Below are positions 1-64,000 of a stretch of DNA of 64,000 nucleotides, piece after piece. Within the stretch, counting starts at the first letter, position 1. Every line of letters starts with the position of its first letter. The stretch comes from Escherichia coli (GTDB lineage: Bacteria; Pseudomonadota; Gammaproteobacteria; Enterobacterales; Enterobacteriaceae). A program made the translations under genes and the position numbers. The stretch lies in the NCBI RefSeq assembly GCF_003334305.1, contig NZ_QOWS01000025.1. One strand, written 5' to 3'. The notes below the pieces were generated by a model that was not told the origin of the DNA, ran no database searches, and worked only from the letters and a program-made list of their open reading frames with translations.

Positions 1-38
1 GGGTAAACTGTAGGAAAATTAGAAATAGAGACAGATAA

Positions 39-590
39 ATGAAAAAGAAAACAACACTTAGCGAGGAGGACCAGGCTCTGTTTCGCCAGTTGATGGCGGG
101 GACTCGCAAGATTAAGCAGGACACGATTGTCCACCGACCGCAGCGTAAAAAAATCAGCGAAGTGCCGGTGAAACGCTTGATCCAGGAGCAGGCTGATGCC
201 AGCCATTATTTCTCCGATGAGTTTCAGCCGTTATTAAATACCGAAGGTCCGGTGAAATATGTTCGCCCGGATGTCAGCCATTTTGAGGCGAAGAAACTGC
301 GCCGCGGCGATTATTCACCGGAATTGTTTTTGGATTTACACGGTCTGACGCAGCTGCAGGCCAAGCAGGAACTGGGCGCGTTGATTGCCGCCTGTCGCCG
401 CGAACATGTGTTTTGTGCCTGCGTGATGCATGGGCACGGGAAGCATATTTTGAAGCAACAAACACCGCTGTGGCTGGCACAACATCCGCATGTGATGGCA
501 TTTCACCAGGCACCGAAAGAGTACGGCGGTGATGCGGCTTTGTTGGTGTTGATTGAAGTGGAAGAGTGGTTGCCGCCGGAGTTGCCCTGA
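39..590 (+). CDS. smrB: Smr-domain protein SmrB (YfcN)
   Basis: 183-aa ORF with C-terminal Smr-like region ([42 protein letters not shown]); lies immediately upstream of the yfc fimbrial cluster as in E. coli. Confidence 0.9.
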
Positions 591-662
591 GGAGTTGAGC
601 GTGTTGTGCCAGGAGCGCGGAATGGCAGGGGCGAATGACCCTGCCAGGTGAGAAAAGGTGCG

Positions 663-1532
663 CTAATACATATTCAGTATGTAAGTGAATCGGCAGGTAG
701 AATCTATGGGCTGTCGAGATGTCGTGTCCACGCGTAGCTTCATATCATGCAGTTGCCTGGACGTAATCGGTTGCGGCTCAGGCGTCACCGTCACTTTGGC
801 ATTATCACAGCCGGAAGTCGAGAAGGTCATCTGCTGTGCGATAAAACGGCAGTAGGCACCACGCTCATCAAAATTATTCCCGTTACACAGTTTGCCATTT
901 TCCATCAGGAAAGTGGGCAGTGTTTGCTCAATAACACCACCTGTTGACTGCAACCTGACGACTTTGTTATGTACAACATAATTTTCATTCCAGGAAACAT
1001 CATACGGTGCCAGGGGCACCGCCGGACATGAAGAACTCACCTTCGTTGGGCCAATATAGTCAGGAAAATCATCATCATACGTTTTAGCGAAGGGATCTCT
1101 ACTCTTAACAAACGACGACACAATCCACGGACAACCATGTAAATTCCCATCGTAATAAACAAACATCTTTAATTCATTACATGTCCATCCCGTTTTGGTC
1201 TGGCTATCATACTGCTCTAATCCAGGACAGGCTGACATGGATACCCTGCTGTCCGAAATTTTCGACATAGATGGTTGAGTAGAACTATCGCCAGTCCACG
1301 AAACTAAATCCGGCTGTGAATTGGGCATGAATGTAGCCTTAAATATAGCGTAATTAACTGAATCTGGCGTCGCTATAATCAGATGAAACTCAAACTCTGT
1401 CGCAGGTGAACTGGCACCAGCTGGCACATATAACTCACCAACTTTCGTCGCCGCCTGGCCGCATGTATTGAACATTAACAGCAATAAAAGACATAAAACA
1501 TGACGAAGGATTTTCATTTTAAATATACTCAA
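663..1532 (-). CDS. yfcO: Yfc fimbrial-like protein YfcO (last gene of operon, putative tip component)
   Basis: 289-aa ORF with N-terminal signal peptide (MKILRHVLCLLLLLMF); real start is probably the internal Met near 1517; last gene of the yfcV-to-yfcO operon. Confidence 0.8.
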   Translation of the reverse strand: MSIFKMKILRHVLCLLLLLMFNTCGQAATKVGELYVPAGASSPATEFEFHLIIATPDSVNYAIFKATFMPNSQPDLVSWTGDSSTQPSMSKISDSRVSMSACPGLEQYDSQTKTGWTCNELKMFVYYDGNLHGCPWIVSSFVKSRDPFAKTYDDDFPDYIGPTKVSSSCPAVPLAPYDVSWNENYVVHNKVVRLQSTGGVIEQTLPTFLMENGKLCNGNNFDERGAYCRFIAQQMTFSTSGCDNAKVTVTPEPQPITSRQLHDMKLRVDTTSRQPIDSTCRFTYILNMY

Positions 1533-2058
1533 AAGTTGCTGTCAGGCTGGCGGTGAAATCACCGATGGTTACATCACGACCGCTTTTCGCCTGGATCCAG
1601 GCCCGGAAATTAATATCATTGTTGCCGTTGGTAAGCGCAAAGGTCGCCCCGGTGGTGTTGTTAATATCCACCCGCTTGCCGTCGAGCGTTTCCATCCCTA
1701 TCCCCACGCCCTGCGCGGTGGAGGTGTCATCGACTGCCAGAAAACCCGGCTGACCGCTGTCTTCGGTGCCGCTCAGCGTGACTTTGACGTTGTATCCCGC
1801 CGGCCCTTTGCAGTCTTTCAGCTTAAACACAACCGGCAGATGCGCGGACTGCCCAGATACCATCAAATCCCGGTTGCTGACGGTGGGAAAATGGATTTCT
1901 GCCAGGTTGGCACCATCCACCACCAGCGTGCAGGATTTACTCAGCAGGTTGCCGTAAAAATGCAGGTTGTTGTCGACTGCCTGAGCTCCTGTGCTGGCGG
2001 TCAGCAGCAGGCCTGCTAACAGCGCATAACCGGGTGAATAAATGTGTGCTGTTTTCAT
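1519..2058 (-). CDS. yfcP: fimbrial-like minor subunit YfcP
   Basis: 179-aa ORF with signal peptide and pilin-like C-terminal beta-strand (TATFEYI); position in yfc operon. Confidence 0.85.
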   Translation of the reverse strand: MKTAHIYSPGYALLAGLLLTASTGAQAVDNNLHFYGNLLSKSCTLVVDGANLAEIHFPTVSNRDLMVSGQSAHLPVVFKLKDCKGPAGYNVKVTLSGTEDSGQPGFLAVDDTSTAQGVGIGMETLDGKRVDINNTTGATFALTNGNNDINFRAWIQAKSGRDVTIGDFTASLTATFEYI

Positions 2059-2543
2059 TGGTAATCCACCCGTAAGGTTGCGTAAGCAGAAAAGGTCGTG
2101 TCCGTCAGCACCGCATCAGCCGCTTTGACCGGTACCGCCTCCAGCTTTGGCTTCTGGCTAAAATCGGTGGCGTTAATGGAAAGCGGCTCGTTGAGCTTAA
2201 AACGCTGACCGTCATGCTGAAGCTCAATTCCGAAGCCCGGTACATCCGTCTCAATAGCAGAGTCGTTGTAGGAGGTGGCAGTCCCCGTCCAGGAGAGTGT
2301 CATATTCCACTCGGGATCGCGGACATCCGAGTCGCAGCTCAGTTCGTAGTCCACTTTCTGACGACCATAATTGCCATCAATGCTGTCGATAATGAGATCG
2401 CGAAATTGCACTTCGATGGTTTGCCCGCCGCTGATGCTACAGGCGGGCGGCGACATCAGCGTACCGTGGAATGTGATGTCATCTTCCGCCGCCAGCACAG
2501 CCCCGCAACCAGCGCACAGTAAAAGGAGCAGGAATTTTTTCAT
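2055..2543 (-). CDS. yfcQ: fimbrial-like minor subunit YfcQ
   Basis: 162-aa secreted pilin-like ORF; 4-nt overlaps with both neighbours suggest translational coupling. Confidence 0.85.
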   Translation of the reverse strand: MKKFLLLLLCAGCGAVLAAEDDITFHGTLMSPPACSISGGQTIEVQFRDLIIDSIDGNYGRQKVDYELSCDSDVRDPEWNMTLSWTGTATSYNDSAIETDVPGFGIELQHDGQRFKLNEPLSINATDFSQKPKLEAVPVKAADAVLTDTTFSAYATLRVDYQ

Positions 2544-3049
2544 TGGTAATCCACCACCATGGTCATCGTGGCGTTAAACTCCGACGGCGTCAGTTGCACC
2601 CCGCTCTGTTTTACCGGCACCGCTTTCAGCTGAGGCTGAGTGTTGACATTAAAAGGCGTCCAGTTATTTTCACCAACTGCAAACAGGGAGTTGTCGGCGG
2701 CGTTTTCTATCCGCACCCCCAGGCCGGCGATATCCGTGCTGAGAACCGTTTCTCCGTTGATCACGGCGGTATTGCCTTTGAGCTGCATCCGTAAGTCATC
2801 GCTGACTTTATTACCGCAGTTGAGGGTGTATTTCGCATCCTGTTGGTAATTGGTACCATCGATCCTGTTGATTATCACATTGCCAAATTTCACAGCGCTT
2901 CCCTTCACGGAGCAAGGCGGCGGTCCATCGACCAGGATTCGCAGCGTCAGATCCACCTGTTTGATATCACTGCCAGCAACAGCCAAACCGCTGATGCCCC
3001 ATCCGGCCAGCACCAGCAACCCTGCGCCCGCTACAAACTTGTGACTCAT
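2540..3049 (-). CDS. yfcR: fimbrial-like minor subunit YfcR
   Basis: 169-aa secreted pilin-like ORF with C-terminal motif TMTMVVDYQ resembling that of YfcQ (ATLRVDYQ). Confidence 0.85.
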   Translation of the reverse strand: MSHKFVAGAGLLVLAGWGISGLAVAGSDIKQVDLTLRILVDGPPPCSVKGSAVKFGNVIINRIDGTNYQQDAKYTLNCGNKVSDDLRMQLKGNTAVINGETVLSTDIAGLGVRIENAADNSLFAVGENNWTPFNVNTQPQLKAVPVKQSGVQLTPSEFNATMTMVVDYQ

Positions 3050-3064
3050 AAGTCCCTCCCGGCA

Positions 3065-3817
3065 TCAGCCTTTGCGGCTCTGCTCTTCATCCACCTGGCA
3101 GCTGTTGCCGGTGCATATGAAGTACAGCGGCATCCGCGCGCCGTAGTCGTTGATGTAAGTCAGCACCGGCACGCTGTCCATCTTCGCATTCAGCGGTGCG
3201 GAGGTTTTCGGCTCCATCATCAGCGGTGTGAATCCCGCCGGCGGGTTGCCGCCTTTTTTAGCGCTGGCGTTGCTGATGATCACGTAGTACGGCGTCGGGT
3301 TATTGACGGTGAAGTCCTGGCCGTTACGGATGAGCGTCACCTTATGCTGCCACGGACTTTTCATGCTGGTGTTCTCCAGCGCCTTCGGTCGCCAGAACAG
3401 TTTGATACGCGTCTGCAGCGCAATCTGCAGTGTGTTCGGTTTATTTGATTTCGGCGGAATTTCGCGCACGTTGAAATAGAACACGCTCTCGCGGTCGGCC
3501 GGCAGTTTGTTGATATCCGGCAGCCCCTGCACCTTCACCTGGCCGTTCATCATCGCATCGATGCGCTGCACTGGCGGAAGCACCGCAAGCGGCGAGCTGA
3601 TTTTGTTGCCCTTTGCATCCTCTATCCAGCTCTGCGCCAGATAAGGCAGTGTGGGATCGTTGTTGCGCAGCGTGACGCTGATGGACTTGTCGCTTTCGTT
3701 AAACACCAGCCGTGTCCTGTCGGGCGTCACCGAAGCGTGGCTGGAGAAACTGACCGCTGTCGCCAGCAGCGCCAGTGCCGGGACAACGATTTTTGCAGTG
3801 TTAGTCAGATTAAACAT
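3065..3817 (-). CDS. yfcS: periplasmic pilus chaperone (PapD-like) YfcS
   Basis: 250-aa ORF with signal peptide and chaperone-family sequence character; position between usher and minor subunits. Confidence 0.9.
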   Translation of the reverse strand: MFNLTNTAKIVVPALALLATAVSFSSHASVTPDRTRLVFNESDKSISVTLRNNDPTLPYLAQSWIEDAKGNKISSPLAVLPPVQRIDAMMNGQVKVQGLPDINKLPADRESVFYFNVREIPPKSNKPNTLQIALQTRIKLFWRPKALENTSMKSPWQHKVTLIRNGQDFTVNNPTPYYVIISNASAKKGGNPPAGFTPLMMEPKTSAPLNAKMDSVPVLTYINDYGARMPLYFICTGNSCQVDEEQSRKG

Positions 3818-3836
3818 GGATCATTCCTTAATCACG

Positions 3837-6479
3837 TTACTGGTTTACTGAAATTGAAGTCGGAGGTTCCGTTGGCGTCACCCGCTGTGTCTGTTCCTGA
3901 ATCGCCGGTTTGACCGCCGGCGAAGTGATAGGTGCTACATTGCCTTTATGCTGGCATGGCAGTAACAAGCCGTTAAACAGATCGGCAGGCAGCGGGTCCG
4001 GCAGGTTGATATCGCAATGCGCAACACCACTCCAGAACACACTCATGTGTTCGCCAGGTTTCACCCCAGCCAGATAAACATTGCCGTCATCATCGACAAG
4101 GCCCACTGTCTGCTCGTTATCATTTTTTACTTCTGCGCCAAACGGAGGATGGCTGCCGTCTTGTAAACGCAGCACCGCCATCGCTTTTTGACCACTGATG
4201 ACGGCAAATTTGCGGTAGCCAATCGCCCCTTCAGTTAGCGTGGCTTGTACCACCGACTGGGTTGCTTCGGCGTTTTCCGGCAGTTTGTTGAGGTCGATAT
4301 ACGCCTGATTGCGGTAATAGTTATTGACGTCAGAAACGACGGCTTTACCAAACATATTGGTATAAACAGCAGCACCGTTACCTTCTACCGGAACATCGGC
4401 AACGCCATCGGCATCAATCAACAAGCGTGTCCCGCCCATATTCTGGGTACGGTGAAGTGCGCCACCGTGGGCAGTAAGCGTTGCGCCGCCCTGTAACGAC
4501 AAGCCCGCAGAGGTGTATTGCCCTTCATGGTAGTTCGCACTGAGGTCAACCTGCGCCAGCGAACCATCATGGCTGTAATAGCCGTCAACGCTGGTGTGTT
4601 TGTCACTGGTGCCGACGTTCAACTGATAGTGAGTCGCGTCATCGACACGGCTGAAATAACCGACCTGACTGCTGTCCGTCCCACTGCCATAGTTACCGTT
4701 ATAGCTAACGGTACTGTTGTCGCCCCACGGCATACTGAGCGAAATGTACATGCCTTTGTCGGCCTGGTTGTCATACTCGTAACGGTAGCCAGTCATCGAG
4801 ATGCTGACATTACGAATACTGCCCATATTGAAATAGTGCGAGAGCATGATGTTGTAGTTTGTCTGCTCCTCGCGATCCCAGTAGGTATGGCGGGTATAGT
4901 TGAGATAAACCGAAACACCCGCATCGCGGAAGTTCTGGTTATAAGTGGCGGTGTACATCTCTTTGTCGTTGCCCGTGCGTACCATTCCGCTGTCACTGGC
5001 ATCCAGATACTCGCTCATGGTCATAAAGTTCTCTTCCGAGAAGCGATATCCAGCAAAAGTAACGCGGCTGTTGAGCTGGTCAAAGTCTTTGGAATAACTC
5101 ACACGGAAGGAGTTACCGTCCAGCGAACCTTTGCCATAAGCGGTGTCTTTATCCAGTTTGGTGTGCGAGTGAGTAACATCAAACGCGACCGCGCCGAATG
5201 TAGACAAATCGCGACCGACGCCAAGCGCCGCAGACTGATAGTTTTCATCTCCCAGTGCGCCGCCATATAACGACCAGCCGTTAGCGATCCCCCAGGAAGC
5301 TTCAGCACCAGAAAAAAATTCACCCTCGACATGGTGTCCCCACTCTTGCGGACGGCCCATCATGATCTTATAGCGAACCTGACCTGGGCGAGTGAGGTAT
5401 GGCATCGAGGCGGTGCTGATGTCATATTCCTGCACCTGGCCGTTCTGTTCTTCAATGCGAATATGCAACGTACCGGAGACAGAATCACCAAGATCCTGAA
5501 TACGAAACGGTCCAGCCGGAACCTGCGTTTCGTAAATCACACGCCCCATCTGGCTGACGGTCACTTTTGCTGTGGTGTGTGCCACGCCGGAAATGTCTGG
5601 CGCGTAGCCGCGCAGATTGGGAGGCAACATTTGATCGTCAGTACTGACACTGCCACCAACATAGTTAAAACCATCAAAAATATCGGATCTGAGGTAATCC
5701 TCGCCCAGCGCCAGTTTGGCTTTTAATGATGGTAACGCCCGCCAGGCATAGTAGCGACTCCACTCCCATTTTTTTTGAGTTTCATCGCCGCTGAATTCAT
5801 CGTCATCATTACTGCGAGTATGTTGATAGTTAGTCTGCCAGTCAGCACGCATACGCCACGGCCCCAGGTTAACCCCGACCGTCCCGTTGCCGCTGATCTC
5901 GTTACTATCATCACCGCCATTTTCTTCGTGCCGGGTTTGTGCGTTGATGCTGTAGTCCGCGACGATCCCGGAGATGCCGTCATCCCAACGTGAAGGCGGA
6001 TCCCAGTCGGGATAAGTATATTCGAGGTAAGCCTGTGGCAGTGAAATGACTAATGCGGACTGGCTTAAATCAGCCTTAATTTCCATGCCTTCCAGTTGAC
6101 CGGATTTCAGGCATTTAGCATCGTGGCTCCATTGCAGATTTTTCGCCACGTCTTCTTTTAAACCAAACTGCGCTACCAGTTCCGGTGTCAGACAAGCATA
6201 GCTTTTGCTCGCGTCATCTTCACCAGCATACCAGTAAATATCGTACTCTTCCGCCAATGGCTGTTTATTTAGTTGAACCTGTAAATTGTATTTTCCGGGC
6301 TCAACATATCCCTGGCTGGAAAAACGCTTCAGATCAATTTTTGTGTCGCCTTTTAATTCCAGAAAACGGGAATCAAACTGAATGTCGTCTTCAGCCCAGA
6401 CACTGCTATAACTCCCTGACATTGCCAGCGCAATGCACCACGGAAGAATCCGTAATCGAAAAAGAGAATGGTCAGGCAT
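3837..6479 (-). CDS. yfcU: outer-membrane fimbrial usher YfcU, full length
   Basis: Uninterrupted 880-aa ORF with signal peptide, typical usher size; in K-12 this gene is a disrupted pseudogene. Confidence 0.9.
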   Translation of the reverse strand: MPDHSLFRLRILPWCIALAMSGSYSSVWAEDDIQFDSRFLELKGDTKIDLKRFSSQGYVEPGKYNLQVQLNKQPLAEEYDIYWYAGEDDASKSYACLTPELVAQFGLKEDVAKNLQWSHDAKCLKSGQLEGMEIKADLSQSALVISLPQAYLEYTYPDWDPPSRWDDGISGIVADYSINAQTRHEENGGDDSNEISGNGTVGVNLGPWRMRADWQTNYQHTRSNDDDEFSGDETQKKWEWSRYYAWRALPSLKAKLALGEDYLRSDIFDGFNYVGGSVSTDDQMLPPNLRGYAPDISGVAHTTAKVTVSQMGRVIYETQVPAGPFRIQDLGDSVSGTLHIRIEEQNGQVQEYDISTASMPYLTRPGQVRYKIMMGRPQEWGHHVEGEFFSGAEASWGIANGWSLYGGALGDENYQSAALGVGRDLSTFGAVAFDVTHSHTKLDKDTAYGKGSLDGNSFRVSYSKDFDQLNSRVTFAGYRFSEENFMTMSEYLDASDSGMVRTGNDKEMYTATYNQNFRDAGVSVYLNYTRHTYWDREEQTNYNIMLSHYFNMGSIRNVSISMTGYRYEYDNQADKGMYISLSMPWGDNSTVSYNGNYGSGTDSSQVGYFSRVDDATHYQLNVGTSDKHTSVDGYYSHDGSLAQVDLSANYHEGQYTSAGLSLQGGATLTAHGGALHRTQNMGGTRLLIDADGVADVPVEGNGAAVYTNMFGKAVVSDVNNYYRNQAYIDLNKLPENAEATQSVVQATLTEGAIGYRKFAVISGQKAMAVLRLQDGSHPPFGAEVKNDNEQTVGLVDDDGNVYLAGVKPGEHMSVFWSGVAHCDINLPDPLPADLFNGLLLPCQHKGNVAPITSPAVKPAIQEQTQRVTPTEPPTSISVNQ

Positions 6480-6560
6480 ACACGTTTCTATCCGTTTTTA
6501 TTCTTGTTCGGTCAAAATCCATTTAAATCCCCCATAGCAGTGTCGCTATGGGGGTATGCC

Positions 6561-7124
6561 TTACAGGTAAGTAATCTGGAAGGTGGTATTTGCTTCGAAA
6601 TTACCCAGATCTGGCGCATCAGCTGCGCCGACCAGCCAGGCTTTAAAGTTCAGTGTCTGCTTCGCTTTGCCTTTATTGGTAGAAGTGTCTTTCACTATTT
6701 TCTGGTCAATACCCATGCCGCTTTTGTAAGAGGTACCCAGAGAGTCACCGATCGCTAGGCTAACATTGTTAAATGCCGCACCGGTATCGGTATTGAAAAT
6801 GGTGTAATAATTGCCGCTATTTGCAGAAGAAACGGTACCAGTAAAGGTAGTGGTCATTGTTTCCTGAGTATCAAATACGCAATCTTGCAGACGAATCTGG
6901 AAACTTTTCGGCGTGGTGGTGCCGTTATTTTTCAGTTTTTCGGCACCGATATCACCCATATCAACTTCCAGTTTGTGATCGTCCGGAACGATAGAACACA
7001 CTGAGTCTTCAATGGTGCCGTAAAAACGTGCAGTACCGTTGTTACCCGCAGCGATTGTTGCCGTAGAGGTGAAAACGCCCATCACCATTGCCGCAGCAAT
7101 AGCTGTTTTAACAAACTTACTCAT
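6561..7124 (-). CDS. yfcV: major fimbrial subunit YfcV
   Basis: 187-aa ORF with signal peptide and pilin-like C-terminus (TTFQITYL); first gene of operon, preceded by a long AT-rich control region. Confidence 0.85.
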   Translation of the reverse strand: MSKFVKTAIAAAMVMGVFTSTATIAAGNNGTARFYGTIEDSVCSIVPDDHKLEVDMGDIGAEKLKNNGTTTPKSFQIRLQDCVFDTQETMTTTFTGTVSSANSGNYYTIFNTDTGAAFNNVSLAIGDSLGTSYKSGMGIDQKIVKDTSTNKGKAKQTLNFKAWLVGAADAPDLGNFEANTTFQITYL

Positions 7125-7752
7125 TATTTGTCCTTAAACTATAAATAATTAAAAATATAAACATTACAATACATTGATTCAGTCAATACCCAATGTTTAT
7201 ACCCAGCCATTGAATACGGCATGCGATCCAAAAAGAACAGGTCGTAGAAAATTGTATTCTTTGGTGTGGGGCCGCATAGTGATGTTTTCACCCCCCTGAT
7301 GCAATTTAATTTTACTAAAGAGTAAATGTAGATTTAATTAATATATTGACAGAAGAAAGGTTATCTTAAGGACATCCTTAAAAAATACGGAATAAGTATT
7401 TAGAAAAAATAGAAAGTATATCAATAATGAATATCAACAGCTTAAAAAACAAACAATGAACATATAATGCGATTGGCATTTATCCACTTTTGACAATATA
7501 ATATATAAACACTATAGCCAGAATTTAATCAAGTTTCAATTACATCCTGCCTGATTATTCAACTCTATTATCTGTATTAATAAATGACAATGAGTGTCAA
7601 ACAGACATTATTCATTTCAACATGTAACTTTGGGCAAAATCAAGATACGCGCAGAAGAATAATTTCCGAATGAATGTAGAAAGTGTTTTATTTATAGATA
7701 AGGAGAGTCTTCGATAGTAGTGAGGTTGACAGATATCCGCTGCCTGATGAGC

Positions 7753-7789
7753 AATTATGCCCAATGAATCTACCTCATTGGGCATAATT
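7753..7789 (-). terminator. stem-loop downstream of sixA (15-bp perfect stem, weak U-tract)
   Basis: AATTATGCCCAATGA-atctacc-TCATTGGGCATAATT begins about 9 nt after the sixA stop codon. Confidence 0.45.
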
Positions 7790-7798
7790 TGGAACACA

Positions 7799-8284
7799 TC
7801 AGATAGCTTTTGCCATCTTCAGATTACACGGGCTCATCTGCCAGTTGAATGTACCGTTTCCGCTTTCATCAAGCGTTACGCTGGCAATGGCCGAGGTGGT
7901 AAACATAGGCGGCGTTTCGCCCGGACATAACTCGGCAACCAGATACCCGACTAACGGTAAGTGAGAGATCACCAGTACCGAAGCAACACCTTCATTGGTC
8001 AACGCCTGCAAATAGGCACTGACCAGACCAACATCGCCGCAGGGCGTTAACTCCGGCAGAACTTCTGCACTGGAAGGCAGGTTCAGACAATCCCCCACTT
8101 CTTCCAGTGTTTGCTCGGCTCGCAGGAACGGGCTCACCAGAACGCGTTCGATTTCCACTTTTTGACCTTTCAGCCAGTTCGCCATCAGGCGAGATTCGTC
8201 ACAACCATTAGTGGTCAGAGGACGAACGGAATCACTGGCGGCATCGAGGGCTGCGTCGCCGTGACGCATGATAAAAACTTGCAT
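7799..8284 (-). CDS. sixA: phosphohistidine phosphatase SixA
   Basis: 161-aa ORF beginning MQVFIMRHGDA (histidine phosphatase RHG motif); conserved position downstream of fadJ. Confidence 0.95.
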   Translation of the reverse strand: MQVFIMRHGDAALDAASDSVRPLTTNGCDESRLMANWLKGQKVEIERVLVSPFLRAEQTLEEVGDCLNLPSSAEVLPELTPCGDVGLVSAYLQALTNEGVASVLVISHLPLVGYLVAELCPGETPPMFTTSAIASVTLDESGNGTFNWQMSPCNLKMAKAI

Positions 8285-8486
8285 ATTGCACCGCTTTTGT
8301 TAACCAGATTCGCCCGTTTTCTTTCATCTGAAACCAGAGAAAGAAAACGGTGGCCGGCATTGTGCCTTATCCATTCACCGAATGAAACGCTGTTTTTTAC
8401 CTCAATGGCGTAAGTATAGTCAATATGCGTTTACATTTTGACCAACACTCCGCCATTCAGCGCGGATTCATATAGCTTTGACCTTC

Positions 8487-19615: not shown

Positions 19616-20530
19616 CTATTCCAGTTCTTGTCGACATGGCAGCGCTGTCATTGCCCCTTTCGCCGTTACTGCAAGCGCTCCGCAACGTTGAGCGAGATCG
19701 ATAATTCGTCGCATTTCTCTCTCATCTGTAGATAATCCCGTAGAGGACAGACCTGTGAGTAACCCGGCAACGAACGCATCTCCCGCCCCCGTGCTATCGA
19801 CACAATTCACAGACATTCCAGCAAAATGGTGAACTTGTCCTCGATAACAGACCACCACACCTTCTGCACCTTTAGTCACCAACAGCATGGCGATCTCATA
19901 CTCTTTTGCCAGGGCGCATATATCCCGATCGTTCTGTGTTTTTCCACTGATAAGTCGCCATTCTTCTTCCGAGAGCTTGACGACATCCGCCAGTTGTAGC
20001 GCCTGCCGCAAACACAAGCGGAGCAAATGCTCGTCTTGCCATAGATCTTCACGAATATTAGGATCGAAGCTGACAAAACCTCCGGCATGCCGGATCGCCG
20101 TCATCGCAGTAAATGCGCTGGTACGCGAAGGCTCGGCAGACAACGCAATTGAACAGAGATGTAACCATTCGCCATGTCGCCAGCAGGGCAAGTCTGTCGT
20201 CTCTAAAAAAAGATCGGCACTGGGGCGGACCATAAACGTAAATGAACGTTCCCCTTGATCGTTCAGATCGACAAGCACCGTGGATGTCCGGTGCCATTCA
20301 TCTTGCTTCAGATACGTGATATCGACTCCCTCAGTTAGCAGCGTTCTTTGCATTAACGCACCAAAAGGATCATCCCCCACCCGACCTATAAACCCACTTG
20401 TTCCGCCTAATCTGGCGATTCCCACCGCAACGTTAGCTGGCGCGCCGCCAGGACAAGGCAGTAGCCGCCCGTCTGATTCTGGCAAGAGATCTACGACCGC
20501 ATCCCCTAAAACCCATACTTTGGCTGACAT
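19616..20530 (-). CDS. cscK: fructokinase CscK (PfkB/ribokinase family)
   Basis: 304-aa ORF with PfkB-family motifs (VLGDAVVD near N-terminus, DSTGAGDAF near C-terminus); upstream of cscB on the same strand. Confidence 0.93.
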   Translation of the reverse strand: MSAKVWVLGDAVVDLLPESDGRLLPCPGGAPANVAVGIARLGGTSGFIGRVGDDPFGALMQRTLLTEGVDITYLKQDEWHRTSTVLVDLNDQGERSFTFMVRPSADLFLETTDLPCWRHGEWLHLCSIALSAEPSRTSAFTAMTAIRHAGGFVSFDPNIREDLWQDEHLLRLCLRQALQLADVVKLSEEEWRLISGKTQNDRDICALAKEYEIAMLLVTKGAEGVVVCYRGQVHHFAGMSVNCVDSTGAGDAFVAGLLTGLSSTGLSTDEREMRRIIDLAQRCGALAVTAKGAMTALPCRQELE

Positions 20531-20636
20531 TTTTTTCCCTTAAATTCATCTGAGTTACGCATAGTGATAAACCTCTTTTTCGCAAAAATCGTCATGGATT
20601 TACTAAAACATGCATATTCGATCACAAAACGTCATA

Positions 20637-20648
20637 GTTAACGTTAAC
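20637..20648. promoter_or_regulatory. candidate CscR operator 1 (perfect palindrome GTTAACGTTAAC)
   Basis: 12-bp perfect palindrome in the divergent cscK/cscA intergenic region; repeated identically 64 bp downstream. Confidence 0.5.
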
Positions 20649-20651
20649 ATT

Positions 20652-20667
20652 TGTGATATTCATCGCA
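20652..20667. promoter_or_regulatory. CRP-like site between the two csc operators
   Basis: TGTGAtattcaTCGCA matches TGTGA-N6-TCACA in 9 of 10 positions. Confidence 0.3.
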
Positions 20668-20700
20668 TTTATGAAAGTAAGGGACTTTATTTTTATAAAA

Positions 20701-20712
20701 GTTAACGTTAAC
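20701..20712. promoter_or_regulatory. candidate CscR operator 2 (perfect palindrome GTTAACGTTAAC)
   Basis: Second identical copy about 30 bp upstream of the cscA start; AT-rich flanks. Confidence 0.5.
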
Positions 20713-20746
20713 AATTCACCAAATTTGCTTAACCAGGATGATTAAA

Positions 20747-22180
20747 ATGACGCAATCTCGATTGCATGCGACGCAAAACGCCCTAGCAAAACTTCATGAG
20801 CACCGGGGTAACACTTTCTATCCCCATTTTCACCTCGCGCCTCCTGCCGGGTGGATGAACGATCCAAACGGCCTGATCTGGTTTAACGATCGTTATCACG
20901 CGTTTTATCAACATCACCCGATGAGCGAACACTGGGGGCCAATGCACTGGGGACATGCCACCAGCGACGATATGATCCACTGGCAGCATGAGCCTATTGC
21001 GCTAGCGCCAGGAGACGATAATGACAAAGACGGGTGTTTTTCAGGTAGTGCTGTCGATGACAATGGTGTCCTCTCACTTATCTACACCGGACACGTCTGG
21101 CTCGATGGTGCAGGTAATGACGATGCAATTCGCGAAGTACAATGTCTGGCTACCAGTCGGGATGGTATTCATTTCGAGAAACAGGGTGTGATCCTCACTC
21201 CACCAGAAGGAATCATGCACTTCCGCGATCCTAAAGTGTGGCGTGAAGCCGACACATGGTGGATGGTAGTCGGGGCGAAAGATCCAGGCAACACGGGGCA
21301 GATCCTGCTTTATCGCGGCAGTTCATTGCGTGAATGGACCTTCGATCGCGTACTGGCCCACGCTGATGCGGGTGAAAGCTATATGTGGGAATGTCCGGAC
21401 TTTTTCAGCCTTGGCGATCAGCATTATCTGATGTTTTCCCCGCAGGGAATGAATGCCGAGGGATACAGTTACCGAAATCGCTTTCAAAGTGGCGTAATAC
21501 CCGGAATGTGGTCGCCAGGACGACTTTTTGCACAATCCGGGCATTTTACTGAACTTGATAACGGGCATGACTTTTATGCACCACAAAGCTTTTTAGCGAA
21601 GGATGGTCGGCGTATTGTTATCGGCTGGATGGATATGTGGGAATCGCCAATGCCCTCAAAACGTGAAGGATGGGCAGGCTGCATGACGCTGGCGCGCGAG
21701 CTATCAGAGAGCAATGGCAAACTTCTACAACGCCCGGTTCACGAAGCTGAGTCGTTACGCCAGCAGCATCAATCTGTCTCTCCCCGCACAATCAGCAATA
21801 AATATGTTTTGCAGGAAAACGCGCAAGCAGTTGAGATTCAGTTGCAGTGGGCGCTGAAGAACAGTGATGCCGAACATTACGGATTACAGCTCGGCACTGG
21901 AATGCGGCTGTATATTGATAACCAATCTGAGCGACTTGTTTTGTGGCGGTATTACCCACACGAGAATTTAGACGGCTACCGTAGTATTCCCCTCCCGCAG
22001 CGTGACACGCTCGCCCTAAGGATATTTATCGATACATCATCCGTGGAAGTATTTATTAACGACGGGGAAGCGGTGATGAGTAGTCGAATCTATCCGCAGC
22101 CAGAAGAACGGGAACTGTCGCTTTATGCCTCCCACGGAGTGGCTGTGCTGCAACATGGAGCACTCTGGCTACTGGGTTAA
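20747..22180 (+). CDS. cscA: sucrose-6-phosphate hydrolase / invertase CscA (GH32)
   Basis: GH32 motifs (WMNDPNG, FRDP, WECPD); ORF track starts at 20738, but the Met at 20747 gives the 477-aa form I recall for CscA (either start is possible). Confidence 0.93.
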   Translation: MTQSRLHATQNALAKLHEHRGNTFYPHFHLAPPAGWMNDPNGLIWFNDRYHAFYQHHPMSEHWGPMHWGHATSDDMIHWQHEPIALAPGDDNDKDGCFSGSAVDDNGVLSLIYTGHVWLDGAGNDDAIREVQCLATSRDGIHFEKQGVILTPPEGIMHFRDPKVWREADTWWMVVGAKDPGNTGQILLYRGSSLREWTFDRVLAHADAGESYMWECPDFFSLGDQHYLMFSPQGMNAEGYSYRNRFQSGVIPGMWSPGRLFAQSGHFTELDNGHDFYAPQSFLAKDGRRIVIGWMDMWESPMPSKREGWAGCMTLARELSESNGKLLQRPVHEAESLRQQHQSVSPRTISNKYVLQENAQAVEIQLQWALKNSDAEHYGLQLGTGMRLYIDNQSERLVLWRYYPHENLDGYRSIPLPQRDTLALRIFIDTSSVEVFINDGEAVMSSRIYPQPEERELSLYASHGVAVLQHGALWLLG

Positions 22181-22187
22181 CATAATA

Positions 22188-23183
22188 TCAGGTGGAACAA
22201 CGGATCAACAGCGGGCAAGGGATCCGCGTCACTCTTCCCCCTTCACGACCTTCAATAATATGCAATGCAGCTTCCCGCCCGATAATGTCATGTGGAAGCT
22301 GAATTGTGGTCAGCGGCGGTAAAAACAGATGCCCGACGCCAACCAGATTATCAAAGCCCATTACGGCGACATCCTGCGGGATACGTACCCCCTTCGCCAG
22401 GAGAACCTGATAAGCGACAAAGGCTGCGCGATCGTTACCACATATCAGAACATCAAAATCTGGTTTGCCCGGTTTGAAGTGGGCATTGAGTAAACTTGCG
22501 AGATCGGTGTAGTGATCATCACCTGTTGCCATGTGAAATTGTTTCACCTCAGCCAGATCTCGTCCAGCATCACGCCAGGCCTGCTCAAATCCCTGCCGAC
22601 GATACCCTGTTGCCAACGCACTTTCCGGTAGCCAGAAGCATAACGGTTGACGATAGCCCGCCGCGAGCAAATGCTGTGTTGATTCATATTGTGCAGTGTA
22701 ATCATCAGGGATATAACTGGGTAACGCTGGGTCATCCGCCACACAGTTCGCCAATACAATATTTTCACCATACAGAGACTCAGGCAGCGTGATATGTCGC
22801 AGCCCCATTGTAGTATAGATAATGCCATCCGGACGGTGGGCAAGCAGCTGACGTGCCGCGCGGGCAGCGTCATCTTCAGAAAAAATATTGATTAAAAAAC
22901 TATTCCAGCCGAACTCGCTGGCGGTTTGCTCAATGGCAAGCAGAATATCAACAGAGAAAGGAGTGGTAGCCGTGTCCTGCGCCAGCACGGCGAGAGTCGA
23001 CGGCTTACGTCCTTGAGCGCGCATCTTACGGGCGGAAAGATCAGGAACATAATTCAGGGTCTGGATTGCCTGCAATACGCGGTCACGCGTTGCAGGACGC
23101 ACAGATTCTGCATTATGCATCACCCGGGAGACTGTCATCATCGACACTCCCGCCAGGCGTGCGACATCCTTTAATGAAGCCAT
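22188..23183 (-). CDS. cscR: LacI-family sucrose operon repressor CscR
   Basis: Start moved to internal Met (MASLKDVARLAGVSMMTVSRV, an HTH LacI-type N-terminus), giving 331 aa; the 397-aa track ORF carries a non-coding 5' extension. Confidence 0.9.
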   Translation of the reverse strand: MASLKDVARLAGVSMMTVSRVMHNAESVRPATRDRVLQAIQTLNYVPDLSARKMRAQGRKPSTLAVLAQDTATTPFSVDILLAIEQTASEFGWNSFLINIFSEDDAARAARQLLAHRPDGIIYTTMGLRHITLPESLYGENIVLANCVADDPALPSYIPDDYTAQYESTQHLLAAGYRQPLCFWLPESALATGYRRQGFEQAWRDAGRDLAEVKQFHMATGDDHYTDLASLLNAHFKPGKPDFDVLICGNDRAAFVAYQVLLAKGVRIPQDVAVMGFDNLVGVGHLFLPPLTTIQLPHDIIGREAALHIIEGREGGRVTRIPCPLLIRCST

Positions 23184-23425
23184 ACCCAAGCCGTTTGCCG
23201 TAAAACGGGCACTGTAGCAGAAACAGACGTCACTGGCGAGATCCAACGATATTCTCAACGCCCTATCACCCAACACGGCAATACAATAAAAAATAACAAT
23301 AATTGCCGGATAATTGTACTCAATTCCGCCTCTGTTCTCGCCAACGAGTAACCATATAGGCAAGTAAGTAAAACATGCCAACTGGCATCGCCAACCTGGA
23401 GAAGAAAATATAAATATGGATCATT

Positions 23426-23644
23426 GTGCTGCCGCTGTATCCCGACATCAGCCCGGAAATTATTGCGATTGCTATCGGTTCAGGTGCAATTGGCTGCACG
23501 ATCGTTACGGACTCGCTTTTCTGGCTAGTGAAGCAATATTGCGGCGCTACGCTCAATGAAACATTTAAATACTATACGACAGCGACATTTATCGCTTCAG
23601 TCGTCGCTCTGGCGGGCACATTCCTGCTGTCATTTATCATCTAA
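23426..23644 (+). pseudogene. dsdX: 3' remnant of a GntP-family permease gene, most likely dsdX (D-serine transporter), truncated by the csc islet
   Basis: 72-codon frame ending 18 nt before dsdA with GntP-type C-terminal motifs (ISPEIIAIAIGSGAIG, DSLFWLVKQY); no matching N-terminal region or promoter present. Confidence 0.6.
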
Positions 23645-23661
23645 GCGCAAAGAGACGTACT

Positions 23662-24990
23662 ATGGAAAACGCTAAAATGAACTCGCTCATCGCCCAGTAT
23701 CCGTTGGTAAAGGAGCTGGTTGCTCTTAAAGAAACCACCTGGTTTAATCCTGGCACGACCTCATTGGCTGAAGGTTTACCTTATGTTGGCCTGACCGAAC
23801 AGGATGTTCAGGACGCCCATGCGCGCTTATCCCGTTTTGCACCCTATCTGGCAAAAGCATTTCCTGAAACTGCTGCCACTGGGGGGATTATTGAATCAGA
23901 ACTGGTTGCCATTCCAGCTATGCAAAAACGGCTGGAAAAAGAATATCAGCAACCGATCAGCGGGCAACTGTTACTGAAAAAAGATAGCCATTTGCCCATT
24001 TCCGGCTCCATAAAAGCACGCGGCGGGATTTATGAAGTCCTGGCACACGCAGAAAAACTGGCTCTGGAAGCGGGGTTGCTGACGCTTGATGATGACTACA
24101 GCAAACTGCTTTCTCCGGAGTTTAAACAGTTCTTTAGCCAATACAGCATTGCTGTGGGCTCAACCGGAAATCTGGGGTTATCAATCGGCATTATGAGCGC
24201 CCGCATTGGCTTTAAGGTGACAGTTCATATGTCTGCTGATGCCCGGGCATGGAAAAAAGCGAAACTGCGCAGCCATGGCGTTACGGTCGTGGAATATGAG
24301 CAAGATTATGGTGTTGCCGTCGAGGAAGGACGTAAAGCAGCGCAGTCTGACCCGAACTGTTTCTTTATTGATGACGAAAATTCCCGCACGTTGTTCCTTG
24401 GGTATTCCGTCGCTGGCCAGCGTCTTAAAGCGCAATTTGCCCAGCAAGGCCGTATCGTCGATGCTGATAACCCTCTGTTTGTCTATCTGCCGTGTGGTGT
24501 TGGCGGTGGTCCTGGTGGCGTCGCATTCGGGCTTAAACTGGCGTTTGGCGATCATGTTCACTGCTTTTTTGCCGAACCAACGCACTCCCCTTGTATGTTG
24601 TTAGGCGTCCATACAGGATTACACGATCAGATTTCTGTTCAGGATATTGGTATCGACAACCTTACCGCAGCGGATGGCCTTGCAGTTGGTCGCGCATCAG
24701 GCTTTGTCGGGCGGGCAATGGAGCGTCTGCTGGATGGCTTCTATACCCTTAGCGATCAAACCATGTATGACATGCTTGGCTGGCTGGCGCAGGAAGAAGG
24801 TATTCGTCTTGAACCTTCGGCACTGGCGGGTATGGCCGGACCTCAGCGCGTGTGTGCATCAGTAAGTTACCAACAGATGCACGGTTTCAGCGCAGAACAA
24901 CTGCGTAATACCACTCATCTGGTGTGGGCGACGGGAGGTGGAATGGTGCCGGAAGAAGAGATGAATCAATATCTGGCAAAAGGCCGTTAA
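23662..24990 (+). CDS. dsdA: D-serine dehydratase (D-serine ammonia-lyase), PLP-dependent
   Basis: 442-aa ORF ([31 protein letters not shown]) with PLP-lysine region (SGSIKARGG). Confidence 0.96.
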
Positions 24991-25097
24991 TAACGTTTCA
25001 ACGCAGCATCGCAATCCTTTCCCTGGGTGAGCGATGCTGCCGATGGCGCAGACTTAAGATCCCCGGTCTTACCCGCTATAACCCCCTCCTTTTATCA

Positions 25098-26636
25098 TCA
25101 CCCAACGCCTTTCGCTGTAAACGGCGGTTTCGCAAACCAAACCAAAACCGTAAGTAAGATAAAAGCAATAGCCGCCATACGGAAAATCTCATTTGCAGAA
25201 ATAGAAAGTGACTGCTGGGTTATTTCATTATTAATTTCATTAAGAACTCCTGAAAGCGAACCATAGTATTTATCCATAATTTGTGACGATGAATTAAACA
25301 CGGGGTTAAATTGATCGATGGTTGCTGTCAACTGACTATGGTGTAACGATTCGCGTCGTCCCCACAGCGTCATTGTCAACGACGTACCAACTGATCCTGA
25401 CAAGGTACGAAAAAAATTACTCATACTCGAGGCATTGGCAAATTTATTATCTGGCAAGCCTGAAAACGAAATCGTTGTTAAGGGTAAAAAGAAACAGGCA
25501 ACGGCGAATCCCTGGAAAAACTGTGGCAAAATGATGCCTGTAAAATCAATCGTTGGCATAAATGTCACAGAACGCCAGTAATAGCAAACCGCATACATCA
25601 AAAAACTGAATGTCACTAACACCCGCATGTCTATTTTATTGCCATAACGTCCTATCAAAGGTGAAATCAATAGTGGCATGATGCCGATGGGCGCATAAGC
25701 AAGCCCGGCCCATATCGCATTATACCCCATCGTTTCCTGGAGTAACTGCGGCATAAGGACGATCGCTCCAGAGTAAAATAAATACGCGCAGGTGATACTC
25801 ACAATACCAATGGTGAAATTACGAGACTTAAACAAACTGAGATCAAGAATCGGATTCTCTGAGGTCGACTCCCAAATGACTAAAGAGATCAGAGAAATAA
25901 CTGATACTACTGTTAATATTATTATTGTACTCGAGTTGAACCAATCCAGATCGCGCCCTTTATCAAGCATAATTTGCAAGCCACCAACACCGAGCACTAA
26001 CAGGGTCAGTCCTGGTAGATTCATTTTTACCGGTGAAGTTTCAGTTTCTCTTCCTTTAAGTAAGGTTAAGCATAATGTCAGGACGATAATCCCCATAGGG
26101 ACATTGATTAAAAATATCCAACCCCAGCTAAAGTTATCGCAAATATAACCGCCCAATATCGGCCCACATATCGGAGCGATAATCACGGTCATTGACCATA
26201 ATGCCAGAGCAAATGTTCTTTTTTCTGGTGGATAATTCCTCAATAATAAACTCTGTGACAGTGGAATTAACGGCCCCGCCATTAATCCCTGAACGACTCT
26301 AAAAAATATCAGCACATCAAGATTGGTCGATAAACTACACATTAAGGAAGACAGCGAAAAAAAAGTGACTGAAAGTAAAAATAACCTTAATTCGCCTATT
26401 CTTTGTGCCAGCCTGCCGGTAACAGGGATCGCAATGGCATTTGCTACGCCAAACGAGGTGATAACCCAGGTGCCTTCGTCTGTTGATGCTCCCAGAAAGC
26501 CAGATATTGTCGGTATTGCGACGTTAGAAATAGTGGAATCCAACATTTGCATAAATGTCGCTAATGACAATGCAATAGTGACGCACCATAACGTCCCACC
26601 GGTTAATGGTGCCGGAGTTGATTTAGTGATTGCCAT
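25098..26636 (-). CDS. emrY: MFS multidrug efflux pump EmrY (EmrB paralogue, 14-TM)
   Basis: 512-aa polytopic MFS ORF; start overlaps emrK stop; downstream of EvgA-regulated emrK. Confidence 0.95.
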   Translation of the reverse strand: MAITKSTPAPLTGGTLWCVTIALSLATFMQMLDSTISNVAIPTISGFLGASTDEGTWVITSFGVANAIAIPVTGRLAQRIGELRLFLLSVTFFSLSSLMCSLSTNLDVLIFFRVVQGLMAGPLIPLSQSLLLRNYPPEKRTFALALWSMTVIIAPICGPILGGYICDNFSWGWIFLINVPMGIIVLTLCLTLLKGRETETSPVKMNLPGLTLLVLGVGGLQIMLDKGRDLDWFNSSTIIILTVVSVISLISLVIWESTSENPILDLSLFKSRNFTIGIVSITCAYLFYSGAIVLMPQLLQETMGYNAIWAGLAYAPIGIMPLLISPLIGRYGNKIDMRVLVTFSFLMYAVCYYWRSVTFMPTIDFTGIILPQFFQGFAVACFFLPLTTISFSGLPDNKFANASSMSNFFRTLSGSVGTSLTMTLWGRRESLHHSQLTATIDQFNPVFNSSSQIMDKYYGSLSGVLNEINNEITQQSLSISANEIFRMAAIAFILLTVLVWFAKPPFTAKGVG

Positions 26637-27799
26637 TAAAGTTGTCCATTATGCGAAATAATGTTGCTAATTTCTTTTTCTATCGGACTGGTATCGATAA
26701 CTAAAGCCTTACTGGTATAAGCCGGCATGGAGGTCACGGTTGAAGCCAGCTCAGGCATCTCGGCAATGTCTTCGTTCTTCGTATCAATAGTTGCTGTCAT
26801 CGATAAACCAATACGCAAGGGATGTTCCATGAGTTCTTTTGGATCAAGAGAAACTTCAACCGGTACACGCTGAACGATTTTGATCCAGTTCCCTGTCGCA
26901 TTTTGTGCAGGTAATAAGGAGAACGCATTGCCGGTTCCCATATTGATCCCTGTCACCCGACCATGAAACACAACATTTTCACCATAAAGATCGCTGATAA
27001 TATTGACCGATTGACCAATCCGTACATCCGTAAGTTGTGTTTCTTTAAAGTTGGCATTAACCCACATTTGACGTGCCGGTACGACAGCCATTAACGATTG
27101 TCCGGGGCTCACTGTTTCGCCGACCTGAACACTTCTCTGGGCAATATAGCCGGTAACCGGACTCTTAATATCCGTACGTTTAAGCGCCAACCAGGCTTCT
27201 TTAGTTGCATCCGCCGCTTCAACGACTTGTGGCTGACGGTTTAATGGTGTGTTCATTATTAAAGCTTTATTCGCTTTATAAGCCTGGATAGCGGCATTCA
27301 ATGCCGCTTTGCTACTTATTAACGTATCTTTGGTATGCTCCAGCGTTTCTTTTGAAATAACCCCCTGCTTCGCTAACGGCACTCGACGGTTATAATCTTC
27401 TAAAGATTGTTGATACTGAATACGTGCTGAAGCGACTTCGGCACTGTATTGTTTATCCTGTAAGTATAGTTTATTCGTTTGCCGAACAATATTTGCCAGA
27501 TTATTTTTAGCTTTATTGAGTGCGATAGTGGCATCAGTTTTATCCAGTGAAACTAAAATGTCACCTTGTCGAACGTAGTTCGTATCTTTATGATTAACGA
27601 CAGTGACACTACCTGAGACTTGTGCAGAAATTGGATCTGCATTCCCCGTGACATAGGCGTCATCTGTACTAATCATGTCTTCTAATTCCATTGACCAATA
27701 GGCATAGGCACCTGAAAACGCAATAAATAAAACTACCGCCAATAAAGAAAAGTATTTTCTTCTGTTAGAATGTTTTTTATTTGAATTAATCTGTTCCAC
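26636..27799 (-). CDS. emrK: multidrug efflux membrane-fusion protein EmrK (EmrA paralogue)
   Basis: 387-aa ORF with N-terminal membrane anchor and coiled-coil/HlyD-like body; GTG start; divergent from evgA. Confidence 0.93.
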   Translation of the reverse strand: MEQINSNKKHSNRRKYFSLLAVVLFIAFSGAYAYWSMELEDMISTDDAYVTGNADPISAQVSGSVTVVNHKDTNYVRQGDILVSLDKTDATIALNKAKNNLANIVRQTNKLYLQDKQYSAEVASARIQYQQSLEDYNRRVPLAKQGVISKETLEHTKDTLISSKAALNAAIQAYKANKALIMNTPLNRQPQVVEAADATKEAWLALKRTDIKSPVTGYIAQRSVQVGETVSPGQSLMAVVPARQMWVNANFKETQLTDVRIGQSVNIISDLYGENVVFHGRVTGINMGTGNAFSLLPAQNATGNWIKIVQRVPVEVSLDPKELMEHPLRIGLSMTATIDTKNEDIAEMPELASTVTSMPAYTSKALVIDTSPIEKEISNIISHNGQL

Positions 27800-27972
27800 T
27801 ATTATCTCTCATTTCTCATAGATGAAATTTATGAATTGAATGAAAAGAGCATTCATTCTTCATATCAAACACAGTGCATGTGTTGCACATTATCCCAGGA
27901 ACGTTGGAGGCCTAATTTAAATGAGGTGCAAAAAAAACAACAGAGGACTAAACCGTGGCTTTTGCAATACAA

Positions 27973-27990
27973 TTCTTACGCCTGTAGGAT
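27973..27990. promoter_or_regulatory. EvgA-box-like inverted repeat in the emrK/evgA divergent region
   Basis: TTCTTACGCCTGTAGGAT against consensus TTCYTACA-NN-TGTARGAA (7/8 and 7/8). Confidence 0.5.
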
Positions 27991-28214
27991 TAGTAAGAAG
28001 ACTTATAGTGCCAACTTGAAACTATAAATCATCGGTACAATCCCTGATTTTATTGTTGACATTTCATTTATGCCGACTATTTATATGGTATACTTGTCGA
28101 ATTATCTTAAAGGAAGCTCAGATTTTCTTATTTTTATTGAGAAAATGAGATGACGCCTTATGTCTGTATTACTACAGGGAGAAGGGAGATGCTTCATTGC
28201 AAAGGGAATAATCT

Positions 28215-28829
28215 ATGAACGCAATAATTATTGATGACCATCCTCTTGCTATCGCAGCAATTCGTAATTTATTGATCAAAAACGATATTGAAATCTTAGC
28301 GGAGTTGACTGAAGGGGGAAGCGCCGTTCAGCGGGTGGAAACACTTAAGCCTGATATCGTCATCATTGATGTCGATATCCCCGGAGTTAACGGTATCCAG
28401 GTGTTAGAAACGCTGAGGAAGCGCCAATATAGCGGAATTATTATTATTGTCTCCGCTAAAAATGACCATTTTTACGGGAAACATTGTGCTGATGCTGGCG
28501 CTAATGGATTCGTGAGTAAAAAAGAAGGCATGAACAATATCATTGCGGCTATTGAAGCTGCAAAAAATGGCTACTGCTATTTCCCCTTCTCTCTCAACCG
28601 GTTTGTTGGAAGTTTAACGTCCGACCAGCAAAAACTCGACTCCTTATCGAAACAAGAAATTAGTGTCATGCGGTATATTCTTGATGGCAAGGATAATAAT
28701 GACATTGCTGAAAAAATGTTCATCAGCAACAAAACTGTCAGCACTTATAAAAGTCGCCTGATGGAAAAATTAGAATGTAAATCACTGATGGATCTTTACA
28801 CATTCGCGCAACGTAACAAAATCGGCTAA
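28215..28829 (+). CDS. evgA: response regulator EvgA (NarL/FixJ family)
   Basis: 204-aa ORF with receiver domain (MNAIIIDDHPLA, DIVIIDVDIPGVNG) and LuxR-type HTH C-terminus. Confidence 0.96.
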   Translation: MNAIIIDDHPLAIAAIRNLLIKNDIEILAELTEGGSAVQRVETLKPDIVIIDVDIPGVNGIQVLETLRKRQYSGIIIIVSAKNDHFYGKHCADAGANGFVSKKEGMNNIIAAIEAAKNGYCYFPFSLNRFVGSLTSDQQKLDSLSKQEISVMRYILDGKDNNDIAEKMFISNKTVSTYKSRLMEKLECKSLMDLYTFAQRNKIG

Positions 28830-28833
28830 TCAC

Positions 28834-31800
28834 ATGAAGTTTTTACCCTATTTTTTTCTTCTCTGTTGTGGTCTTTGGTCGACCATAAGTTTCGCAGACG
28901 AAGATTACATCGAATATCGTGGCATCAGTAGTAACAACCGTGTCACACTTGATCCAGTACGTCTGAGCAACAAGGAATTACGTTGGTTAGCGAGCAAAAA
29001 AAATCTTGTGATTGCAGTACACAAGTCCCAAACGGCTACCTTGTTGCATATCGATTCGCAGCAACAGGTTCGTGGTATTAATGCTGATTATTTAAATCTT
29101 TTAAAAAGAGCGTTAAATATCAAATTAACACTCCGGGAATACGCAGATCATCAAAAAGCAATGGACGCGCTGGAAGAAGGTGAAGTCGATATAGTGTTAT
29201 CACATTTAGTTACTTCGCCGCCTCTTAATAATGACATTGCTGCAACCAAACCATTGATAATTACCTTTCCGGCGCTGGTAACCACCCTTCACGACTCAAT
29301 GCGACCGCTTACCTCACCAAAACCAGTAAATATTGCTCGGGTAGCAAATTACCCCCCAGACGAGGTAATTCATCAATCATTTCCAAAAGCAACAATTATC
29401 TCTTTTACAAATTTATATCAGGCATTAGCATCCGTCTCAGCTGGGCACAATGATTACTTTATTGGTAGTAACATCATTACCAGCAGTATGATTTCCCGCT
29501 ATTTCACTCACTCCTTAAATGTAGTGAAATATTATAACTCGCCGCGTCAATATAATTTTTTCTTGACCAGAAAAGAATCTGTCATTCTTAATGAAGTACT
29601 CAATAGATTTGTTGATGCTTTAACAAATGAAGTTCGCTATGAAGTATCACAAAATTGGCTTGATACAGGAAACCTGGCCTTTCTGAACAAACCATTAGAA
29701 CTCACTGAACATGAAAAACAGTGGATTAAGCAGCATCCCAATTTAAAGGTGCTGGAAAATCCTTACTCGCCCCCCTATTCTATGACGGATGAAAATGGCT
29801 CGGTTCGGGGCGTTATGGGGGACATTCTTAATATTATTACCTTGCAAACAGGTTTAAATTTTTCTCCGATCACCGTTTCACACAATATCCATGCTGGAAC
29901 ACAGCTTAGCCCCGGAGGATGGGATATAATACCTGGCGCTATTTATAGTGAAGATCGAGAAAATAATGTTTTATTTGCTGAAGCCTTCATAACAACGCCT
30001 TACGTTTTTGTCATGCAAAAAGCGCCTGACAGTGAACAAACATTAAAAAAAGGAATGAAAGTTGCCATTCCATATTATTATGAGCTGCATTCGCAATTAA
30101 AAGAGATGTATCCGGAGGTTGAATGGATACAGGTCGATAATGCCAGCGCTGCATTTCACAAGGTTAAGGAAGGTGAACTTGATGCTCTGGTCGCGACACA
30201 GTTAAATTCGCGTTACATGATCGATCATTACTATCCTAATGAACTTTATCATTTTCTTATTCCTGGCGTTCCGAATGCATCGCTTTCGTTCGCTTTTCCT
30301 CGCGGAGAACCGGAACTTAAGGATATTATTAATAAAGCACTGAATGCAATTCCCCCAAGCGAAGTTCTGCGCCTGACGGAAAAATGGATTAAAATGCCCA
30401 ATGTGACCATTGACACATGGGATCTATATAGCGAGCAATTTTATATTGTTACGACATTATCCGTTTTATTAGTTGGCAGTAGCCTTTTATGGGGATTCTA
30501 CCTGTTACGCTCAGTTCGTCGTCGTAAAGTCATTCAGGGTGATTTAGAAAACCAAATATCATTCCGAAAAGCACTCTCGGATTCCTTACCGAATCCAACT
30601 TATGTTGTAAACTGGCAAGGTAATGTCATTAGTCATAATAGTGCTTTTGAACATTATTTCACTGCGGATTACTACAAAAATGCAATGTTACCATTAGAAA
30701 ACAGTGACTCACCCTTTAAAGATGTTTTTTCTAATGCGCATGAAGTCACAGCAGAAACGAAAGAAAATCGAACAATATACACACAGGTATTTGAAATTGA
30801 TAATGGCATCGAGAAAAGATGCATTAATCACTGGCATACATTATGCAATCTTCCTGCAAGTGACAATGCAGTATATATTTGTGGTTGGCAAGATATTACT
30901 GAAACGCGTGATCTAATTAATGCACTCGAGGTAGAAAAAAATAAAGCGATAAAGGCTACCGTAGCAAAAAGTCAGTTTCTGGCAACGATGAGTCACGAAA
31001 TAAGAACACCAATAAGCTCTATTATGGGCTTCCTGGAACTTCTGTCGGGTTCTGGTCTTAGCAAGGAGCAACGGGTGGAGGCGATTTCACTTGCCTACGC
31101 CACCGGACAATCACTCCTCGGCTTAATTGGTGAAATCCTTGATGTCGACAAAATTGAATCGGGTAACTATCAACTTCAACCACAATGGGTCGATATCCCT
31201 ACTTTAGTCCAGAACACTTGTCACTCTTTCGGTGCGATTGCTGCAAGCAAATCCATCGCATTAAGTTGCAGCAGTACATTTCCTGATCATTACCTGGTTA
31301 AGATCGATCCTCAGGCGTTTAAGCAGGTCTTATCAAATTTACTGAGCAATGCTCTCAAATTTACCACCGAGGGGGCAGTAAAAATTACGACCTCCCTGGT
31401 TCACATTGATGACAACCACGCTGTTATCAAAATGACGATTATGGATTCTGGAAGTGGATTATCGCAGGAAGAACAACAACAACTCTTTAAACGCTACAGC
31501 CAAACAAGTGCAGGTCGCCAGCAAACAGGATCTGGCTTAGGCTTAATGATCTGCAAAGAATTAATTAAAAATATGCAGGGCGATTTGTCATTAGAAAGTC
31601 ATCCAGGCATAGGAACAACATTTACGATCACAATCCCGGTAGAAATTAGCCAGCAAGTGGCGACTGTCGAGGCAAAAGCAGAACACCCCATCACACTACC
31701 TGAAAAGTTGAGCATATTAATCGCGGATGATCATCCGACCAACAGGCTATTACTCAAACGCCAGCTAAATCTATTAGGATATGATGTTGATGAAGCCACT

Positions 31801-32427
31801 GATGGTGTGCAAGCGCTACACAAAGTCAGTATGCAACATTATGATCTGCTTATTACTGACGTTAATATGCCGAATATGGATGGTTTTGAGTTGACTCGCA
31901 AACTCCGTGAGCAAAATTCTTCCTTACCCATCTGGGGGCTTACAGCCAACGCACAGGCTAACGAACGTGAAAAAGGGTTAAGTTGCGGCATGAACTTATG
32001 TTTGTTCAAACCGTTGACCCTGGATGTACTGAAAACACATTTAAGTCAGTTACACCAGGTTGCGCATATTGCACCTCAGTATCGCCACCTTGATATCGAA
32101 GCCCTGAAAAATAATACGGCGAACGATCTACAACTGATGCAGGAGATTCTCATGACTTTCCAGCATGAAACGCATAAAGATCTACCCGCTGCGTTTCAAG
32201 CACTAGAAGCTGGCGATAACAGAACTTTCCATCAGTGTATTCATCGCATCCACGGTGCGGCTAACATCCTGAATTTGCAAAAGTTGATTAATATTAGCCA
32301 TCAGTTAGAAATAACACCTGTTTCAGATGACAGTAAGCCTGAAATTCTTCAGTTGCTGAACTCTGTAAAAGAACACATTGCAGAGCTGGACCAGGAGATT
32401 GCTGTTTTCTGTCAGAAAAATGACTAA
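28834..32427 (+). CDS. evgS: hybrid sensor histidine kinase EvgS (periplasmic domains, HisKA/HATPase, receiver, HPt)
   Basis: 1197-aa ORF with signal peptide, H-box (MSHEIRTPISSIMGF), receiver (ILIADDHPTNRLL) and C-terminal HPt region. Confidence 0.96.
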   Translation: MKFLPYFFLLCCGLWSTISFADEDYIEYRGISSNNRVTLDPVRLSNKELRWLASKKNLVIAVHKSQTATLLHIDSQQQVRGINADYLNLLKRALNIKLTLREYADHQKAMDALEEGEVDIVLSHLVTSPPLNNDIAATKPLIITFPALVTTLHDSMRPLTSPKPVNIARVANYPPDEVIHQSFPKATIISFTNLYQALASVSAGHNDYFIGSNIITSSMISRYFTHSLNVVKYYNSPRQYNFFLTRKESVILNEVLNRFVDALTNEVRYEVSQNWLDTGNLAFLNKPLELTEHEKQWIKQHPNLKVLENPYSPPYSMTDENGSVRGVMGDILNIITLQTGLNFSPITVSHNIHAGTQLSPGGWDIIPGAIYSEDRENNVLFAEAFITTPYVFVMQKAPDSEQTLKKGMKVAIPYYYELHSQLKEMYPEVEWIQVDNASAAFHKVKEGELDALVATQLNSRYMIDHYYPNELYHFLIPGVPNASLSFAFPRGEPELKDIINKALNAIPPSEVLRLTEKWIKMPNVTIDTWDLYSEQFYIVTTLSVLLVGSSLLWGFYLLRSVRRRKVIQGDLENQISFRKALSDSLPNPTYVVNWQGNVISHNSAFEHYFTADYYKNAMLPLENSDSPFKDVFSNAHEVTAETKENRTIYTQVFEIDNGIEKRCINHWHTLCNLPASDNAVYICGWQDITETRDLINALEVEKNKAIKATVAKSQFLATMSHEIRTPISSIMGFLELLSGSGLSKEQRVEAISLAYATGQSLLGLIGEILDVDKIESGNYQLQPQWVDIPTLVQNTCHSFGAIAASKSIALSCSSTFPDHYLVKIDPQAFKQVLSNLLSNALKFTTEGAVKITTSLVHIDDNHAVIKMTIMDSGSGLSQEEQQQLFKRYSQTSAGRQQTGSGLGLMICKELIKNMQGDLSLESHPGIGTTFTITIPVEISQQVATVEAKAEHPITLPEKLSILIADDHPTNRLLLKRQLNLLGYDVDEATDGVQALHKVSMQHYDLLITDVNMPNMDGFELTRKLREQNSSLPIWGLTANAQANEREKGLSCGMNLCLFKPLTLDVLKTHLSQLHQVAHIAPQYRHLDIEALKNNTANDLQLMQEILMTFQHETHKDLPAAFQALEAGDNRTFHQCIHRIHGAANILNLQKLINISHQLEITPVSDDSKPEILQLLNSVKEHIAELDQEIAVFCQKND

Positions 32428-32430
32428 ATA

Positions 32431-32465
32431 GCGGCTCCCACAATGTTCAAATGTGGGAGCTATTT
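32431..32465. terminator. hairpin between convergent evgS and yfdE
   Basis: GCTCCCACA-atgttcaaa-TGTGGGAGC; flanking U-tracts are weak. Confidence 0.4.
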
Positions 32466-32482
32466 ACCAGCACATCTTACAT

Positions 32483-33628
32483 TTATGATGAGAACTCCTG
32501 GCGAATTTGTTCCCCATGCTGGTCGAGCGTTGCCGCTCCCGGCATAACATGCGGGTCCGCGCAGCCGCTGATTTTTATCGGATTACCCGGCATCATTATT
32601 CCCCCGGCTTCAATCAACATATTTCTCGCCTGAGTTTGTGGCAATTTAATGGCCTCAGCCACACTTAATAACGGCGCGACGGGTACACCAACTTCATGTA
32701 TTCTGGCTAACCAAACTTCAGCTGCCTGCGTTTTTAACGTCCGCTCAATATATTGTTTAAGAATAGCCTGGTTTTGTACGCGTAAAATATTGCTGCTAAA
32801 TCGGGGATCATTAACCAGTTCCGTAAGCTCCAGTGCCTGGCATAACGCAGAAAAAAGCTTGTCATTACCACAACAAATCGTAATCGGCTTATCCTGAGTA
32901 TTGAAAACATCAAAAGGTGCCATGTAGGGATGGCGATTTCCCAGACGTTGTGGTGACTTCCCTGTCGCGATATATGCCATCAGACCATGCTCCAGAAAAC
33001 TCAGCGTGGCATCAAACATCGCTATATCGACATGCGCCCCTCTCTGGCTCTTTTCGCGGCCATAAAGTGCACTCACTATTCCGCTGAATAAATAGACACC
33101 GCCGCATAGATCCGCAAGAGATGTACCAACGCGCACTGGCGGAGCATCAGGATATCCTGTTTCCATCATTATCCCGCTCATTGCCTGAATGATGGTATCG
33201 TAGGCAGGAGCATCTTTTAGCGGACCGGTATGTCCGAAACCTGACGATGAAGCATATATGAGGCGCGGGTTGATTTCTTGAAGCATTTCCCATGAAAACC
33301 CCAGTTTTTCCATTGTACCTGGGCGAAAATTCTCAGCTAATACATCAGCTTGTTTGAGCATATTTATAAATATACTTTTATCGTGATCATTCTTTAAATC
33401 AAGAACCACACTCTCTTTGCCATGATTAATAAAACTGTAATAGAGTGACTGTCCATCCACATAGGGACCAAATGTGCGGGTATCATCACCATGACCTGGT
33501 GGCTCAACTTTAATTACCCTTGCGCCCATATTACAAAGAAGTTGAGTTCCGAAAGGTCCATTAAGGACATGTGTCATATCGATAACTAATAAGCCTTCAA
33601 ACGGCCCTTTGCTTTCATTATTTGTCAT
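32483..33628 (-). CDS. yfdE: acetyl-CoA:oxalate CoA-transferase YfdE (family III CoA-transferase)
   Basis: Family III CoA-transferase (CaiB/BaiF type); start moved to internal Met (MTNNESKGPFEGLLVID), giving 381 aa. Confidence 0.9.
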   Translation of the reverse strand: MTNNESKGPFEGLLVIDMTHVLNGPFGTQLLCNMGARVIKVEPPGHGDDTRTFGPYVDGQSLYYSFINHGKESVVLDLKNDHDKSIFINMLKQADVLAENFRPGTMEKLGFSWEMLQEINPRLIYASSSGFGHTGPLKDAPAYDTIIQAMSGIMMETGYPDAPPVRVGTSLADLCGGVYLFSGIVSALYGREKSQRGAHVDIAMFDATLSFLEHGLMAYIATGKSPQRLGNRHPYMAPFDVFNTQDKPITICCGNDKLFSALCQALELTELVNDPRFSSNILRVQNQAILKQYIERTLKTQAAEVWLARIHEVGVPVAPLLSVAEAIKLPQTQARNMLIEAGGIMMPGNPIKISGCADPHVMPGAATLDQHGEQIRQEFSS

Positions 33629-33701
33629 TTGCTTATGCCTTGAAAAAAGCCGAAGGTGAAAAGACACTTCGGCATTTATGTAAAATCAATAACATGATTA
33701 A

Positions 33702-34646
33702 TTATGAAACCAGTCGACTGACATAAATCCACAAGGGAGCCGTGACGACAAAACCCAGTACGCTCACAGCCAATGACGCTGTACCAGTGCGGGTGTAGAC
33801 ATTAAACCGGCTGGCAATAATGATTCCGGAGAATGCCGGCGGTAATGCGCCTGCCAGTACCATCATCTGCAAATGTTCGCTGTTCAAATGACATGCCATA
33901 CCAACGAGAAGCAGCGCCAGTGGCATCAGAATCAGCTTCAGGAAGGTGTTATAAGCAATTTCGGCACTGAACTCGAATTTATGTGCAGCCAGAGTCAACC
34001 CCGCAGCGAATACCGCTACCCCTGAGTTAGCCTTCGCAATCAGATTAAAGGTTGGGTCCCATGCTGCCGGAATTTTTACCCCAACCAACACCAGGATCGT
34101 TGCCAGAACAGGTGCCCATACAACTGGCTCCTTTGCCGCAGAAATTAATGCGCTCAGATTACTATTCTTCTTACCATCCGCTCCTGAGGAAGGATTCAGC
34201 AAATACAGACCAATAGGAATAGTAATTGCGTTAACAATAATAGAAATAATTGCTACCACTAAACCTGTTGATACGGAATCACCATAAATAGGATCGAGAA
34301 CTGCAAACCCCAGGAATCCAATGGTAGGTGAACCTGCAATTAATGCACATACAGCTGCTTCTGCATGGGTACGTTTAAAAAATTTGTAGCAACCGAACCA
34401 GGAGAAAAAGAAACATCCGACAATAACCACAAGTGATACAAGGGTCAGACGAGTGTCCGCAAAAATCATTTCCCTGTTTGCCCGAGTAATAGATACAAAT
34501 AGAGCCGCAGGAAGCGCGTAGTTTAATACCAGTTTATTAAATGCCCGAGCTTGATCTTCTGAAAAAGTTTCTCGTCTGCCGCTAAAATAACCCAACAGCA
34601 TGATTACGATAATAGGCAATAAATCGCCAATAAAAAATGTTAGCAT
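33702..34646 (-). CDS. yfdV: auxin-efflux-carrier (AEC) family membrane transporter YfdV
   Basis: 314-aa polytopic membrane ORF located between oxc and yfdE. Confidence 0.9.
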
Positions 34647-34715
34647 AATAGTATTTCCGATAAGGGTCCCCTCACCATCGCATAATGAGTTGGCAAGAGG
34701 AGACGATGTCAGTAT

Positions 34716-36410
34716 TTAATTACCAGCGACTTGTTTTGGGTTAAGTTTGGTAATATGGCCACTTTCAGTTCCTGCTGCAGGGTCGATGACCACATTAATA
34801 ATGGTCGGTTTGCGCGACTGAATACCGGTGGTTAAAGCATGACGAAGTTCATCTGTCGTGGTGACGTTATAGCCAACGCCACGAAACGCATCCATTAATT
34901 TGTCATACCTTGCATGGTGCAACAGATCCGTTGGTGATGGTGCACCAGCGCCACTGAGATCAACACCGTCTCCTCTGTAGATGCCGCCATTATTAAAAAT
35001 AACGATCGTCACCGGCAGGTTATATCGACAAATCGTTTCAATTTCCATCCCACTGAAACCAAAAGCACTATCACCTTCAATGGCGACAACCGGAGAACCA
35101 GAAGTCACGCTAGCACCGATGGCATAGCCCATACCGATGCCCATGACACCCCAGGTACCACAATCCAGACGACGACGTGGTTTATACATATCAATAATAT
35201 TTCGTGCATTATCCAGGGTATTTGCACCTTCATTAACTAAATAAATATCCTGGTTCTCGCGCAATACGTCGCGCACAGCACTTAATGCATTAAAGTAATT
35301 TAATGGTTGAGTATCTGTACTTAATTTTTCATGCATTTTTTGTGCATTTTGCTGCTTGTGGATATTTAAAATATCGCGCCATACCAGTGGAGTCGTAAAT
35401 GTGTTTTGTTTCAGTTCTGCCAGCATACCTTGCATACTGGATGCAATATCACCAACGACTGGCACAGCAATGGGGCGGTTGCTGTCAATTTCCTGCGGTT
35501 CAATATCCAGTTGAATAAACTGTGTATCTGCCGCCCATCCTTTTTTACCGTGTGCCAATAACCAATTCAGTCGTGCACCAACAAGCATGACAACGTCAGC
35601 ATTTGCCAGGGCAAACGAACGCGCAGCTGCCGCAGAAAGTGGATGCGTATCTTCAAGGATCCCTTTCGCCATAGACATTGGCAGGAATGGAATCTGAGTA
35701 CTTTCAATAAATTCACGAAGCTGTTCATCAGCTTGTGAATACGCCGCGCCTTTGCCAAGGATAATTAATGGCCGTTCAGCTTTTGCTAAAAGCGAAATTG
35801 CGCTAGTGACTGACTTCGGGCATGGCAATAATGCTGGCGATGGATTTTCAACTTTAACAATCGTGGTTAACGCTTCGTCTTTTTCCATCGTCGCGGCCAG
35901 GACATTTGCTGGCAAATCAAGATAAACTCCGCCAGGGCGACCCGATACAGAGACCCGGATAGCGCGTGCCAATGCAATGCCAAGATCCTGCGGCTGATTA
36001 ACGCGAAATGCTGCTTTGGCATACGGTTTTGCCGCATTCATTTGGTCCAGCTCTTCATAATCACCTTGCTGTAGGTCGACGATCGCGCGGTCGCTGGAGC
36101 CGCTAATCATGATCATCGGAAAACCATTTACCGTTGCGTTGGCCAATGCGGTCAAACCATTGAGGAATCCTGGCGCAGAAACTGTCAGGCAGATCCCCGG
36201 TTTTTGGGTAAGAAAACCGCTTGCCGCAGCGGCATAGCCTGCCGACTGCTCATGACGAAAACCAATATAACGAATGCCTTCCGCCTGGGCATGGCGTGCC
36301 ATATCCGTCACAGGAATACCTACAACACCATAAATAGTGTCAATATTATTCTGTTTTAATGCTTCAACGATGATATGCATACCATCTGTCATTTGAAGTT
36401 GATCTGACAT
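34716..36410 (-). CDS. oxc: oxalyl-CoA decarboxylase (ThDP-dependent)
   Basis: 564-aa ORF with ThDP-enzyme architecture including the GDSAFGFSGMEIETICRYNLPVTIVIFNNGG motif. Confidence 0.95.
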   Translation of the reverse strand: MSDQLQMTDGMHIIVEALKQNNIDTIYGVVGIPVTDMARHAQAEGIRYIGFRHEQSAGYAAAASGFLTQKPGICLTVSAPGFLNGLTALANATVNGFPMIMISGSSDRAIVDLQQGDYEELDQMNAAKPYAKAAFRVNQPQDLGIALARAIRVSVSGRPGGVYLDLPANVLAATMEKDEALTTIVKVENPSPALLPCPKSVTSAISLLAKAERPLIILGKGAAYSQADEQLREFIESTQIPFLPMSMAKGILEDTHPLSAAAARSFALANADVVMLVGARLNWLLAHGKKGWAADTQFIQLDIEPQEIDSNRPIAVPVVGDIASSMQGMLAELKQNTFTTPLVWRDILNIHKQQNAQKMHEKLSTDTQPLNYFNALSAVRDVLRENQDIYLVNEGANTLDNARNIIDMYKPRRRLDCGTWGVMGIGMGYAIGASVTSGSPVVAIEGDSAFGFSGMEIETICRYNLPVTIVIFNNGGIYRGDGVDLSGAGAPSPTDLLHHARYDKLMDAFRGVGYNVTTTDELRHALTTGIQSRKPTIINVVIDPAAGTESGHITKLNPKQVAGN

Positions 36411-36463
36411 GATTAATAACCTCGAAATTTTTATAAATTGGGAGCCAGAAGCCCCCGTTAATA

Positions 36464-37714
36464 TCAGATGGCGTGGTTTTGCTTCATTGCAGCAATTTCA
36501 TCGTCGCTATAACCCAGCTCCTGCAATACAGCAGCGGTATGTTCACCTAATAGCGGCGCAGCTTTAATATCCGGCGTAAAGGCAGAGAATTTCATTGGAC
36601 AACCAACGGTCAGATATTTTCCACGCAACGGTTGTTCCACTTCAACAACACTGCCACTTTGGCGCAAAGAGGGATCAAGTGAAATTTCTTTCATACTTAA
36701 AACCGGTGCACAAGGAATATCAAACTGAGTCAAATAGGCCACCGCTTCATGTTTATCAATAGTGACAGTGTATTTTTCGATTTCAGCAAAAATATCGAAA
36801 ATATGTGGCTGTCGTGCATGGGCTGTACTGTATGCCGGATCGGTAATCCATTCTGGTTTGCCGATGGCTTTACAGGTGTTTTCCCAGTTTTGCTCCTGAA
36901 TAGTGAAATAAATATAGGCGTTAGGATCGGTTTCCCAGCCTTTACATTTCAGGATCCAGCCAGGCTGACCGCCACCACCTGCATTACCACCGCGGGGAAC
37001 TGCATCACCAAATGTACCATTCGGATACTGCGGGTATTCTTCCAGATAACCCAATTTATCGAGACGCTGCTGGTCACGTAATTTCACGCGGCAAAGGTTC
37101 AATACGGCATCCTGCATTGACATGGTGACTCGTTGCCCACGCCCCGTTTTTTCGCGATGCAGCAAAGCAGCAAGTAAACCGATCAGCAAATGCATTCCGG
37201 TGTTGCTGTCACCCAACGCTGCAGCGCTTACCAGCGGCGGACCATCCCAAAAACCCGTAGTGGATGCCGCGCCACCCGCTGCCTGAGCAACGTTTTCATA
37301 GGCTTTTACATTCACATAAGGCGAACACTCATCAAACCCTTTGATCGAACCAAAAATCAGACGTGGATTGATTTCTTGAATATGCTCCCAGGTGAAGCCC
37401 ATGTGATCAATGGCCCCTGGATGAAAGTTCTCGACTAAGATATCAGCTTCGCGGATCAGCTTTTCCATTACCTCTTTGCCTTCCGCTGTTTTGGTATTTA
37501 ACTCAATAGAACGTTTGTTACTGTTAAGCATGGTGAAGTAAAGCGCATCGATATCAGGAATATCTCGCAGCTGGTGACGCGTTACGTCACCAACGCCGGG
37601 ACGTTCAATTTTAATAACGTCAGCGCCAAACCAGGCCAGCATTTGAGTACAAGATGGGCCAGATTGCACACCGGTGAAATCGAGAACTTTAATTCCTTGA
37701 AGTGGAGTTGACAT
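36464..37714 (-). CDS. frc: formyl-CoA:oxalate CoA-transferase Frc (YfdW)
   Basis: 416-aa family III CoA-transferase ([43 protein letters not shown]). Confidence 0.95.
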
Positions 37715-37965
37715 AGCAATACCTATTAGTTAATTAAATATGTGTTAATTTAGCGTTTATTTAAGGCGTAATATCTTCTATAAATAACCCGCAAAATATC
37801 GTCGTAGCTGCACTCGATATTTTTAAAATCCTGTATCAAGTGCTGAAAATCATTTCATCGCCACTTCCAATTCCTTTCTGCATGGTAAGTAGTGAGGACG
37901 AAAAGAAGAATATGATAAATATTGATTCGTGGTAATCAGAGAGAGTCGCGACATTTGTGATGTTA

Positions 37966-37983
37966 TTCTTACAACTGTAAGAA
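37966..37983. promoter_or_regulatory. perfect EvgA consensus box upstream of frc
   Basis: TTCTTACAACTGTAAGAA matches both half-sites exactly; about 250 bp upstream of frc start; coordinates cross-checked against an overlapping ORF-track frame. Confidence 0.55.
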
Positions 37984-38226
37984 GCGCCGGTGATTTACAA
38001 GTAAGGGTATGATTACGCTTTTTAAAGCGTACCATAAAACATAACATAATAAATGATTTGTGATGACACGGGATTATTGGGATTTACTTTGAGGAAGATA
38101 AAATGCGTGTTTATAGAACCGCGAGCGCCAAATAATTTTATGACCACAACCTGTCGTATTGTGGTCATAAAAAATTGTCGGCTGGAGGGAGTTAAATCCT
38201 TTACCTCAATATACTGCCTGTCAGCA

Positions 38227-38859
38227 TTAGTTCACAAACAGTGCTTCGCTGTCGACGATGATTCCATCTTCCGCACCTTTAAGCGCCAGGTTTGCCTCGT
38301 AGTATTGCTTTTTATCAAGCAGTTTCTGCGCATCAGCAAGTGCATTACGAGTCTGTTTAAGCGGCATCAGATATTGGTTTTCCATTACGCCAACACCGGC
38401 CAGGCGAAGTTCTTCCATTGCGCCCTTTTTATCCCCTTTCGCCATTTTTTCATTGGCAATTTTTATCGCGGCTTCTTTTTCGGGAGTTGCTACATAGCTC
38501 TCAGAAATTCCGACAGATGCATTAATGACAATATATTGGTCATCATTGAGATTGGTCTTTTTACCTGGCTTAGCGAACTTTGCCCATTCGGTACTGTCAT
38601 CTGACAGCAAAGCGGAAGCTTCATTGGTCAGTTCTTTTGCCTTTTCTGGATCGCCATGAAACAGAGCCAGGCGCGCTACCTGCACGTCACGCATCGCATA
38701 TAAACCTTGTTCAGAGATACGCTCTGCTGCTGCCGTTTTCTGGGTTTGCTGAACTTGCTGAGTTTGCTGTTGTGCCGCTACCGGTGCATTATCAGCAGCC
38801 CATACAGTTGAAGATGCCAGAATTGCTGTGACCATCGTGGCCATAATTAAACGTTTCAT
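38227..38859 (-). CDS. yfdX: periplasmic protein YfdX (EvgA-induced)
   Basis: 210-aa ORF with signal peptide, Q-rich linker and YfdX-family body; EvgA boxes upstream. Confidence 0.9.
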
Positions 38860-38956
38860 ACTTACCTCATTCTTTAACAGTTTTAGAAAACGCCGCCATC
38901 ATATTGGGTGAGCATGAAATGAGAAATCAGAGAGCAACGGTCATTTTGAAAGGGTT

Positions 38957-39012
38957 ATCTTACAGTTGTAGTTATTATCGCAAGAAGTATTTTAGTCTTA
39001 CAATTGTAGGAA
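38957..39012. promoter_or_regulatory. two EvgA-box-like sites upstream of yfdX
   Basis: ATCTTACAGTTGTAGTTA (weaker) and GTCTTACAATTGTAGGAA (15/16 half-site match), 100-150 bp upstream of yfdX start. Confidence 0.5.
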
Positions 39013-39154
39013 TATGCTTCCTGTCACAGAGAACTATTCTTATGTACCACAAAGAGATGTCATTTATTATATCGATGTAAATATTGATTAATTATATGTA
39101 AATACAGCCATAACATCGTAGGTCCTCAGTGAACCATTTTCAGGATAACTTTCT

Positions 39155-39430
39155 ATGAAAGTAAACTTAATACTTTTTAGCTTATTTTTATTGGTCTCTA
39201 TTATGGCATGCAATGTTTTTGCATTTTCCATTTCTGGTGGTGGAAGTGAGAGGAGCTATAAAGAGACGGAAAAAACATCAGCGATGACGATAACTCACTC
39301 TACAAAACTTCAGCCATCACAGGCAATTTTGTTTAAGATGAGAGAAGATGCGCCACCATTAAACCTCACAGAAGAAACCACGCCCCCTTTTCCGACAAAG
39401 GCGAATTATCTTATTCATCCTGTGCGATAG
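39155..39430 (+). CDS. ypdI: small lipoprotein YpdI
   Basis: 91-aa ORF with signal peptide and lipobox-like MAC motif (VSIMACNVF); K-12 syntenic position. Confidence 0.8.
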   Translation: MKVNLILFSLFLLVSIMACNVFAFSISGGGSERSYKETEKTSAMTITHSTKLQPSQAILFKMREDAPPLNLTEETTPPFPTKANYLIHPVR

Positions 39431-39506
39431 CGTCTGTCACCTGGCAGGTGAACAATCATGTCTGATGCTGATGTGAACACCTGCCCAAATGAGCCATCCT
39501 GACCCA

Positions 39507-39749
39507 CTACCGCCTGCCATACCCCACCATAAAGCGAATCATCAAGCCACAAGCCGGGGCAAGAAACATAAATATCCCCGTCACCAGTTCATTACCGCCT
39601 GTTAACCACATGGTGAAGTAATAAATGAGTGCAGCGAGGATCACCATGCCGAAGAAAGAAGAGACCGCCGATACCACGTTCAGTACCTGACCGATGTATC
39701 CGCTTACGCAGACAATACACAGGGCGAGAAACATCCATAAATAAATCAT
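39507..39749 (-). CDS. yfdY: small inner-membrane protein YfdY
   Basis: 80-aa ORF with two to three hydrophobic helices; K-12 syntenic position. Confidence 0.8.
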   Translation of the reverse strand: MIYLWMFLALCIVCVSGYIGQVLNVVSAVSSFFGMVILAALIYYFTMWLTGGNELVTGIFMFLAPACGLMIRFMVGYGRR

Positions 39750-40101
39750 AGCTCAACCTCCTGCCGCGCTAAAAAACCTGTAACTTCAGTCACTTTAATA
39801 GTAAGACAATCCTTAACCTCTGGCAATTTTTGCTAAGCATCAATGAAAACAGCATGTTAAATGCAACGCTATTGCGTGCGGAAAATTTTTTACTTTGCAC
39901 GATTAATAATCAGTAGCTGAAAGCAGTCAGCCAGTGATAAAGTAGAGCCACCGCATTCATGCTCCTCGTGGTTATGTCCTGACTAGTCTTTACACTCTTT
40001 ACAGGAACCATTGTCGTACATGATGGCCCAACCAATTGAGTGTACCGCTGTCGACATGGAATCTTCTGCGATACAACAATTCGTATCTACAGAAGGTAAC
40101 T

Positions 40102-52373: not shown

Positions 52374-52700
52374 TTACTGTTGTTCAGAGGCAATCATCTC
52401 TTCGATTTCTTTGATGATGCCTACAGCGTTTTTAATTGCGTCCTGCAAAGTGATTTCATAAACGTCGCGTGATTCGAAACGTTCGTTATCTTCCGGGGTA
52501 ACTGCCACGGAATGGATGATGATGGTCGCTTCGGCGATATCCTGCGCCGTCAGGCGATTCTGGATGCCGTCCGCGTCCTGGGTTTCAATTTTCACTTCAT
52601 AACCGGCTTCTACCGCCGCTTCTTCCAGCGCCTGAGCGGCCATAAAGGTGTGAGCCAGGCCCATTGGGCAGGCACATAAGGCAATCAGTTTCTTACTCAT
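52374..52700 (-). CDS. fryB: PTS fructose-like IIB component FryB
   Basis: Start at internal Met (MSKKLIALCACPMGLAHTFMAA) carrying the IIB active-site Cys context, giving 108 aa. Confidence 0.88.
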   Translation of the reverse strand: MSKKLIALCACPMGLAHTFMAAQALEEAAVEAGYEVKIETQDADGIQNRLTAQDIAEATIIIHSVAVTPEDNERFESRDVYEITLQDAIKNAVGIIKEIEEMIASEQQ

Positions 52701-52870
52701 CGTTAATTCCTCATTCAGTGATAGTTGACGAGTGAAATTATGAACGTGCAAAACAAATCGCCGTTACCAGACAAATAATGCATTTACTGGAGAATTAATC
52801 CCGCTGTACGGAAGTGTGACGCAGGTCGGCCTTGTGAGGGGACACAAAGAAAAATTGAATTAACTGTATG

Positions 52871-52905
52871 ATTTAAAAGATTATCGGGAGAGTTACCTCC
52901 CGATA
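52871..52905 (-). terminator. putative intrinsic terminator of glk
   Basis: TATCGGGAG-agttac-CTCCCGATA followed on the minus strand by TCTTTTAAAT. Confidence 0.5.
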
Positions 52906-52918
52906 TAACAGGAAGGAT

Positions 52919-53884
52919 TTACAGAATGTGACCTAAGGTCTGGCGTAAATGTGCACCGGAACCGAGAAGACCCGGATTGTTATGGACGATGAGATACACC
53001 GGAATATCATGGACATATTCTTTAAAGCGCCCTTTATCTTCAAATGCGGCACGGAAACCAGAGGCTTTGAAGAACTCAAGGAAGCGCGGCACGATACCGC
53101 CCGCAATAAACACGCCGCCAAATGTCCCGAGATTGAGCGCCAGATTGCCGCCAAAACGGCCCATAATGACGCAAAACAGCGACAATGCGCGGCGGCAATC
53201 GGTGCAGCTGTCAGCCAGCGCGCGTTCGGTAATATCTTTTGGCTTGAGATTTTCTGGCAGGCGGTTGTCAGCTTTCACAATTGCGCGATACAAATTCACC
53301 AGCCCAGGGCCAGAAAGCACGCGCTCCGCCGAAACATGACCAATTTCCGCACGCAATATTTCGAGGATAATGGCCTCTTCTTCACTATTCGGCGCAAAAT
53401 CAACGTGACCGCCTTCGCCCGGCAAGCTTACCCAACGCTTATCGACATGGACCAGATGCGCAACCCCAAGCCCTGTTCCGGCACCGTAAACCGCAATAGG
53501 TTTACCTTCTACCGGTTCTGCGCCACCAAACTGAATCAGATGCTCTTTTTTCAGCATCGGGATCGCCATTGATACAGCGGTAAAATCGTTAATAATTTCC
53601 AGATGGCTAAAACCGAGATTCTTTTTCATTTCGGCAATTGAGAACGCCCAGGTATGGTTGGTCATTGCCACCCAGTCACCGGTAATTGGGCAAGCGATGG
53701 CAATACAGCCGTCTTTCACCTCGACCTTATGTTCTTCAAGATAAACGCGAATGACCGCTTCGAGGCTGGGGTAATCAAGCCCTGAATAGGTCTTAGCCTG
53801 CGAGATTTCACCACTGGCAATATCACACAGAGCAAGACGTGCGTTGGTGCCGCCCACATCACCGACTAATGCATACTTTGTCAT
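52919..53884 (-). CDS. glk: glucokinase
   Basis: 321-aa ORF ([20 protein letters not shown]) with ROK-like ATP-binding N-terminus. Confidence 0.96.
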
Positions 53885-54087
53885 TCTTCAACTGCTCCGC
53901 TAAAGTCAAAATAATTCTTTCTCACACTGTAAATACCTGGGGGCATAACAACAACGCCGGAAAGGCAGGCTCCCTGTAAATATCGATCTGGGTCACACAA
54001 TTACTTTATCGTTTCAGCACCAATTGCAGCGATGCCTTTTTGCAAGCTGGGCAAACTAAGTATCTGACCCCGCATAAGGAATAGAAC

Positions 54088-55344
54088 ATGCTCCATCCGC
54101 GAGCCAGAACCATGTTGTTATTATCGCTCCCCGCCGTGGCAATTGGGATTGCGTCCAGTCTTATTCTGATTGTGGTGATGAAAATCGCCTCGGCATTACA
54201 GAATTTGCTCTGGCAACGACTGCCGGGAACTCTGGGGATAGCCCAGGATTCACCCCTCTGGATCATCGGTGTATTAACGCTAACGGGTATTGCGGTGGGG
54301 TTGGTTATCCGTTTCAGCCAGGGTCATGCCGGACCAGACCCCGCCTGTGAACCGCTGATCGGCGCACCGGTTCCGCCCTCTGCGCTACCAGGACTTATCG
54401 TAGCATTAATTCTTGGTCTTGCTGGTGGCGTCAGCCTGGGGCCAGAACATCCGATCATGACCGTCAATATCGCCCTTGCGGTTGCCATTGGCGCTCGTCT
54501 GTTACCGCGCGTCAACCGAATGGAGTGGACTATTTTAGCCTCTGCCGGAACCATCGGCGCGCTGTTTGGCACACCTGTTGCGGCGGCGTTGATATTTTCG
54601 CAAACCTTAAATGGCAGTAGTGAAGTTCCGCTATGGGATCGTCTCTTTGCGCCGTTAATGGCGGCAGCAGCTGGTGCACTTACTACCGGATTATTTTTCC
54701 ATCCTCATTTTTCACTGCCCATTGCGCATTACGGACAGATGGAAATGACCGATATTCTCAGCGGTGCAATTGTCGCGGCGATTGCCATCGCAGCAGGGAT
54801 GGTCGCCGTATGGTGCTTACCACGGTTGCACTCAATGATGCATCAAATGAAAAATCCGGTGCTCGTGCTGGGTATTGGCGGATTTATTCTCGGTATTCTG
54901 GGGGTTATTGGTGGACCAGTTTCGCTGTTTAAAGGGCTGGATGAGATGCAGCAGATGGTGGCAAATCAGGCTTTCAGCACCAGCGATTACTTTTTGCTGG
55001 CGGTAATTAAACTTGCCGCCCTGGTCGTTGCTGCCGCCAGTGGCTTTCGCGGTGGGCGAATCTTCCCGGCAGTGTTTGTCGGCGTGGCATTAGGGTTGAT
55101 GCTGCATGAGCACGTTCCCGCCGTACCAGCGGCAATAACCGTTTCTTGCGCTATTCTCGGCATCGTGCTGGTGGTAACACGCGATGGCTGGTTAAGTCTT
55201 TTTATGGCGGCAGTCGTTGTACCCAATACCACATTGCTACCGCTGCTCTGTATCGTCATGCTTCCGGCATGGCTGTTATTAGCAGGTAAGCCGATGATGA
55301 TGGTCAATCGTCCGAAGCAACAGCCACCCCACGATAACGTTTAG
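54088..55344 (+). CDS. yfeO: ClC-family-like putative ion-transport membrane protein YfeO
   Basis: 418-aa polytopic membrane ORF rich in G/A/L helices. Confidence 0.9.
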
Positions 55345-55458
55345 CAAAAAATGCTCTCCTTTATGATTTAAGAGTTATGGCGATGATACGGGGCTTTACC
55401 TCCCCGTAATATTGCGTTAACAGGCCGCTGACGGCTTCGATCGTGAAGGAGAATAACA

Positions 55459-55785
55459 ATGTTCAGGTCACTGTTTCTGGCGGCCGCCCTGATGGCATTT
55501 ACCCCGCTTGTAGCAAACGCAGGTGAAATCACCCTACTGCCATCAATCAAATTACAAATTGGCGATCGCGATCATTACGGTAATTACTGGGACGGTGGTC
55601 ACTGGCGCGACCGTGACTACTGGCATCGCAATTATGAATGGCGTAAAAACCGCTGGTGGCGTCATGATAATGGCTATCATCGTGGCTGGGATAAGCGTAA
55701 AGCGTATGAGCGTGGCTATCGTGAAGGCTGGCGCGATCGTGACGATCATCGCGGAAAAGGCCGCGGACATGGACACCGCCATTAA
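55459..55785 (+). CDS. ypeC: secreted DUF2502-family protein YpeC (basic, Trp/Arg/His-rich)
   Basis: 108-aa ORF with signal peptide ([21 protein letters not shown]) followed by a low-complexity W/R/H/D/Y-rich mature region. Confidence 0.8.
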
Positions 55786-55809
55786 ACACATTCGCCAATG
55801 GAGCACAAT

Positions 55810-55845
55810 GCCTGATGCGACGCTAGCGCGTCTTATCAGGCCTAC
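55810..55845. repeat. REP (repetitive extragenic palindrome) element
   Basis: GCCTGATGCGACGCTAGCGCGTCTTATCAGGCCTAC, the classic E. coli REP family sequence, in the ypeC/mntH convergent intergenic region. Confidence 0.5.
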
Positions 55846-55863
55846 AAACCGGCTCTTTAACGC

Positions 55864-55897
55864 GTAGGGCGGATAAGGCATTTACGCCGCATCCGCC
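55864..55897. repeat. second REP element (forms a BIME-like pair with the first; a partial third copy follows to about 55920)
   Basis: GTAGGGCGGATAAGGCATTTACGCCGCATCCGCC, then partial GCCAGATGCGACGCT. Confidence 0.5.
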
Positions 55898-55925
55898 AAT
55901 AGTGCCAGATGCGACGCTCATTCAA

Positions 55926-57173
<1,248 letters not shown>

Positions 57174-57176
57174 CTA

Positions 57177-57198
57177 AAACATAGCCTTTGCTATGTTT
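57177..57198. promoter_or_regulatory. MntR operator (palindrome AAACATAGC-N4-GCTATGTTT)
   Basis: Perfect 9-bp inverted repeat with 4-bp spacer immediately upstream of the mntH ribosome-binding site. Confidence 0.55.
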
Positions 57199-57213
57199 CA
57201 TGCTATGCCAAAC

Positions 57214-57234
57214 GAGAATGATTATCAAATTCAT
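57214..57234. promoter_or_regulatory. Fur box upstream of mntH
   Basis: Minus-strand GATAATCATTCTC matches the Fur consensus core GATAATCATTATC with one mismatch. Confidence 0.5.
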
Positions 57235-57499
57235 TTAAATGGGTTGTGGTGATTTCTCTGATAGACCTGGATTATGACTACGAAAAGATTGATGACTTGA
57301 ATGTTATGGTTATGTTTAATGTTAGCACATTTACATAACTTTCAGCTTCCATACACAACATAGCAGAAATGTATGACAGATCACTATTTTTGAAGCTTGT
57401 CACAGGACGTCATTATAGTGTGTGTCAGATCTCGTTTTCCTTAACCATGTTACATAGAATGTGCACGGAAATTTAACCTGCCTCATATTTGGAGCAAAT

Positions 57500-58702
57500 A
57501 TGGACCGCGTCCTTCATTTTGTACTGGCACTTGCCGTTGTTGCGATTCTCGCACTGCTGGTAAGCAGCGACCGCAAAAAAATTCGTATCCGTTATGTTAT
57601 TCAACTACTTGTTATCGAAGTGTTACTGGCGTGGTTCTTCCTGAACTCCGACGTTGGTTTAGGCTTCGTGAAAGGCTTCTCCGAAATGTTCGAAAAACTG
57701 CTCGGATTTGCCAACGAAGGGACTAACTTCGTCTTTGGTAGCATGAATGATCAAGGCCTGGCATTCTTCTTCCTGAAAGTGCTGTGCCCAATCGTCTTTA
57801 TCTCTGCACTGATCGGTATTCTCCAGCACATTCGCGTGTTGCCGGTGATCATCCGCGCAATTGGTTTCCTGCTCTCCAAAGTCAACGGCATGGGCAAACT
57901 GGAATCCTTTAACGCCGTCAGCTCCCTGATTCTGGGTCAGTCTGAAAACTTTATTGCCTATAAAGATATCCTCGGCAAAATCTCCCGTAATCGTATGTAC
58001 ACCATGGCTGCCACGGCAATGTCCACCGTGTCGATGTCCATCGTTGGTGCATACATGACCATGCTGGAACCGAAATACGTCGTTGCTGCGCTGGTACTGA
58101 ACATGTTCAGCACCTTTATCGTGCTGTCGCTGATCAATCCTTACCGTGTTGATGCCAGTGAAGAAAACATCCAGATGTCCAACCTGCACGAAGGTCAGAG
58201 CTTCTTCGAAATGCTGGGTGAATACATTCTGGCAGGTTTCAAAGTTGCCATTATCGTTGCCGCGATGCTGATCGGCTTTATCGCCCTGATCGCCGCGCTG
58301 AACGCACTGTTTGCCACCGTTACTGGCTGGTTTGGCTACAGCATCTCCTTCCAGGGCATCCTGGGCTACATCTTCTATCCGATTGCATGGGTGATGGGTG
58401 TTCCTTCCAGTGAAGCACTGCAAGTGGGCAGTATCATGGCGACCAAACTGGTTTCCAACGAGTTCGTTGCGATGATGGATCTGCAGAAAATTGCTTCCAC
58501 GCTCTCTCCGCGTGCTGAAGGCATCATCTCTGTGTTCCTGGTTTCCTTCGCTAACTTCTCTTCAATCGGGATTATCGCAGGTGCAGTTAAAGGCCTGAAT
58601 GAAGAGCAAGGTAACGTGGTTTCTCGCTTCGGTCTGAAGCTGGTTTACGGCTCTACCCTGGTGAGTGTGCTGTCTGCGTCAATCGCAGCACTGGTGCTGT
58701 AA
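57500..58702 (+). CDS. nupC: concentrative nucleoside:H+ symporter NupC
   Basis: CNT family; start set at Met [14 protein letters not shown] with GGAG upstream, giving 400 aa. Confidence 0.95.
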
Positions 58703-58711
58703 GACCATACA

Positions 58712-58745
58712 TAAAAAAGCCGGGGATAATTCCCCGGTTTTTTTA
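58712..58745. terminator. bidirectional terminator between convergent nupC and pdeA
   Basis: AAAAAAGCCGGGGA-taat-TCCCCGGTTTTTTTT: GC stem with A-run and T-run on either side. Confidence 0.65.
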
Positions 58746-58751
58746 CGCCTG

Positions 58752-60941
58752 TTAATCAGCTAATGGCTGCGGGCGACCAATCAAATACCCTTGCAGATAT
58801 TGCACCCCGAGCTTATGCAATAGCGCCTGCTGCTGTTGCGTCTCGACAAACTCCGCGACCACACTCAATGACTTCGCTTTCGCCAGATCGGTAATTGATC
58901 TCACAATCATCGCATCCAGCGTGTTCGTGACAATATCTTTCACAAAGACGCCATCAATTTTGATGATATCAGCCTGCAAACGCTTTAACCGTTCGTAGTT
59001 GGCATATCCGGTGCCAAAGTCATCAATCGCAATCCGGAAACCAAACTTATGCAGCTGCTCGATGTTGTACATGCTGCTTTCTGCGTTAGAAAACGCCTGC
59101 TCCTCGGTGATCTCAAGAATGACCGCCTGCGGGGAGATGTGATAACGCTTAAACAGACGAATAATCCGCCCGGCAATATTCTTTTGCAGCAGCGTGAGCG
59201 GCATTAAATTGACTGAAAAGCGCGGTCCTTTTTTGTCGCAAGGGTGTGTTGCCAGCCACTTCAACAAGGATTCCAGCACTTGCAAATCAAAACGCGCGCT
59301 AAGGTTAAACTGAGCAATAAGGGGCAGAAACTTATCCGGGGTCATAATGCCGCCGTCATATTTCAGTCGCGCGAGGATCTCATCATAACCTTCACCCTCT
59401 TTGTTGCGAATTGGCTGGGCGTAGAGCAGCAAATCACCCTGATCTAACGCCGTGCGAATGGTATTCAGCAATAGCACCTGTTTAGTGGTCTGCCCGGAAA
59501 CCATCTCCTCTCTGCTATCCAGCGCCAGCACATGATGATGTGCGCAGGATTGCTCCGCCAGCCAGCTTAACTGCCCCAACAAGGGTTGCAGGGTTTCCTG
59601 ATTTCCATCAAAACGCCCCCAGGCAGCACCATAGCCCATATCCAGCCCGGTATTGTTCCAGTGAATTTGCCGACTATTCAGGATGTTAATCATATGCTGG
59701 AGTCGCCCTTCCGTTTCCGGCCCGCTCAGCACTAACAGCAGTTCACTACCCGGCAATTGATACAACTTTTCGTTTTCCTGCATCAACGGCAGCAGCGTAC
59801 GGCAAATTGAGCGGATACAGTGAACGCGCATCATTAAGCCGTAATGACGACTCATAAACTCAAGATTATCAATGCGCAGGCAGCAAAAACTCTTGCCCGC
59901 CTCTTGTTCCGGCGCTTGTTCCAACGCACGAAAGTTGGGTAGGAGCGTTAACGGATCTGTCAGCGCCTGCAAATGCCAGCGGCGATTAAGCCATTCACTG
60001 CGATGATAAATGCGCACCATATAGAGCAGGCAAACGCTAAAGGAAATCAGCACCGCAAGAATAAATGCCAGCGAATATTCGGTTTCCACCCCTTGCAAAA
60101 AGTTCTGGTTGTAATTCAGCAGGCAAAGCGTTGAAACAGCCCAGGTGAGATTTAAAAACGGATAGCGAAGCTTACCGACCCCGAGGGTAAAGATGATGAA
60201 GAAAACGGGTACCAAGTAACCGGCAATAAAGTCGTTTTCATAAGGTGTGCACAACAGAAGTAGCAGCACGCTTAACGCTGCCAGCCAGCTTAAGGTAAAT
60301 GCGCGTTTCTCTTTGCCCAACGACGGAGCGATATCCCTGCGCCACAATATCTGCGCAAAGTGGGGACTTACAATCATGCGAGTGAGATAGTAGAAAAGCA
60401 TGTTGTAAATCAGCACAGCGGTGAAAAGGCTTAGCAAATCAACGACCGTGAAAATGGCATCCGCATCGCCGAAAAAGGTGGATATCTTTAGCGGGAAATC
60501 AAAGAAGCTCCCCACAAGATACATGCTGCATTTGATGCCGATCGGCGTCACCAAACCAAGCCAGAACAGACGTTGCCAGACATATCGGCTGGTCAATCCA
60601 TAACGCCAACGCGTCCCCAGCTGCCAGCGTAATATTGCGCAGGCACACAACACGACAAACGTCTGGCTACCGAGCATGACCGCAGTCTGTAAAAAAGAGA
60701 GATGAAAGTTCCACAGATTGGTGCAAAACATCCCGCATAAAACGGGAACGACACCGCGCCAGCCAAAGATAAACAAGATTGACAGCATTACGCACAGTGG
60801 CATCCACGCCAGAAAGATATAACTGGAATGGATAATGGCAAGTGGCGAAATAAAACGGGATAGCTGAATAAGTACCACGGTGAGCGTAAACGCTAGTGTG
60901 AATATCTTGATATTTTTTATCAGGTTATGCTCCACAAACAT
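58752..60941 (-). CDS. pdeA: c-di-GMP phosphodiesterase PdeA (YfeA): MASE1 membrane domain, degenerate GGDEF, EAL
   Basis: N-terminal multi-TM MASE1 region and C-terminal EAL domain (EITEEQAF, DDFGTGYANYERLKRL); start at internal Met gives 729 aa. Confidence 0.9.
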   Translation of the reverse strand: MFVEHNLIKNIKIFTLAFTLTVVLIQLSRFISPLAIIHSSYIFLAWMPLCVMLSILFIFGWRGVVPVLCGMFCTNLWNFHLSFLQTAVMLGSQTFVVLCACAILRWQLGTRWRYGLTSRYVWQRLFWLGLVTPIGIKCSMYLVGSFFDFPLKISTFFGDADAIFTVVDLLSLFTAVLIYNMLFYYLTRMIVSPHFAQILWRRDIAPSLGKEKRAFTLSWLAALSVLLLLLCTPYENDFIAGYLVPVFFIIFTLGVGKLRYPFLNLTWAVSTLCLLNYNQNFLQGVETEYSLAFILAVLISFSVCLLYMVRIYHRSEWLNRRWHLQALTDPLTLLPNFRALEQAPEQEAGKSFCCLRIDNLEFMSRHYGLMMRVHCIRSICRTLLPLMQENEKLYQLPGSELLLVLSGPETEGRLQHMINILNSRQIHWNNTGLDMGYGAAWGRFDGNQETLQPLLGQLSWLAEQSCAHHHVLALDSREEMVSGQTTKQVLLLNTIRTALDQGDLLLYAQPIRNKEGEGYDEILARLKYDGGIMTPDKFLPLIAQFNLSARFDLQVLESLLKWLATHPCDKKGPRFSVNLMPLTLLQKNIAGRIIRLFKRYHISPQAVILEITEEQAFSNAESSMYNIEQLHKFGFRIAIDDFGTGYANYERLKRLQADIIKIDGVFVKDIVTNTLDAMIVRSITDLAKAKSLSVVAEFVETQQQQALLHKLGVQYLQGYLIGRPQPLAD

Positions 60942-61148
60942 GAGTACACTACTCTCACTGATCGGGGTTTTCAGGCACACAAATAATAAGTTTATTCGCA
61001 TCGCGAAGCAAACAGGGGCCAGCCTGTTGCCGATTTTTCATCCAATGATGCTTTCACCAGGCGGCGCTAACCCGGACGTAGACTGTATTACAAAAGCGGC
61101 AAAAAGCAGAGACAAAAAACCCCCGCTTTGCAGCGAGGGTTGGAAATT

Positions 61149-61224
<76 letters not shown>

Positions 61225-61256
61225 GTCACGTAAAGCTTGTCGAGTTGACGGGCGGC

Positions 61257-61285
61257 ATCATATGAATTCCGCCCGAATGTGTCAA
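61257..61285 (-). promoter_or_regulatory. putative tRNA-Ala promoter
   Basis: Minus strand reads TTGACA, 17-bp spacer, TATGAT, GC-rich discriminator, about 30 nt upstream of the tRNA 5' end. Confidence 0.5.
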
Positions 61286-61459
61286 CGGCAAATTGCAACG
61301 TGTAGTTTCAATCGCTGAAAAATCAGGCAAATGAACAATTTTGGAAAACCGCTCGCATTCAGTAGTTATTCATGTCACGGTTTCCTGTAAAGTGGTGTTA
61401 TAAAATGAACTACTAATAGACCCACATACATTCAGGGAATTGTTATGTTCAAGGAGAGG

Positions 61460-61804
61460 ATGACACCAGATGAACTTGCCAGACTGACCGGCTATAGCCG
61501 CCAGACCATTAATAAATGGGTACGCAAGGAAGGCTGGACAACGTCACCAAAACCTGGCGTCCAGGGTGGCAAAGCCCGACTGGTGCACGTCAATGAACAG
61601 GTTCGTGAATATATTCGCAATGCTGAACGTCCAGAAGGTCAGGGAGAAGCGCCTGCCCTTTCTGGTGATGCGCCGCTTGAAGTATTGCTGGTGACACTGG
61701 CGAAAGAGATGACGCCAGTTGAACAAAAACAGTTTACATCCTTGCTTCTGCGGGAAGGGATTATCGGATTGTTACAACGCTTAGGGATTCGCGATAGCAA
61801 ATAA
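61460..61804 (+). CDS. yfeC: putative DNA-binding protein YfeC (DUF1323)
   Basis: Start set at Met MTPDELARLTGYSRQTINKWVRKEGW preceded by AAGGAGAGG, giving 114 aa; N-terminal HTH-like segment. Confidence 0.8.
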   Translation: MTPDELARLTGYSRQTINKWVRKEGWTTSPKPGVQGGKARLVHVNEQVREYIRNAERPEGQGEAPALSGDAPLEVLLVTLAKEMTPVEQKQFTSLLLREGIIGLLQRLGIRDSK

Positions 61805-61805
61805 T

Positions 61806-62198
61806 ATGAAAAGATTACGCAACAAAATGACCACCGAAGAACTGGCTGAATGCCTCGGTGTGGCTAAACAAACTGTTAACCGTTGGATCAGAGAAAAAGG
61901 CTGGAAAACGGAAAAATTTCCCGGCGTGAAAGGCGGTCGTGCCAGACTTATTCTGGTCGATACGCAAGTTTGCGAGTTTATTCAGAACACGCCAGCCTTC
62001 CATAACACACCAATGTTGATGGAAGCTGAAGAGAGAATTGCTGAATACGCTCCTGGAGCACGCGCCCCGGCGTATCGACAAATCATCAACGCGATAGATA
62101 ATATGACAGACATTGAGCAGGAAAAAGTCGCGCAATTTTTGTCACGTGAAGGAATTCGCAATTTCCTCGCCCGTCTCGATATTGACGAATCAGCATAA
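61806..62198 (+). CDS. yfeD: putative DNA-binding protein YfeD (DUF1323), paralogue of YfeC
   Basis: 130-aa ORF whose N-terminus (MTTEELAECLGVAKQTVNRWIREKGWKTEKFPGVKGGRARL) parallels YfeC. Confidence 0.8.
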   Translation: MKRLRNKMTTEELAECLGVAKQTVNRWIREKGWKTEKFPGVKGGRARLILVDTQVCEFIQNTPAFHNTPMLMEAEERIAEYAPGARAPAYRQIINAIDNMTDIEQEKVAQFLSREGIRNFLARLDIDESA

Positions 62199-62199
62199 A

Positions 62200-62240
62200 T
62201 AAAAAACGGCAGGATATTATCTCCTGCCGTTTATCTTTTT
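62200..62240. terminator. bidirectional terminator between yfeD and convergent gltX
   Basis: AAAAAACGGCAGGA-tattatc-TCCTGCCGTTTATCTTTTT. Confidence 0.6.
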
Positions 62241-62249
62241 ACACGCTAA

Positions 62250-63665
62250 TTACTGCTGATTTTCGCGTTCAGCAATAAAATCCAGCGCTTTGTTGATACG
62301 CTCGATACTGCGGGTCTTACCAATTGCGTGAACGGTAACATCCAGTGCTGGAGACTGCCCCGCACCGGTTACGGCGACACGCAGCGGCATACCAACTTTA
62401 CCCATACCCACTTCCAGCTCATCCGCCGTCGCCTGAATAGCGTGATGAACGTTTTCAGCGGTCCAGTCAGTAATCGCGGCCAGTTTGTCACGAACCACTT
62501 CCAGCGGCTGACGCGCTACCGGACGCAGATGTTTTTTCGCCGCATCGGCATCGAACTCAGCAAAATCTTCGTAGAAATAACGGCAGCTCTGTGCCATCTC
62601 TTTCAGCGTCTTGCAGCGTTCGCCCAGCAGTTTCACCAGATCAGCCAGCTGCGGGCCGTTACGGGTATCGATATTTTCCTGCTCAATGTGCCACTGTAAG
62701 TGAGTAGCAACATACTCCGGCGGCAGCGCGTTAATGTAGTGATGGTTCAGCCACAGCAGCTTGTCGGTGTTGAACGCACTGGCAGATTTGCTGACGGCAT
62801 TCAAAGTGAAGTATTTGATCATCTCTTCACGAGTGAAGATTTCCTGATCGCCGTGGGACCAGCCCAGACGCACCAGATAGTTCAGCAGTGCTTCTGGCAA
62901 ATAACCGTCATCACGATACTGCATTACGCTGACTGCCCCGTGACGTTTGGACAGTTTTTTACCGTCATCGCCATTGATCATAGAAACGTGCGCGTAAACC
63001 GGCACCGGCGCTTTCAGGGCCTTAAGAATGTTGATCTGGCGCGGCGTGTTGTTGATATGGTCTTCGCCACGGATAACGTGGGTGATTTCCATATCCCAGT
63101 CATCGACAACCACACAGAAGTTATAGGTTGGGGAACCATCGGTACGGCGGATAATCAGATCATCCAGCTCCTGGTTGCTGAACTCGATCGGACCACGGAT
63201 CTGATCGTCAAAAACAACAGAACCTTCCTGCGGATTAGCAAAACGCACGACACACGGTTCATCATCAGCATGATGCTCATGGCTGTGGCGGCAGCGACCG
63301 TCATAACGCGGCTTCTCACCTTTCGCCATTTGCTCTTCGCGCAGCGCTTCCAGGCGCTCTTTAGAGCAATAGCATTTATAAGCAGTGCCCTCTTCCAGCA
63401 TCTGATCGATCACCGCATTGTAGCGATCAAAACGTTTGGTCTGGTAGTACGGACCTTCATCCCACTCCAGGCTCAGCCAGTTCATGCCATCCATAATGGC
63501 TTCGATAGCTTCCGGCGTGGAACGCTCAAGATCGGTGTCTTCAATACGCAGCACGAACTCACCGCCGTGGTTACGTGCAAAAAGCCAGGAGTAAAGAGCA
63601 GTACGCGCGCCGCCAACGTGCAGATAGCCTGTTGGGCTTGGCGCGAAGCGAGTTTTGATTTTCAT
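62250..63665 (-). CDS. gltX: glutamyl-tRNA synthetase
   Basis: 471-aa class I aaRS with HVGG-type motif ([19 protein letters not shown]) and KMSKS-type motif (KLSKR). Confidence 0.97.
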
Positions 63666-63878
63666 GAAATGGCCTTACGTTTAGAAAGATGCCGACAACC
63701 GGCAAATCCTGGAAAAATTGAGTGGGCGATATTCTATCACTCCCGCCTGATTCCTCAATGTAGTTCGGGTTGCAACCTTACGCATTATTGTTTTCGTTGA
63801 CAAATTGCGCAACACGGTCTGTTTTGCGATCATCTTGCTTAAATTTACGACGAACGAACAATTTCTTTAGAAAATGCG

Positions 63879-63906
63879 TTGACTCATTTTGAACTCTCCC
63901 TATAAT
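63879..63906 (+). promoter_or_regulatory. putative valU operon promoter
   Basis: TTGACT, 16-bp spacer, TATAAT, about 17 nt upstream of the tRNA-Val 5' end. Confidence 0.55.
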
Positions 63907-63923
63907 GCGACTCCACACAGCGG

Positions 63924-64000: not shown

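Follow-up and report, generated by a model that had tools for sequence, protein, structure and literature searches.

Within the stretch of Escherichia coli DNA analysed here (64,000 nucleotides of contig NZ_QOWS01000025.1, henceforth the window), seven yfc genes lie between sixA and smrB, all of them complete, on the minus strand and in the order yfcV-U-S-R-Q-P-O. The genes and associated features of the locus are as follows:

7125-7798, minus strand: presumed promoter/regulatory region, 674 bp, AT-rich, upstream of yfcV, for which we infer promoter function
6561-7124, minus strand: yfcV, major fimbrial subunit, 187 aa
6529-6554, minus strand: yfcV-yfcU hairpin, 11-bp perfect stem and 4-nt loop, followed by AUUUAAAU
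3837-6479, minus strand: yfcU, outer-membrane usher, 880 aa
4746-4748, minus strand: usher codon 578, TAC (Tyr); the K-12 counterpart is TAG (amber), codon 579
3931-3940, no strand assigned: recombination breakpoint, position approximate, within the 3' end of yfcU (nt ~2540-2549 of the gene)
3065-3817, minus strand: yfcS, PapD-like periplasmic chaperone, 250 aa
2540-3049, minus strand: yfcR, minor pilin subunit, 169 aa
2055-2543, minus strand: yfcQ, minor pilin subunit, 162 aa
1519-2058, minus strand: yfcP, minor pilin subunit, 179 aa
663-1517, minus strand: yfcO, predicted tip adhesin of the StfH/YfcO family, 284 aa

The genes are closely packed. Two 4-nt overlaps join yfcR to yfcQ (2540-2543) and yfcQ to yfcP (2055-2058), and the remaining gaps measure 1 nt (yfcP/yfcO), 15 nt (yfcS/yfcR), 19 nt (yfcU/yfcS) and 81 nt (yfcV/yfcU), in keeping with the tight spacing and 4-nt overlaps reported in the preliminary description of this DNA. 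The yfc stretch is 100% identical to that of E. coli strain H15; our coordinates agree with the H15 RefSeq annotation, in which none of the seven yfc genes carries a pseudogene flag. On either side, SmrB (YfcN) and SixA match their K-12 counterparts with 100% protein identity, and the gene order is that of K-12. An Rfam scan of the window returned three tRNAs only, with no match at the yfc locus.

The usher gene is a single ORF of 880 codons with an ATG start in a program-made ORF listing, and the translation of 3837-6479 contains no internal stop, just as had been described. An open frame of this length is far beyond chance in DNA of ~52% GC. The protein matches the NCBIfam model NF011812, which carries the RefSeq name YfcU, with 1888 bits against a cut-off of 972, and the alignment runs end to end without a gap (residues 1-880 against positions 1-881 of 881); together with the sixA-smrB position this bears out its designation as the yfcU orthologue. 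Its N-terminus, MPDHSLFRLRILPWCIALAMSGSYSSVWA|EDD, has by eye the look of a signal peptide, with a basic n-region, a hydrophobic core and VWA|EDD at residues 27-29, a reading consistent with the alignment to PapC, which begins just after it (YfcU residue 34 against PapC chain residue 2). All domains of the usher architecture follow: the Pfam domain PapC_N (PF13954) at residues 34-180 (model 1-146 of 146, E 2.6e-36), Usher (PF00577) at residues 198-758 (model 3-549 of 549, E 1.5e-191), representing a complete barrel including the plug, and PapC_C (PF13953) at residues 769-825. PapC is by far the best solved relative (723 bits, compared to 268 bits for FimD); its structure 7lhg_C aligns in a single ungapped stretch (E 5e-216, YfcU residues 34-843 against 2-806 of 809), and residues 757-843 are matched by structures of the PapC C-terminal domain alone (3l48 and 2kt6). 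The usher shares its operon with a PapD-like chaperone gene, four pilin-type genes and an adhesin gene.

The genes for the chaperone, the major subunit, the three minor subunits and the adhesin are likewise open frames. Over its whole length YfcV shows homology to StfA (NF011811), with 104 bits against an equivalog cut-off of 267; it has 98% identity to K-12 YfcV, a Cys43/Cys82 pair and a C-terminal ...FQITYL. The chaperone YfcS, a StfD homologue (319 bits, below the cut-off of 447) and 83% identical to its K-12 counterpart, matches PapD (7lhg_D) with E 9e-59; its Arg36 and Lys139 align with PapD Arg8 and Lys112, and its C-terminal Cys235/Cys240 pair aligns with the pair of PapD. The minor subunits resemble StfE (YfcR, 146 bits against a cut-off of 264; 70% identical to K-12, Cys46/Cys78, ending ...VVDYQ), StfF (YfcQ, 146 against 253; 77% identical, ending ...RVDYQ) and StfG (YfcP, 148 against 253; 77% identical, ending ...TFEYI), and the pilins have in common a cysteine pair and a tyrosine two or three residues from the C-terminus. 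With none of these scores reaching its Stf equivalog cut-off, the window's pilins and chaperone are homologues of the Stf proteins at an orthologous locus and not the same proteins. The preliminary description had counted four minor subunit genes: four genes are present and open, of which three are of the pilin type, while the fourth, yfcO, encodes an adhesin matching Pfam DUF2544 over residues 48-282 (E 1e-59) and named 'StfH/YfcO family fimbrial adhesin' in RefSeq.

YfcO is the most divergent component, with only 41% identity to K-12 YfcO. Across the alleles of eight strains pairwise identities span 34-71%, save for one near-identical pair (99%), and identity to the window allele rises from 16-39% in the first quarter of the alignment to 53-89% in the last; the N-terminal half is thus hypervariable at the level of sequence, whereas all alleles keep the eight cysteines of the mature protein. 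A sequence search found no relative of YfcO in the PDB. An AlphaFold2 model, built from a 7-sequence alignment, has a mean pLDDT of 61 and is moderately confident in the N-terminal domain only; a Foldseek search of the PDB with this model returned only generic tandem beta-sandwich matches (antibodies, EBV gp350) with TM <0.3, which we disregarded as meaningless.

The region upstream of yfcV is 92% identical to that of K-12 and had been described as an AT-rich promoter region; its GC content of 0.34 over 7001-7500 agrees with this. Sigma-70-like sites on the minus strand at 7539->7511 (10/12) and 7590->7562 (9/12) are consensus matches only, and a 15-nt perfect inverted repeat at 7753-7789 probably forms the sixA terminator. 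Two familiar modes of fimbrial switching were considered for this region and rejected. Phase variation of the Pap type by Dam and Lrp, which calls for two GATC sites ~100 bp apart and papI/papB-like regulator genes, is disfavoured by the presence of just one GATC (7225-7228) in 7125-7798 and of no regulator ORF between sixA and yfcV. For an invertible switch of the fimS type, which calls for inverted repeats on both sides of the promoter and a neighbouring tyrosine recombinase gene, the region offers only inverted repeats of 9-11 nt, which are at chance level in AT-rich DNA (one overlaps the yfcV ribosome-binding site), with no recombinase gene at the locus; no inverted-orientation matches occurred among the genome matches listed. 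Between yfcV and yfcU, the hairpin at 6529-6554 folds as RNA with -22.2 kcal/mol (z = -3.86; none of 200 shuffles folds as well) and is kept in K-12 except for one base. A simple terminator scan made no call there; the hairpin was spotted by eye in the letters and then borne out by the folding. Parallels with other chaperone-usher operons suggest that it may act as an mRNA stabiliser or as a partial terminator that favours the major subunit.

These features are best accounted for by an ordinary, intact Yfc chaperone-usher operon of non-K-12 E. coli, orthologous to Salmonella Stf, probably belonging to the Pap-like pi clade and residing at its usual sixA-smrB site, a reading in which we have high confidence. 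The yfc genes have been described as core-associated, with the cluster intact in all genomes surveyed, and as cryptic and repressed by H-NS (PMC3559732), which also matches the statement in the preliminary description that Yfc is cryptic in K-12. The K-12 cluster is classified as pi-type, where it is given as yfcOPQRSTUV (PMC3032704, Table 5).

The most serious alternative holds that the operon, although intact in its reading frames, is a silent relic, unexpressed in nature and drifting towards loss, in which case to call it 'potentially functional' would mislead. Its AT-rich and presumably H-NS-silenced promoter region is compatible with this (PMC3559732), as is the sporadic and independent decay of the locus: besides the K-12 amber codon discussed below, we found an IS3 deletion in RM13745, an IS1 deletion in XH993, a yfcO stop in 504239 and a broken minor subunit in O157:H7. 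Such scattered lesions show that E. coli can do without the operon in some settings. Drift is nevertheless hard to reconcile with the substitution pattern of yfcU, whose dN/dS is 0.05-0.09 against five other alleles even at dS >1 (up to ~2), the signature in these sequences of strong purifying selection across very deep allelic divergence. Nor is it easily reconciled with the finding of an intact usher in 10 of the 12 non-K-12 strains sampled, or with the concentration of YfcO variation in the N-terminal half around invariant cysteines, the pattern of a protein in use. Higher yfcV transcript levels have been reported in some STEC (PMC6033998), and yfc genes are reported to contribute to bladder colonisation (PMC5343171, citing others). 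We therefore regard a silent relic as unlikely.

Beyond the sampled strains, intactness was judged from collinear BLAST coverage and from counts of 61-mers. In 3527 of 5426 genomes at least 80% of the usher gene is spanned by a collinear match, and in 1233 genomes the gene is at least 99% identical to that of the window. The earlier claim that K-12 yfcU is a disrupted pseudogene agrees with the annotation of MG1655, where the gene is a pseudogene with an 'internal stop'. The alignment to K-12 yfcU that had been proposed as a check locates the lesion: TAC in the window is TAG at codon 579 of K-12, in the context GGCATGTACATTTCG in the window and GGCATGTAGATTTCG in K-12, and this is the only internal stop in the K-12 gene. 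The K-12 61-mer containing TAG occurs exactly in 363 of 5426 complete genomes, and among the matches listed all are K-12 or laboratory-derived strains. The same 61-mer with TAC, that is, in the K-12-type background, occurs exactly in 1320 of the 5426, and the window-type version of the stretch accounts for ~1250 more genomes (1252 matches in the 90-95% identity band). Strains D9 and NCTC86 encode YfcV, S, R, Q, P and O proteins identical to those of K-12 next to an intact YfcU. On these sequence comparisons the intact usher is the ancestral and common state and the amber codon a lesion of the K-12 laboratory lineage. The contrast implied at the outset, in which this strain stands out against K-12, is thereby reversed, K-12 being the exception. 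The same counts, the 1233 closely similar usher genes and the published survey refute the idea that this strain owes its intact usher to a derived change, such as reversion or re-acquisition, that sets it apart from typical commensal E. coli; the contrast with K-12 is all that spoke for it, and its probability is negligible. An assembly artefact masking a frameshift or stop is just as improbable: we found no support for it, the usher gene is 100% identical in the independent genome NZ_CP027462, at least four other strains of differing host origin share the distal cassette with 100% identity, the family model is matched without a gap, and sequence identity in independent genomes makes a frameshift on resequencing unlikely.

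The observation of a full-length usher is thus real and was read correctly, and it is already known. The K-12 amber codon itself is not discussed in the full-text literature that we searched, where the name mostly leads to yFCU, an unrelated yeast marker employed in Plasmodium research. Forced expression of Yfc in K-12 gave ~10-fold better binding to T24 cells without visible fimbriae, according to a later account (PMC5343171, citing Korea 2010). On the tentative cassette-exchange reading given below, the K-12 amber codon would explain why fimbriae were not seen.

In comparison with K-12, the window has the same locus and gene order, 98% identity in YfcV, 96% in YfcU and 92% in the upstream region, and a conserved intercistronic hairpin; the K-12 usher differs by the TAG at codon 579 and was formerly split in annotation as yfcT and yfcU. 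The resemblance ends abruptly near 3931-3940, downstream of which the distal alleles fall to the identities given above for YfcS, YfcR, YfcQ, YfcP and YfcO. Upstream of this breakpoint the window resembles K-12 and D97-1, and downstream it carries a different tip-cassette allele. Identity to D97-1 is 100% over 4001-8400 and 40-80% below ~4000, within the last 240 nt of yfcU identity to K-12 drops first to 0.86 and further on to 0.72, and many genome alignments to the usher gene end at query nt 2540 or 2549. A second breakpoint lies inside yfcO. By these sequence patterns the locus is strongly mosaic, the distal half of the operon behaving as a recombining allele cassette. With breakpoints in the yfcU tail and in yfcO, the strain has a YfcO with only 16-39% identity to the other alleles sampled in its N-terminal half, which presumably binds the receptor, and the receptor specificity of its fimbria probably differs from that of K-12.

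Closely related, too, is Stf of Salmonella enterica (stfACDEFGH), to whose StfA, usher, StfD, StfE, StfF and StfG the window proteins show their best NCBIfam homology, with YfcO in the StfH/YfcO family. Published work treats yfc as the E. coli orthologue of stf, reports that Stf fimbriae have been seen by electron microscopy and identifies StfH as the adhesin, alleles of which differ mainly in the N-terminal half and alter cell binding (PMC5343171); the variation in YfcO follows this pattern. In structure and order Yfc resembles Pap, the P pili of uropathogenic E. coli and the model system of the pi clade: PapC and PapD provide the closest solved structures, all usher domains and the Arg8/Lys112 pair are conserved, the usher gene precedes that of the chaperone and the adhesin gene comes last. 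Unlike Pap, Yfc has no regulator genes of the papI/papB type at the locus and a single upstream GATC, and its DUF2544 adhesin is unrelated in sequence to PapG.

The assembly mechanism that we propose is modelled on Pap and Fim, which have been studied in detail. YfcS, through its conserved Arg/Lys subunit-anchoring pair, would cap subunits in the periplasm by donor-strand complementation. YfcU would recruit the chaperone-subunit complexes, catalyse donor-strand exchange and extrude the fibre, employing its N-terminal domain, barrel and plug, and C-terminal domains. The YfcO adhesin would be assembled first, followed by YfcP, YfcQ and YfcR as tip or adaptor subunits and finally by the YfcV rod. 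The AT-rich region of 674 bp probably silences the operon in laboratory culture through H-NS, and the stable hairpin 3' of yfcV probably skews expression towards the major subunit. K-12 differs in having gained a single TAC -> TAG nonsense change at usher codon 579; the window retains the ancestral codon.

For the study of E. coli fimbriae the implication is that K-12, with its lineage-specific usher amber, is a poor reference for Yfc, and that natural isolates like this one retain a complete operon that is maintained by selection. Work on Yfc fimbriae would be better served by an allele like that of the window, or by K-12 with codon 579 repaired. Beyond such bookkeeping the significance of the intact usher is small. 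High diversity of the yfc genes is already in print, and we suggest tentatively, at somewhat less than even odds, that cassette exchange and not the usher is the feature worth studying, with YfcO alleles conferring different receptor or host specificities as in Salmonella StfH. The allelic diversity of YfcO is the only aspect of the locus that could give new biology, in receptor specificity and host tropism.

The usher gene of the yfc operon, yfcU, is a single open reading frame (3837-6479, minus strand) that starts with ATG and encodes 880 amino acids without internal stops in translation, as the preliminary description had it. The predicted protein comprises, in order, the Pfam domains PapC_N (residues 34-180), Usher (198-758; model positions 3-549 of 549) and PapC_C (769-825), and all 880 residues align with positions 1-881 of the NCBIfam usher subfamily model NF011812 at 1888 bits, the cut-off being 972. 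Its nearest solved structural relative is PapC (7lhg_C, E 5e-216), to which residues 34-843 align in one stretch. Judged by its sequence, YfcU is a protein without missing parts. The N-terminus also looks like the signal peptide described earlier, ending in SYSSVWA before EDD, although this part of the description rests on reading by eye. The tail beyond the PapC-aligned region (about residues 844-880; 3837-3950, minus strand) is proline-rich and of low complexity.

From 600 to 7800 the window matches the H15 chromosome of E. coli (NZ_CP010178) at 100% identity, and there RefSeq annotates seven intact yfc genes and flags no pseudogene. Following that annotation, the operon and its flanking genes are arranged as follows:

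7799-8284, minus strand, sixA, flanking gene
6561-7124, minus strand, yfcV, major subunit
3837-6479, minus strand, yfcU, usher
3065-3817, minus strand, yfcS, chaperone
2540-3049, minus strand, yfcR, pilin gene
2055-2543, minus strand, yfcQ, pilin gene
1519-2058, minus strand, yfcP, pilin gene
663-1517, minus strand, yfcO, StfH/YfcO-family adhesin
39-590, plus strand, smrB, flanking gene

The genes are indeed tightly spaced: two neighbouring pairs overlap by 4 nt and three lie 1, 15 and 19 nt apart; the spacer between yfcV and yfcU measures 81 nt.

The contrast with K-12 drawn in the preliminary description is borne out by the records: in MG1655, RefSeq marks yfcU as a pseudogene and annotates an 'internal stop', and translation locates exactly one such stop, at codon 579, where K-12 reads GGC ATG TAG ATT and the window GGC ATG TAC ATT (Tyr578, 4746-4748). 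The two ushers are otherwise 96% identical, with 13 of their 33 differences falling in the final 30 residues. In an older table the K-12 operon appears as yfcOPQRSTUV (PMC3032704); we read its yfcT and yfcU as the two parts of the interrupted usher, which the paper itself does not state. The Yfc fimbriae of K-12 have been published as cryptic and H-NS-repressed (PMC3559732). Forced yfc expression in K-12 is reported to have yielded no visible fimbriae, yet to have improved binding to T24 cells approximately 10-fold; the orthologous Stf fimbriae of Salmonella, once expressed, could be seen by electron microscopy (PMC5343171). An obvious candidate explanation for the absent fimbriae is the amber codon in the usher of K-12; our search found no published test of it as their cause.

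It is the K-12 state, not that of the window, that is unusual. Of 5426 complete genomes, 363 contain an exact copy of a 61-mer that has the K-12 TAG at its centre, and the matches listed at 100% identity are all K-12 or laboratory-derived strains; with TAC in place of TAG, the 61-mer has exact copies in 1320 genomes, and about 1250 more have the window-type form of the stretch (1252 matches at 90-95% identity). The dog isolate D9 and NCTC86 share the accessions of YfcV, YfcS, YfcR, YfcQ, YfcP and YfcO with K-12 and have an intact YfcU. The usher is intact in 10 of the 12 non-K-12 strains inspected, a non-random sample picked across the BLAST ranking:

Intact usher: H15, D9, NCTC86, Z142-1, 504239, ZF8-1, D97-1, O157:H7 146N4, TUM1223 and MB10
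Disrupted usher: RM13745 (4282-7876 of its yfc locus, L012), IS3-associated deletion of the 3' end of yfcV and the 5' end of yfcU
Disrupted usher: XH993 (7675-8945 of its yfc locus, L014), nearly the whole operon gone beside IS1

In 3527 genomes a collinear match covers 80% or more of the usher gene, and 1233 of these are at least 99% identical. Against five other alleles the dN/dS of yfcU is 0.05-0.09, even at dS above 1, and the gene has therefore been kept by selection. Yfc has been described as core-associated: nearly all E. coli carry it at this site, and it was intact in every genome surveyed (PMC3559732). Independent decay of the operon is seen in other lineages, namely RM13745, XH993, 504239 (an internal stop in yfcO, 667-1524 of locus L006) and O157:H7 146N4 (a disrupted minor-subunit gene, 2108-2517 of locus L009).

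YfcS aligns with PapD (E 9e-59) and retains, as Arg36 and Lys139, the PapD pair Arg8 and Lys112 that anchors the subunit C-terminus, and all four pilin-type proteins possess a cysteine pair, as well as a tyrosine that lies two or three residues from the C-terminus. The best family homology of each Yfc protein is to the matching Stf protein of Salmonella, but below the equivalog cut-offs. YfcO belongs to Pfam DUF2544; a sequence search for a solved structural relative found none, its structure model is of low confidence (pLDDT 61) and a fold search with that model gave uninformative matches. By analogy with the Pap and Fim paradigm, subunits would leave the cytoplasm via the Sec system and be capped by YfcS through donor-strand complementation; the N-terminal domain of YfcU would recruit the chaperone-subunit complexes, the plug would be displaced, and the fibre would be polymerised tip-down by donor-strand exchange, YfcO first, then YfcP, YfcQ and YfcR, and finally the YfcV rod.

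Amino-acid identity to K-12 declines from the first gene of the operon to the last: 98% for YfcV, 96% for YfcU, 83% for YfcS, 70% for YfcR, 77% for both YfcQ and YfcP and 41% for YfcO. SmrB and SixA, encoded on either side, are at 100%. The window matches D97-1 at 100% from about 4000 to 8400 and at 40-80% below about 4000, and many of the alignments between the usher gene and the genomes stop at nucleotide 2540 or 2549 of the gene; together these place a breakpoint near 3931-3940, in the C-terminal tail of the usher, which is also the part of YfcU that diverges most from K-12. A second breakpoint lies inside yfcO (about 1000-1500), and Z142-1 is about 99% identical to the window except in the 5' half of that gene. 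On these alignments the operon is a mosaic, and its distal half (663-4000) forms a recombining allele cassette. The version in the window is common (196 genomes carry it at 99% identity or more, and 571 have a match over at least 80% of the cassette), and published work describes yfc genes as highly diverse, with phylogenies discordant with MLST and alternative clusters at the site (PMC4850163; PMC3032704). YfcO alleles from eight strains are pairwise 34-71% identical, bar one pair at 99%. They resemble the window allele least in the first quarter of the alignment (16-39% identity) and most in the last (53-89%), and the mature protein has the same eight cysteines in every allele.

Upstream of yfcV lies a 674-bp AT-rich stretch (GC 0.34 across 7001-7500) with several sigma-70-like matches to a consensus scan, which do not count as evidence of function. 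By analogy, H-NS acting on this AT-rich leader would probably keep yfc expression off in laboratory culture. A perfect 15-nt inverted repeat with a 7-nt loop (7753-7789) directly follows the sixA stop codon and is probably the sixA terminator, marking the upstream edge of the yfc regulatory region. The spacer that separates the stop codon of yfcV from the start of yfcU holds a hairpin (6529-6554, minus strand) with an 11-bp perfect stem, then AUUUAAAU (-22 kcal/mol, z -3.9), also kept in K-12; it may serve as a transcript stabiliser or attenuator 3' of the major-subunit gene, and we read it, purely by analogy, as a putative device to over-produce the major subunit. Two switching mechanisms were considered and rejected: for a fim-like invertible element, the inverted repeats span only 9-11 nt in AT-rich DNA and the locus has no recombinase gene; for Pap-style Dam/Lrp phase variation, there is a single GATC upstream and no papI/papB-like gene at the yfc locus. 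The window as a whole holds 278 GATC sites, compared with 239 +/- 14 in shuffles that preserve dinucleotides (0 of 100 reach 278), a mild, genome-wide excess with no bearing on the yfc finding.

Elsewhere in the window, a csc sucrose-utilisation cluster (17781-24990) lies downstream of tRNA-Arg(CCU) (17781-17855):

18297-19544, minus strand, oligosaccharide MFS transporter gene
19616-20530, minus strand, kinase gene
20747-22180, plus strand, cscA
22188-23183, minus strand, LacI-family regulator gene

It adjoins a truncated dsdX (23426-23644) and an intact dsdA (23662-24990), an arrangement resembling the known csc-for-dsdCX replacement at argW.

The original observation is correct and its interpretation sound; the intact usher is the usual, already known state of a core-associated and already catalogued fimbrial operon. 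In Salmonella StfH, allele differences in the N-terminal half alter cell tropism (PMC5343171), and the pattern of YfcO variation is alike. The one line with some potential is whether alleles of the hypervariable adhesin YfcO differ in function.

Follow-up and report, generated by a model that had tools for sequence, protein, structure and literature searches.

The 674-bp spacer between yfcV and sixA is, with a probability that we put at about 0.8, the regulatory region of the Yfc fimbrial operon, a promoter island that is silenced by H-NS and that functions without a DNA switch. We studied it in a 64,000-nucleotide (64-kb) stretch of Escherichia coli DNA, the whole of which is referred to here as the window. 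The control region of yfcV is already catalogued in E. coli K-12 as H-NS-bound and the main interpretation is already published; what is new here is modest, namely that an AT-rich spacer is kept in every allele class despite a nearly unalignable sequence. On the reading that we prefer, RNA polymerase would be able to bind several sigma-70-like sites in the spacer, notably that running from 7539 to 7511 and possibly the conserved proximal site running from 7304 to 7276. H-NS would coat the AT-rich DNA of the spacer and keep the operon silent in ordinary growth, such that it is relief from silencing, and not a DNA switch, that expression of yfcV would require. The distal 45 bp, with the hairpin at 7753-7789, would be the terminator of sixA, shielding yfcV from read-through and lying outside yfcV control, and a 16-bp repeat that had been described as a palindrome would have no special role. 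The locus comprises the following features:

7125 to 7798, no strand assigned: intergenic spacer between yfcV and sixA, AT-rich and promoter-dense, allelic to a K-12 'promoter island' (from boundaries, composition, motif density and literature).
6561 to 7124, minus strand: yfcV, the major fimbrial subunit gene, heading the yfcV-U-S-R-Q-P-O chaperone-usher operon (open reading frame and RefSeq annotation).
7799 to 8284, minus strand: sixA, encoding a phosphohistidine phosphatase, the conserved upstream neighbour at the edge of the variable locus (open reading frame and annotation).
7131 to 7135, minus strand: AAGGA, the Shine-Dalgarno sequence of yfcV, within 7111-7139, a block that shows no variation among the allele classes.

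The spacer extends exactly from 7125 to 7798, with the ATG of yfcV at 7124-7122 on the minus strand and the stop codon of sixA at 7799. It is 100% identical in several sequenced strains, such as strain 503025, and the RefSeq annotation of the locus was taken from this strain, which is likewise 100% identical. Open reading frames and annotated complete genomes give the operon order yfcO-P-Q-R-S-U-V on the minus strand, with sixA, fadJ and fadI beyond it, and the annotated neighbours of the spacer are the yfc genes, smrB, prmB, aroC, sixA, fadJ, fadI, yfcZ and fadL. Compared to K-12 MG1655, the spacer shows 91.9% identity overall and 91.5% in its core. The genes from yfcO to yfcS (about 400-3800) are just 52-82% identical to those of K-12 as against 98% for yfcV, and the operon is thus a mosaic. 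The usher gene yfcU (3837-6479) is intact here and encodes 880 amino acids, whereas the K-12 copy is a pseudogene with an internal stop; therefore, silencing would in this case hide a potentially functional operon. IS1 or IS5 insertions are found at the yfc locus in several genomes, some of them within or next to the spacer or yfcV; in one genome an IS1 stands in place of yfcV, the greater part of the spacer and the beginning of yfcU.

The preliminary description of this DNA had presented the region upstream of yfcV as far more AT-rich than the flanking genes, and this is borne out. The GC content is 31.0% in the spacer, compared with 45% in yfcV, 53% in sixA and 48.4% in the window as a whole, and it is the lowest among all 674-bp stretches of the 64-kb window; in its core (7301-7700) the GC content falls to 26%. 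Next in AT-richness within the window is a stretch at about 14250-14500 (about 30-33% GC), which, by offset from the annotated identical strain, corresponds to the fadL-yfdF intergenic spacer. Runs of at least 8 nt made up solely of A and T occur at 16.3 per kb in the yfcV spacer versus 4.3 per kb in the window, the tetramer TATA at 16.3 versus 2.2 per kb, and sigma-70-like hexamer pairs at 17.8 versus 2.45 per kb (roughly 7-fold), so that these elements are 4- to 7-fold denser in the spacer. A second scan for promoter-like sites found 8 in the spacer, versus 4.0 +/- 2.0 in shuffled sequences. Two hallmarks of promoter islands are thus seen directly in the spacer, namely an AT content far above that of the flanking genes and a high density of sigma-70-like sites on both strands. 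Matches to the high-affinity H-NS motif TCGATAAATT with at most one mismatch are absent from the spacer, and H-NS binding is for this reason inferred from composition. The spacer has three matches with two mismatches, as AT content alone predicts, and the total for the window is not above that of shuffled sequences; the motif, matched at two mismatches only, was accordingly set aside as uninformative beyond AT content.

The earlier suggestion that this is a typical H-NS-silenced fimbrial promoter region finds support in published data on the K-12 allele (PMC3661553, PMC3946193, PMC3559732). The K-12 yfcV/sixA spacer is listed as entry 2453647_489, of 489 bp, one of 78 'promoter islands' (Panyukov and Ozoline 2013, PMC3661553). 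The compilation marks it as bound by H-NS on the basis of the ChIP data sets of Kahramanoglou and of Oshima. Promoter islands are described as having an extreme density of potential starts and as being bound by RNA polymerase and targeted by H-NS, with almost no full-length transcript (PMC3661553). Genomic SELEX places both a peak of the RpoD holoenzyme and an H-NS site in the K-12 spacer (PMC3946193), and a peak of the RpoS holoenzyme has also been located between yfcV and sixA (PMC5493296). The Yfc fimbria has been characterized as core-associated, functional but cryptic, and cryptic fimbriae as H-NS-repressed (PMC3559732). Several conditions are known to raise yfcV expression: overproduction of the PapB-family regulator TosR in strain CFT073 increases the yfcV transcript with a log2 change of 5.2 (PMC5956150), overproduction of BolA increases yfcV mRNA (PMC4337573), and so does inhibition of Rho by bicyclomycin (bioRxiv 10.1101/2023.10.23.563548). 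These responses are consistent with relief of silencing, though none of the three probed H-NS itself.

The window spacer thus shares AT-richness and a roughly 7-fold excess of promoter-like sites with the K-12 promoter islands (PMC3661553), but it is a different allele, 91.9% identical, and the binding data pertain to K-12. It is from the K-12 literature that H-NS occupancy, binding of RNA polymerase and cryptic expression are known, and by analogy all three would extend to the 92%-identical allele examined here. The operon and its chromosomal position are also those of one of the H-NS-silenced cryptic fimbriae yad, yeh, yfc, ybg, sfm, ycb and yra, as these are relayed from Korea et al. 2010 by PMC3559732. 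Like such cryptic chaperone-usher operons, that of the window is preceded by an AT-rich spacer and lacks a linked regulator gene.

Against this background, three promoter-like sites in the spacer deserve separate consideration:

7511 to 7539, minus strand: P1, TTGAAA-17-TATAGT, sigma-70 promoter-like and directed toward yfcV, with a start predicted near 7504, which would place it some 380 nt before the ATG.
7276 to 7304, minus strand: P2, TTGCAT-17-CACTAT, a proximal candidate directed toward yfcV, with a start predicted near 7269, which would place it some 145 nt before the ATG.
7473 to 7502, plus strand: TTGGCA-18-TATAAT, promoter-like and pointing away from yfcV, with 11/12 consensus matches.

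The promoter of yfcV predicted under the RpoD SELEX peak in K-12 is TTGAAA-17-TATAGT (PMC3946193), and P1 in the window has exactly these hexamers and this spacing. The window, K-12 and EC21Z-144 alleles all carry an intact P1, but in those of O157 and B2 it is degenerate; hence this prediction under a SELEX peak may not be the physiological promoter. With its weak -10 element (CACTAT), P2 is regarded as a candidate only. Its -35 TTG, its 17-nt spacing and the pattern CAnnAT are kept in 9/9 aligned alleles while the letters of its spacer vary, and it may be the ancestral promoter of yfcV, which would then have a 5' UTR of some 145 nt. The searchable literature yielded no mapped transcription start site for yfcV, and the choice of the promoter that is actually used is in either case a prediction from these sequence features. 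The spacer of the P2 candidate includes a C6 homopolymer at 7291-7296 (G6 on the yfcV strand), where K-12 has GGGGAG. Two evolution studies have recorded mutations in the sixA-yfcV spacer (PMC10783092, PMC8136491), among them an insertion of a single base, +T.

The plus-strand site at 7473-7502 stands face-to-face with P1, their predicted starts being about 5 bp apart, and its position is conserved in the alleles of K-12, O157 and EC21Z-144, with a weaker version in B2-type alleles. Such a site could be taken as the start of an unannotated gene, either a small RNA running from 7473-7502 on the plus strand to a hairpin at 7753-7789 that would act in both directions, or a small protein. The near-consensus hexamers of this site, their conserved position in several allele classes and a TTTGG that follows the hairpin on the plus strand would all fit a small RNA. 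However, an Rfam scan of 6500-8500 gave no match at E <= 1, and nothing is annotated in the spacer in MG1655 or in other RefSeq records. Moreover, conservation within the spacer is lowest where the would-be transcript (7510-7750) lies, only 7-24% of positions being identical across classes there, and open reading frames of 61, 50 and 41 amino acids are not kept across alleles, for which reason these small frames were ruled out as genes. A hidden gene in the spacer is highly improbable.

The hairpin itself is better understood in relation to sixA:

7753 to 7789, minus strand: putative sixA terminator hairpin, with perfect 15-bp arms and a 7-nt loop, 10 nt past the sixA stop codon.

It has a folding energy of -31.3 kcal/mol (z = -5.4). 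In the window allele its tail, AAUUGCUCAU, lacks a clean U-run and a simple terminator scan made no call, while the O157 and EC21Z-144 alleles have canonical U-runs after the hairpin. Every allele class has a hairpin at this place, with different stems, namely CCCAATGA/TCATTGGG, CCCGATGT/ACATCGGG and CCCGGT.../...ACCGGG. On this evidence from sequence, the element is a putative terminator of sixA rather than a control element of yfcV, and its positions, which had been counted in the yfcV control region, are better assigned to the upstream gene.

We then compared the spacer across 5,426 complete genomes and aligned nine spacers representing at least five allele classes. sixA was matched in 5,426/5,426 genomes, at 93-100% identity, and similarity collapses right past its putative terminator, with 3,072/5,426 genomes having an alignable spacer. 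O157-type spacers match at 74% identity over the proximal 287 bp only, and the B2-type and D/F-type spacers gave no BLAST match to the window spacer. In all six allele classes examined, the spacer measures 558-680 bp and has a GC content of 26-32%, while the sequences are almost unalignable. This suggests that the composition of the spacer is itself maintained. Alternatively, AT-richness under weak sequence constraint could in part reflect neutral drift of a non-coding spacer.

Within this divergent spacer, the share of identical positions across classes falls from 54% near the ATG to 7% at the distal end, and three blocks are conserved, namely the ribosome-binding site and start (7111-7139), TTCAATGGCT (7205-7214) and CCAAAGAATA (7255-7264). 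Two proximal elements form an inverted pair:

7255 to 7264, minus strand: CCAAAGAATA, the upstream arm of the pair, nearly invariant across allele classes.
7207 to 7216, minus strand: TATTCAATGG, the downstream arm, complementary to 7255-7264 at 8/10 positions.

Only 0.13% of 10-mer pairs in the spacer are as complementary as these two blocks, which lie 35-44 nt apart depending on the allele. AAGAATA/TATTC may loosely resemble half of an RcsAB box, a candidate that was set aside. The conserved features raise the possibility that H-NS coating is mere background and that the operative module lies at 7205-7304, comprising a weak, activator-dependent P2 together with a 5'-UTR stem or a paired operator. 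The conservation gradient toward the ATG, the retention of P2 in all nine alleles around a varying spacer and the rare complementarity of the two blocks would agree with such a module, as would the single substitution seen at a paired position, which gives a U-G wobble. On the other hand, the -10 of P2 is poor, the stem pairs never covary across the aligned alleles, and the gradient perhaps reflects mere linkage to the conserved 5' end of yfcV. The consensus RNA fold of the proximal 165 nt is weak as well (-5.3 kcal/mol) and shows no covariation, so that a consensus RNA structure is not claimed for it. We consider a proximal module of this kind possible, though distinctly less likely than not to be the operative one. 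The narrower proposal that the blocks at 7255-7264 and 7207-7216, downstream of P2 (7304 to 7276), constitute a specific, previously undescribed element acting beneath H-NS silencing is a degree more speculative. If it were true, the element would be a 5'-UTR stem or paired operator that every Yfc allele class has retained within a spacer otherwise too diverged to align, and the timing of production of the core but 'cryptic' Yfc fimbria would depend on it. The conserved blocks and P2 are for now leads rather than findings, and as such they are better candidates for specific control, and better targets for mutagenesis, than the palindrome that had been singled out previously.

The latter feature is as follows:

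7366 to 7381, no strand assigned: imperfect 7+2+7 inverted repeat, judged a chance feature from its symmetry, from simulations and from conservation.

It had been called a perfect palindrome at this position; the position holds, but the perfection does not, as a CA centre breaks the symmetry. The sequence at 7366-7381 is TTAAGGACATCCTTAA and its reverse complement is TTAAGGATGTCCTTAA, the two differing at the two central bases; the structure is thus TTAAGGA-CA-TCCTTAA, with 7-bp arms around a non-complementary centre. First-order Markov simulations of the spacer contain at least one inverted repeat of the form 7+(0-4)+7 in 34% of cases, and the repeat is therefore no more than would be expected by chance. 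Its conservation was tested over the 5,426 complete genomes with a 48-mer centred on the repeat. This 48-mer is present exactly in 1,672 of them; in the K-12-type allele (1,196 genomes) it is found at 82.5% identity, with the left arm destroyed, and in the other genomes no homologue of it was detectable. Likewise, among the nine aligned spacers the repeat is unrecognisable outside the window's own class, and besides its degradation in the K-12 type it is absent from four other allele classes. The compared genomes that lack it still have a yfc-type operon adjoining sixA; a site needed for the control of yfcV would not be expected to disappear while the operon stays.

The proposal that the repeat is a plausible site for a regulator, in its stronger form the operator of a dedicated dimeric regulator of yfcV, thus fares poorly. 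In its favour, positions 7366-7381 do hold 7-bp inverted arms around a 2-nt centre, and on the yfcV strand the repeat overlaps with a -35 hexamer of a weak promoter-like kind. However, such imperfect repeats are common in composition-matched simulations, the exact form is restricted to fewer than a third of the genomes, it is broken in K-12, and the O157, D/F-like and B2-like alleles show no trace of it with the operon kept in all of them. Further, no regulator gene adjoins the yfc locus. We therefore consider an operator at this place very improbable, and retain the H-NS-silenced promoter island as the preferred reading of the spacer.

The remaining question is whether the spacer might be a phase-variable switch, either an invertible one like fimS or a pap-like one based on Dam methylation and Lrp. 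Phase variation is common among fimbrial operons, and weak inverted repeats at 7333-7355 and 7487-7509 do surround the area of P1. However, this is the best flanking inverted pair in the spacer and it is only 78% complementary over 23 nt, in agreement with the earlier failure to find a convincing fim-like pair; the sole perfect long inverted repeat in the spacer is the hairpin at 7753-7789. The annotation has no recombinase gene within 9 kb of the spacer. As a population test for inversion, we used the match statistics of the spacer over the 5,426 complete genomes, with the fimE-fimA spacer, which contains fimS, as a positive control. The yfcV spacer was matched in 3,100 genomes at 3,105 places, an excess of 5; for 3,072 genomes, at least 80% of the query is covered by a single place, and among the 28 genomes without such a match at least some are cases of IS insertions or deletions. 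In contrast, the fimE-fimA control, matched in 4,720 genomes, had 262 extra places, and in 270 genomes its best match fell short of 80% coverage. Three of these partial matches were inspected, and in each a 322-bp piece (query 45-366) is accompanied by another place in the same record, a two-place pattern that is as expected for an inverted fimS. Since fimS was detected, the population test can see a real switch, and none was seen at the yfcV spacer; the absence of an invertible switch, for which the preliminary description had looked among repeats, thus holds at the level of populations also. The spacer is single-copy, confined to chromosomes and never on plasmids, and a repeated or mobile element was accordingly rejected as a candidate.

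The fimS region of type 1 fimbriae resembles the yfcV spacer in being an AT-rich fimbrial promoter region bound by nucleoid proteins, and the fim spacers are likewise among the listed promoter islands (PMC3661553). The difference is that about 5% of assemblies show the two-place pattern for fimS, whereas the yfcV spacer has neither inverted copies nor a recombinase nor good repeats. The pap switch, too, shares with yfcV a long AT-rich spacer upstream of the gene for the major fimbrial subunit, but it has a pair of conserved GATC sites, located within Lrp sites, along with papI and papB. GATC occurs once in the spacer of the window, twice in that of K-12 and not at all in the B2 alleles; a pap-like methylation switch is thus unlikely, as the GATC pair is not conserved, and genes of the papI/papB type are not annotated at the yfc locus. 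Taken in either of its forms, a phase-variable switch in this spacer is to us scarcely credible.

With an H-NS-silenced promoter island as the preferred reading, the yfcV-sixA spacer would be a textbook example of how a cryptic adhesin operon is kept off by xenogeneic-type silencing, and as such it matters little beyond bookkeeping. Nevertheless, yfcV is widely used as a marker of uropathogenic E. coli, and Yfc is present in all of the 5,426 complete genomes examined; knowledge of its inducer would hence have some value.

Follow-up and report, generated by a model that had tools for sequence, protein, structure and literature searches.

The closest described relatives of the hairpin discussed here come from the work of Dar and Sorek, who reported that Rho-dependent transcripts end at steady state in stable stem-loops without a U-tract or an A-tract, that C is enriched over G just downstream, and that these stem-loops protect the RNA against PNPase and RNase II (Dar and Sorek, 2018; PMC6061677). 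Two further kinds of element place a palindrome at the end of a gene, namely the canonical intrinsic terminator, a stable G+C-containing stem-loop with a U-rich tract of about 7-9 nt directly 3' of the stem, and the REP/BIME repeat, an intergenic palindrome able to stabilise the upstream mRNA. In this article, I compare all three with the gene end of sixA in a stretch of 64,000 nucleotides of Escherichia coli DNA (the window) and argue, at a probability of roughly 55%, that the long hairpin found there protects the 3' end of a sixA mRNA terminated by Rho and so belongs to the class of Dar and Sorek.

The hairpin 3' of sixA

A first-pass annotation of the window had pointed to an unusually long, perfect hairpin with a 15-bp stem about 9 nt after sixA, and an inverted-repeat search returned precisely this sequence and position, AATTATGCCCAATGA-atctacc-TCATTGGGCATAATT, a 37-nt element at 7753-7789 with 15-nt arms that are 100% complementary and a 7-nt loop. 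The stop codon of sixA, TGA, occupies 7801-7799 (tca at 7799-7801 on the plus strand), which leaves a gap of exactly 9 nt (7790-7798) before the stem. The features of the locus are the following:

7799-8284, minus strand: sixA coding sequence (phosphohistidine phosphatase SixA, 161 aa), taken from the open reading frame list and from RefSeq-annotated E. coli records that match the locus exactly or almost exactly
7753-7789, minus strand: the hairpin as sixA-sense RNA, with 5' arm 7789-7775, loop 7774-7768 (GGUAGAU) and 3' arm 7767-7753
7745-7802, minus strand: extended imperfect helix, in which an outer CUGAUG (7802-7797, including the UGA stop) faces CAUCAG (7750-7745)
7649-7752, minus strand: C-rich, G-poor tract, a candidate rut region, directly 3' of the hairpin on the sixA-sense strand
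7511-7539, minus strand: yfcV promoter TTGAAA-17-TATAGT from a consensus scan, about 215 nt downstream of the hairpin
7289-7775, no strand assigned: hypervariable yfcV-sixA spacer cassette, delimited by blastn (word size 7) and coverage breaks

Both neighbours of sixA are also encoded on the minus strand, yfcV (6561-7124) downstream and fadJ (8487-10631) upstream, and positions 7100-8300 are 100% identical to E. coli strain H15. The hairpin itself is identical in K-12 MG1655 (NC_000913.3, 2456282-2456318), with only three substitutions separating K-12 from the window over the 141 nt around it. RefSeq carries no annotation on the site, and an Rfam scan of 7000-8500 at E <= 10 gave chance-level matches only (E > 1). 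Two open reading frames that overlap the hairpin were treated as spurious: a 61-aa frame on the minus strand (7612-7797), whose GTG start is GAG in K-12 (A at window 7796, T in K-12), and a 57-aa frame on the plus strand (7757-7930), antisense to sixA.

The description of the hairpin as unusually long is borne out, as it is the longest perfect hairpin of the window, and no second perfect inverted repeat turns up in the 64 kb when arms of 15 nt or longer and loops of 3-20 nt are required; among 40 dinucleotide-preserving shuffles of the window none equals it, with a mean count of 0 at arms of at least 15 nt and of 0.025 at arms of at least 13 nt. The arms are AT-rich, as had been noted, with 5 G/C in 15 positions (33% GC) and a GCCC/GGGC core. 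Folding of the RNA, which had been proposed as a check, extends the 15 perfect pairs to 16 with a closing G-U pair and gives -21.4 kcal/mol (z = -6.4) for the 37-nt sixA-sense RNA and -20.0 kcal/mol (z = -7.8) for the plus strand, while the extended structure, which spans the stop codon, reaches -36.2 kcal/mol (z = -6.2) over 81 nt.

The hairpin thus has the stable stem-loop of an intrinsic terminator (15-16 bp, -21.4 kcal/mol, GCCC/GGGC core) and lacks the U-rich tract. The 8 nt past the full stem, GCUCAUCA, contain 2 U, and the 8 nt past the core stem, AAUUGCUC, contain 3 U; the T-tract score in the window and K-12 is 0.43-0.74 compared with 3.0-4.6 in those sister alleles that bear a U-tract, and on neither strand is a U-tract present (T-score 0.4-0.9). 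There is no A-tract either, the flanks outside the AAUU pairs reading CCA and GCU, and a consensus terminator scan of 7100-8500 found no terminator. Because the U-tract is absent, the hairpin is not a textbook intrinsic terminator, and the earlier statements that its U-tract is weak and that it may be no simple terminator stand in that sense.

Alleles of one gene end in Escherichia and other genera

A 45-nt query matches this hairpin in 3,100 of the 5,426 complete E. coli genomes, always at a single locus, and in 3,090 of them with 100% identity; the second "place" reported in each genome is only the palindrome matching its own opposite strand. A repeat family (REP/BIME or MITE) is thereby ruled out, since the element is single-copy; nor does it resemble the REP-like sequences that follow sixA in other genera. 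Across the same 5,426 genomes four main allele forms were counted directly after sixA, given here on the plus strand of the locus unless stated otherwise:

Allele A (this window, K-12): 3,100 genomes or about 57% of the total, 3,090 of them identical across the 45 nt; AATTATGCCCAATGAatctaccTCATTGGGCATAATT
Allele B (O157:H7, O145): 429 genomes; ATGCCCGATGTAcagcTTACATCGGGCAT between A- and T-runs
Allele C (B2 strains such as UM146 and S88): 1,227 genomes; GCCCGGT...ACCGGGC
Allele D (strain 675SK2): 634 genomes; GGCCCG...CGGGCC, then TTTATTTTTTT on the sixA-sense strand

B-like hairpins also follow sixA in E. albertii, E. whittamii and one further Escherichia species. T-scores are 3.0-4.6 for alleles B and D and for E. 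albertii, intermediate for allele C (1.8) and 0.4-0.7 for allele A, and because several of the sister versions keep a normal U-tract, alleles B and D and the E. albertii version look like ordinary intrinsic terminators, as judged from sequence. The hairpin of the window shares with these (O157:H7/O145, D-type and E. albertii sixA) a homologous core, an equal distance from the stop codon and the same presumed role, and differs from them in having no U-tract and four extra A-U pairs. This homology to U-tract terminators of other phylogroups and species is not visible from the sequence of the window alone.

To follow the stem itself, 12 Escherichia sequences were aligned, anchored at the sixA stop codon, with counts made on the 15 pairs of the window's stem. 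The GCCC...GGGC core is invariant across the 12 sequences; stem cells are paired in 83% of cases, as against 27-40% when the 3' partner is slid by 1-3 columns; in 9 of the 15 pairs both partners have changed (columns 23/41, for instance, go from G-C to A-U, and columns 18/46 from U-A to G-C); and the observed covariation score was attained by none of 500 shuffles. Since the core is invariant and pairing is kept through double changes, these hairpins are one homologous element whose structure has been kept across Escherichia. Such covariation is not proof of selection at the RNA level, because intrastrand template switching in a palindrome also yields double changes. Two allele-B strains (L006 and L007, both at 880-908) carry the whole hairpin as reverse complements of each other plus one mismatch, with loops cagc/ttac and aagct/gtac, the signature of a template-switch inversion in a palindrome.

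Alleles A and B show no blastn similarity (word size 7) from 7289 to 7775, and similarity resumes at 7776, within the sixA-proximal arm of the hairpin; likewise, in the 12-sequence alignment the similarity on the sixA-sense strand stops directly after GGGCAU. In allele A the stem has been lengthened, AAUU flanks on both sides adding four pairs. The simplest reading would be an exchange of the variable yfcV regulatory cassette whose breakpoint lay at the hairpin and which carried the U-tract away. The hairpin descends from a sixA terminator hairpin common to the genus Escherichia (core AUGCCCRAU...AUYGGGCAU), and in allele A the DNA beyond it is wholly unlike the O157 type; it is a degenerate form of that plain terminator and not a different kind of element. 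Across E. coli phylogroups the spacer of about 490 bp upstream of the yfc fimbrial operon (7289-7775) comes in four or more alleles that cannot be aligned with one another, while the flanking yfcV and sixA remain similar; in strain 14EC033 an IS1 stands in place of the yfcV side of the spacer.

Beyond the genus, 80 loci encoding SixA relatives were collected from other genera and the hairpins judged by direct reading, as an automated best-hairpin and T count (77 other-genus loci) is unsuited to U-tracts, the most stable fold taking A- and U-tracts into the stem. In most loci a hairpin lies no more than a few tens of nucleotides past the stop codon, with a genus-specific sequence: Enterobacter, Lelliottia and Leclercia have GGCGGG...CCCGCC, without a U-tract and tight against a convergent gene, and in Citrobacter and Kosakonia the hairpin is AAAGAGCCGC...GCGGCUCUUU, has a U-tract and in many cases comes after REP-like elements, which also follow sixA in Salmonella. 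Each genus has its own hairpin and the palindrome sequence is therefore confined to part of E. coli. Conservation across Enterobacteriaceae, the other check that had been proposed, accordingly gave a divided answer, positive for position and structure and negative for sequence; a hairpin that ends sixA appears to be a general feature of the family, with conservation that is positional and structural only.

A probable role of Rho downstream of sixA and the competing readings

The DNA that a polymerase would meet on leaving sixA is a 675-bp, AT-rich spacer that has been catalogued as a "promoter island" (PMC3661553) and is bound by H-NS and RNA polymerase in vitro (PMC3661553, PMC3946193). Directly at the base of the hairpin the composition of the sense strand takes on the C-rich, G-poor, rut-like character of RNA downstream of Dar and Sorek stem-loops, with a C/G ratio of 2.4-3.5 at 7752-7649 (C 20-22 and G 6-9 per 78-nt window), the maximum of the spacer. 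The yfcV promoter found by the consensus scan consists of the same hexamers that Shimada et al. described as a constitutive yfcV promoter, H-NS-associated (Shimada et al., 2014; PMC3946193), and its site leaves about 215 nt past the hairpin for sixA transcription to stop. SMRT-Cappable-seq places sixA (b2340) in a single-gene transcription unit that starts at 2456915/6 (PMC6131387).

For K-12, Adams et al. reported a region of termination by Rho at 2456198(-), which corresponds to about window 7669 and lies 84 nt beyond the hairpin, with upstream/downstream reads of 136/73 without bicyclomycin and 148/738 with it, a Rho score of 9.3 and p = 1.1e-41 (Adams et al., 2021; PMC7815308). Read-through thus rises upon inhibition of Rho in these published data, in 800-nt windows whose downstream DNA is an H-NS-silenced promoter island, and the downstream increase could partly stem from promoters of the yfcV promoter island, because the windows are that wide and bicyclomycin de-represses H-NS-silenced AT-rich DNA. 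On the plus strand, a near-consensus, promoter-like TTGGCA-18-TATAAT (11/12 positions) at 7473-7502 is oriented toward the hairpin and reads antisense into sixA; a plus-strand Rho region is also listed by Adams et al. at 2455977, about window 7458 (PMC7815308), and Rho appears to suppress antisense transcription from the 7473-7502 region. For three growth conditions, the curated Term-seq lists of the same study contain no 3' end at K-12 24562xx-24563xx (PMC7815308); this is weak evidence, because the lists comprise only dominant ends (about 882-1,175 per condition) and expression of sixA is weak. There is no entry for sixA in the TERMITe supplements, a literature search returned no paper that pairs sixA with Term-seq or with bicyclomycin, and sixA is named in none of the papers listed by a search for a link to ProQ or Hfq.

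The mechanism favoured here, that of the protective stem-loop, would run as follows. RNA polymerase would pass through the hairpin, Rho would load on the C-rich, G-poor RNA directly past it and terminate transcription within about 100 nt, ahead of the H-NS-silenced yfcV promoter, and PNPase and RNase II would then trim the transcript 3'-to-5' back to the base of the hairpin, which would set and shield a mature 3' end about 45 nt past the sixA stop codon. As far as DNA letters can tell, the hairpin matches the class of Dar and Sorek in every sequence-level feature, a stable stem-loop right past the gene at the presumed transcript end, without U-tract or A-tract and with C exceeding G downstream, and the published K-12 data supply the bicyclomycin-sensitive read-through. 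Within the class its stem (15-16 bp, arms of 33% GC) lies at the long, AT-rich extreme. A precedent for the design lies in the same window, the hairpin of fadL at 14135-14163 on the plus strand, which has a perfect 13-bp stem, -19.1 kcal/mol, no U-tract (T-score 0.35) and an adjoining Rho region. In K-12, Term-seq puts the primary 3' end of fadL at 2462694, and the Rho region is listed at 2462709 (PMC7815308); for sixA, unlike fadL, no Term-seq end is listed.

Other readings have to be weighed against the same observations. It is rather unlikely, in my view, that the hairpin still works as a weak intrinsic terminator (perhaps assisted by NusA/NusG) or as a strong pause site, with Rho mopping up the read-through. 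Such a role would suit the great stability of the hairpin, its homology to the canonical terminators, complete with U-tract, that alleles B and D and E. albertii carry in this place, and the monocistronic nature of sixA, and the last four pairs (AAUU/AAUU) could open to leave AAUUGCUC as a residual tail; the T-score of 0.4-0.7, from a tail in which 2-3 of 8 nt are U, speaks against it, however, as do the negative terminator scan, the lack of a Term-seq 3' end at the hairpin in the lists of Adams et al. and the strong bicyclomycin effect just downstream. Less likely again is a functionless relic, an ancestral terminator stem that survived the cassette swap through chance or palindrome self-correction, while sixA transcripts are ended by Rho alone and decay normally. 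That the similarity of alleles A and B stops at the hairpin, and that the inversion of the allele-B hairpin reflects template-switch dynamics, speaks for a relic, and identity in 3,090 genomes is weak evidence for constraint because allele A genomes are closely related; however, most loci of other genera in Enterobacteriaceae keep a hairpin directly after sixA despite wholly different sequences, and the stem of allele A has not decayed but grown longer, its AAUU/AAUU flanks adding four pairs.

That the palindrome acts as DNA, be it by binding a dimeric regulator of yfcV or sixA as its operator, by forming a cruciform or by serving as a recombination site edging the variable yfc promoter cassette, I consider very improbable. 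A perfect 37-bp palindrome exactly at the edge of the hypervariable segment, in a spacer that binds H-NS and RNA polymerase in vitro, invites such an idea. Usual operator half-sites, however, are much shorter than 15-bp arms. Here the arms measure 15 bp with centres 22 bp apart, the site lies 3' of sixA and about 215 nt upstream of the yfcV promoter, the arm sequence varies by lineage with pairing retained, and the half-site occurs at no other locus in E. coli genomes, so that the conservation of half-sites in relatives or at other loci that marks a transcription-factor operator is not seen. The first-pass annotation had offered an RNA-stability element or a protein-binding palindrome: the former comes close to the protective stem-loop preferred here, and the latter loses its footing with a sequence that varies between Escherichia lineages while pairing is kept, at a single locus per genome.

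More speculatively, and with the balance still against it, the E. coli population may hold natural alleles of one gene end with distinct termination modes. Replacement of the cassette, with its breakpoint at the hairpin, would have taken away the U-tract, and what is an intrinsic terminator in alleles B and D would have become a Rho-dependent end with a longer protective stem in allele A (the form of K-12 and this window) and perhaps in allele C; the palindrome may also have been the breakpoint for recombination or template switching. The practical value of the result is small; it would account for an unannotated palindrome, present in K-12 and in the majority of E. coli genomes, as the end of the sixA transcript, which can be flagged as probably Rho-dependent. 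The four allelic hairpins, of which two bear a U-tract and two lack a strong one, provide a natural comparison set for a shift from intrinsic to Rho-dependent termination, and the same set could also be used to probe the insulation of the adjacent H-NS-silenced yfc fimbrial operon.

Other hairpins and genes in the window

The 5' untranslated region of sixA contains a hairpin of its own, CCGUUUUCUUUC...GAAAGAAAACGG at about 8315-8352 on the minus strand, between the transcription start (K-12 2456915/6) and the start codon, and in the data of Adams et al. strong Term-seq 3' ends fall at 2456833/2456835, 21-23 nt ahead of the sixA reading frame (PMC7815308), which suggests premature termination or processing in the sixA leader. 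Further away, a long near-perfect hairpin at 38136-38172 (TTTTATGACCACAA/TTGTGGTCATAAAA) has 14 bp and a 9-nt loop, and another at 15679-15716 (AAAAAAGGTGAGT/ACTCACCTTTTTT) looks like a bidirectional intrinsic terminator. The fimbrial usher gene yfcU (3837-6479, minus strand), annotated as a pseudogene in K-12 MG1655, is an intact reading frame of 880 aa in the window.

Follow-up and report, generated by a model that had tools for sequence, protein, structure and literature searches.

The perfect 12-bp inverted repeat between fadJ and sixA specifies an RNA hairpin in the 5' leader of sixA that has been selected for its base pairing, lies at a fixed place between invariant flanks and is bracketed by RNA ends mapped in vivo. 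Our preferred reading, which we hold tentatively and with slightly less than even confidence, is that the hairpin, as a structural element resistant to nucleases, fixes the ends of RNAs and most likely stabilises the sixA mRNA, and that it is not a terminator. Exonuclease stalling and protection of the 5' end would then give rise to the RNA ends, and stabilisation of the mRNA would be the selected function.

The window analysed here is a stretch of 64,000 nucleotides. Two features assign it to an Escherichia coli strain other than K-12: an intact open reading frame of 880 aa at 3837-6479 (minus strand), where MG1655 carries the yfcU pseudogene, and the divergence from MG1655 outside approximately 7700-12000. 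The fadJ-sixA spacer is identical to that of K-12. Between 7700 and 8700 the window and MG1655 differ at six positions, none of them in the fadJ-sixA intergenic region, so that a window position here equals the MG1655 coordinate minus 2,448,528; this offset fails past approximately window 12000. The features with which we are first concerned are as follows.

7799-8284, minus strand: coding sequence of sixA (phosphohistidine phosphatase), from the gene coordinates and the annotation in E. coli genomes.
8314-8350, minus strand: inverted repeat and RNA stem-loop, with the 5' arm at 8350-8339, the loop at 8338-8326 and the 3' arm at 8325-8314.
8304-8357, minus strand: extended closing helix predicted in the RNAalifold consensus, in which the invariant CCGG at 8357-8354 pairs with CUGG at 8307-8304 across a small internal loop.
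8285-8311, minus strand: near-invariant tail from the hairpin to the sixA AUG, with a mean majority frequency of 0.97 and 74% invariant columns.

The repeat finder returned the arms as 8314-8325 (CCGTTTTCTTTC) and 8339-8350 (GAAAGAAAACGG), each of 12 nt, 100% complementary and 13 nt apart. Since sixA and fadJ (8487-10631) are both encoded on the minus strand, the repeat stands 30-66 nt 5' of the sixA ATG and 3' of fadJ on the same strand. The first-pass annotation had described a perfect 12-bp repeat with a 13-nt spacer in this position, and its description is borne out in each respect. Perfect inverted repeats of at least 12 bp with spacers of 3-20 nt occur at five loci in the window, compared with a mean of 0.05 in 100 dinucleotide shuffles. 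The 12-mer has no second mismatch-free copy anywhere in the window, and a 361-nt segment spanning the repeat gives one match per genome in all 5,426 of the 5,426 complete E. coli genomes, with sixA and fadJ annotated at the site. This single place per genome, together with the lack of a second copy in the window, excludes a repeat family or mobile element (REP/BIME, ERIC). Further perfect inverted repeats with arms of 12 bp or longer lie at window 14135-14163, 15682-15713 and 38136-38172. The first of these falls in the general region of a published fadL 3' end (MG1655 2462694), a placement that is approximate at this distance along the window, beyond the reach of the offset.

The sense-strand RNA folds into a hairpin of -22.3 kcal/mol (z = -4.2), and 0 of 200 shuffles fold as well. 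The stem-loop comprises 12 perfect pairs with 4 further pairs within the loop, and both arms have an unpaired probability of approximately 0 when the full leader is folded. The CCGG/CUGG pairs of the predicted closing helix never vary, so that covariation provides evidence neither for nor against it. In the tail that follows, there are a Shine-Dalgarno-like GGUG (8292-8289) and an ACA (8300-8298). The Shine-Dalgarno region reads CGGUG, the complement of the CACCG with which the stem begins at its 5' base.

Conservation of the locus was followed in a SixA-anchored scan with one genome per species, which gave the 80 closest Enterobacteriaceae loci among the matches listed. Four more distant genera were added through exact-protein look-ups, and the protein matches listed belong to the Enterobacteriaceae. 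In almost all of the 80 loci listed, fadJ lies upstream of sixA, and the spacer measures approximately 190-215 nt nearly throughout. Near-invariance extends over the promoter block, the leader's first 36 nt and the last 27 nt ahead of the AUG; the segment containing the repeat is hypervariable, in its length as well as its sequence. Over 85 sequences, the majority base has a mean frequency of 0.54 in the hairpin, 0.69 at third and 0.96 at second positions of sixA codons, and 0.97 in the tail at 8311-8285. The flanks are thus conserved to a degree equal to or above that of sixA second codon positions, and the hairpin lies below third positions. The invariant leader flanks around the hairpin read GGAUAAGGCACAAUGCC and UUCUGGUUAACAAAAG. 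The promoter and leader of sixA as a whole, 8285-8430 on the minus strand, are near-invariant among the 85 Enterobacteriaceae sequences, as seen for example in TTGACTATACTTACGCCATTGAGGTAAAAAACAGCGTTTCATTC, GGATAAGGCACAATGCC and TTCTGGTTAACAAAAGCGGTGCAATATG. The needs of a promoter and a ribosome-binding site do not obviously explain this invariance of the leader.

A hairpin is present at the same place in 75 of the 75 distinct Enterobacteriaceae versions listed, with a length of 29-52 nt, a median dG of -18.1 and a median z of -3.8; in 93% of these versions z is below -2. The versions include a 29-nt hairpin in Kluyvera and one of -37 kcal/mol in Intestinirhabdus. In a MAFFT alignment, 87.8% of cells in the outer six pairs hold a standard pair; sliding the partner lowers this share to 24-59%. 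Double-sided changes are found in 53 cells, at four of the six outer pairs, a result reached by 0 of 500 shuffles; one such pair is C-G in 40 sequences, U-G in 19 and U-A in 15. An alignment-free count anchored on the flanks likewise yields the compensatory series C-G, U-G and U-A at pair 3 and G-C, G-U and A-U at pair 5. Within Escherichia, where the flanks are fully invariant, 97.2% of cells pair and two pairs are doubly changed, from U-A to C-G and from C-G to G-C. The base changes are therefore compensatory and preserve the helix, as in structured RNAs. We conclude that selection acts on the pairing and not on the sequence, which points to a function at the level of RNA and away from a protein operator.

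The published maps of RNA ends place the hairpin within the sixA leader. The promoters and ends concerned are listed here.

8394-8423, minus strand: distal promoter P2, with a -35 element TTGACT at 8423-8418, an 18-nt spacer and a -10 element TAAAAA at 8399-8394.
8387-8388, minus strand: capped transcription start of sixA, from SMRT-Cappable-seq (PMC6131387, supplementary file 4).
8359-8387, minus strand: candidate proximal promoter P1 for the 8352 end, proposed by sequence, with a -35 element TTTCAT at 8387-8382, a 17-nt spacer and a -10 element CACAAT at 8364-8359.
8351-8352, minus strand: 5' end of a sixA RNA, from TEX 5'RACE-seq (NC_000913.2 2454902, 5' UTR of 68 nt, 93 reads; PMC3415461, supplementary file 2).
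8305-8307, minus strand: RNA 3' ends from Term-seq, at MG1655 2456833 (8305; LB OD 2.0) and 2456835 (8307; M63) (PMC7815308, supplementary files 1 and 3).

SMRT-Cappable-seq reported a monocistronic sixA unit with capped (5'-triphosphate) starts at MG1655 2456915/2456916, window 8387/8388, and fadIJ as a unit separate from sixA (PMC6131387). These starts lie 6-7 nt past the TAAAAA at 8399-8394, giving a leader of 103-104 nt in which the hairpin spans approximately +39 to +75. The P2 block is almost invariant across genera, and its placement fits the 8388/8387 start. A promoter consensus scan of 7700-8700 returned no match; the scan requires a -10 element with a final T, which TAAAAA lacks. Within the invariant block, CTATACTTA at 8411-8419 (minus strand) looks similar to an extended -10 element of the sigma-S type, with C at -13 ahead of TATACT. 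The start expected from it, at approximately 8406, is reported by none of the datasets examined.

The 5' end at 8352 is 2 nt 5' of the stem and 7 nt past the invariant CACAAT, and it represents either a second start of transcription or an end that arose by processing and resisted TEX. It was taken from a TEX-enriched library without a minus-TEX control (PMC3415461), in which a strong hairpin can shield a monophosphate end. The -10 element of the P1 candidate is followed by a GC-rich stretch, GCCGGC, and reads CACAAT or CAAAAT at all loci compared. The 8352 start is absent from the SMRT-Cappable-seq list, where the only sixA starts are 8388/8387; capping-based methods may under-sample structured 5' ends. 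With ends at both 8388/8387 and 8352, the suggestion of the earlier annotation that the repeat might belong to the sixA 5' UTR is confirmed.

The 3' ends at 8305 and 8307 fall 9 and 7 nt, respectively, past the perfect stem, within the CUGG of the predicted closing helix. Each was seen under one condition, 8305 in LB at OD 2.0 and 8307 in M63, and neither in LB at OD 0.4; they are catalogued as "upstream ORF" ends at -21 and -23 relative to sixA (PMC7815308). A table of transcripts processed by MazF (PMC5001579) contains the entry "sixA, 16", to which the ACA at 8298-8300, 16 nt 5' of the AUG, corresponds, and a MazF cut here followed by 3' trimming could be the source of the 8305/8307 ends.

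Two further hairpins flank the one under study.

8401-8460, minus strand: imperfect hairpin after the fadJ stop codon, with 27-nt arms that are 70% complementary (repeat finder).
7753-7789, minus strand: 15-bp perfect inverted repeat, 10 nt past the sixA stop codon, with no U-tract and the tail GCUCAUCAGG.

The main fadJ-side 3' end, at MG1655 2456929 in LB at OD 0.4 (Term-seq, PMC7815308), maps to window 8401 (minus strand), exactly at the base of the 8401-8460 hairpin, which has no U-tract. The 3' arm of this hairpin is the invariant -35 region of P2, so that the 3' structure of fadJ and the sixA promoter overlap. At 8401 the Rho score is 1.02; the RNA coverage from which it was computed is 38 on the upstream side and 131 on the downstream side in the absence of the Rho inhibitor bicyclomycin (BCM), and 50 and 176, respectively, in its presence (PMC7815308). 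Coverage is thus 3.4-fold higher on the sixA side than on the fadJ side and insensitive to BCM, an indication that sixA is served by a promoter of its own. PMC7815308 gives no Rho termination region for either gene. Another dataset, as far as its operon table goes, treats operon 303, fadI-fadJ-sixA, as a read-through unit; for the unit as a whole it counts four log-phase starts, one RNase II stop and a single termination site, and it gives a 3' end downstream of sixA at 2456279, window 7751 (PMC10667835), which is presumably that termination site. This end lies 2 nt beyond the 7753-7789 repeat. The 3' arm of the same repeat contains a TEX-based yfcV "start" at approximately 7760, with a 642-nt UTR (PMC3415461), which looks like a hairpin-associated artefact or a processing site. 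Its location inside the sixA 3' hairpin lowers the trust to be placed in hairpin-located 5' ends of that TEX dataset.

Several classes of element were considered and set aside. A U-tract after the hairpin is absent in E. coli and in the 79 other Enterobacteriaceae listed, and likewise in the more distant genera; on the sense strand the stem is followed by GCGAAUCUGGUU in E. coli and by A/CUUCUGGUU in most other genera. A terminator scan of 7700-8700 gave no site. The locus has the stable GC-containing stem-loop of an intrinsic terminator and 3' ends 7-9 nt past the stem, a spacing that is unspecific because exonuclease stalling yields similar ends. With a U-tract in no genus examined, a canonical intrinsic terminator is ruled out, in keeping with the first-pass annotation, which had doubted a classic terminator on these grounds. 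An Rfam scan of 7700-8800 at E values up to 10 gave only chance matches to eukaryotic families. A riboswitch-type attenuator was rejected on this count and because the hypervariable arms have no conserved alternative partner. A leader-peptide attenuator was rejected because the frames at 8374-8324 (16 aa) and 8360-8232 (42 aa) differ in length and in frame between genera; the first ATG of the frames that cross the hairpin is absent in Atlantibacter and in one metagenomic relative. The 16-codon frame MDKAQCRPPFSFSGFR, at 8324-8374 on the minus strand, opens with an ATG common to most genera, passes along the 5' arm and closes with a UGA in the loop. Its translation would melt the hairpin; it lacks a Shine-Dalgarno sequence at a usable spacing, and the most distant genera do not keep it. 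An upstream stem, CAUUC-NNN-GAAUG at 8384-8372, has the appearance of a hairpin or operator in 75 sequences and was dropped because its right half is lost in the four distant genera. By-eye comparison with sigma-54, FadR, ArcA, NtrC, CRP and PurR sites turned up half-sites at most, and in most genera an extra C breaks the sigma-54-like GGCAC..GC spacing.

The repeat is transcribed within the sixA leader and folds into a stem-loop of 12-16 bp and about -22 kcal/mol, probably closed by the invariant CCGG/CUGG helix. In the mechanism that we propose, the hairpin would block 3'-to-5' exonucleases, so that leader fragments ending at 8305/8307 would accumulate. The shorter sixA RNA, with its start at 8352, has the hairpin at its very 5' edge. 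The base-paired 5' end of this RNA would hinder the 5'-end-dependent decay that proceeds through RppH and RNase E, and the sixA message would be stabilised independently of the fadIJ mRNA. A paired 5' end resists decay of this kind, in which RppH and the 5' sensor of RNase E take part. An RNA beginning at 8352 has at most two unpaired 5' nucleotides in E. coli and none in most other genera, because there the first two bases pair as C-G and A-U. The 5' end is 2 nt from the hairpin in the RNA from 8352, and the hairpin lies at approximately +39 in the RNA from the capped start at 8388/8387.

As regards the 3' ends, stable stem-loops without U-tracts that carry precise steady-state 3' ends have been explained by PNPase and RNase II, which trim RNAs as far as the protective fold (Dar and Sorek 2018, PMC6061677). 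The sixA hairpin is of this description, being stable and U-less with a precise steady-state 3' end just downstream, and the two further hairpins of the locus (8401-8460 and 7753-7789) are likewise U-less with steady-state 3' ends at their bases. By analogy, these features point to nuclease stalling as the simpler source of the 8305/8307 ends. The Rho score of 1.02 at 8401 and, as far as the unit-level listing of PMC10667835 extends, the one RNase II stop within the fadI-fadJ-sixA unit are consistent with such a barrier. Two observations temper this account. The dependence of the 8305/8307 ends on growth conditions could reflect regulated termination and not passive decay, and hairpin-dependent termination, too, canonically leaves 7-9 nt between the stem and the 3' end. 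Stabilisation of the mRNA alone, moreover, leaves the near-invariant flanks unexplained.

In the main rival reading the hairpin would be a leaky, U-poor attenuator, at which part of the polymerases, whether from the sixA promoter or promoters or from fadIJ read-through, stop 7-9 nt past the stem and release a leader-only RNA of approximately 82-84 nt, tuning sixA by growth condition. The 3' ends do lie at the canonical 7 and 9 nt and appear only in LB at OD 2.0 and in M63. The base of the stem is GC-rich, the shape of the stem is kept while its sequence varies, as in terminators, and the A/CUUCUGGUU tail of most genera has 5 U in 9. In the dataset that gives fadI-fadJ-sixA as a read-through unit, on the evidence of its operon table (PMC10667835), the ratio of fadIJ to sixA would have to be set. 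Against this, no species compared has a U-tract and the terminator scan is negative; the same table gives one termination site, and the sole 3' end retrieved for the unit from that source is downstream of sixA (PMC10667835). Full-length sixA transcripts from 8388/8387 are on record (PMC6131387), and the hypervariable arms allow no conserved anti-terminator pairing, nor is there a conserved leader peptide. We consider attenuation of this kind unlikely. The narrower proposal of the first-pass annotation, that the repeat attenuates read-through from fadIJ into sixA, stands in so far as RNAs end after the repeat at 8305 and 8307; it is not borne out by the fadJ-side end at the 8401 hairpin, by the separate units or by the coverage that indicates a promoter belonging to sixA. 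Partial attenuation of fadIJ read-through may nevertheless occur, given the one dataset with a read-through unit.

The conservation of the flanks invites another interpretation, in which the hairpin is a structural spacer of a larger cis-regulatory leader, joining the 5' flank (GGAUAAGGCACAAUGCC(C)GGCC) to the 3' flank (UUCUGGUUAACAAAAGCGGUGCAAUAUG). The joined flanks would be bound by a protein or small RNA in control of sixA translation, or they would keep the anti-Shine-Dalgarno-like CACCG away from the GGUG ribosome-binding site. Flanks conserved at or above the level of second codon positions around a hairpin that is free in sequence and length are typical of peripheral stems in regulatory RNAs, the RNAalifold closing helix links the two flanks, and the CACCG of the stem base complements CGGUG. 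However, no ligand, protein or sRNA partner is known and Rfam gives no match; the candidate pairs outside the hairpin are all invariant and so beyond covariation testing; in some genera the stem base is CAUUG or CAUCAG, with weaker Shine-Dalgarno complementarity; and the conservation of the flanks may in part be that of the promoter (-10 CACAAT) and the ribosome-binding site. We rate this spacer as slightly less likely than attenuation. An independent sRNA of approximately 83 nt derived from the 5' UTR (8388 to 8305), with the hairpin as its terminator-like 3' end and a trans-acting conserved 5' part, would match the pattern of enterobacterial sRNAs in its conserved 5' body, covarying variable 3' hairpin, capped start and defined 3' ends, and 5' UTR-derived sRNAs are described in the Term-seq study (PMC7815308). 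It would, though, be an sRNA with no U-tail for Hfq binding; the searchable literature contains no northern blot, Hfq/ProQ association or target, and a search of it for sixA paired with sRNA, yfcX, ProQ or Hfq returned nothing relevant; and the region past the hairpin, equally invariant, is not explained by an RNA ending at 8305. Such an sRNA seems to us improbable. It is possible, although on the doubtful side, that one or other of two regulatory RNAs is present, the hairpin being either the variable peripheral stem of an undescribed cis-regulatory RNA of approximately 100 nt that is near-invariant across the Enterobacteriaceae or part of a 5' UTR sRNA of approximately 83 nt. A regulatory leader RNA, if real, would control the production of SixA by growth state, and it would explain both the leader-only RNAs in stationary phase or minimal medium and the unpaired flanks that are more conserved than coding positions. 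Lastly, a perfect DNA palindrome that adjoins promoter elements might be the operator of a dimeric transcription factor, a cruciform or a functionless chance palindrome. Operators conserve sequence, whereas this one would be hypervariable with only its pairing kept, and the chance expectation is 0.05 per window; an element of this sort is very improbable indeed.

SixA dephosphorylates histidine phosphotransfer proteins, namely the HPt domain of ArcB and NPr of the nitrogen phosphotransferase system. The papers found contain no description of how the SixA level is set, and the hairpin offers a testable handle on its control. Should it prove to be a nuclease block and nothing else, as in the reading that we prefer, it would be one more case of a common device and would show how the sixA mRNA is uncoupled from that of fadIJ; should the whole leader be regulatory, it would constitute a new control point in two-component and phosphotransferase signalling. 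There is also a lesson for genome-wide maps, where hairpin-associated ends can be read as starts or terminators though they are possibly nuclease stops. What is already known is that the sixA 3' ends stand, uncharacterised, in a public catalogue (PMC7815308) and that hairpins of this class, exonuclease-protective or 5' stabilising, exist. More unusual than the hairpin, to judge from the aligned sequences, is the leader around it, with its unpaired parts conserved above second codon positions.

The sixA hairpin may be compared with several known systems. It resembles the stem-loops of Dar and Sorek (PMC6061677) in being stable and U-less with precise Term-seq 3' ends just downstream. Those elements are found at the 3' ends of genes with Rho termination farther on, whereas the sixA hairpin is in a 5' leader, 30 nt before the start codon; no Rho-dependent region is reported at sixA, and dependence on nucleases would here follow by analogy with that class. 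The 5' UTR-derived RNAs ChiZ and IspZ (Adams et al. 2021, PMC7815308) appear in the same catalogue as the sixA 3' ends, although the sixA entries are known there from 3'-end mapping alone. With intrinsic terminators and attenuators the hairpin shares a GC-rich base, compensatory variation of the stem and 3' ends 7-9 nt downstream; unlike them, it has no U-tract, upstream A-tract partner, anti-terminator or conserved leader peptide. Like REP/BIME elements it is an intergenic palindrome able to block exonucleases, but it is single-copy and has no REP consensus. Emory, Bouvet and Belasco reportedly described, in 1992, 5'-terminal stem-loops of the ompA type that stabilise E. coli mRNAs. The sixA hairpin differs from these with respect to the capped start at 8388/8387, which puts it at approximately +39, and is like them with respect to the mapped 5' end at 8352, from which it is separated by 0-2 nt, its structure having been kept and its sequence left free.

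Follow-up and report, generated by a model that had tools for sequence, protein, structure and literature searches.

The CscR operators of the Escherichia coli csc region, together with its Crp site, are already known: their description dates from 2002, and studies of 2013 and 2024 returned to them. According to the account of Jahreis et al. (2002) given in PMC11251922, a 12-bp inverted repeat occurs in two copies between cscA and cscK and was proposed to form the CscR operators, one of the repeats carries an up-mutation that raises cscA expression, and a Crp-cAMP site adjoins the cscA -35. The later analysis (PMC11251922, 2024) places the 12-bp repeats on either side of the cscA promoter -35/-10, with the downstream repeat overlapping the transcription start, and reports both kinds of element, the repeats and the Crp site, as conserved in five species. 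Studies cited in PMC3938415 (2014) are summarized there as assigning two cAMP-CrpA sites to the bidirectional csc promoter, placing both csc transcription units under cAMP control and linking growth on low sucrose to a spontaneous mutation of the cscKB operator; the same paper describes the CscR inducer as not determined. Expression data are available for an EHEC strain having lost cscR, in which cscA is up 58-fold, cscK 156-fold and cscB 28-fold (PMC7486766, 2020). Furthermore, deletion of cscR raises the expression of a cscA-promoter GFP fusion, and complementation with cscR in trans brings back the wild-type phenotype (PMC7486766).

A similar organization is found at the scrY promoter with its ScrR operators (pUR400, Klebsiella scr), where the downstream operator overlaps the transcription start and a CRP site lies upstream, as is also reported for csc (PMC11251922). 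The scr system differs by its 14-bp repeats and by the regulon that it serves (PTS-type scrKYABR). Moreover, its CRP site is poorly conserved between species (PMC11251922), whereas both csc CRP sites are conserved.

The lac control region, composed of O3, CRP, promoter and O1, also resembles csc: an upstream auxiliary operator is followed by a CRP site, a promoter and a main operator at the start, all under a LacI-family repressor. The lac sites stand in the order O3, CRP, O1, and the LacI tetramer loops O1 to O3 over 92 bp. In contrast to the tetrameric LacI and its 92-bp loop, CscR has no tetramerisation helix, and csc has its operators 64 bp apart and a pair of CRP-like sites. The gal operator OE and the CytR-CRP complexes of deoP2 and cdd are comparable in another respect, since CRP sites upstream of the promoter directly adjoin or enclose an operator of the LacI family. 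In gal, OE is centred at -60.5 and CRP at -41.5, and in CytR-regulated promoters tandem CRP sites sandwich the repressor site.

The region analysed here shares with the csc control region of E. coli EC3132 and E. coli W (Jahreis 2002; Sabri 2013, via PMC11251922 and PMC3938415) the locus, gene order, intergenic region, two 12-bp inverted repeats and Crp site(s). As far as these secondary accounts describe it, nothing material differs, and our sequence is another copy of the published element. What is added to the published picture is a second CRP site, the depth and rigidity of the conservation of the whole cassette and the argument that both operators belong primarily to the cscA side.

Results

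The csc locus and its intergenic control region

The window, i.e. the whole 64-kb stretch of E. coli DNA analysed, carries a complete set of csc genes:

18297-19544, minus strand: cscB, sucrose:H+ symporter, an oligosaccharide MFS transporter (TIGR00882, 594 bits; strain A7 annotation)
19616-20530, minus strand: cscK, fructokinase (NCBIfam NF006957, 507.7 bits against a cutoff of 450; strain A7 annotation)
20747-22180, plus strand: cscA, sucrose hydrolase (invertase) of 477 aa (TIGR01322, 479.7 bits; RefSeq start)
22188-23183, minus strand: cscR, LacI-family repressor of 331 aa (profile match and strain A7 annotation)

As in the described csc regulon, cscB and cscK are divergent from cscA, cscR lies downstream, and the genes adjoin argW, a tRNA-Arg(CCT) gene at 17781-17855. 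The overall gene order is yfdC, tRNA-Arg, cscB, cscK, cscA, cscR, dsdX fragment, dsdA, emrYK and evgAS. E. coli strain A7 has the same sequence over this stretch (100% identity), and its RefSeq cscA start at locus position 9348 corresponds to window position 20747; an AGGA motif is present at 20735-20738, 9 nt upstream of this start. With the cscK start codon at 20530 on the minus strand and that of cscA at 20747, the intergenic region extends from 20531 to 20746, which is exactly the interval that a first-pass annotation of this DNA had taken for the divergent cscKB/cscA control region.

The program-made list of open reading frames overextends two of these genes. For cscA it starts at ATG 20738 (480 aa) instead of the RefSeq start at 20747 (477 aa), and for cscR at TTG 23381 (397 aa) instead of 23183 (331 aa), the latter start fitting all orthologues.

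Of 5426 complete E. coli genomes, 2664 carry the region, in every case on the chromosome. In E. coli MDP9-27 the match is limited to the cscA-proximal third of the query, and cscA directly adjoins the transporter gene, which suggests a deletion of cscK together with the operator region. Downstream of cscR, a truncated dsdX pseudogene (23426-23644) precedes an intact dsdA (23662-24990). This arrangement is already known at the argW hotspot, where csc genes have replaced dsdC-dsdX. Such a dsdA can be reactivated through deletions that fuse it to the cscA promoter (PMC7486766).

Two identical palindromes and two CRP-like sites

Four putative protein-binding sites, with no strand assigned, were located in the intergenic region:

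20611-20626: CRP2, the weaker of the two CRP-like sites, TGCATattcgaTCACA, matching 7 of 10 core positions, centre 20618.5
20637-20648: O1, distal CscR operator, exact match to GTTAACGTTAAC, centre 20642.5, lying between the two CRP-like sites
20652-20667: CRP1, candidate cAMP-CRP site TGTGAtattcaTCGCA, 9 of 10 core positions, centre 20659.5
20701-20712: O2, cscA-proximal CscR operator, exact match to GTTAACGTTAAC, centre 20706.5

The sequence GTTAACGTTAAC is a perfect 12-bp palindrome with CG at its centre. O1 and O2 are its only two exact copies in the window, and 100 dinucleotide-preserving shuffles contained a mean of 0.00 copies; the first-pass report of two identical perfect palindromes at these positions is thus exact. 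The 64 bp that it gave between them is the start-to-start distance, 52 bp separating the copies themselves, and the cscA ATG follows 35 nt downstream of the end of O2. Each copy can also be read as a tandem duplication of the HpaI hexamer GTTAAC. As a direct repeat, the identity of the two sites reaches 14 nt (AGTTAACGTTAACA, 20636-20649 and 20700-20713), and over 17 nt the copies are 94% identical. When up to two mismatches were allowed, the window contained 8 sites against 2.08 expected, the other six being all located away from the csc genes. With respect to possible cscR autoregulation, this window scan found no site with up to two mismatches to GTTAACGTTAAC near the cscR start.

These features are those of LacI-family operators, which are short palindromes (about 12-20 bp) with a central CG step; a gene for a LacI-family regulator, cscR (22188-23183), is present at the same locus, and, as detailed below, the motif co-occurs with orthologues of this regulator and is conserved above its flanks. 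Two readings at the RNA level were considered separately. A hairpin formed by inverted-repeat pairing of O1 and O2 was dropped, since no predicted transcript holds both sites, and the single match from an Rfam search of 20300-20950 scored 13.8 bits (gathering score 60; E 0.18), which led us to reject an RNA element.

The first-pass annotation had also proposed CRP control of the divergent promoters through one TGTGA-N6-TCGCA site between the palindromes. This site exists as CRP1; the notion of a single CRP-like site does not hold, two being present. Both CRP1 and CRP2 match the cAMP-CRP consensus TGTGA-N6-TCACA, at 9 and 7 of 10 core positions, respectively. Taken alone, CRP1 is statistically ordinary, four sites with at most one mismatch being found in the window against 2.27 expected. 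It gains credibility from other species, in which the site is found at a constant distance of 15 nt from the O1 start and reads TGTGATTAACATCA with 88% column conservation. The centres of CRP1 and CRP2 are 41 bp apart, and the two half-sites that face O1, one from each CRP-like site, constitute a perfect inverted repeat of 8 nt, ATCACAAA and TTTGTGAT, around this operator. CRP2 itself, on the cscK side of O1, was overlooked in the first reading; it is kept across species even in the absence of a divergent gene.

Conservation of the site module across species

A scan with one genome per species yielded 80 cscR-type loci from other species, with regulator identities ranging from 52% to 96%. A pair of GTTAACGTTAAC-like sites beside cscA-, cscB- or cscR-type genes was present in 62 of them, and the palindrome pair together with a CRP site accompanies cscR orthologues down to 52% identity. 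The genera that carry the pair include Citrobacter, Pluralibacter, Pectobacterium, Yersinia, Serratia, Rahnella, Rosenbergiella, Klebsiella, Enterobacter, Erwinia and Gilliamella. The spacing of the paired sites is distributed as follows:

64 bp: 34 loci
63 bp: 13 loci
62 bp: 3 loci
57 bp: 9 loci (Gilliamella)
68-69 bp: 3 loci (Proteus)

Over the 1.12 Mb of these loci, 155 GTTAACGTTAAC-like sites with at most one mismatch were counted, against about 2.5 by chance according to simple arithmetic, and all but one of the 155 adjoin csc genes.

To quantify conservation, site modules were oriented by the position of CRP1, and the frequency of the majority base was calculated for each column in 35 distinct modules from other species with a 64-bp spacing:

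O1 (distal operator): 1.00, the 12-mer being invariant in 35 of 35 modules
O2 (proximal operator): 0.96, with a conserved CAAT tail
CRP1: 0.88
CRP2: 0.73
Spacers and flanks: 0.40-0.51

Both CRP-like sites therefore hold a conserved position in orthologous promoters. The operator consensus extends across species to the 14-mer TGTTAACGTTAACA. The complete module reads, in order, tgtgATc.cgATCaCA (the cross-species consensus of CRP2, with 73% column conservation), N8, aTGTTAACGTTAACt, TTtGTGATTAACATCa, about 33 poorly conserved nt and GTTAACGTTAaCAaT, followed by the start codon 35-45 nt further on. Judged from these alignments, the pattern is one of selection on four putative protein-binding sites and not of recent transfer.

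The 18 of 80 loci that lack the pair fall into four groups. Three loci end right at the transporter gene, leaving the control region out of range. In Providencia and Moellerella (L019, L022-L024, L026, L029, L035), a single exact GTTAACGTTAAC is located between cscA and a divergent cscK-like gene, and no second site with up to two mismatches was detected at 50-75 bp from it. Some Gilliamella and Orbaceae loci show variant arrangements. Finally, L020 (Yersinia pestis), L028, L034 and L076 carry a cscR-like gene and no cscA in the flanks (up to 7 kb on each side); these regulators may be orphan or decayed, or may be paralogues with other targets.

In addition to its 57-bp pair on the cscA side, Gilliamella (L044-L064, at about 6820-6855) has a second control region, located between cscB and cscR. 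Two half-degenerate sites, TTTAACGTTAAC and GTTAATGTTAAC, lie next to each other there, at a distance of 14 bp.

Candidate promoter positions and geometry of the sites

Since a scan of 20480-20800 for consensus sigma-70 promoters and terminators gave no hits, we inferred the cscA and cscKB promoter positions from CRP geometry and conservation. Two candidate elements were obtained:

20688-20699, plus strand: candidate cscA -10, either TATTTT (20688-20693) or TATAAA (20694-20699), placed by geometry
20565-20573, minus strand: invariant block TGATAAACC of a four-species alignment, reading TATCAC on the cscK strand, candidate cscKB -10

On the cscA side, E. coli, C. amalonaticus and Pluralibacter share an invariant CTTTAT at the candidate -10. 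Should CRP1 lie at -41.5, the usual class II position, cscA transcription would start at about 20701, the first base of O2, with TATTTT as the -10. In this frame CRP2 would be centred at -82.5 and O1 near -58.5, and O2 would begin at +1. The position -82.5 is a known class I position of CRP. The spacing of 64 bp is then the sum of three intervals: O1 and CRP1 are 17 bp apart, CRP1 stands 41.5 bp ahead of the start, and the centre of O2 lies about 5.5 bp beyond that start. These presumed positions agree with the published description of the cscA promoter (PMC11251922).

The cscKB promoter is less sharply defined. The TGATAAACC block, 35-43 nt upstream of the cscK ATG and invariant in E. coli, C. 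amalonaticus and Pluralibacter gergoviae, is the sole invariant block on the cscK side of the four-species alignment, and the candidate cscKB -35 elements are inconsistent between species. The block may be the cscKB -10 or the site of another protein. With TATCAC as the -10, the cscKB start would be near 20557, CRP2 at -61.5 and O1 at about -85. O1 is called the cscKB operator in the literature, as cited in PMC3938415. No operator-like sequence was found over any candidate cscKB core promoter, and repression via O1 would therefore have to go through interference with CRP.

O1 and O2 stand on either side of the cscA promoter. Loci of the Yersinia, Serratia and Cedecea types still keep CRP2 and O1, although the gene next to O1 does not diverge from the cassette there. 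Since the cassette exists without a divergent gene, it probably constitutes one unit acting on the downstream promoter. Both operators thus probably belong primarily to the cscA-side promoter, rather than one to each divergent promoter. The E. coli cscKB promoter shares this cassette, and the divergent arrangement looks like an addition.

CscR and its proposed mode of action

The homologues of CscR show hits to the Pfam domains PF00356 (HTH), PF00532 and PF13377, and the closest solved structure to CscR is 6ndi (E 2e-114). Orthologues of CscR occur across Enterobacterales at 52-79% identity. In an alignment of 16 orthologues, 56-79% identical to E. coli CscR, residues 1-20 (helix-turn-helix) and 45-55 (hinge) are near-invariant, which fits the invariant operator. 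CscR aligns to LacI residues 5-313 and ends 13 residues later; it consequently lacks the LacI tetramerisation helix and, on the basis of this alignment, is probably a dimer. For such a dimer, the 64-bp spacing requires no loop.

This bears on the possibility that the palindromes are indeed CscR operators and that repression relies on a DNA loop, a CscR tetramer bridging O1 and O2 and trapping the cscA promoter, in the manner of LacI on lac O1 and O3. The 64 bp between the sites correspond to about 6.1 helical turns, placing them on roughly the same face, a spacing of 63-64 bp is kept in 47 of 62 loci, and the order operator, CRP, promoter, operator is that of lac O3, CRP and O1. However, the geometry of the promoter fully accounts for the conserved spacing. 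Moreover, the pairs of Gilliamella, at 57 bp (about 5.4 turns), would lie on opposite faces, and those of Proteus are 68-69 bp apart. Given these off-phase spacings and the missing C-terminal helix, a loop formed by a tetramer appears improbable.

Could the palindromes be bound mainly by another LacI-family regulator with an AACGTT core, such as Cra/FruR or a scr-type ScrR, CscR acting elsewhere or indirectly? The central AACGTT is shared by several LacI-family operators, and a literature search for EMSA or footprinting of E. coli CscR gave nothing relevant. On the other hand, the outer GTT...AAC is unlike the Cra consensus TGAA...TTCA, and the motif accompanies orthologues of cscR in 62 of 80 species, almost all of its copies adjoining csc genes. 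In addition, deletion of cscR alone derepresses the genes, and cscR in trans restores the wild type (PMC7486766). Binding mainly by another regulator is therefore very unlikely. As a separate observation, CscR itself cannot be taken for CytR, whose model gives 136.6 bits against a cutoff of 436. Finally, the idea that the pair is a functionless remnant of a local duplication, or chance HpaI sites, has almost no probability left and can be considered as effectively refuted: the copies do share 14-17 nt as a direct repeat, but shuffles give no exact copy, and 12-mers that remain 96-100% conserved next to spacers at 40-51%, with regulators only 52-70% identical, point to purifying selection.

Discussion

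The two palindromes are very probably CscR operators, embedded in a cassette of fixed geometry that consists of CRP2, O1, CRP1, the cscA core promoter and O2. Their assignment to CscR, already made in the first-pass annotation, is supported by the csc gene context, the published assignment and the cross-species comparison. The sites, their conservation and their linkage to cscR are directly observed, and according to the literature loss of cscR or mutations in the operators derepress the csc genes.

From the deduced promoter positions, the presumed oligomeric state of CscR and its proposed action at O1, the following regulatory scheme could be envisaged. Without sucrose, CscR dimers would occupy both O1 and O2. 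At O2, located at or just after the cscA transcription start, bound CscR would block RNA polymerase, and at O1 it would interfere with the CRP-dependent activation of both cscA and the divergent cscKB. In the presence of the inducer, CscR would be released from DNA. Once CscR is off and glucose is absent, cAMP-CRP would activate the cscA and cscKB promoters.

The location of O1 is of particular relevance to this scheme. Since the two CRP sites, of 22 bp each, leave 19 bp between them and O1 sits in this gap, CscR bound there would have to exclude or touch CRP. Among the known systems, gal OE, at -60.5, is close to the position of csc O1, near -58.5 if CRP1 is at -41.5. The csc CRP centres, 41 bp apart, are closer together than the about 52-53 bp of CytR-regulated promoters. 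Besides, CscR differs from CytR by its model score.

As regards practical use, the csc locus serves in sucrose-based fermentation with E. coli W and in sucrose biosensors. For such applications the conserved geometry, composed of an invariant 12-mer, a spacing of 63-64 bp and two CRP sites around O1, is a precise design rule for engineering.

A broader, tentative reading is that the cassette is an ancient one, kept at fixed geometry in Enterobacterales and Orbaceae even where there is no divergent transcription. CscR at O1 might then act as an anti-activator between two CRP dimers, excluding or contacting CRP like GalR at OE or CytR, rather than as a simple block to polymerase, and the cscKB promoter might have been grafted onto the cassette and be repressed solely by anti-activation.

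Follow-up and report, generated by a model that had tools for sequence, protein, structure and literature searches.

An intact dsdA gene at the right-hand boundary of the csc island in Escherichia coli: a common replacement allele in which dsdA is probably transcribed only at a basal level

What drives the transcription of dsdA, the gene for D-serine ammonia-lyase, in a strain of E. coli that retains this gene next to neither its activator gene, dsdC, nor the promoter of dsdX? The question is raised by positions 23184-23661 of a 64-kb stretch of DNA (the entire stretch that was analyzed is called the window below). A preliminary description of this fragment considered the driver of dsdA to be unclear, but the question was answered between 2015 and 2020 in O157:H7 (PMC4366372, PMC7486766). 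We conclude, with a probability of roughly 85% for the explanation taken as a whole, that dsdA is here the orphaned distal gene of a dsdXA operon, that it is not inducible by D-serine, and that it probably receives basal transcription only. The anatomy of the locus, the lack of dsdC and of its operator, the frequency of the arrangement in the population, and the intactness and constraint of dsdA come from the present analysis; the low transcription, the phenotype and the route of reactivation rest on published work on O157:H7, where the junction is the same.

The region begins with argW, the tRNA-Arg(CCU) gene at 17781-17855 on the plus strand (located by ARAGORN and by the annotation of the identical strain A7), a recombination hotspot that adjoins the csc island (PMC4366372, PMC11251922). 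It is followed by cscB, encoding the sucrose permease (annotated as an oligosaccharide MFS transporter; 18297-19544, minus strand), cscK, encoding fructokinase (annotated as an aminoimidazole riboside kinase; 19616-20530, minus strand), the invertase gene cscA (20747-22180, plus strand; 479.7 bits against TIGR01322), and cscR, which encodes the LacI-family repressor of the csc genes and is divergent from dsdA (22188-23183, minus strand). The promoter of cscA, cscAp, lies within the intergenic region at 20531-20746. The longest open reading frame of cscA starts at an ATG at 20738 (480 aa), as against the RefSeq start at 20747 (477 aa). The start codon of cscR is the complement of 23181-23183; thus, the intergenic stretch runs from 23184. 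A non-coding junction of 243 bp on the csc-island side (23184-23426, assigned to neither strand) leads to a 218-bp remnant of dsdX (23427-23644, plus strand), which comprises the last 72 codons and the stop and corresponds to positions 375-445 of the 445 in the NCBIfam DsdX profile. A spacer of 17 bp separates this remnant from dsdA (23662-24990, plus strand), and emrYK and evgAS are the genes that come after it. The 442-aa DsdA scores 813.6 bits against TIGR02035 (cutoff 368.25), with residues 9-438 covered, and it has the PLP-lysine motif SGSIKARGG. The preliminary description, which had called dsdA intact and had placed before it the 3' fragment of a GntP-family gene and about 240 bp of junction sequence, is borne out on both points.

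It was also right about the absence of dsdC from the window. A tblastn search of the 64 kb with DsdC found no dsdC, and blastn returned no match there to dsdC, to the dsdC-dsdX intergenic region or to the first 1120 bp of dsdX; the promoter region of dsdX is likewise absent. DsdC, its 47-bp operator and an intact dsdX, which would mark a functional DsdC-activated dsdXA operon, are therefore all lacking. Instead, the space between argW and the dsd remnant is taken up by cscB, cscK, cscA and cscR, arranged and oriented as published for the allele in which csc replaces dsdCX. The sequence begins to align with an intact K-12-type dsdX at 23427 exactly; this breakpoint falls within dsdX, spares only the 3' end of that gene and coincides with the breakpoint of O157:H7. 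Of 5426 complete E. coli genomes, 5379 are matched by a 1-kb query that spans the junction. The junction itself is spanned in 2657 of the 5426 (49%), and the match in the remaining matching genomes covers only the part from 23427 onward, representing an intact dsdX-dsdA. In all 16 of the 16 diverse junction-bearing loci that were fetched, O157:H7 among them, the breakpoint is identical. Because the same breakpoint recurs in these 2657 genomes and 16 loci, the locus is a real rearrangement, and a chance pattern is excluded. Strain A7, which came from orangutan faeces, is identical to the window base for base over 1-61224.

The replacement of dsdC and most of dsdX by csc genes is an already known and very common allele that has been in the literature since 2002. 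The original descriptions of cscRAKB in place of dsdC and part of dsdX at argW are, as far as they are relayed by later papers, those of Jahreis (2002) and of Moritz and Welch (2006), for EDL933 and others (PMC4366372, PMC7486766, PMC11251922, PMC13054288). A triplex PCR that spans cscR to dsdA is in use for typing the locus (PMC13054288). Whether E. coli has csc or dsd at argW is an established marker of its niche, with sucrose use in the gut on one side and the use or tolerance of D-serine in the urinary tract on the other, and one more genome with the csc allele adds nothing new in this regard. The allele of O157:H7 EDL933/TUV93-0, E. coli W and EC3132 (argW-cscBKAR-'dsdX-dsdA) has the gene order, the intact dsdA and the lack of dsdC seen in the window, and its dsdX is cut at the same point, the 218th base from the end. 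O157:H7 and the window are 98.9% identical over 22900-23900; they differ by 9 substitutions in 23184-23661, none of which gives a better promoter match, and in background, the window being that of an A7-like commensal and O157:H7 a LEE-positive pathogen. Between the breakpoint and dsdA (218 bp of dsdX plus the 17-bp spacer), the dsdCXA locus of K-12 and CFT073 differs from the window at 1 base; the emrYK-evgAS context downstream is the same, and K-12-type DsdA is identical at 441 of 442 residues, the single substitution being D18E. Missing from the window but present in K-12 and CFT073 are dsdC, the 217 bp of intergenic DNA that carry the DsdC/CRP-dependent promoter of dsdX, and the first 1120 bp of dsdX.

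These features lead us to view the fragment at 23184-23661 as the probable right-hand boundary of the csc (sucrose) island. In an ancient event, the island would have displaced dsdC, the DsdC operator together with the promoter of dsdX, and the initial 1120 bp of the latter gene. Induction of dsdA by D-serine would not be expected, because the activator and its binding site are both lost. The basal transcription would most likely originate within the ~115-235 bp of native DNA still present upstream of dsdA, from a weak secondary promoter and leader there, with a minor share possibly contributed by transcripts from cscAp that survive the 1.5 kb of untranslated sequence antisense to cscR. A secondary promoter of this kind, dsdAp, has been reported 115 bp upstream of the dsdA start (PMC7486766), and the leader downstream of it occupies 23547-23661 on the plus strand. 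Since dsdAp falls inside the dsdX fragment, this fragment should not be regarded as inert filler. A contrary finding is reported from 1995, when Norregaard-Madsen et al. re-analyzed the locus: DsdC was absolutely required for dsdA expression.

The experimental record on O157:H7 fits this picture of basal transcription. Cells of O157:H7 with the csc junction are sensitive to D-serine (PMC4366372, PMC7486766); strain TUV93-0 does not grow on D-serine and is rescued by plasmid-borne dsdA (PMC4366372). By RNA-seq, transcription of dsdA in O157:H7 is low, and O'Boyle et al. (2020) termed its product a silent enzyme (PMC7486766). The earlier suggestion that dsdA may be "effectively silent" in the window is thus in keeping with the phenotype, transcription and reporter data of O157:H7 (PMC7486766, PMC4366372). 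Spontaneous deletions of 1120 bp (LCV2) and 5637 bp (LCV10B) upstream of dsdA confer D-serine catabolism, as does a clean deletion of cscR, after which cscAp drives dsdA; dsdA rises about 33-fold in LCV2/LCV10B-type deletions or on clean deletion of cscR (PMC7486766). In GFP reporters, wild-type upstream fragments (cscAp to dsdA) gave 63-134 RFU; with cscAp or an upstream promoter brought near dsdA, the signal was 2001 RFU (LCV2) and 257 RFU (PMC7486766). Indeed, reactivation of dsdA in O157:H7 occurred only by deletions that put the gene under cscAp or another upstream promoter (PMC7486766). The architecture from which the D-serine-tolerant laboratory mutants LCV2 and LCV10B started is that of the window, which represents the un-rearranged state. 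Among commensal and Crohn's isolates, D-serine use strictly tracks the dsd allele, not the csc allele (PMC13054288). By analogy to O157:H7 and the commensal isolates, we would expect the present strain to be sucrose-positive, unable to use D-serine and sensitive to it, and high expression of dsdA would return only by a deletion that fuses the gene to cscAp or to another upstream promoter. Cryptic genes that are held silent and can be reactivated by mutation are familiar in E. coli from bgl, chb/cel and asc. Like these, dsdA is an intact catabolic gene that persists in the population although it is hardly expressed, and rearrangement in cis reactivates it; the silence of dsdA stems from the loss of its activator and main promoter to the island, whereas that of bgl, chb/cel and asc stems from H-NS silencing or repressor control.

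Other sources of dsdA transcription must be weighed against a basal supply from native upstream DNA. Sucrose could lift repression by CscR, such that transcripts from cscAp cross cscA and the antisense strand of cscR into dsdA, and DsdA would then be co-induced by sucrose. The preliminary description had dismissed read-through from cscR, correctly, as cscR is on the opposite strand, but cscA, which is on the same strand as dsdA, was overlooked. No plus-strand terminator-like site exists between the cscA stop at 22180 and 23609, the sole such site being at 23610-23629 and present in the normal K-12 dsdXA operon as well, and the read density of dsdA in the cscR deletion mutant follows that of cscA (PMC7486766). 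Transcription from cscAp could thus physically reach dsdA, as it does in the published deletion mutants. However, D-serine still inhibits O157:H7 that has sucrose as its only carbon source (PMC13293527), and the wild-type cscAp-to-dsdA reporter was low, albeit on a fragment that carries cscR and with no sucrose added (PMC7486766). Further, 1.5 kb of untranslated RNA that faces convergent cscR transcription would be a substrate for Rho termination. The low reporter and the D-serine sensitivity on sucrose indicate that read-through from cscAp is evidently insufficient in the intact arrangement, and we deem sucrose co-induction of DsdA unlikely. A fortuitous promoter in the 243-bp junction, as had been proposed, would have to give constitutive expression of dsdA at a physiologically meaningful level. 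The junction is AT-rich and holds several plus-strand sigma-70 matches of 8/12, which are the best in 23150-23700 (for example, CTGGCA-16-GAAAAT at 23382-23409), and a stretch at ~23404-23426 that contains AATATAAATA shows good conservation among E. coli and partial conservation in the diverged strain SCPM-O-B-8794. Against this, the proposal has gained no positive support from our searches: on the plus strand of 23184-23661 there are 0 sigma-70 sites with at least 9/12 matches (-35/-10, 16-18 bp spacing), fewer than the 1.6 expected from shuffled sequences, and no match of this quality occurs on either strand of 20400-23900. The junction also evolves at a roughly neutral rate within E. coli (pi 0.026, compared to a dS of 0.0225 for cscR and 0.039 for cscA) and differs by 20% from that of SCPM-O-B-8794. 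Deletions of 12 bp at 23246-23257 and of 13 bp at 23383-23395, found in 6 and 2 of the 16 fetched genomes, respectively, fit a lack of constraint, and O157:H7 with the same junction expresses dsdA at a low level (PMC7486766). A meaningful junction promoter is, in our judgment, very improbable.

Finally, DsdC from elsewhere in the genome could act on dsdA in trans, for instance from a second dsdCXA as in K1 strains. Some E. coli do possess two dsdCXA copies (PMC9659370), the 1-kb junction query finds up to 3 places per genome among the complete E. coli genomes, and Stephens et al. (2024) state that dsdC is often kept where csc is present (PMC11251922). Yet the 47-bp site that DsdC protects is in the dsdC-dsdX intergenic region (PMC9659370); this operator is part of the deleted DNA, and a trans-acting DsdC would thus find no binding site here. 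No dsdC was detectable by megablast on the chromosome of A7, where a chimeric query of evgS and K-12 dsdC found a single place, and none of the 28 junction-bearing genomes in a sample spread evenly over all genomes had a second dsd place. The scenario held up by the preliminary description as contrary to its view, a dsdC elsewhere together with a DsdC site in the fragment, accordingly does not apply: A7, with the same locus, has no dsdC, and the operator region is deleted. Activation by DsdC in trans is effectively refuted for this allele, and we assign it a negligible likelihood. The statement of Stephens et al. stands apart from our sample, in which neither A7 nor any of the 28 junction-bearing complete genomes has dsdC; it may concern other arrangements, or dsdA may have been intended instead of dsdC. 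A chimeric query of csc and dsdC gave a second place in 5 of 40 genomes that are identical over the csc/junction part. The second place in SCEC020022, one of these five, was considered as a possible dsdC and rejected, since the evgS-dsdC query yields a single place in that genome and the extra place is thus csc-related.

If basal transcription is all that dsdA receives, is the gene functionally dead? Purifying selection and a conserved leader argue against this view, and "silent" may be too strong a word. The gene is intact in all 17 of 17 diverse junction-bearing sequences (12 alleles), with a dN/dS of 0.076 that is comparable to the 0.039 of dsdCXA+ genomes and below the ~0.18 of cscR and cscA, although recombination with dsdCXA+ alleles could bring in variation that is already constrained, and one DsdA protein is common to both sets. 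In the dsdX remnant, variable sites at codon positions 1/2/3 number 5/2/5 in junction-bearing sequences as opposed to 1/0/10 in dsdCXA+ ones; judged by these substitutions, the remnant is a decaying pseudogene fragment.

Strain SCPM-O-B-8794, which is labelled E. coli but is deeply diverged, has the same csc/dsdX junction at 20% divergence. Its dsdA is intact at 442 aa, with 95% amino-acid identity to that of the window, a dS of 0.34 and a dN/dS of 0.067. A further 104 bp of its dsdX remnant have been lost (3626-3760 of its locus, L016, equivalent to window 23436-23539). In the 100 bp upstream of dsdA, there are 3 differences (3%) between the window and this strain, the sole deep comparator for the leader, whereas the junction differs by 20% and the third positions of dsdA by 21.5% (Fisher p ~1e-5 and 4e-6, respectively). 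These comparisons suggest that dsdA and its proximal cis element are still selected in spite of the loss of DsdC, and "silent" may mean low but useful. More specifically, dsdA could be kept by purifying selection along with a leader/promoter of ~100 bp conserved in the dsdX remnant, with low, DsdC-independent expression serving a fitness role such as basal detoxification of D-serine in the gut; we offer this as a tentative reading that is possible but on balance doubtful. The selective upkeep of dsdA and its leader in junction-bearing lineages may be the one residual point of this locus that is new. If confirmed, it would qualify the wording "non-functional dsdA" of the EHEC literature.

Several observations pertain to the leader. 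The 104-bp deletion in SCPM-O-B-8794 is flanked by TGC microhomology; the reported -115 promoter of dsdA loses its core to this deletion, yet the gene itself is still intact. At 23562-23661, 23 E. coli sequences (17 junction-bearing, 6 dsdCXA+) have only 3 variable positions, and the 58 bp nearest the start codon of dsdA have none. In dsdCXA+ genomes, most of this stretch is coding sequence of dsdX; there, 3 of 132 positions vary, compared to 8 of 103 in the preceding 103 bp, a trend that is not significant (p = 0.06). Folding of the leader RNA at 23547-23690 revealed no special structure (z = 0.13). No further genomes of the SCPM-O-B-8794 type were found among the complete E. coli genomes, where the best match was 90.9%.

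The csc side of the junction can be delimited by comparison with other bacteria. Homology of the csc region with Citrobacter amalonaticus ends at window 23224 and that with a cryptic Escherichia lineage at 23293; for the remaining ~130-200 bp of the junction, no relative could be detected, and no reading frame is conserved there. In two loci of C. amalonaticus (L018 and L019, 3923-8950), the csc cluster has 80-83% DNA identity to window 18241-23224 and adjoins ytfT/yjfF-like ABC sugar-permease genes, not dsdA; this insertion defines the boundaries of the csc island independently of E. coli. In Escherichia sp. MOD1-EC7003 (L017, 159-1546), the match to the window upstream of cscR extends for 110 bp only and gives way to an lpxP-like acyltransferase gene, and dsdA, emrYK and evgAS through yfdY are missing beside csc. 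The junction must hold the promoter and leader of cscR on the minus strand. Its minus strand also resembles a hydrophobic C-terminus, but the idea of a gene remnant was rejected, as no frame is conserved in a six-frame comparison with SCPM-O-B-8794, MOD1-EC7003, the two C. amalonaticus loci, dsdCXA loci and the remainder of the window. A search of 22100-23800 against Rfam at a permissive threshold found no family; a sub-threshold snoRNA was the only candidate and was taken as a chance hit.

Two minor features of the strain deserve mention. The 8-bp sequence CCGGATAA, the repeat that served in the published deletion LCV10B (PMC7486766), is present in the junction at 23306-23313. Its partner copy near yfdC is absent in this strain, and the exact LCV10B route of deletion is thus closed to it. 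The sole difference between the window and A7 across the whole 64 kb is in the copy number of tRNA-Ala(GGC): the window has one gene, at 61149-61224, where A7 has two tandem copies, a difference of 115 bp that probably reflects either recombination between the tandem copies or their collapse in assembly.

Follow-up and report, generated by a model that had tools for sequence, protein, structure and literature searches.

Organization of the emrK-evgA locus

The window analysed here, a 64,000-nt stretch of Escherichia coli DNA, is chromosomal and contains the divergent control region of the emrKY and evgAS genes. Of 5426 complete E. coli genomes, 5395 contain the segment 27700–28320 at an identity of at least 90%, and emrK and evgA are annotated there. 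The genes and the regulatory site considered below are as follows.

25098–26636, minus strand: emrY, MFS permease, second gene of the emrKY operon
26636–27799, minus strand: emrK, first gene of the target operon, encoding the periplasmic adaptor of the EmrKY-TolC pump
27973–27990, no strand assigned: EvgA box, imperfect inverted repeat of 18 bp with the sequence TTCTTACG-CC-TGTAGGAT
28189–28218, plus strand: evgL, 9-codon leader peptide overlapping the evgA start codon (MG1655 annotation, PMC11210196)
28215–28829, plus strand: evgA, NarL/FixJ-type response regulator, cognate to the box
28834–32427, plus strand: evgS, hybrid sensor kinase that phosphorylates EvgA
36464–37714, minus strand: frc, downstream gene in the window
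38227–38862, minus strand: yfdX, downstream gene in the window

According to the list of open reading frames and a K-12-like record, evgS is followed by yfdE, yfdV, oxc, frc, yfdX and ypdI. The EvgA protein of the window scores 437.9 bits against the NCBIfam EvgA equivalog model, for which the cut-off is 251. The evgAS genes and the box are also plasmid-borne, at 20 plasmid places in the E. coli collection, and plasmid pCFSAN061763 (91762–97795) carries an IS1 element in place of emrK, about 130 nt from the box. A 398-bp contig assigned to Rhizobium cauense (NZ_JAEUAT010000078.1) encodes the first 114 residues of EvgA with 100% identity to our query and is probably E. coli contamination.

The EvgA box

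An 18-bp inverted repeat, TTCYTACA-N2-TGTARGAA, is reportedly the consensus for EvgA boxes defined by Masuda and Church in 2003. The plus-strand sequence TTCTTACGCCTGTAGGAT occupies exactly positions 27973–27990 and agrees with this consensus at 14 of the 16 specified positions, with one mismatch in each half: the left half-site (TTCTTACG) matches at 7 of 8 positions, with G instead of A at position 8, and the right half-site (TGTAGGAT) at 7 of 8, with T instead of A at position 18. When read towards emrK, the box is ATCCTACA-GG-CGTAAGAA. The initial annotation had described an EvgA-box-like site here with 7/8 matches in both halves, about 175 bp from emrK and about 225 bp from evgA. Its position and half-site matches were reproduced exactly, and the distances were measured as 173 nt to the emrK GTG (27799, minus strand) and 224 nt to the evgA ATG (28215). 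No second match with three or fewer mismatches was found in the 415-nt emrK/evgA intergenic region.

The statistical signal resides in the paired arrangement of the half-sites. Single half-sites occur in the window at chance level (79 found, 78 expected), so that only the 18-bp paired arrangement carries a signal: with up to two mismatches, the paired consensus is found three times in the 64-kb window against an expectation of 0.02, and none of 100 shuffled windows contained three such matches. We conclude that this inverted repeat very probably serves as the operator for EvgA in the control region shared by the divergent emrKY and evgAS genes. On the strength of the present sequence tests, this 18-mer is probably the footprinted EvgA site; the exact 18-mer and related boxes had no match in the full texts searched. 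Because regulation of this control region by EvgA is already documented, and the site is typical of EvgA boxes, the site is already known, and our finding is a re-identification of a documented operator.

Several other features lie on or near the box. A TTG-initiated open reading frame of 63 codons (27836–28027, plus strand) runs across it. A candidate third half-site, AGTAAGAA, directly follows the box at 27992–27999 in the present strain and in K-12. It was rejected as probably non-functional, because most E. coli have AGTGAGAA at these positions and single half-sites are at chance frequency. The emrK and safA upstream regions have in common an 8-mer, ACTATAAG in gene orientation, located exactly 11 nt upstream of the box (28002–28009 in the window; about 8101–8108 of the MG1655 region at safA), which is absent from ydeP and yegR. 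An Rfam scan of the emrK/evgA spacer matched no family.

Sister boxes in the window and in MG1655

All three window matches with at most two mismatches are located upstream of EvgA-activated operons, namely emrK, frc and yfdX. The frc box (37966–37983) is a perfect palindrome 251 nt upstream of the gene. The yfdX box (38995–39012) has one mismatch and lies 132 nt upstream, and a weaker box with three mismatches (38957–38974) is located 38 nt nearer to yfdX. Inverted repeats upstream of frc and yfdX have been described as bound by EvgA (PMC3720670). In MG1655, we identified further boxes upstream of safA (111 nt, one mismatch), ydeP (243 nt, two mismatches) and yegR (106 nt, one mismatch). A comparison of six boxes revealed nine invariant positions (C3, T5, A6, C7, G12, T13, A14, G16 and A17), all of which are present in the emrK box. 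All directly regulated EvgA genes are described as having an EvgA binding site (PMC4283999). No box with three or fewer mismatches was found upstream of gadE in the MG1655 region, and a two-mismatch match, TTCTTACGCATGAAAGAA, is located within the mdtE coding sequence (MG1655 3659886–3659903).

Conservation of the box

Relatives were collected by a scan with the EvgA protein, with one genome retained per species, and two of them were informative. The first (L002) is a divergent lineage labelled E. coli; its EvgA is 98% identical, and its box, TTCTTACACCTGTAGGAA, is perfect and identically positioned. None of the 5426 complete E. coli genomes contains the 34-mer around this box. The second is Yersinia vastinensis (L003, NZ_CACVAF010000001.1), whose EvgA is 94% identical and is preceded by an emrK homologue. 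Its box, TTCTTACACGTGTAGGCA, has one mismatch and the same position, even though the intergenic region is only 65% identical to that of the window. Comparison with Y. vastinensis also delineated a conserved flank.

27959–27972, minus strand: TTGTATTGCAAAAG, conserved segment flanking the box towards emrK

This flank and the left half of the box match Y. vastinensis at 17 of 18 positions, and the box with its 14-nt emrK-side flank forms the best-conserved block of the comparison, the evgA leader excepted. The box is thus present where EvgA is 98% and 94% identical; the EvgA homologues of Hafnia, Klebsiella, Enterobacter and Buttiauxella (66–71% identity) have no nearby box at three or fewer mismatches. 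In Y. vastinensis, the emrK-evgA-evgS arrangement is located on a 590-kb contig, and an EvgA identity of 94% next to an intergenic identity of only 65% suggests that the whole module, operator included, was acquired by horizontal transfer long ago.

Of 5418 E. coli records, 4892 contain an exact copy of the 34-mer at 27961–27994. Another 374 records have a C-to-A change at an unspecified spacer base of the box and 126 have a change in its left flank, leaving at most 27 records unaccounted for. Apart from the spacer-base polymorphism, the box is identical in about 99.5% of the E. coli records. In E. coli proper, the emrK box deviates from the consensus by two nearly fixed changes (A8 to G and A18 to T), whereas Y. 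vastinensis has A at both positions. The weaker consensus match compared to the perfect box of L002 counts against the operator reading. The two changes may tune emrKY to a weaker response.

A proposed shared layout of EvgA-dependent promoters

Six promoters (emrK, safA, ydeP, yegR, frc, and yfdX with its weak box) were aligned by the end of the box that is nearer to the promoter. Each of them has a −10-like hexamer that begins 53–54 nt past the box: TAAATT in emrK, TATATT in safA, TAATTT in ydeP, TATTAT in yegR, TATTCT in frc and TATGAT in yfdX. The summed hexamer score at this offset is 27.0, a value not reached in any of 5000 random-shift trials, and the next independent offset scores 5.3; with the four promoters that are not obvious paralogues, P = 0.0012. 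At yfdX, it is the weak three-mismatch box, and not the strong one, that is 54 nt from the −10-like TATGAT. The hexamer in emrK is kept as TAAATT in L002 and is improved, to TAGAAT, in Y. vastinensis. Constant spacing to the core promoter is a criterion derived in the present analysis and not a published one.

A second element recurs in the same register. The pentamer RTCYT is found at an identical offset, 25–29 nt past the box, in emrK, safA, ydeP and yegR. This is the best 5-nt window of 80 offsets, with P about 0.001 from random shifts. The equivalent position reads GTCTT in Y. vastinensis, ATCTT in L002, and CTCTGATT in frc and yfdX. RTCYT resembles the core of an EvgA half-site and lies 42 bp from the distal half-site. 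It could represent an auxiliary EvgA half-site or a −35-region element. The corresponding features of the emrK promoter are as follows.

27914–27919, minus strand: TAAATT, predicted emrK −10, at the hexamer offset common to six EvgA-box promoters
27944–27948, minus strand: GTCCT (RTCYT element), 25–29 nt past the box, predicted at about −41 to −37

From this layout we infer an emrK transcription start near 27907; the leader would then be about 108 nt long, and the centre of the box would fall near −74.5. The predicted emrK promoter shows no −35-like hexamer, which fits a strict dependence on the activator. EvgA-dependent promoters might thus follow a rigid arrangement consisting of the box, 24 nt, RTCYT(A), 23–24 nt and the −10, with the E. 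coli changes in the emrK box perhaps serving to tune the response; we put this generalization forward tentatively, as a possibility that may well prove wrong.

TAAATT is only moderate as a −10. A stronger extended −10, TGgGATAAT (27897–27889, minus strand), is found in the direction of emrK at about 80 nt from the box and may be a basal emrK promoter; it is kept in L002, and its TG is lost in the O157:H7 record examined. A published predicted promoter, TTGATA-17-TTTCAT, is located further downstream than TAAATT (PMC3946193). Two other placements of the −10, at offset 21 (which would put the box at −41.5) and at offset 29 (box at −49.5), were rejected, since cross-promoter support is much weaker than at 53–54. 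A generic sigma-70 scan of the spacer returned one weak minus-strand site, fewer than in shuffles. A weak terminator-like hairpin (27874–27888, minus strand) lies within the predicted emrK leader.

Activation of emrKY by EvgA

The initial annotation had considered the site consistent with EvgA-activated emrKY expression. This assignment is well supported by the consensus match, the sister boxes, the conservation, the adjacent evgA gene and the published regulation by EvgA. The box lies in non-coding DNA upstream of an operon with published EvgA dependence. Binding of EvgA to the emrK/evgA intergenic region with direct activation of emrKY is stated in PMC5573083, and Kato et al. (2000), as cited in PMC9496106, reported binding to the emrKY promoter region and direct regulation. 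Physical binding to the intergenic region is attributed to Tanabe (1998) and Kato (2000) in PMC5573083 and PMC9496106. Moreover, the emrK promoter serves as a direct EvgA reporter (PMC5706723), and deletion of evgA or of evgS abolishes emrK expression (PMC6393483).

A plausible sequence of events would start with mild acid and alkali metals, which would activate EvgS and lead to phosphorylation of EvgA. An EvgA dimer, through the helix-turn-helix domains characteristic of the NarL/FixJ family, would then occupy the two half-sites and, from about −74.5, activate an emrK promoter that lacks a recognizable −35. We infer two possible modes of contact with the polymerase. Bound EvgA may touch RNA polymerase directly in a class-I-type manner, or additional EvgA units may extend towards the −35 region, as in the paralogue BvgA, with GTCCT as the promoter-proximal contact.

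A different mode of action would be counter-silencing, whereby box-bound EvgA displaces or remodels H-NS on the AT-rich spacer without directly contacting RNA polymerase. This is a compatible variant of the operator reading and does not exclude it. The position of the box far upstream of both genes (predicted −74.5 for emrK, −119.5 for evgA) would suit such a role, and a genomic SELEX table marks H-NS for the emrK/evgA spacer (PMC3946193). However, the spacing between the box and the −10-like hexamer is rigid, at 53–54 nt across six promoters, which points to a stereospecific contact that counter-silencing would not need. We therefore consider counter-silencing unlikely, but still deserving of consideration, as the main way in which the operator works.

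Possible autoregulation of evgAS

The initial annotation had also raised possible autoregulation of evgAS. This suggestion is fair to the literature, as evgAS autoregulation was reported by Tanabe (1998), cited in PMC11210196 and PMC5573083. Later work did not find evgAS induction: none was observed by Eguchi (2003), as cited in PMC8174306, autoregulation was likewise not seen in PMC11210196, and the evgA transcript was not induced while emrK was EvgA/EvgS-dependent (PMC6393483). The evgA promoter can be located precisely in the window.

28086–28101, plus strand: evgA promoter P1, with an extended −10, TGgTATACT (28086–28094), and start at 28101

The published leader extends from −114 to the ATG, with the evgL ATG at +89 (PMC11210196). 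Both place +1 at 28101, and relative to this evgA start the box is centred at −119.5. On the evgA side of the box, there is neither a −10-like hexamer at offset 53–54 (CCTGAT/CTGATT) nor an RTCYT element. In addition, the half-site with the better consensus match at the outer positions faces emrK, as it does at safA and ydeP. The geometry thus favours emrK, rather than evgA, as the promoter served, and because of the −119.5 position and the missing common layout on the evgA side, any effect of the box on evgAS is weak or absent. The part of the suggestion that concerns autoregulation therefore agrees with the early report, and is opposed by the later expression studies and by the geometry.

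A stronger version of this idea would assign the box chiefly to positive autoregulation of evgAS, with emrKY activation secondary. Besides the report of Tanabe, it could draw on a 10-nt block, GAAACTATAA (28018–28027), which is invariant out to Yersinia and includes, on the evgA side and 33 nt from the box, a −10-like TATAAA. It could also draw on the absence from Y. vastinensis of the stretch of roughly 29 nt in which the evgA −10 and start of E. coli are found. The block may represent an alternative evgA promoter and, as such, bear on the autoregulation dispute; its TATAAA reads TATAAT in Y. vastinensis. Nevertheless, the lack of evgAS induction on EvgS activation, the −119.5 position, the missing hexamer and the orientation of the better half-site all stand against the box having autoregulation as its main role, and we judge this very unlikely. 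The operator reading, with emrKY as the principal target, is preferred.

Other readings of the site

The box could also belong to another regulator of the NarL/FixJ family. A NarL/NarP-type 7-2-7 arrangement, TACGCCT-GT-AGGATTA at 27977–27992, agrees with TACYYMT-N2-AKRRGTA at 12 of 14 positions, but matches of equal quality occur in the window at chance frequency (4 found, 3.18 expected). The EvgA consensus is a far better fit and recurs only upstream of EvgA-regulated operons. The 7-2-7 candidate was therefore rejected, and assignment of the box to such a regulator is highly improbable. Finally, a functionless chance resemblance, which the two mismatches and the commonness of individual half-sites might have suggested, is barely credible, given that about 1e-4 matches with up to two mismatches are expected in the 415-nt intergenic region alone, that the position is kept in divergent lineages and that the identified E. 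coli polymorphisms are confined to the spacer base or the flanks.

Significance and comparison with known systems

As the EvgA operator, the site ties the sensing of acid and alkali metals by EvgS/EvgA to expression of the EmrKY-TolC efflux pump, which plays a part in Shigella's survival in macrophages (PMC6393483). Beyond re-identification, the analysis offers modest refinements: a predicted emrK start, a box-promoter spacing common to six EvgA promoters, and an emrK-facing layout that could help settle the disagreement over evgAS autoregulation. The common spacing and the two nearly fixed non-consensus bases of the E. coli box are likewise to be regarded as small refinements suggested by sequence comparison.

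The closest relatives of the emrK box are the ydeP, safA-ydeO, yegR, frc (yfdW) and yfdX boxes, which have the same 18-bp layout and invariant core. The ydeP box is its equal in match quality, with two mismatches each. The emrK box differs from the other EvgA boxes in its location in a divergent spacer common to the regulator's own operon, and from that of the divergent Escherichia lineage L002 at positions 8 (G) and 18 (T), both of which are the consensus A in L002.

The 7-2-7 sites of NarL/NarP and the 20-bp lux box of LuxR are palindromic operators bound by dimers whose helix-turn-helix effector domain is of the same family as that of EvgA. The EvgA box resembles them in being a palindromic operator for a dimer of this common domain family. 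It is distinguished from NarL/NarP sites by the merely chance-level 7-2-7 match at emrK, and from the lux box by its predicted layout, the lux box being centred near −42.5 and overlapping the −35.

BvgA sites of Bordetella, such as those at fha, consist of inverted TTTCCTA heptads, with a primary site far upstream and further dimers extending to the −35 region. BvgA is a paralogous regulator, and its half-site core, TTCCTA, is similar to TTCYTA. As at emrK, the primary inverted repeat is located well upstream of a promoter without a −35, and the half-site-like RTCYTA element of emrK adjoins the predicted −35, 42 bp from the distal half-site. The systems differ in organism and regulon and in the centre of the primary site (−88.5 at fha, predicted −74.5 at emrK), and nothing in the present analysis shows more than one EvgA dimer bound at emrK. 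A BvgA-type multi-dimer arrangement would have secondary low-affinity sites every 21–22 bp or so from the primary site to the −35, and no recognizable intermediate site was found between the box and RTCYTA in the emrK promoter. A three-part layout of EvgA promoters was not described in the literature searched. If this layout is true, the primary dimer of EvgA would sit near −74, with an element resembling a half-site at the edge of the −35, which, by analogy, suggests that EvgA may extend towards RNA polymerase in a manner similar to BvgA.

Follow-up and report, generated by a model that had tools for sequence, protein, structure and literature searches.

How do bacteria without OxlT take up oxalate? 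This question is posed by a locus that is otherwise textbook Escherichia coli. We analyzed a stretch of 64,000 nucleotides (the window), in which the interval 32483-37714 holds, according to the list of open reading frames, exactly four consecutive minus-strand ORFs, namely yfdE, yfdV, oxc and frc. RefSeq annotates the same four genes in this interval, which is the known acid-induced oxalate-breakdown operon frc-oxc-yfdV-yfdE of E. coli. The locus, its missing OxlT and its link to EvgA had all been published earlier, and the gap has been a topic of the literature since 2013-2014 (PMC3720670, PMC4283999); what is new here is the comparative neighborhood evidence on the homologues of YfdV. We think it probable that the four genes form an acid-resistance module in which the predicted carrier YfdV supplies oxalate in place of OxlT, most likely by electrogenic uniport.

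The assignment of the four products given in the earlier note is confirmed by a profile search in which all four proteins exceed the curated equivalog cut-offs. The transcription unit begins with frc (yfdW, 36464..37714, minus strand, 416 aa), coding for formyl-CoA:oxalate CoA-transferase (TIGR03253 equivalog, 785 bits, cut-off 504), and 53 bp downstream follows oxc (yfdU, 34716..36410, minus strand, 564 aa). The latter codes for the thiamine-diphosphate-dependent oxalyl-CoA decarboxylase (TIGR03254 equivalog, 1047 bits, cut-off 739), which is the proton-consuming step of the module. Next are yfdV (33702..34646, minus strand, 314 aa), coding for an AEC/PIN-fold membrane carrier (NF007384 "transporter YfdV", 714 bits, cut-off 404), and yfdE (32483..33628, minus strand, 381 aa), coding for acetyl-CoA:oxalate CoA-transferase (NF008511, 883 bits, cut-off 522). 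With a GTG start the ORF of yfdE would span 32483-33667; because positions 1-381 of NF008511 align to residues 14-394 of this ORF, translation in fact begins with the ATG at 33628, which is also the start chosen by RefSeq. The transfer of CoA from acetyl-CoA to oxalate by YfdE has been demonstrated (PMC3720670). The equivalogs of CoA-dependent oxalate degradation (frc, oxc and yfdE) are all present and their ORFs are uninterrupted. Several E. coli chromosomes match the region 32000-39500 at 100% identity, and the locus, being present in 5425 of 5426 complete E. coli genomes, is a core locus.

The operon is activated by the acid-sensing two-component system evgAS (28215..32427, plus strand), which is convergent with yfdE and consists of evgA (28215-28829, plus strand; NF007419, 438 bits) and evgS (28834-32427, plus strand; NF007420, 2878 bits). 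Upstream of frc, about 250 bp from its ATG, lies an EvgA box, TTCTTACAACTGTAAGAA (37966..37983), that agrees perfectly with the 18-bp inverted-repeat consensus. When the 64-kb window was scanned for this box with at most three mismatches, four matches were obtained vs 0.73 expected, and the one upstream of frc was the only perfect one. EvgA-like boxes are also found in the emrK/evgA intergenic region (27973-27990), at 38995-39012 (one mismatch) and at 38957-38974 (three mismatches). Binding of EvgA to inverted repeats that precede yfdX and yfdWUVE has been reported (PMC3720670). The gene yfdX, coding for a periplasmic protein (38227..38859, minus strand; NF007645, 375 bits), is a separate EvgA-dependent unit upstream of frc, and the terminator scan placed a terminator-like hairpin after it (38136-38172). 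At the other end of the operon we found by direct reading of the sequence a hairpin with a 9-bp stem (GCTCCCACA / TGTGGGAGC) and a 9-nt loop (32434..32460), lying in the 55-bp gap between the convergent genes evgS and yfdE. This hairpin, which is absent from the output of the consensus terminator scan, is probably a bidirectional terminator. Upstream of it, within frc-oxc-yfdV-yfdE, neither the scan nor direct reading revealed a terminator, and the genes are on the same strand with intergenic gaps of 53-73 bp. An Rfam scan of 27000-40500 (E<=0.1) returned no RNA element, and a riboswitch or leader in the long 5' region of frc was therefore rejected.

Acid stress co-induces frc, oxc, yfdV and yfdX by about log2 4.3-4.9; for frc, oxc and yfdV the range is 4.3-4.8, or about 20-fold (PMC10746267), and the co-induction of these three genes recurs in mutants with a constitutive evgS (PMC4283999). 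Together with the perfect box upstream of frc the acid co-induction upholds the link to EvgA-dependent acid resistance which had been drawn before. In yfdV a carrier gene is co-transcribed and acid-co-induced with a proton-consuming cytoplasmic decarboxylase, the combination expected of a decarboxylase-plus-carrier system for acid resistance such as the Gad, Adi or malolactic type.

The main evidence on YfdV comes from 80 species-level loci with a YfdV homologue of 47-99% identity, stemming from at least four phyla; the scan used the narrower alignment A2 and all 80 loci are therefore at least 47% identical. They include Enterobacterales, Orbaceae, Bacteroidota, Bifidobacterium, Eggerthellaceae, Xanthobacteraceae, Cetobacterium and others. 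Directly upstream of yfdV and on the same strand we find oxc in 66 of the 80 loci (median gap 88 bp), and in ten further loci oxc is replaced at this position by a gene for an OxdC-family bicupin oxalate decarboxylase, so that one or the other gene is in place in 76 of 80 loci, which are phylogenetically non-independent and many of which are Bacteroidales MAGs. Only four loci (three Sutterellaceae and one Bacteroides) are without a nearby oxalate gene. Four of the bicupins were scanned and score 505-537 bits on TIGR03404 (cut-off 254); the assignment of all ten, plus that at locus L008, was made by a tblastn identity of 53-60% to the L008 bicupin. Since none of these OxdC-family bicupins has a signal peptide, they are cytoplasmic, and the possibility of secreted bicupins, with which import would be needless, was rejected for the same reason.

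The Oxc and OxdC systems are unrelated and share only oxalate as substrate and formate and CO2 as products. In a NJ tree without support values the transporters linked to OxdC branch from within the Oxc-linked ones. The arrangement of frc varies, the gene being on the opposite strand in Bifidobacterium and Eggerthellaceae and duplicated in Providencia. Below about 40% identity the oxalate link of the YfdV homologues is gone and next to them lie a gene for benzoylformate decarboxylase, which is a TPP enzyme as well, or unrelated genes, as judged from seven contigs of distant representatives outside the 80-locus scan, two of which (P0127 and P0146) are too short or uninformative. In the two-gene oxdC-yfdV modules as in the frc-oxc-yfdV operons yfdV is the only transporter gene. 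The neighborhood evidence cannot separate oxalate import, formate export and exchange of the two.

An OxlT-type antiporter is missing from all these places. The earlier note had stated this for the present locus, and a tblastn search of the 64-kb window with E. coli YhjX (E<=0.01) indeed gave no OFA/OxlT-like MFS gene; nor did phmmer on the ORFs (E<=1e-3) detect an OFA/OxlT-like gene within +/-10 kb of any of 85 related loci. Most gut species with frc and oxc, by published counts 125, are without oxlT, vs 16 which carry it as well, and the gut genomes with frc and oxc but without oxlT include 75 of Bacteroidota and 8 of Actinomycetota (PMC12551280). In these two phyla yfdV adjoins oxc.

YfdV matches the Pfam family Mem_trans (PF03547) over its full length (E=2.1e-79, residues 5-307, model positions 2-343 of 343), and on TIGR00946, the auxin efflux carrier subfamily, it scores 116 bits, below the cut-off of 246. 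The AF2 model (pLDDT 81, pTM 0.79) predicts a ten-helix fold with two broken (crossover) helices, the breaks being at 106-108 and 267-271. With this model Foldseek retrieved the plant auxin exporter PIN8 (9g0w/7qp9, TM 0.73-0.74) and the LYCHOS transporter domain (TM 0.78), and PIN8 is also the closest solved structure by sequence (E=9e-10). Residue N117 of PIN8, a crossover asparagine that contacts the substrate, aligns with T108 of YfdV, and T108 is invariant in the YfdV clade. Beyond K38 and R58, which are present in distant AEC proteins too, YfdV showed no conserved positive charge of the kind expected at a dianion site. That the substrate of YfdV is unproven, as had been held before, agrees with its listing as an "unassigned membrane transport protein" (PMC3720670) and, in a study of 2024 (PMC10971958), as "Uncharacterized" under TCDB 2.A.69.3.5. 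In the searchable literature we found neither a transport assay of YfdV or a close homologue nor a report connecting oxalate to proteins of the AEC or auxin efflux carrier type, and for an oxalate permease or transporter of Bifidobacterium only reviews mentioning OxlT were found.

From the gene neighborhood and the fold we infer that YfdV imports oxalate, either by uniport or in exchange for formate. The module can be pictured as follows. At low pH a promoter that lies downstream of the box at 37966-37983 is activated by EvgS/EvgA. The first oxalyl-CoA is made from acetyl-CoA by YfdE, which so primes the cycle, Oxc converts oxalyl-CoA to formyl-CoA and CO2 with the consumption of one cytoplasmic proton, and Frc hands the CoA to the next oxalate and releases formate. 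Up to this point the scheme derives from sequence or from the cited papers, and the part of YfdV derives from neighborhood and fold only. As a PIN/AEC-fold carrier YfdV would take up the oxalate anion, mainly hydrogen-oxalate at pH 2.5-4, most likely by electrogenic uniport like the characterized members of the family; formate would diffuse out as formic acid or exit via FNT channels. A close alternative is that oxalate and formate are exchanged via YfdV itself. In either mode each turnover would remove net one cytoplasmic proton and move one negative charge inward. It counts against this role of YfdV that there must be another entry route for oxalate, unless uptake does not limit at low pH with 25-50 mM oxalate.

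If YfdV were a strict exchanger, releasing one formate for each oxalate taken up, it would be a functional analogue of OxlT on a different fold. A single protein for substrate and product would be economical, yfdV being the sole transporter gene of the modules; moreover yfdV occupies the place of oxlT in the loci of oxalotrophs, and there are yfdV-bearing phyla without oxlT (PMC12551280). We nevertheless regard strict exchange as rather unlikely, as the characterized members with the AEC/PIN fold, the PINs and MleP of Oenococcus oeni, are uniporters. To our knowledge no obligate exchanger exists in this family, and at acid pH formate can exit carrier-free as formic acid (pKa 3.75).

Export of formate or formic acid as the only task of YfdV appears improbable to us. 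Oxalate would then enter via YhjX, via a dicarboxylate carrier or, at very low pH, by diffusion of oxalic acid. Formate is the product of both neighboring enzyme types, so that the neighborhood evidence fits this reading equally, and the PIN proteins are exporters. There is also a second candidate for oxalate in the cell. YhjX belongs to the OFA family of MFS proteins, matches the OxlT structure 8hpj (E=1.5e-31), is encoded at another locus and is the only OxlT relative of E. coli. Its gene is induced specifically by pH (PMC10746267), and in PMC3720670, citing Fontenot 2013, YhjX is proposed as an inducible oxalate:formate antiporter. However, although YhjX passes the OFA subfamily model TIGR00890 (478 bits, cut-off 375), it remains below the cut-off of the OxlT equivalog TIGR04259 (159 vs 335 bits) and exceeds that of the L-lactate transporter model SfMCT (342 vs 320 bits); we therefore rejected it as a true OxlT orthologue, being nearer to the lactate transporters. 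Furthermore, a second transporter is conserved in none of the 85 loci. Of the two anions formate is the one least in need of an exporter, since it crosses the membrane as formic acid and through FNT channels, whereas oxalate, with pKa values of 1.25 and about 4.3, carries a charge over the whole relevant pH range and cannot do without a carrier. The FNT channels FocA and FocB are possible routes of formate release. The earlier statement that YfdV is the only candidate for transport holds for the operon, where it is the sole transporter, and has to be relaxed for the cell, where YhjX and the FNT channels come into consideration as well. The window itself also encodes a divergent FNT member, YfdC (16773-17705), through which formate might be released.

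It is very improbable that the substrate of YfdV lies outside the pathway (malonate, glyoxylate, malate or another small carboxylate) and that the gene owes its position in E. coli to a historical accident, even though AEC substrates are diverse, some sources label homologues "malonate transporter" and the phenotype of yfdV in the oxalate response was reported to be secondary (PMC3720670), because the adjacency is kept across at least four phyla despite the rearrangements of frc and also with the wholly different oxalate enzyme OxdC, so that a shared substrate or product is to be expected.

Returning to oxalate import by YfdV, we consider it likelier than even that the YfdV clade is a second, widespread bacterial family of oxalate carriers which is unrelated to OxlT, which serves the uptake step of most OxlT-less degraders (gut Bacteroidota, Bifidobacterium, Eggerthellaceae and Enterobacterales) and which was recruited independently by Frc/Oxc and by the manganese bicupin OxdC. 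The minimal oxdC-yfdV pairs would then be two-gene modules of oxalate-dependent acid resistance, and for E. coli the mechanism of one EvgA-dependent acid-resistance system would be completed. Carriers of the YfdV type would be a better marker than frc/oxc alone for the oxalate-degrading capacity of microbiomes, which bears on hyperoxaluria and kidney stones, and they could be a compact part for engineered oxalate-degrading probiotics. Among bacterial PIN-fold carriers they would moreover be the first whose small-anion substrate is defined, and as such useful for work on the PIN mechanism.

OxlT of Oxalobacter formigenes (MFS/OFA, 8hpj/8hpk) serves the same Frc/Oxc pathway, has the role proposed here for YfdV and is in oxalotrophs usually encoded near frc/oxc (PMC12551280). 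The folds are unrelated, OxlT being a 12-TM MFS rocker-switch antiporter and YfdV a 10-TM protein with the PIN/AEC crossover fold, and transport is proven for OxlT whereas for YfdV oxalate transport is a putative role. PIN8 (7qp9, 9g0w), which is the best match by structure (Foldseek TM 0.73, E about 1e-10), has two crossover helices like YfdV and its substrate is a carboxylate anion, but the sequence identity is only about 21% and PIN8 exports a bulky aromatic acid. A phylogeny of 2024 groups MdcF, which is encoded in the malonate decarboxylase operon of Klebsiella and is a putative malonate carrier, with YfdV in one proteobacterial AEC clade. MdcF is likewise a carrier for a small dicarboxylate encoded with a decarboxylase; it differs in its substrate malonate and is itself poorly characterized. 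The malate permease MleP of O. oeni is an AEC protein like YfdV, and its gene is co-located with that of a proton-consuming decarboxylase, the malolactic enzyme. It takes up monoanionic malate by electrogenic uniport and feeds the decarboxylase, the product exits separately, and the system protects against acid and builds up a proton-motive force. Apart from the substrate MleP differs from YfdV by its AEC subclade, which by description is closest to the PILS proteins. In E. coli itself the pairs GadB/GadC and AdiA/AdiC combine APC-family amino-acid antiporters of proven exchange with PLP enzymes, whereas the yfd chemistry is CoA-dependent and its carrier a presumed one. Both pairs follow the same logic of an acid-induced, cytoplasmic, proton-consuming decarboxylase with a carrier for its substrate, and they share with the yfd operon the EvgA/GadE regulatory network.

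The interval 32483-37714 is filled by exactly four consecutive open reading frames called on the window, all on the minus strand, and since each exceeds the cut-off of its NCBIfam equivalog model, the gene content proposed in the earlier note is confirmed. From the 5′ end of the unit these are frc, formyl-CoA transferase (785 bits, cut-off 504), oxc, oxalyl-CoA decarboxylase (1047 bits, cut-off 739), yfdV (714 bits, cut-off 404) and yfdE, CoA:oxalate CoA-transferase, within 32483-33667 (883 bits, cut-off 522). Mechanical calling starts yfdE with a GTG at 33667; the profile alignment begins at residue 14 of this reading frame, which places the true start at the ATG of position 33628, in agreement with RefSeq. 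The locus is a well-annotated and already known core operon of E. coli, flanked on one side by evgS (convergent with yfdE), evgA and emrKY and on the other by yfdX, ypdI, yfdY, lpxP, alaC and ypdABC. The window is E. coli chromosome: in a nucleotide search the region 32000-39500 was 100% identical to several E. coli strains and was found in 5425 of 5426 complete E. coli genomes, and NZ_CP030939.1 aligns collinearly with the full window (about 99% identity). Plasmid records make up 21 of the 5495 matches to this region. Elsewhere in the window a sucrose-utilisation (csc) cluster, to our knowledge absent from E. coli K-12, lies at 18297-23381 beside a truncated dsdX, with dsdA at 23662-24990; its genes, as annotated in the collinear strain, encode an MFS sugar transporter, a kinase, a sucrose-6-phosphate hydrolase and a LacI-type regulator.

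Four matches to the 18-bp EvgA consensus occur in the window, where 0.73 are expected. The only perfect one (37966-37983) precedes the frc ATG by about 250 bp; two weaker copies precede yfdX (38995-39012 and 38957-38974) and a third lies between emrK and evgA (27973-27990). Because a 15-pair hairpin (38136-38172) follows yfdX, yfdX and frc-oxc-yfdV-yfdE are separate EvgA-dependent units, as described by Mullins et al. (PMC3720670). The gaps inside the latter unit measure 53, 69 and 73 bp, and the 55 bp convergent gap between yfdE and evgS contains a GC-rich 9-bp hairpin (32434-32460). No RNA element was detected in an Rfam scan of 27000-40500. Published expression data agree with co-expression: acid stress raises yfdX, frc, yfdV and oxc by log2 4.3-4.9, in mRNA and ribosome footprints alike (PMC10746267), and frc and oxc are among the genes most strongly induced in constitutive evgS mutants (PMC4283999).

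The missing antiporter of this operon is a puzzle already present in the literature. As a probe for OFA/OxlT-like genes we used E. coli YhjX, chosen as a match to the OxlT structure 8hpj (E=1.5e-31). It found nothing in the 64-kb window, so that an OxlT-type antiporter is indeed missing locally. YhjX itself passes the OFA subfamily model (478, cut-off 375) and the L-lactate transporter model (342, cut-off 320) and fails the OxlT equivalog (159, cut-off 335). The two-component system YpdAB controls yhjX, the only known OFA-family (OxlT-related) MFS gene of E. coli. The ypdA-ypdB genes are located at 43129-45575 on the plus strand, about 5.4 kb past the frc start, which may be a coincidence. YhjX has been suggested to be an inducible oxalate:formate antiporter (PMC3720670) and more recently a pyruvate transporter (PMC10746267). 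The view that YfdV is the only transport candidate thus applies to the operon and fails for the cell as a whole. The gene yfdC (16773-17705, plus strand), some 15 kb from the operon, encodes a divergent protein of the formate/nitrite transporter family (TIGR00790, 53 bits, cut-off 232), labelled uncharacterised in PMC10971958; it is conceivable as a formate exit route.

YfdV is a Pfam Mem_trans (AEC) protein over its full length. It was "an unassigned membrane transport protein" in 2013 (PMC3720670), and in 2024 it was called "poorly characterised" and labelled "Uncharacterized" (TCDB 2.A.69.3.5; PMC10971958). A literature search combining oxalate with AEC terms returned no match, and the statement that its substrate is unproven still stands.

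Searching GTDB at one genome per species with a YfdV-clade protein alignment gave 80 loci with homologues at 47-99% identity, a phylogenetically redundant set in which many loci are Bacteroidales MAGs. They come from Enterobacterales, Orbaceae, Ignatzschineria, Xanthobacteraceae, Ancylobacter, Sutterellaceae, one Oxalobacter MAG, many Bacteroidales, Flavobacteriales, Sphingobacterium, Bifidobacterium, Eggerthellaceae and Cetobacterium. The YfdV equivalog cut-off of 404 is passed by the Bacteroides (431) and Ancylobacter (423) homologues and narrowly missed by those of Bifidobacterium (367) and Turicimonas (358). Neighbours were assigned by tblastn with E. coli proteins. Immediately 5′ of the carrier gene and on the same strand, 66 of the 80 loci have oxc (median gap 88 bp), 56 of these 66 together with frc. 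Ten further loci, and the metagenomic locus L008, have instead a bicupin gene (376-378 aa) 5′ of the carrier, and in them neither frc nor oxc was found by tblastn. Four bicupins scored 505-537 bits on TIGR03404, "bicupin, oxalate decarboxylase family" (cut-off 254), the others being assigned by tblastn at 53-60% identity to that of L008. They carry no signal peptide and therefore act in the cytoplasm. Only 4 of the 80 loci (three Sutterellaceae, one Bacteroides) have neither oxc nor a bicupin gene nearby, and none of 85 related loci has an OFA-like gene within 10 kb. In a neighbour-joining tree without support values the carriers linked to OxdC branch within those linked to Oxc, and L008, whose carrier is the most divergent (43% identity), also has OxdC as its partner. 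A 2025 survey reported that 75 Bacteroidota and 8 Actinomycetota gut genomes carry frc and oxc but lack oxlT, and recorded gene orders such as "oxc -> N -> frc" and "frc -> oxc -> N -> frc" with N unnamed (PMC12551280); in our loci N is a YfdV homologue.

Several loci deserve separate mention. Klebsiella sp. BIGb0407 has both modules (L014, L021), frc-oxc-yfdV-yfdE and oxdC-yfdV, whose carriers are 85% and 65% identical to E. coli YfdV, respectively. In Providencia and Moellerella (L015, L017, L018, L020) a second frc-like gene (71-80% identity to E. coli Frc) lies 3′ of yfdV at about 11000-12300; it replaces yfdE in three of the four and precedes a retained yfdE in P. rustigianii (L015). The homologues of Parasutterella, Turicimonas and Sutterella (L067, L068, L075; 54-55% identity) lie amid housekeeping genes with no oxalate genes within 10 kb. 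In Yersinia vastinensis (L013) yfdX-frc-oxc-yfdV-yfdE and evgA are 84-96% identical to E. coli at the amino-acid level, far above other Enterobacterales, which suggests either that the whole evgAS-yfd island moved recently by horizontal transfer or that the assembly is mislabelled.

Frc and Oxc depend on CoA and thiamine, OxdC is a manganese bicupin, and the enzymes are unrelated; all they have in common is oxalate as substrate and formate and CO2 as products. Because the carrier is kept beside either enzyme in at least four phyla, while frc switches strand or duplicates, carriers of the YfdV clade almost certainly move oxalate, formate or both. With pKa values of 1.25 and about 4.3 oxalate is charged at all relevant pH and cannot enter unless a carrier takes it up. 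For formate, diffusion as formic acid and FNT channels both offer a way out; we therefore infer that oxalate import is the step requiring YfdV. Mullins et al. report that yfdV is only secondary in the acid tolerance response that oxalate induces (PMC3720670), which has to be counted against this hypothesis. With the neighbourhood evidence the "orphan transporter" becomes the subject of a hypothesis that is specific, cheap to test and reaches past E. coli.

The link to oxalate genes is specific to the YfdV clade: one relative at 44-50% identity still adjoins a true Frc (666 bits), one at 38% adjoins a non-Oxc TPP enzyme, one at 35% a benzoylformate decarboxylase (623 bits) and one at 34% no such gene. 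Among relatives 35-39% identical to YfdV, the benzoylformate decarboxylase pair is at L011:1887-4443, and at L009:4112-7915 the partner is an acetolactate-synthase-like gene that a DDE transposase interrupts. AEC carriers may thus be paired more broadly with enzymes that convert carboxylates. In Streptococcus mutans mleS, mleP and oxdC are co-transcribed and acid-induced, an oxalate decarboxylase gene again standing beside a small-dicarboxylate permease gene (mleS encodes the malolactic enzyme and mleP a malate permease; PMC2834670).

In the AlphaFold2 model of YfdV (pLDDT 81, pTM 0.79), two of the ten helices are broken (S106-P107-T108 and L268-P269-P270); the model superposes on PIN8 (TM 0.73) and the LYCHOS transporter domain (TM 0.78); no bacterial AEC protein was among the solved structures matched by sequence or fold. 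T108 aligns with PIN8 N117, a crossover asparagine in contact with the substrate, and T108, S273 and P270 are invariant within the YfdV clade and variable in more distant AEC proteins. We propose that YfdV may be a hydrogen-oxalate uniporter. One proton would enter with hydrogen-oxalate, decarboxylation would use up one and formic acid would carry one out, so that each turnover would remove one cytoplasmic proton and move one negative charge inward. A strict oxalate/formate exchange by YfdV would give the same proton and charge balance and is a close, though less probable, alternative. For hydrogen-oxalate uniport the family offers precedents, electrogenic organic-anion uniport being the mode of its members with known activity, including the PINs and MleP of O. 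oeni. In the latter, uptake of monoanionic malate feeds the malolactic enzyme; the proposal for YfdV is made by analogy with these members.

Follow-up and report, generated by a model that had tools for sequence, protein, structure and literature searches.

The arrangement of the evgAS-yfdX locus of Escherichia coli raises the question whether frc, which encodes formyl-CoA transferase, and the genes downstream of it are transcribed from an EvgA-activated promoter of their own, or whether they depend on the promoter of the neighboring gene yfdX. The window analyzed here, a stretch of 64,000 nucleotides, is collinear with K-12 MG1655 from emrY to ypdI (emrYK-evgAS-yfdE-yfdV-oxc-frc-yfdX-ypdI), and genes are named after the RefSeq annotation of E. 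coli sequences that are identical to it or nearly so. The two-component system is encoded on the plus strand by evgA (28215-28829) and evgS (28834-32427). On the minus strand frc (yfdW, 36464-37714) is the first gene of a unit that continues with oxc (34716-36410), yfdV (33702-34646) and yfdE (32483-33667 as the longest open reading frame, 32483-33628 by K-12 annotation). Upstream of it lies yfdX (38227-38859, minus strand), which has its own EvgA-dependent promoter.

To locate EvgA sites, the window was scanned with the consensus TTCYTACA-NN-TGTARGAA (8-2-8). Positions 37966-37983 carry the letters TTCTTACAACTGTAAGAA, which read TTCTTACAGTTGTAAGAA on the frc strand and form a perfect inverted repeat of 18 bp that fits TTCYTACANNTGTARGAA without a single mismatch; the box was assigned to neither strand. 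It is located inside the 512-bp non-coding spacer between yfdX and frc, with 251 nt between it and the frc start codon (ATG). Both statements of the first-pass annotation on this point, that the two half-sites are free of mismatches and that the box lies in the yfdX-frc intergenic region about 250 bp before frc, were thus borne out. Given the base composition of the window, a perfect box is expected by chance 7e-5 times per 64 kb and 0.005 times per 4.6-Mb genome. When up to three mismatches were allowed, four matches were obtained in the window versus 0.73 expected, and all four were found in the emrK/evgA, yfdX-frc and yfdX-ypdI spacers, which are the places where EvgA sites are expected. 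The consensus was presumably taken from EvgA-regulated promoters, with the frc promoter probably among them, and since it was probably derived in part from the frc site, there is some circularity in the absence of mismatches. This does not touch the evidence from conservation.

A 751-bp query across the site matched 5,413 of 5,426 complete E. coli genomes with 90-100% identity, the matched features being annotated as yfdX and frc. K-12 carries an identical frc box, and where its yfdX-frc spacer departs from that of the window (six differences), this is between the box and yfdX, within 38002-38117. For the alignment, seven E. coli genomes (95.6-100% identity) and the GTDB species representative were used. 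Genomes were further sampled from every identity band of the ~5,400, and in 11 of the 11 sampled E. coli genomes the 16 specified positions of the half-sites were invariant; the sole change seen within the 18 bp was GT to GC at one unspecified central base (genome L002). With a 44-bp query centered on the frc box, 5,408 matching records were obtained, of which 4,176 were identical, 171 showed 95-99% identity and 1,061 about 93% identity. In the sampled members of the ~93% class three substitutions were found (ACCGGCGC to ACTGACAC), all of them in the 8 bp directly upstream of an intact box. The same pattern was observed for both yfdX boxes, where the half-sites are fixed while the central dinucleotide and the inter-box spacer are variable. 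Fixed half-sites together with a variable center and variable flanks mark a site to which a protein binds and which is kept by selection. Within the yfdX-frc spacer, conservation is highest in the stretch that starts with the box and runs to ~130 nt downstream of it.

These data bear directly on the idea that the frc box is a palindrome by chance, or a remnant without function. The probable derivation of the consensus from the frc site itself is the one point that speaks for it. Against it stand the expectation of 7e-5 chance matches per window, the invariance of the half-sites across the sampled E. coli genomes amid variable flanks, and the EvgA binding reported in two publications (PMC3720670; PMC8147483), so that we regard this explanation as effectively refuted already and give it next to no weight.

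To compare the frc box with other EvgA sites, boxes were located by the consensus in K-12, in the regions of further genes reported as EvgA targets. Among the seven boxes examined the frc box is the sole perfect match. One mismatch was found in the boxes of safA and yegR and in the distal yfdX box (38995-39012), two in those of ydeP and of emrK (27973-27990, in the divergent emrK-evgA spacer), and three in the proximal yfdX box (38957-38974); the three boxes for which window coordinates are given here outside the frc promoter are likewise not assigned to a strand. The regulon boxes of ydeP, safA-ydeO, yegR, emrKY and yfdX represent the same 18-bp orientation-independent palindrome as that of frc, with one to three mismatches to the consensus versus none. 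Unlike them, the frc box is situated amid a cluster of co-oriented genes and not at its head. At yfdX the weaker proximal box shows the canonical spacing to the -10 element, and the near-perfect distal box follows 38 bp further upstream, whereas the frc promoter has a single box in the canonical position. In the K-12 spacer upstream of gadE no box was detected at up to four mismatches, and gadE was therefore left out of the anchored comparison. A match with two mismatches, TTCTTACGCATGAAAGAA (5887-5904 of the K-12 sequence L084), was observed inside the coding region of mdtE. A similar organization is known for the 7-2-7 heptamer pairs of NarL, which, as the frc box, are inverted repeats with a 2-bp center bound by a dimer of a GerE/LuxR-type HTH output domain; the half-sites differ in sequence and length (7-2-7 versus 8-2-8), and the likeness is an analogy only.

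For a comparison of their layout, the promoters were aligned at the box and followed in the direction of the gene. A -10-like hexamer starting ~52-54 nt past the box is common to safA (TATATT), ydeP (TAATTT), emrK (TTAAAT/TAAATT), yegR (TATTAT), proximal yfdX (candidate TATGAT, 38903-38898) and frc. By this box-anchored spacing the -10 region of frc is predicted at 37909-37917 on the minus strand, where the overlapping hexamers TATCAT (37917-37912) and CATATT (37914-37909) are present; the -10-like hexamer of frc thus occupies offsets 52-57 (or 49-54) versus 53-59 at the five other promoters. A single polymorphism, C to T, was found in this region and it improves both candidate hexamers. From the consensus and this spacing, transcription of frc is predicted to start near 37902 (about 37901-37903), which would place the center of the box near -73.5 and give a leader of ~190 nt. 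The long distance to the start codon is not unusual for the EvgA regulon, since the distance from box to ATG at ydeP is of similar length (243 nt versus 251 nt at frc). From the box to frc, a consensus promoter scan of the minus strand returned no hexamer pair scoring at least 9/12, which is expected for an activator-dependent promoter, yet is not positive evidence for one. The hexamers published for the frc-yfdX spacer (TTTATA-18-AATAAT; PMC3946193) found no match in the spacer by a tolerant pattern and were for this reason not used.

The second part of the question is whether transcripts from yfdX reach frc. A terminator scan identified a terminator-like hairpin 3' of yfdX (38136-38172, minus strand) whose 15-bp stem runs into the tail UUAUUUGG, positioned between the yfdX stop codon and the frc box. 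Its folding energy is -25.4 kcal/mol (z -5.5), and 0 of 200 shuffled sequences folded as well. The stem is conserved: two variable positions were found in the stem-loop, of which one leads to a G-U pair and the other is in the loop. The hairpin passes the consensus terminator scan, although its stem contains only four G-C pairs and its U-tract is interrupted, and because of this interruption termination after yfdX may be partial.

Insertion sequences provided an additional view on the separation of the two genes. In strain SW07164 an IS1 element (709-1476 of sequence L093) is inserted into the yfdX-frc spacer at ~38099-38107, between the hairpin and the box, and in M505 an IS1 is found at a similar place, as judged by the position of the transposase gene, in the orientation opposite to that of SW07164. 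Neither insertion disrupts the box-frc unit, which is consistent with frc having its own promoter. The IS1 of SW07164 shows an apparent 9-bp target duplication.

The position of the hairpin also helps to judge whether the box might act on yfdX and not on frc, either as a roadblock or as the anchor of a loop with the yfdX boxes ~1 kb upstream. Three boxes (frc and the two of yfdX) within ~1.05 kb would fit such an arrangement. The frc box, however, is downstream of the yfdX hairpin and hence outside the yfdX unit, and its fixed spacing to the downstream -10-like element as well as the conserved ~130-nt block point to frc. An action on yfdX is accordingly considered extremely improbable.

More has to be said about a single operon, in which most transcription of frc-oxc-yfdVE would come from read-through of transcripts started at the yfdX promoter, and the box would only boost expression, for example by countering H-NS or by helping elongation, without a promoter of its own. 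The unit is named yfdXWUVE in several papers, the U-tract of the hairpin is imperfect, and under acid stress yfdX, frc, oxc and yfdV are similarly induced, being among the most induced genes with a log2 fold change of ~4-5 (PMC10746267). Furthermore, the spacer is AT-rich (35.5% GC) and was flagged as H-NS-associated in a genomic SELEX study with the RpoD holoenzyme (PMC3946193). This very study, however, placed a promoter for frc in the frc-yfdX spacer, meaning that RNA polymerase alone selects this region. In addition, the box-to-(-10) geometry of frc is the same as in promoters that have no upstream element other than the box, and the IS1 elements separate yfdX from the box in two strains, in opposite orientations, and leave the box-frc unit intact. 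Finally, Mullins et al. 2013 (PMC3720670), citing Masuda & Church 2003, state that inverted repeats bound by EvgA induce "yfdX and yfdWUVE", and thereby give two separately induced units. Taking both sides into account, we consider a single operon unlikely.

The proposal of the first-pass annotation that an EvgA-dependent promoter would drive frc independently of the yfdX promoter is thus supported on the sequence level by the invariant half-sites, the shared -10 spacing, the hairpin and the IS1 strains, and by the promoter found in SELEX. With a probability that we put at roughly 90%, frc-oxc-yfdV-yfdE have a sigma-70 promoter of their own, which is activated by a phosphorylated EvgA dimer bound to the palindrome, and yfdX forms another EvgA-activated unit, most of whose transcripts stop at the hairpin. 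The sequence, conservation, geometry and hairpin were observed here, while EvgA binding and EvgA-dependent induction are taken from the literature.

In this scheme for a separate frc promoter, mild acid would cause EvgS to phosphorylate EvgA, a NarL/FixJ-type response regulator encoded 5 kb away. The phosphorylated dimer would then occupy the 18-bp palindrome as its high-affinity site, with a predicted center at about -73.5, and would recruit or stabilize RNA polymerase at a promoter whose -35 element is poor and whose -10 region is predicted at 37909-37917; both the mode of polymerase contact and the exact start site are inferred. Transcription from ~37902 would run through the ~190-nt leader into frc-oxc-yfdV-yfdE. 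Transcripts of yfdX would mostly end at the hairpin at 38136-38172, with a termination efficiency that is likewise inferred, so that the oxalate-decarboxylation genes would depend on their own box.

The role of EvgA at frc has support from several published data sets. In constitutive evgS mutants no genes are induced more strongly than frc and oxc, and the EvgA sites detected were confined to genes whose regulation by EvgA was already known (PMC4283999). A direct EvgA site explains this strong induction. Itou et al. in 2009 reportedly identified frc as a direct EvgA target, and we take the RegulonDB/EcoCyc entries to list it in the same way. A further publication includes frc among the promoters bound by EvgA (PMC8147483). 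Based on the two secondary citations (PMC3720670 and PMC8147483), the EvgA site of frc and the activation of frc by EvgA are already known. This wiring is a direct link between acid sensing by EvgS/EvgA and the oxalyl-CoA decarboxylation cycle of frc and oxc, a branch of acid resistance that consumes protons. As the wiring is already in the literature, finding the box again adds no new biology; the frc box rather serves as a positive control, in which a real regulatory site was correctly recognized from its letters. The small additions made here are the predicted start and leader length, the constraint on the population scale and a possible extended architecture of EvgA binding.

This last addition concerns the stretch between the box and the -35 position. 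At offsets 23-32 past the frc box the element CTCTCTGATT is present (37934-37943, minus strand), which contains the half-site-like motif TCTGA (37940-37936) at -40 to -35. An identical 10-mer is found at 38925-38934 (minus strand), at the same offset of 23-32 past the proximal yfdX box, and the occurrence at the same offset suggests a common origin or a common constraint. Across the six anchored promoters, offsets 26-30 form the best-conserved five-column block past the box, and the pattern TCYKA could be assigned to all six (TCTGA in frc and yfdX, TCCTA in safA and yegR, TCTTA in ydeP and TCCTC in emrK). The EvgA regulon promoters therefore share with frc both the ~52 nt to the -10-like hexamer and TCYKA at offsets 26-30. 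For the six promoters the information content of this block was reached in 0 of 5,000 random-shift trials (p<2e-4); with the four clearly independent promoters a p value of 0.008 was obtained. A CA dinucleotide at offsets 9-10 is likewise present in 6/6 promoters. A half-site weight matrix built from 14 known half-sites scored best, in forward orientation, at offsets 25 and 3, which is 42 and 20 bp past the first half-site of the box, and these matches are weak (mean PWM score about -1 versus a maximum of 12.8).

Half-site-like elements with a phase of ~21 bp between box and -35 are possibly an unreported detail of these promoters. The closest studied homologue of EvgA is BvgA of Bordetella. 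BvgA-activated promoters such as fhaB have a high-affinity inverted repeat beyond -70 and weaker sites that are filled cooperatively down to -35. Similarly, frc shows an inverted repeat far upstream of -35 and half-site-like elements 20-22 bp apart; its secondary elements, however, are weak matches, and its half-site sequence is unlike that of BvgA. As a tentative idea to which we assign a low likelihood, the EvgA-activated promoters including that of frc may thus have a fixed extended architecture, on which EvgA would oligomerize cooperatively in a BvgA-like manner from the box to -35 and contact RNA polymerase. Such an oligomerization, if true, would explain how a distant site activates a promoter lacking a recognizable -35 element.

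The predicted leader of frc was inspected for RNA elements and small open reading frames. An Rfam scan of 37600-39200 at E<=1 returned only two chance-level eukaryotic hits, and hence no RNA element of a known family for the predicted 190-nt leader. A 15-codon reading frame (MQKGIGSGDEMIFST, 37883-37836, minus strand) in the predicted leader was rejected, as it lacks a Shine-Dalgarno sequence and is not conserved in its C-terminus and stop codon. A 65-aa reading frame at 37850-38047 was rejected as a gene as well; it spans the box and begins upstream of the predicted promoter. The predicted leader also harbors a two-codon mini-ORF (ATG-AAA-TGA) preceded by GGAAG. The first ~60 nt of the predicted leader are highly conserved, while the ends of the reading frames are not. 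In K-12 no small protein is annotated at this leader, whereas evgL is annotated upstream of evgA.

To see how far the EvgA control of frc extends beyond Escherichia, homologues of Frc were compared in species-representative genomes. Among the matches listed, the closest Frc outside Escherichia is that of Moellerella wisconsensis (87% identity), followed by homologues from Paraburkholderia and other Burkholderiaceae (at most 78%). M. wisconsensis possesses frc-oxc, and no match to the EvgA box was found there at up to three mismatches. From the homologue matches listed, the control of frc by EvgA looks like an Escherichia-specific wiring. The GC content is 47% for frc, 41% for evgS and 34-36% for the spacers, compared to 48% for the window. 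The below-average GC content and the nearest relatives of Frc among the matches listed suggest that the evg-yfd cluster was acquired horizontally.
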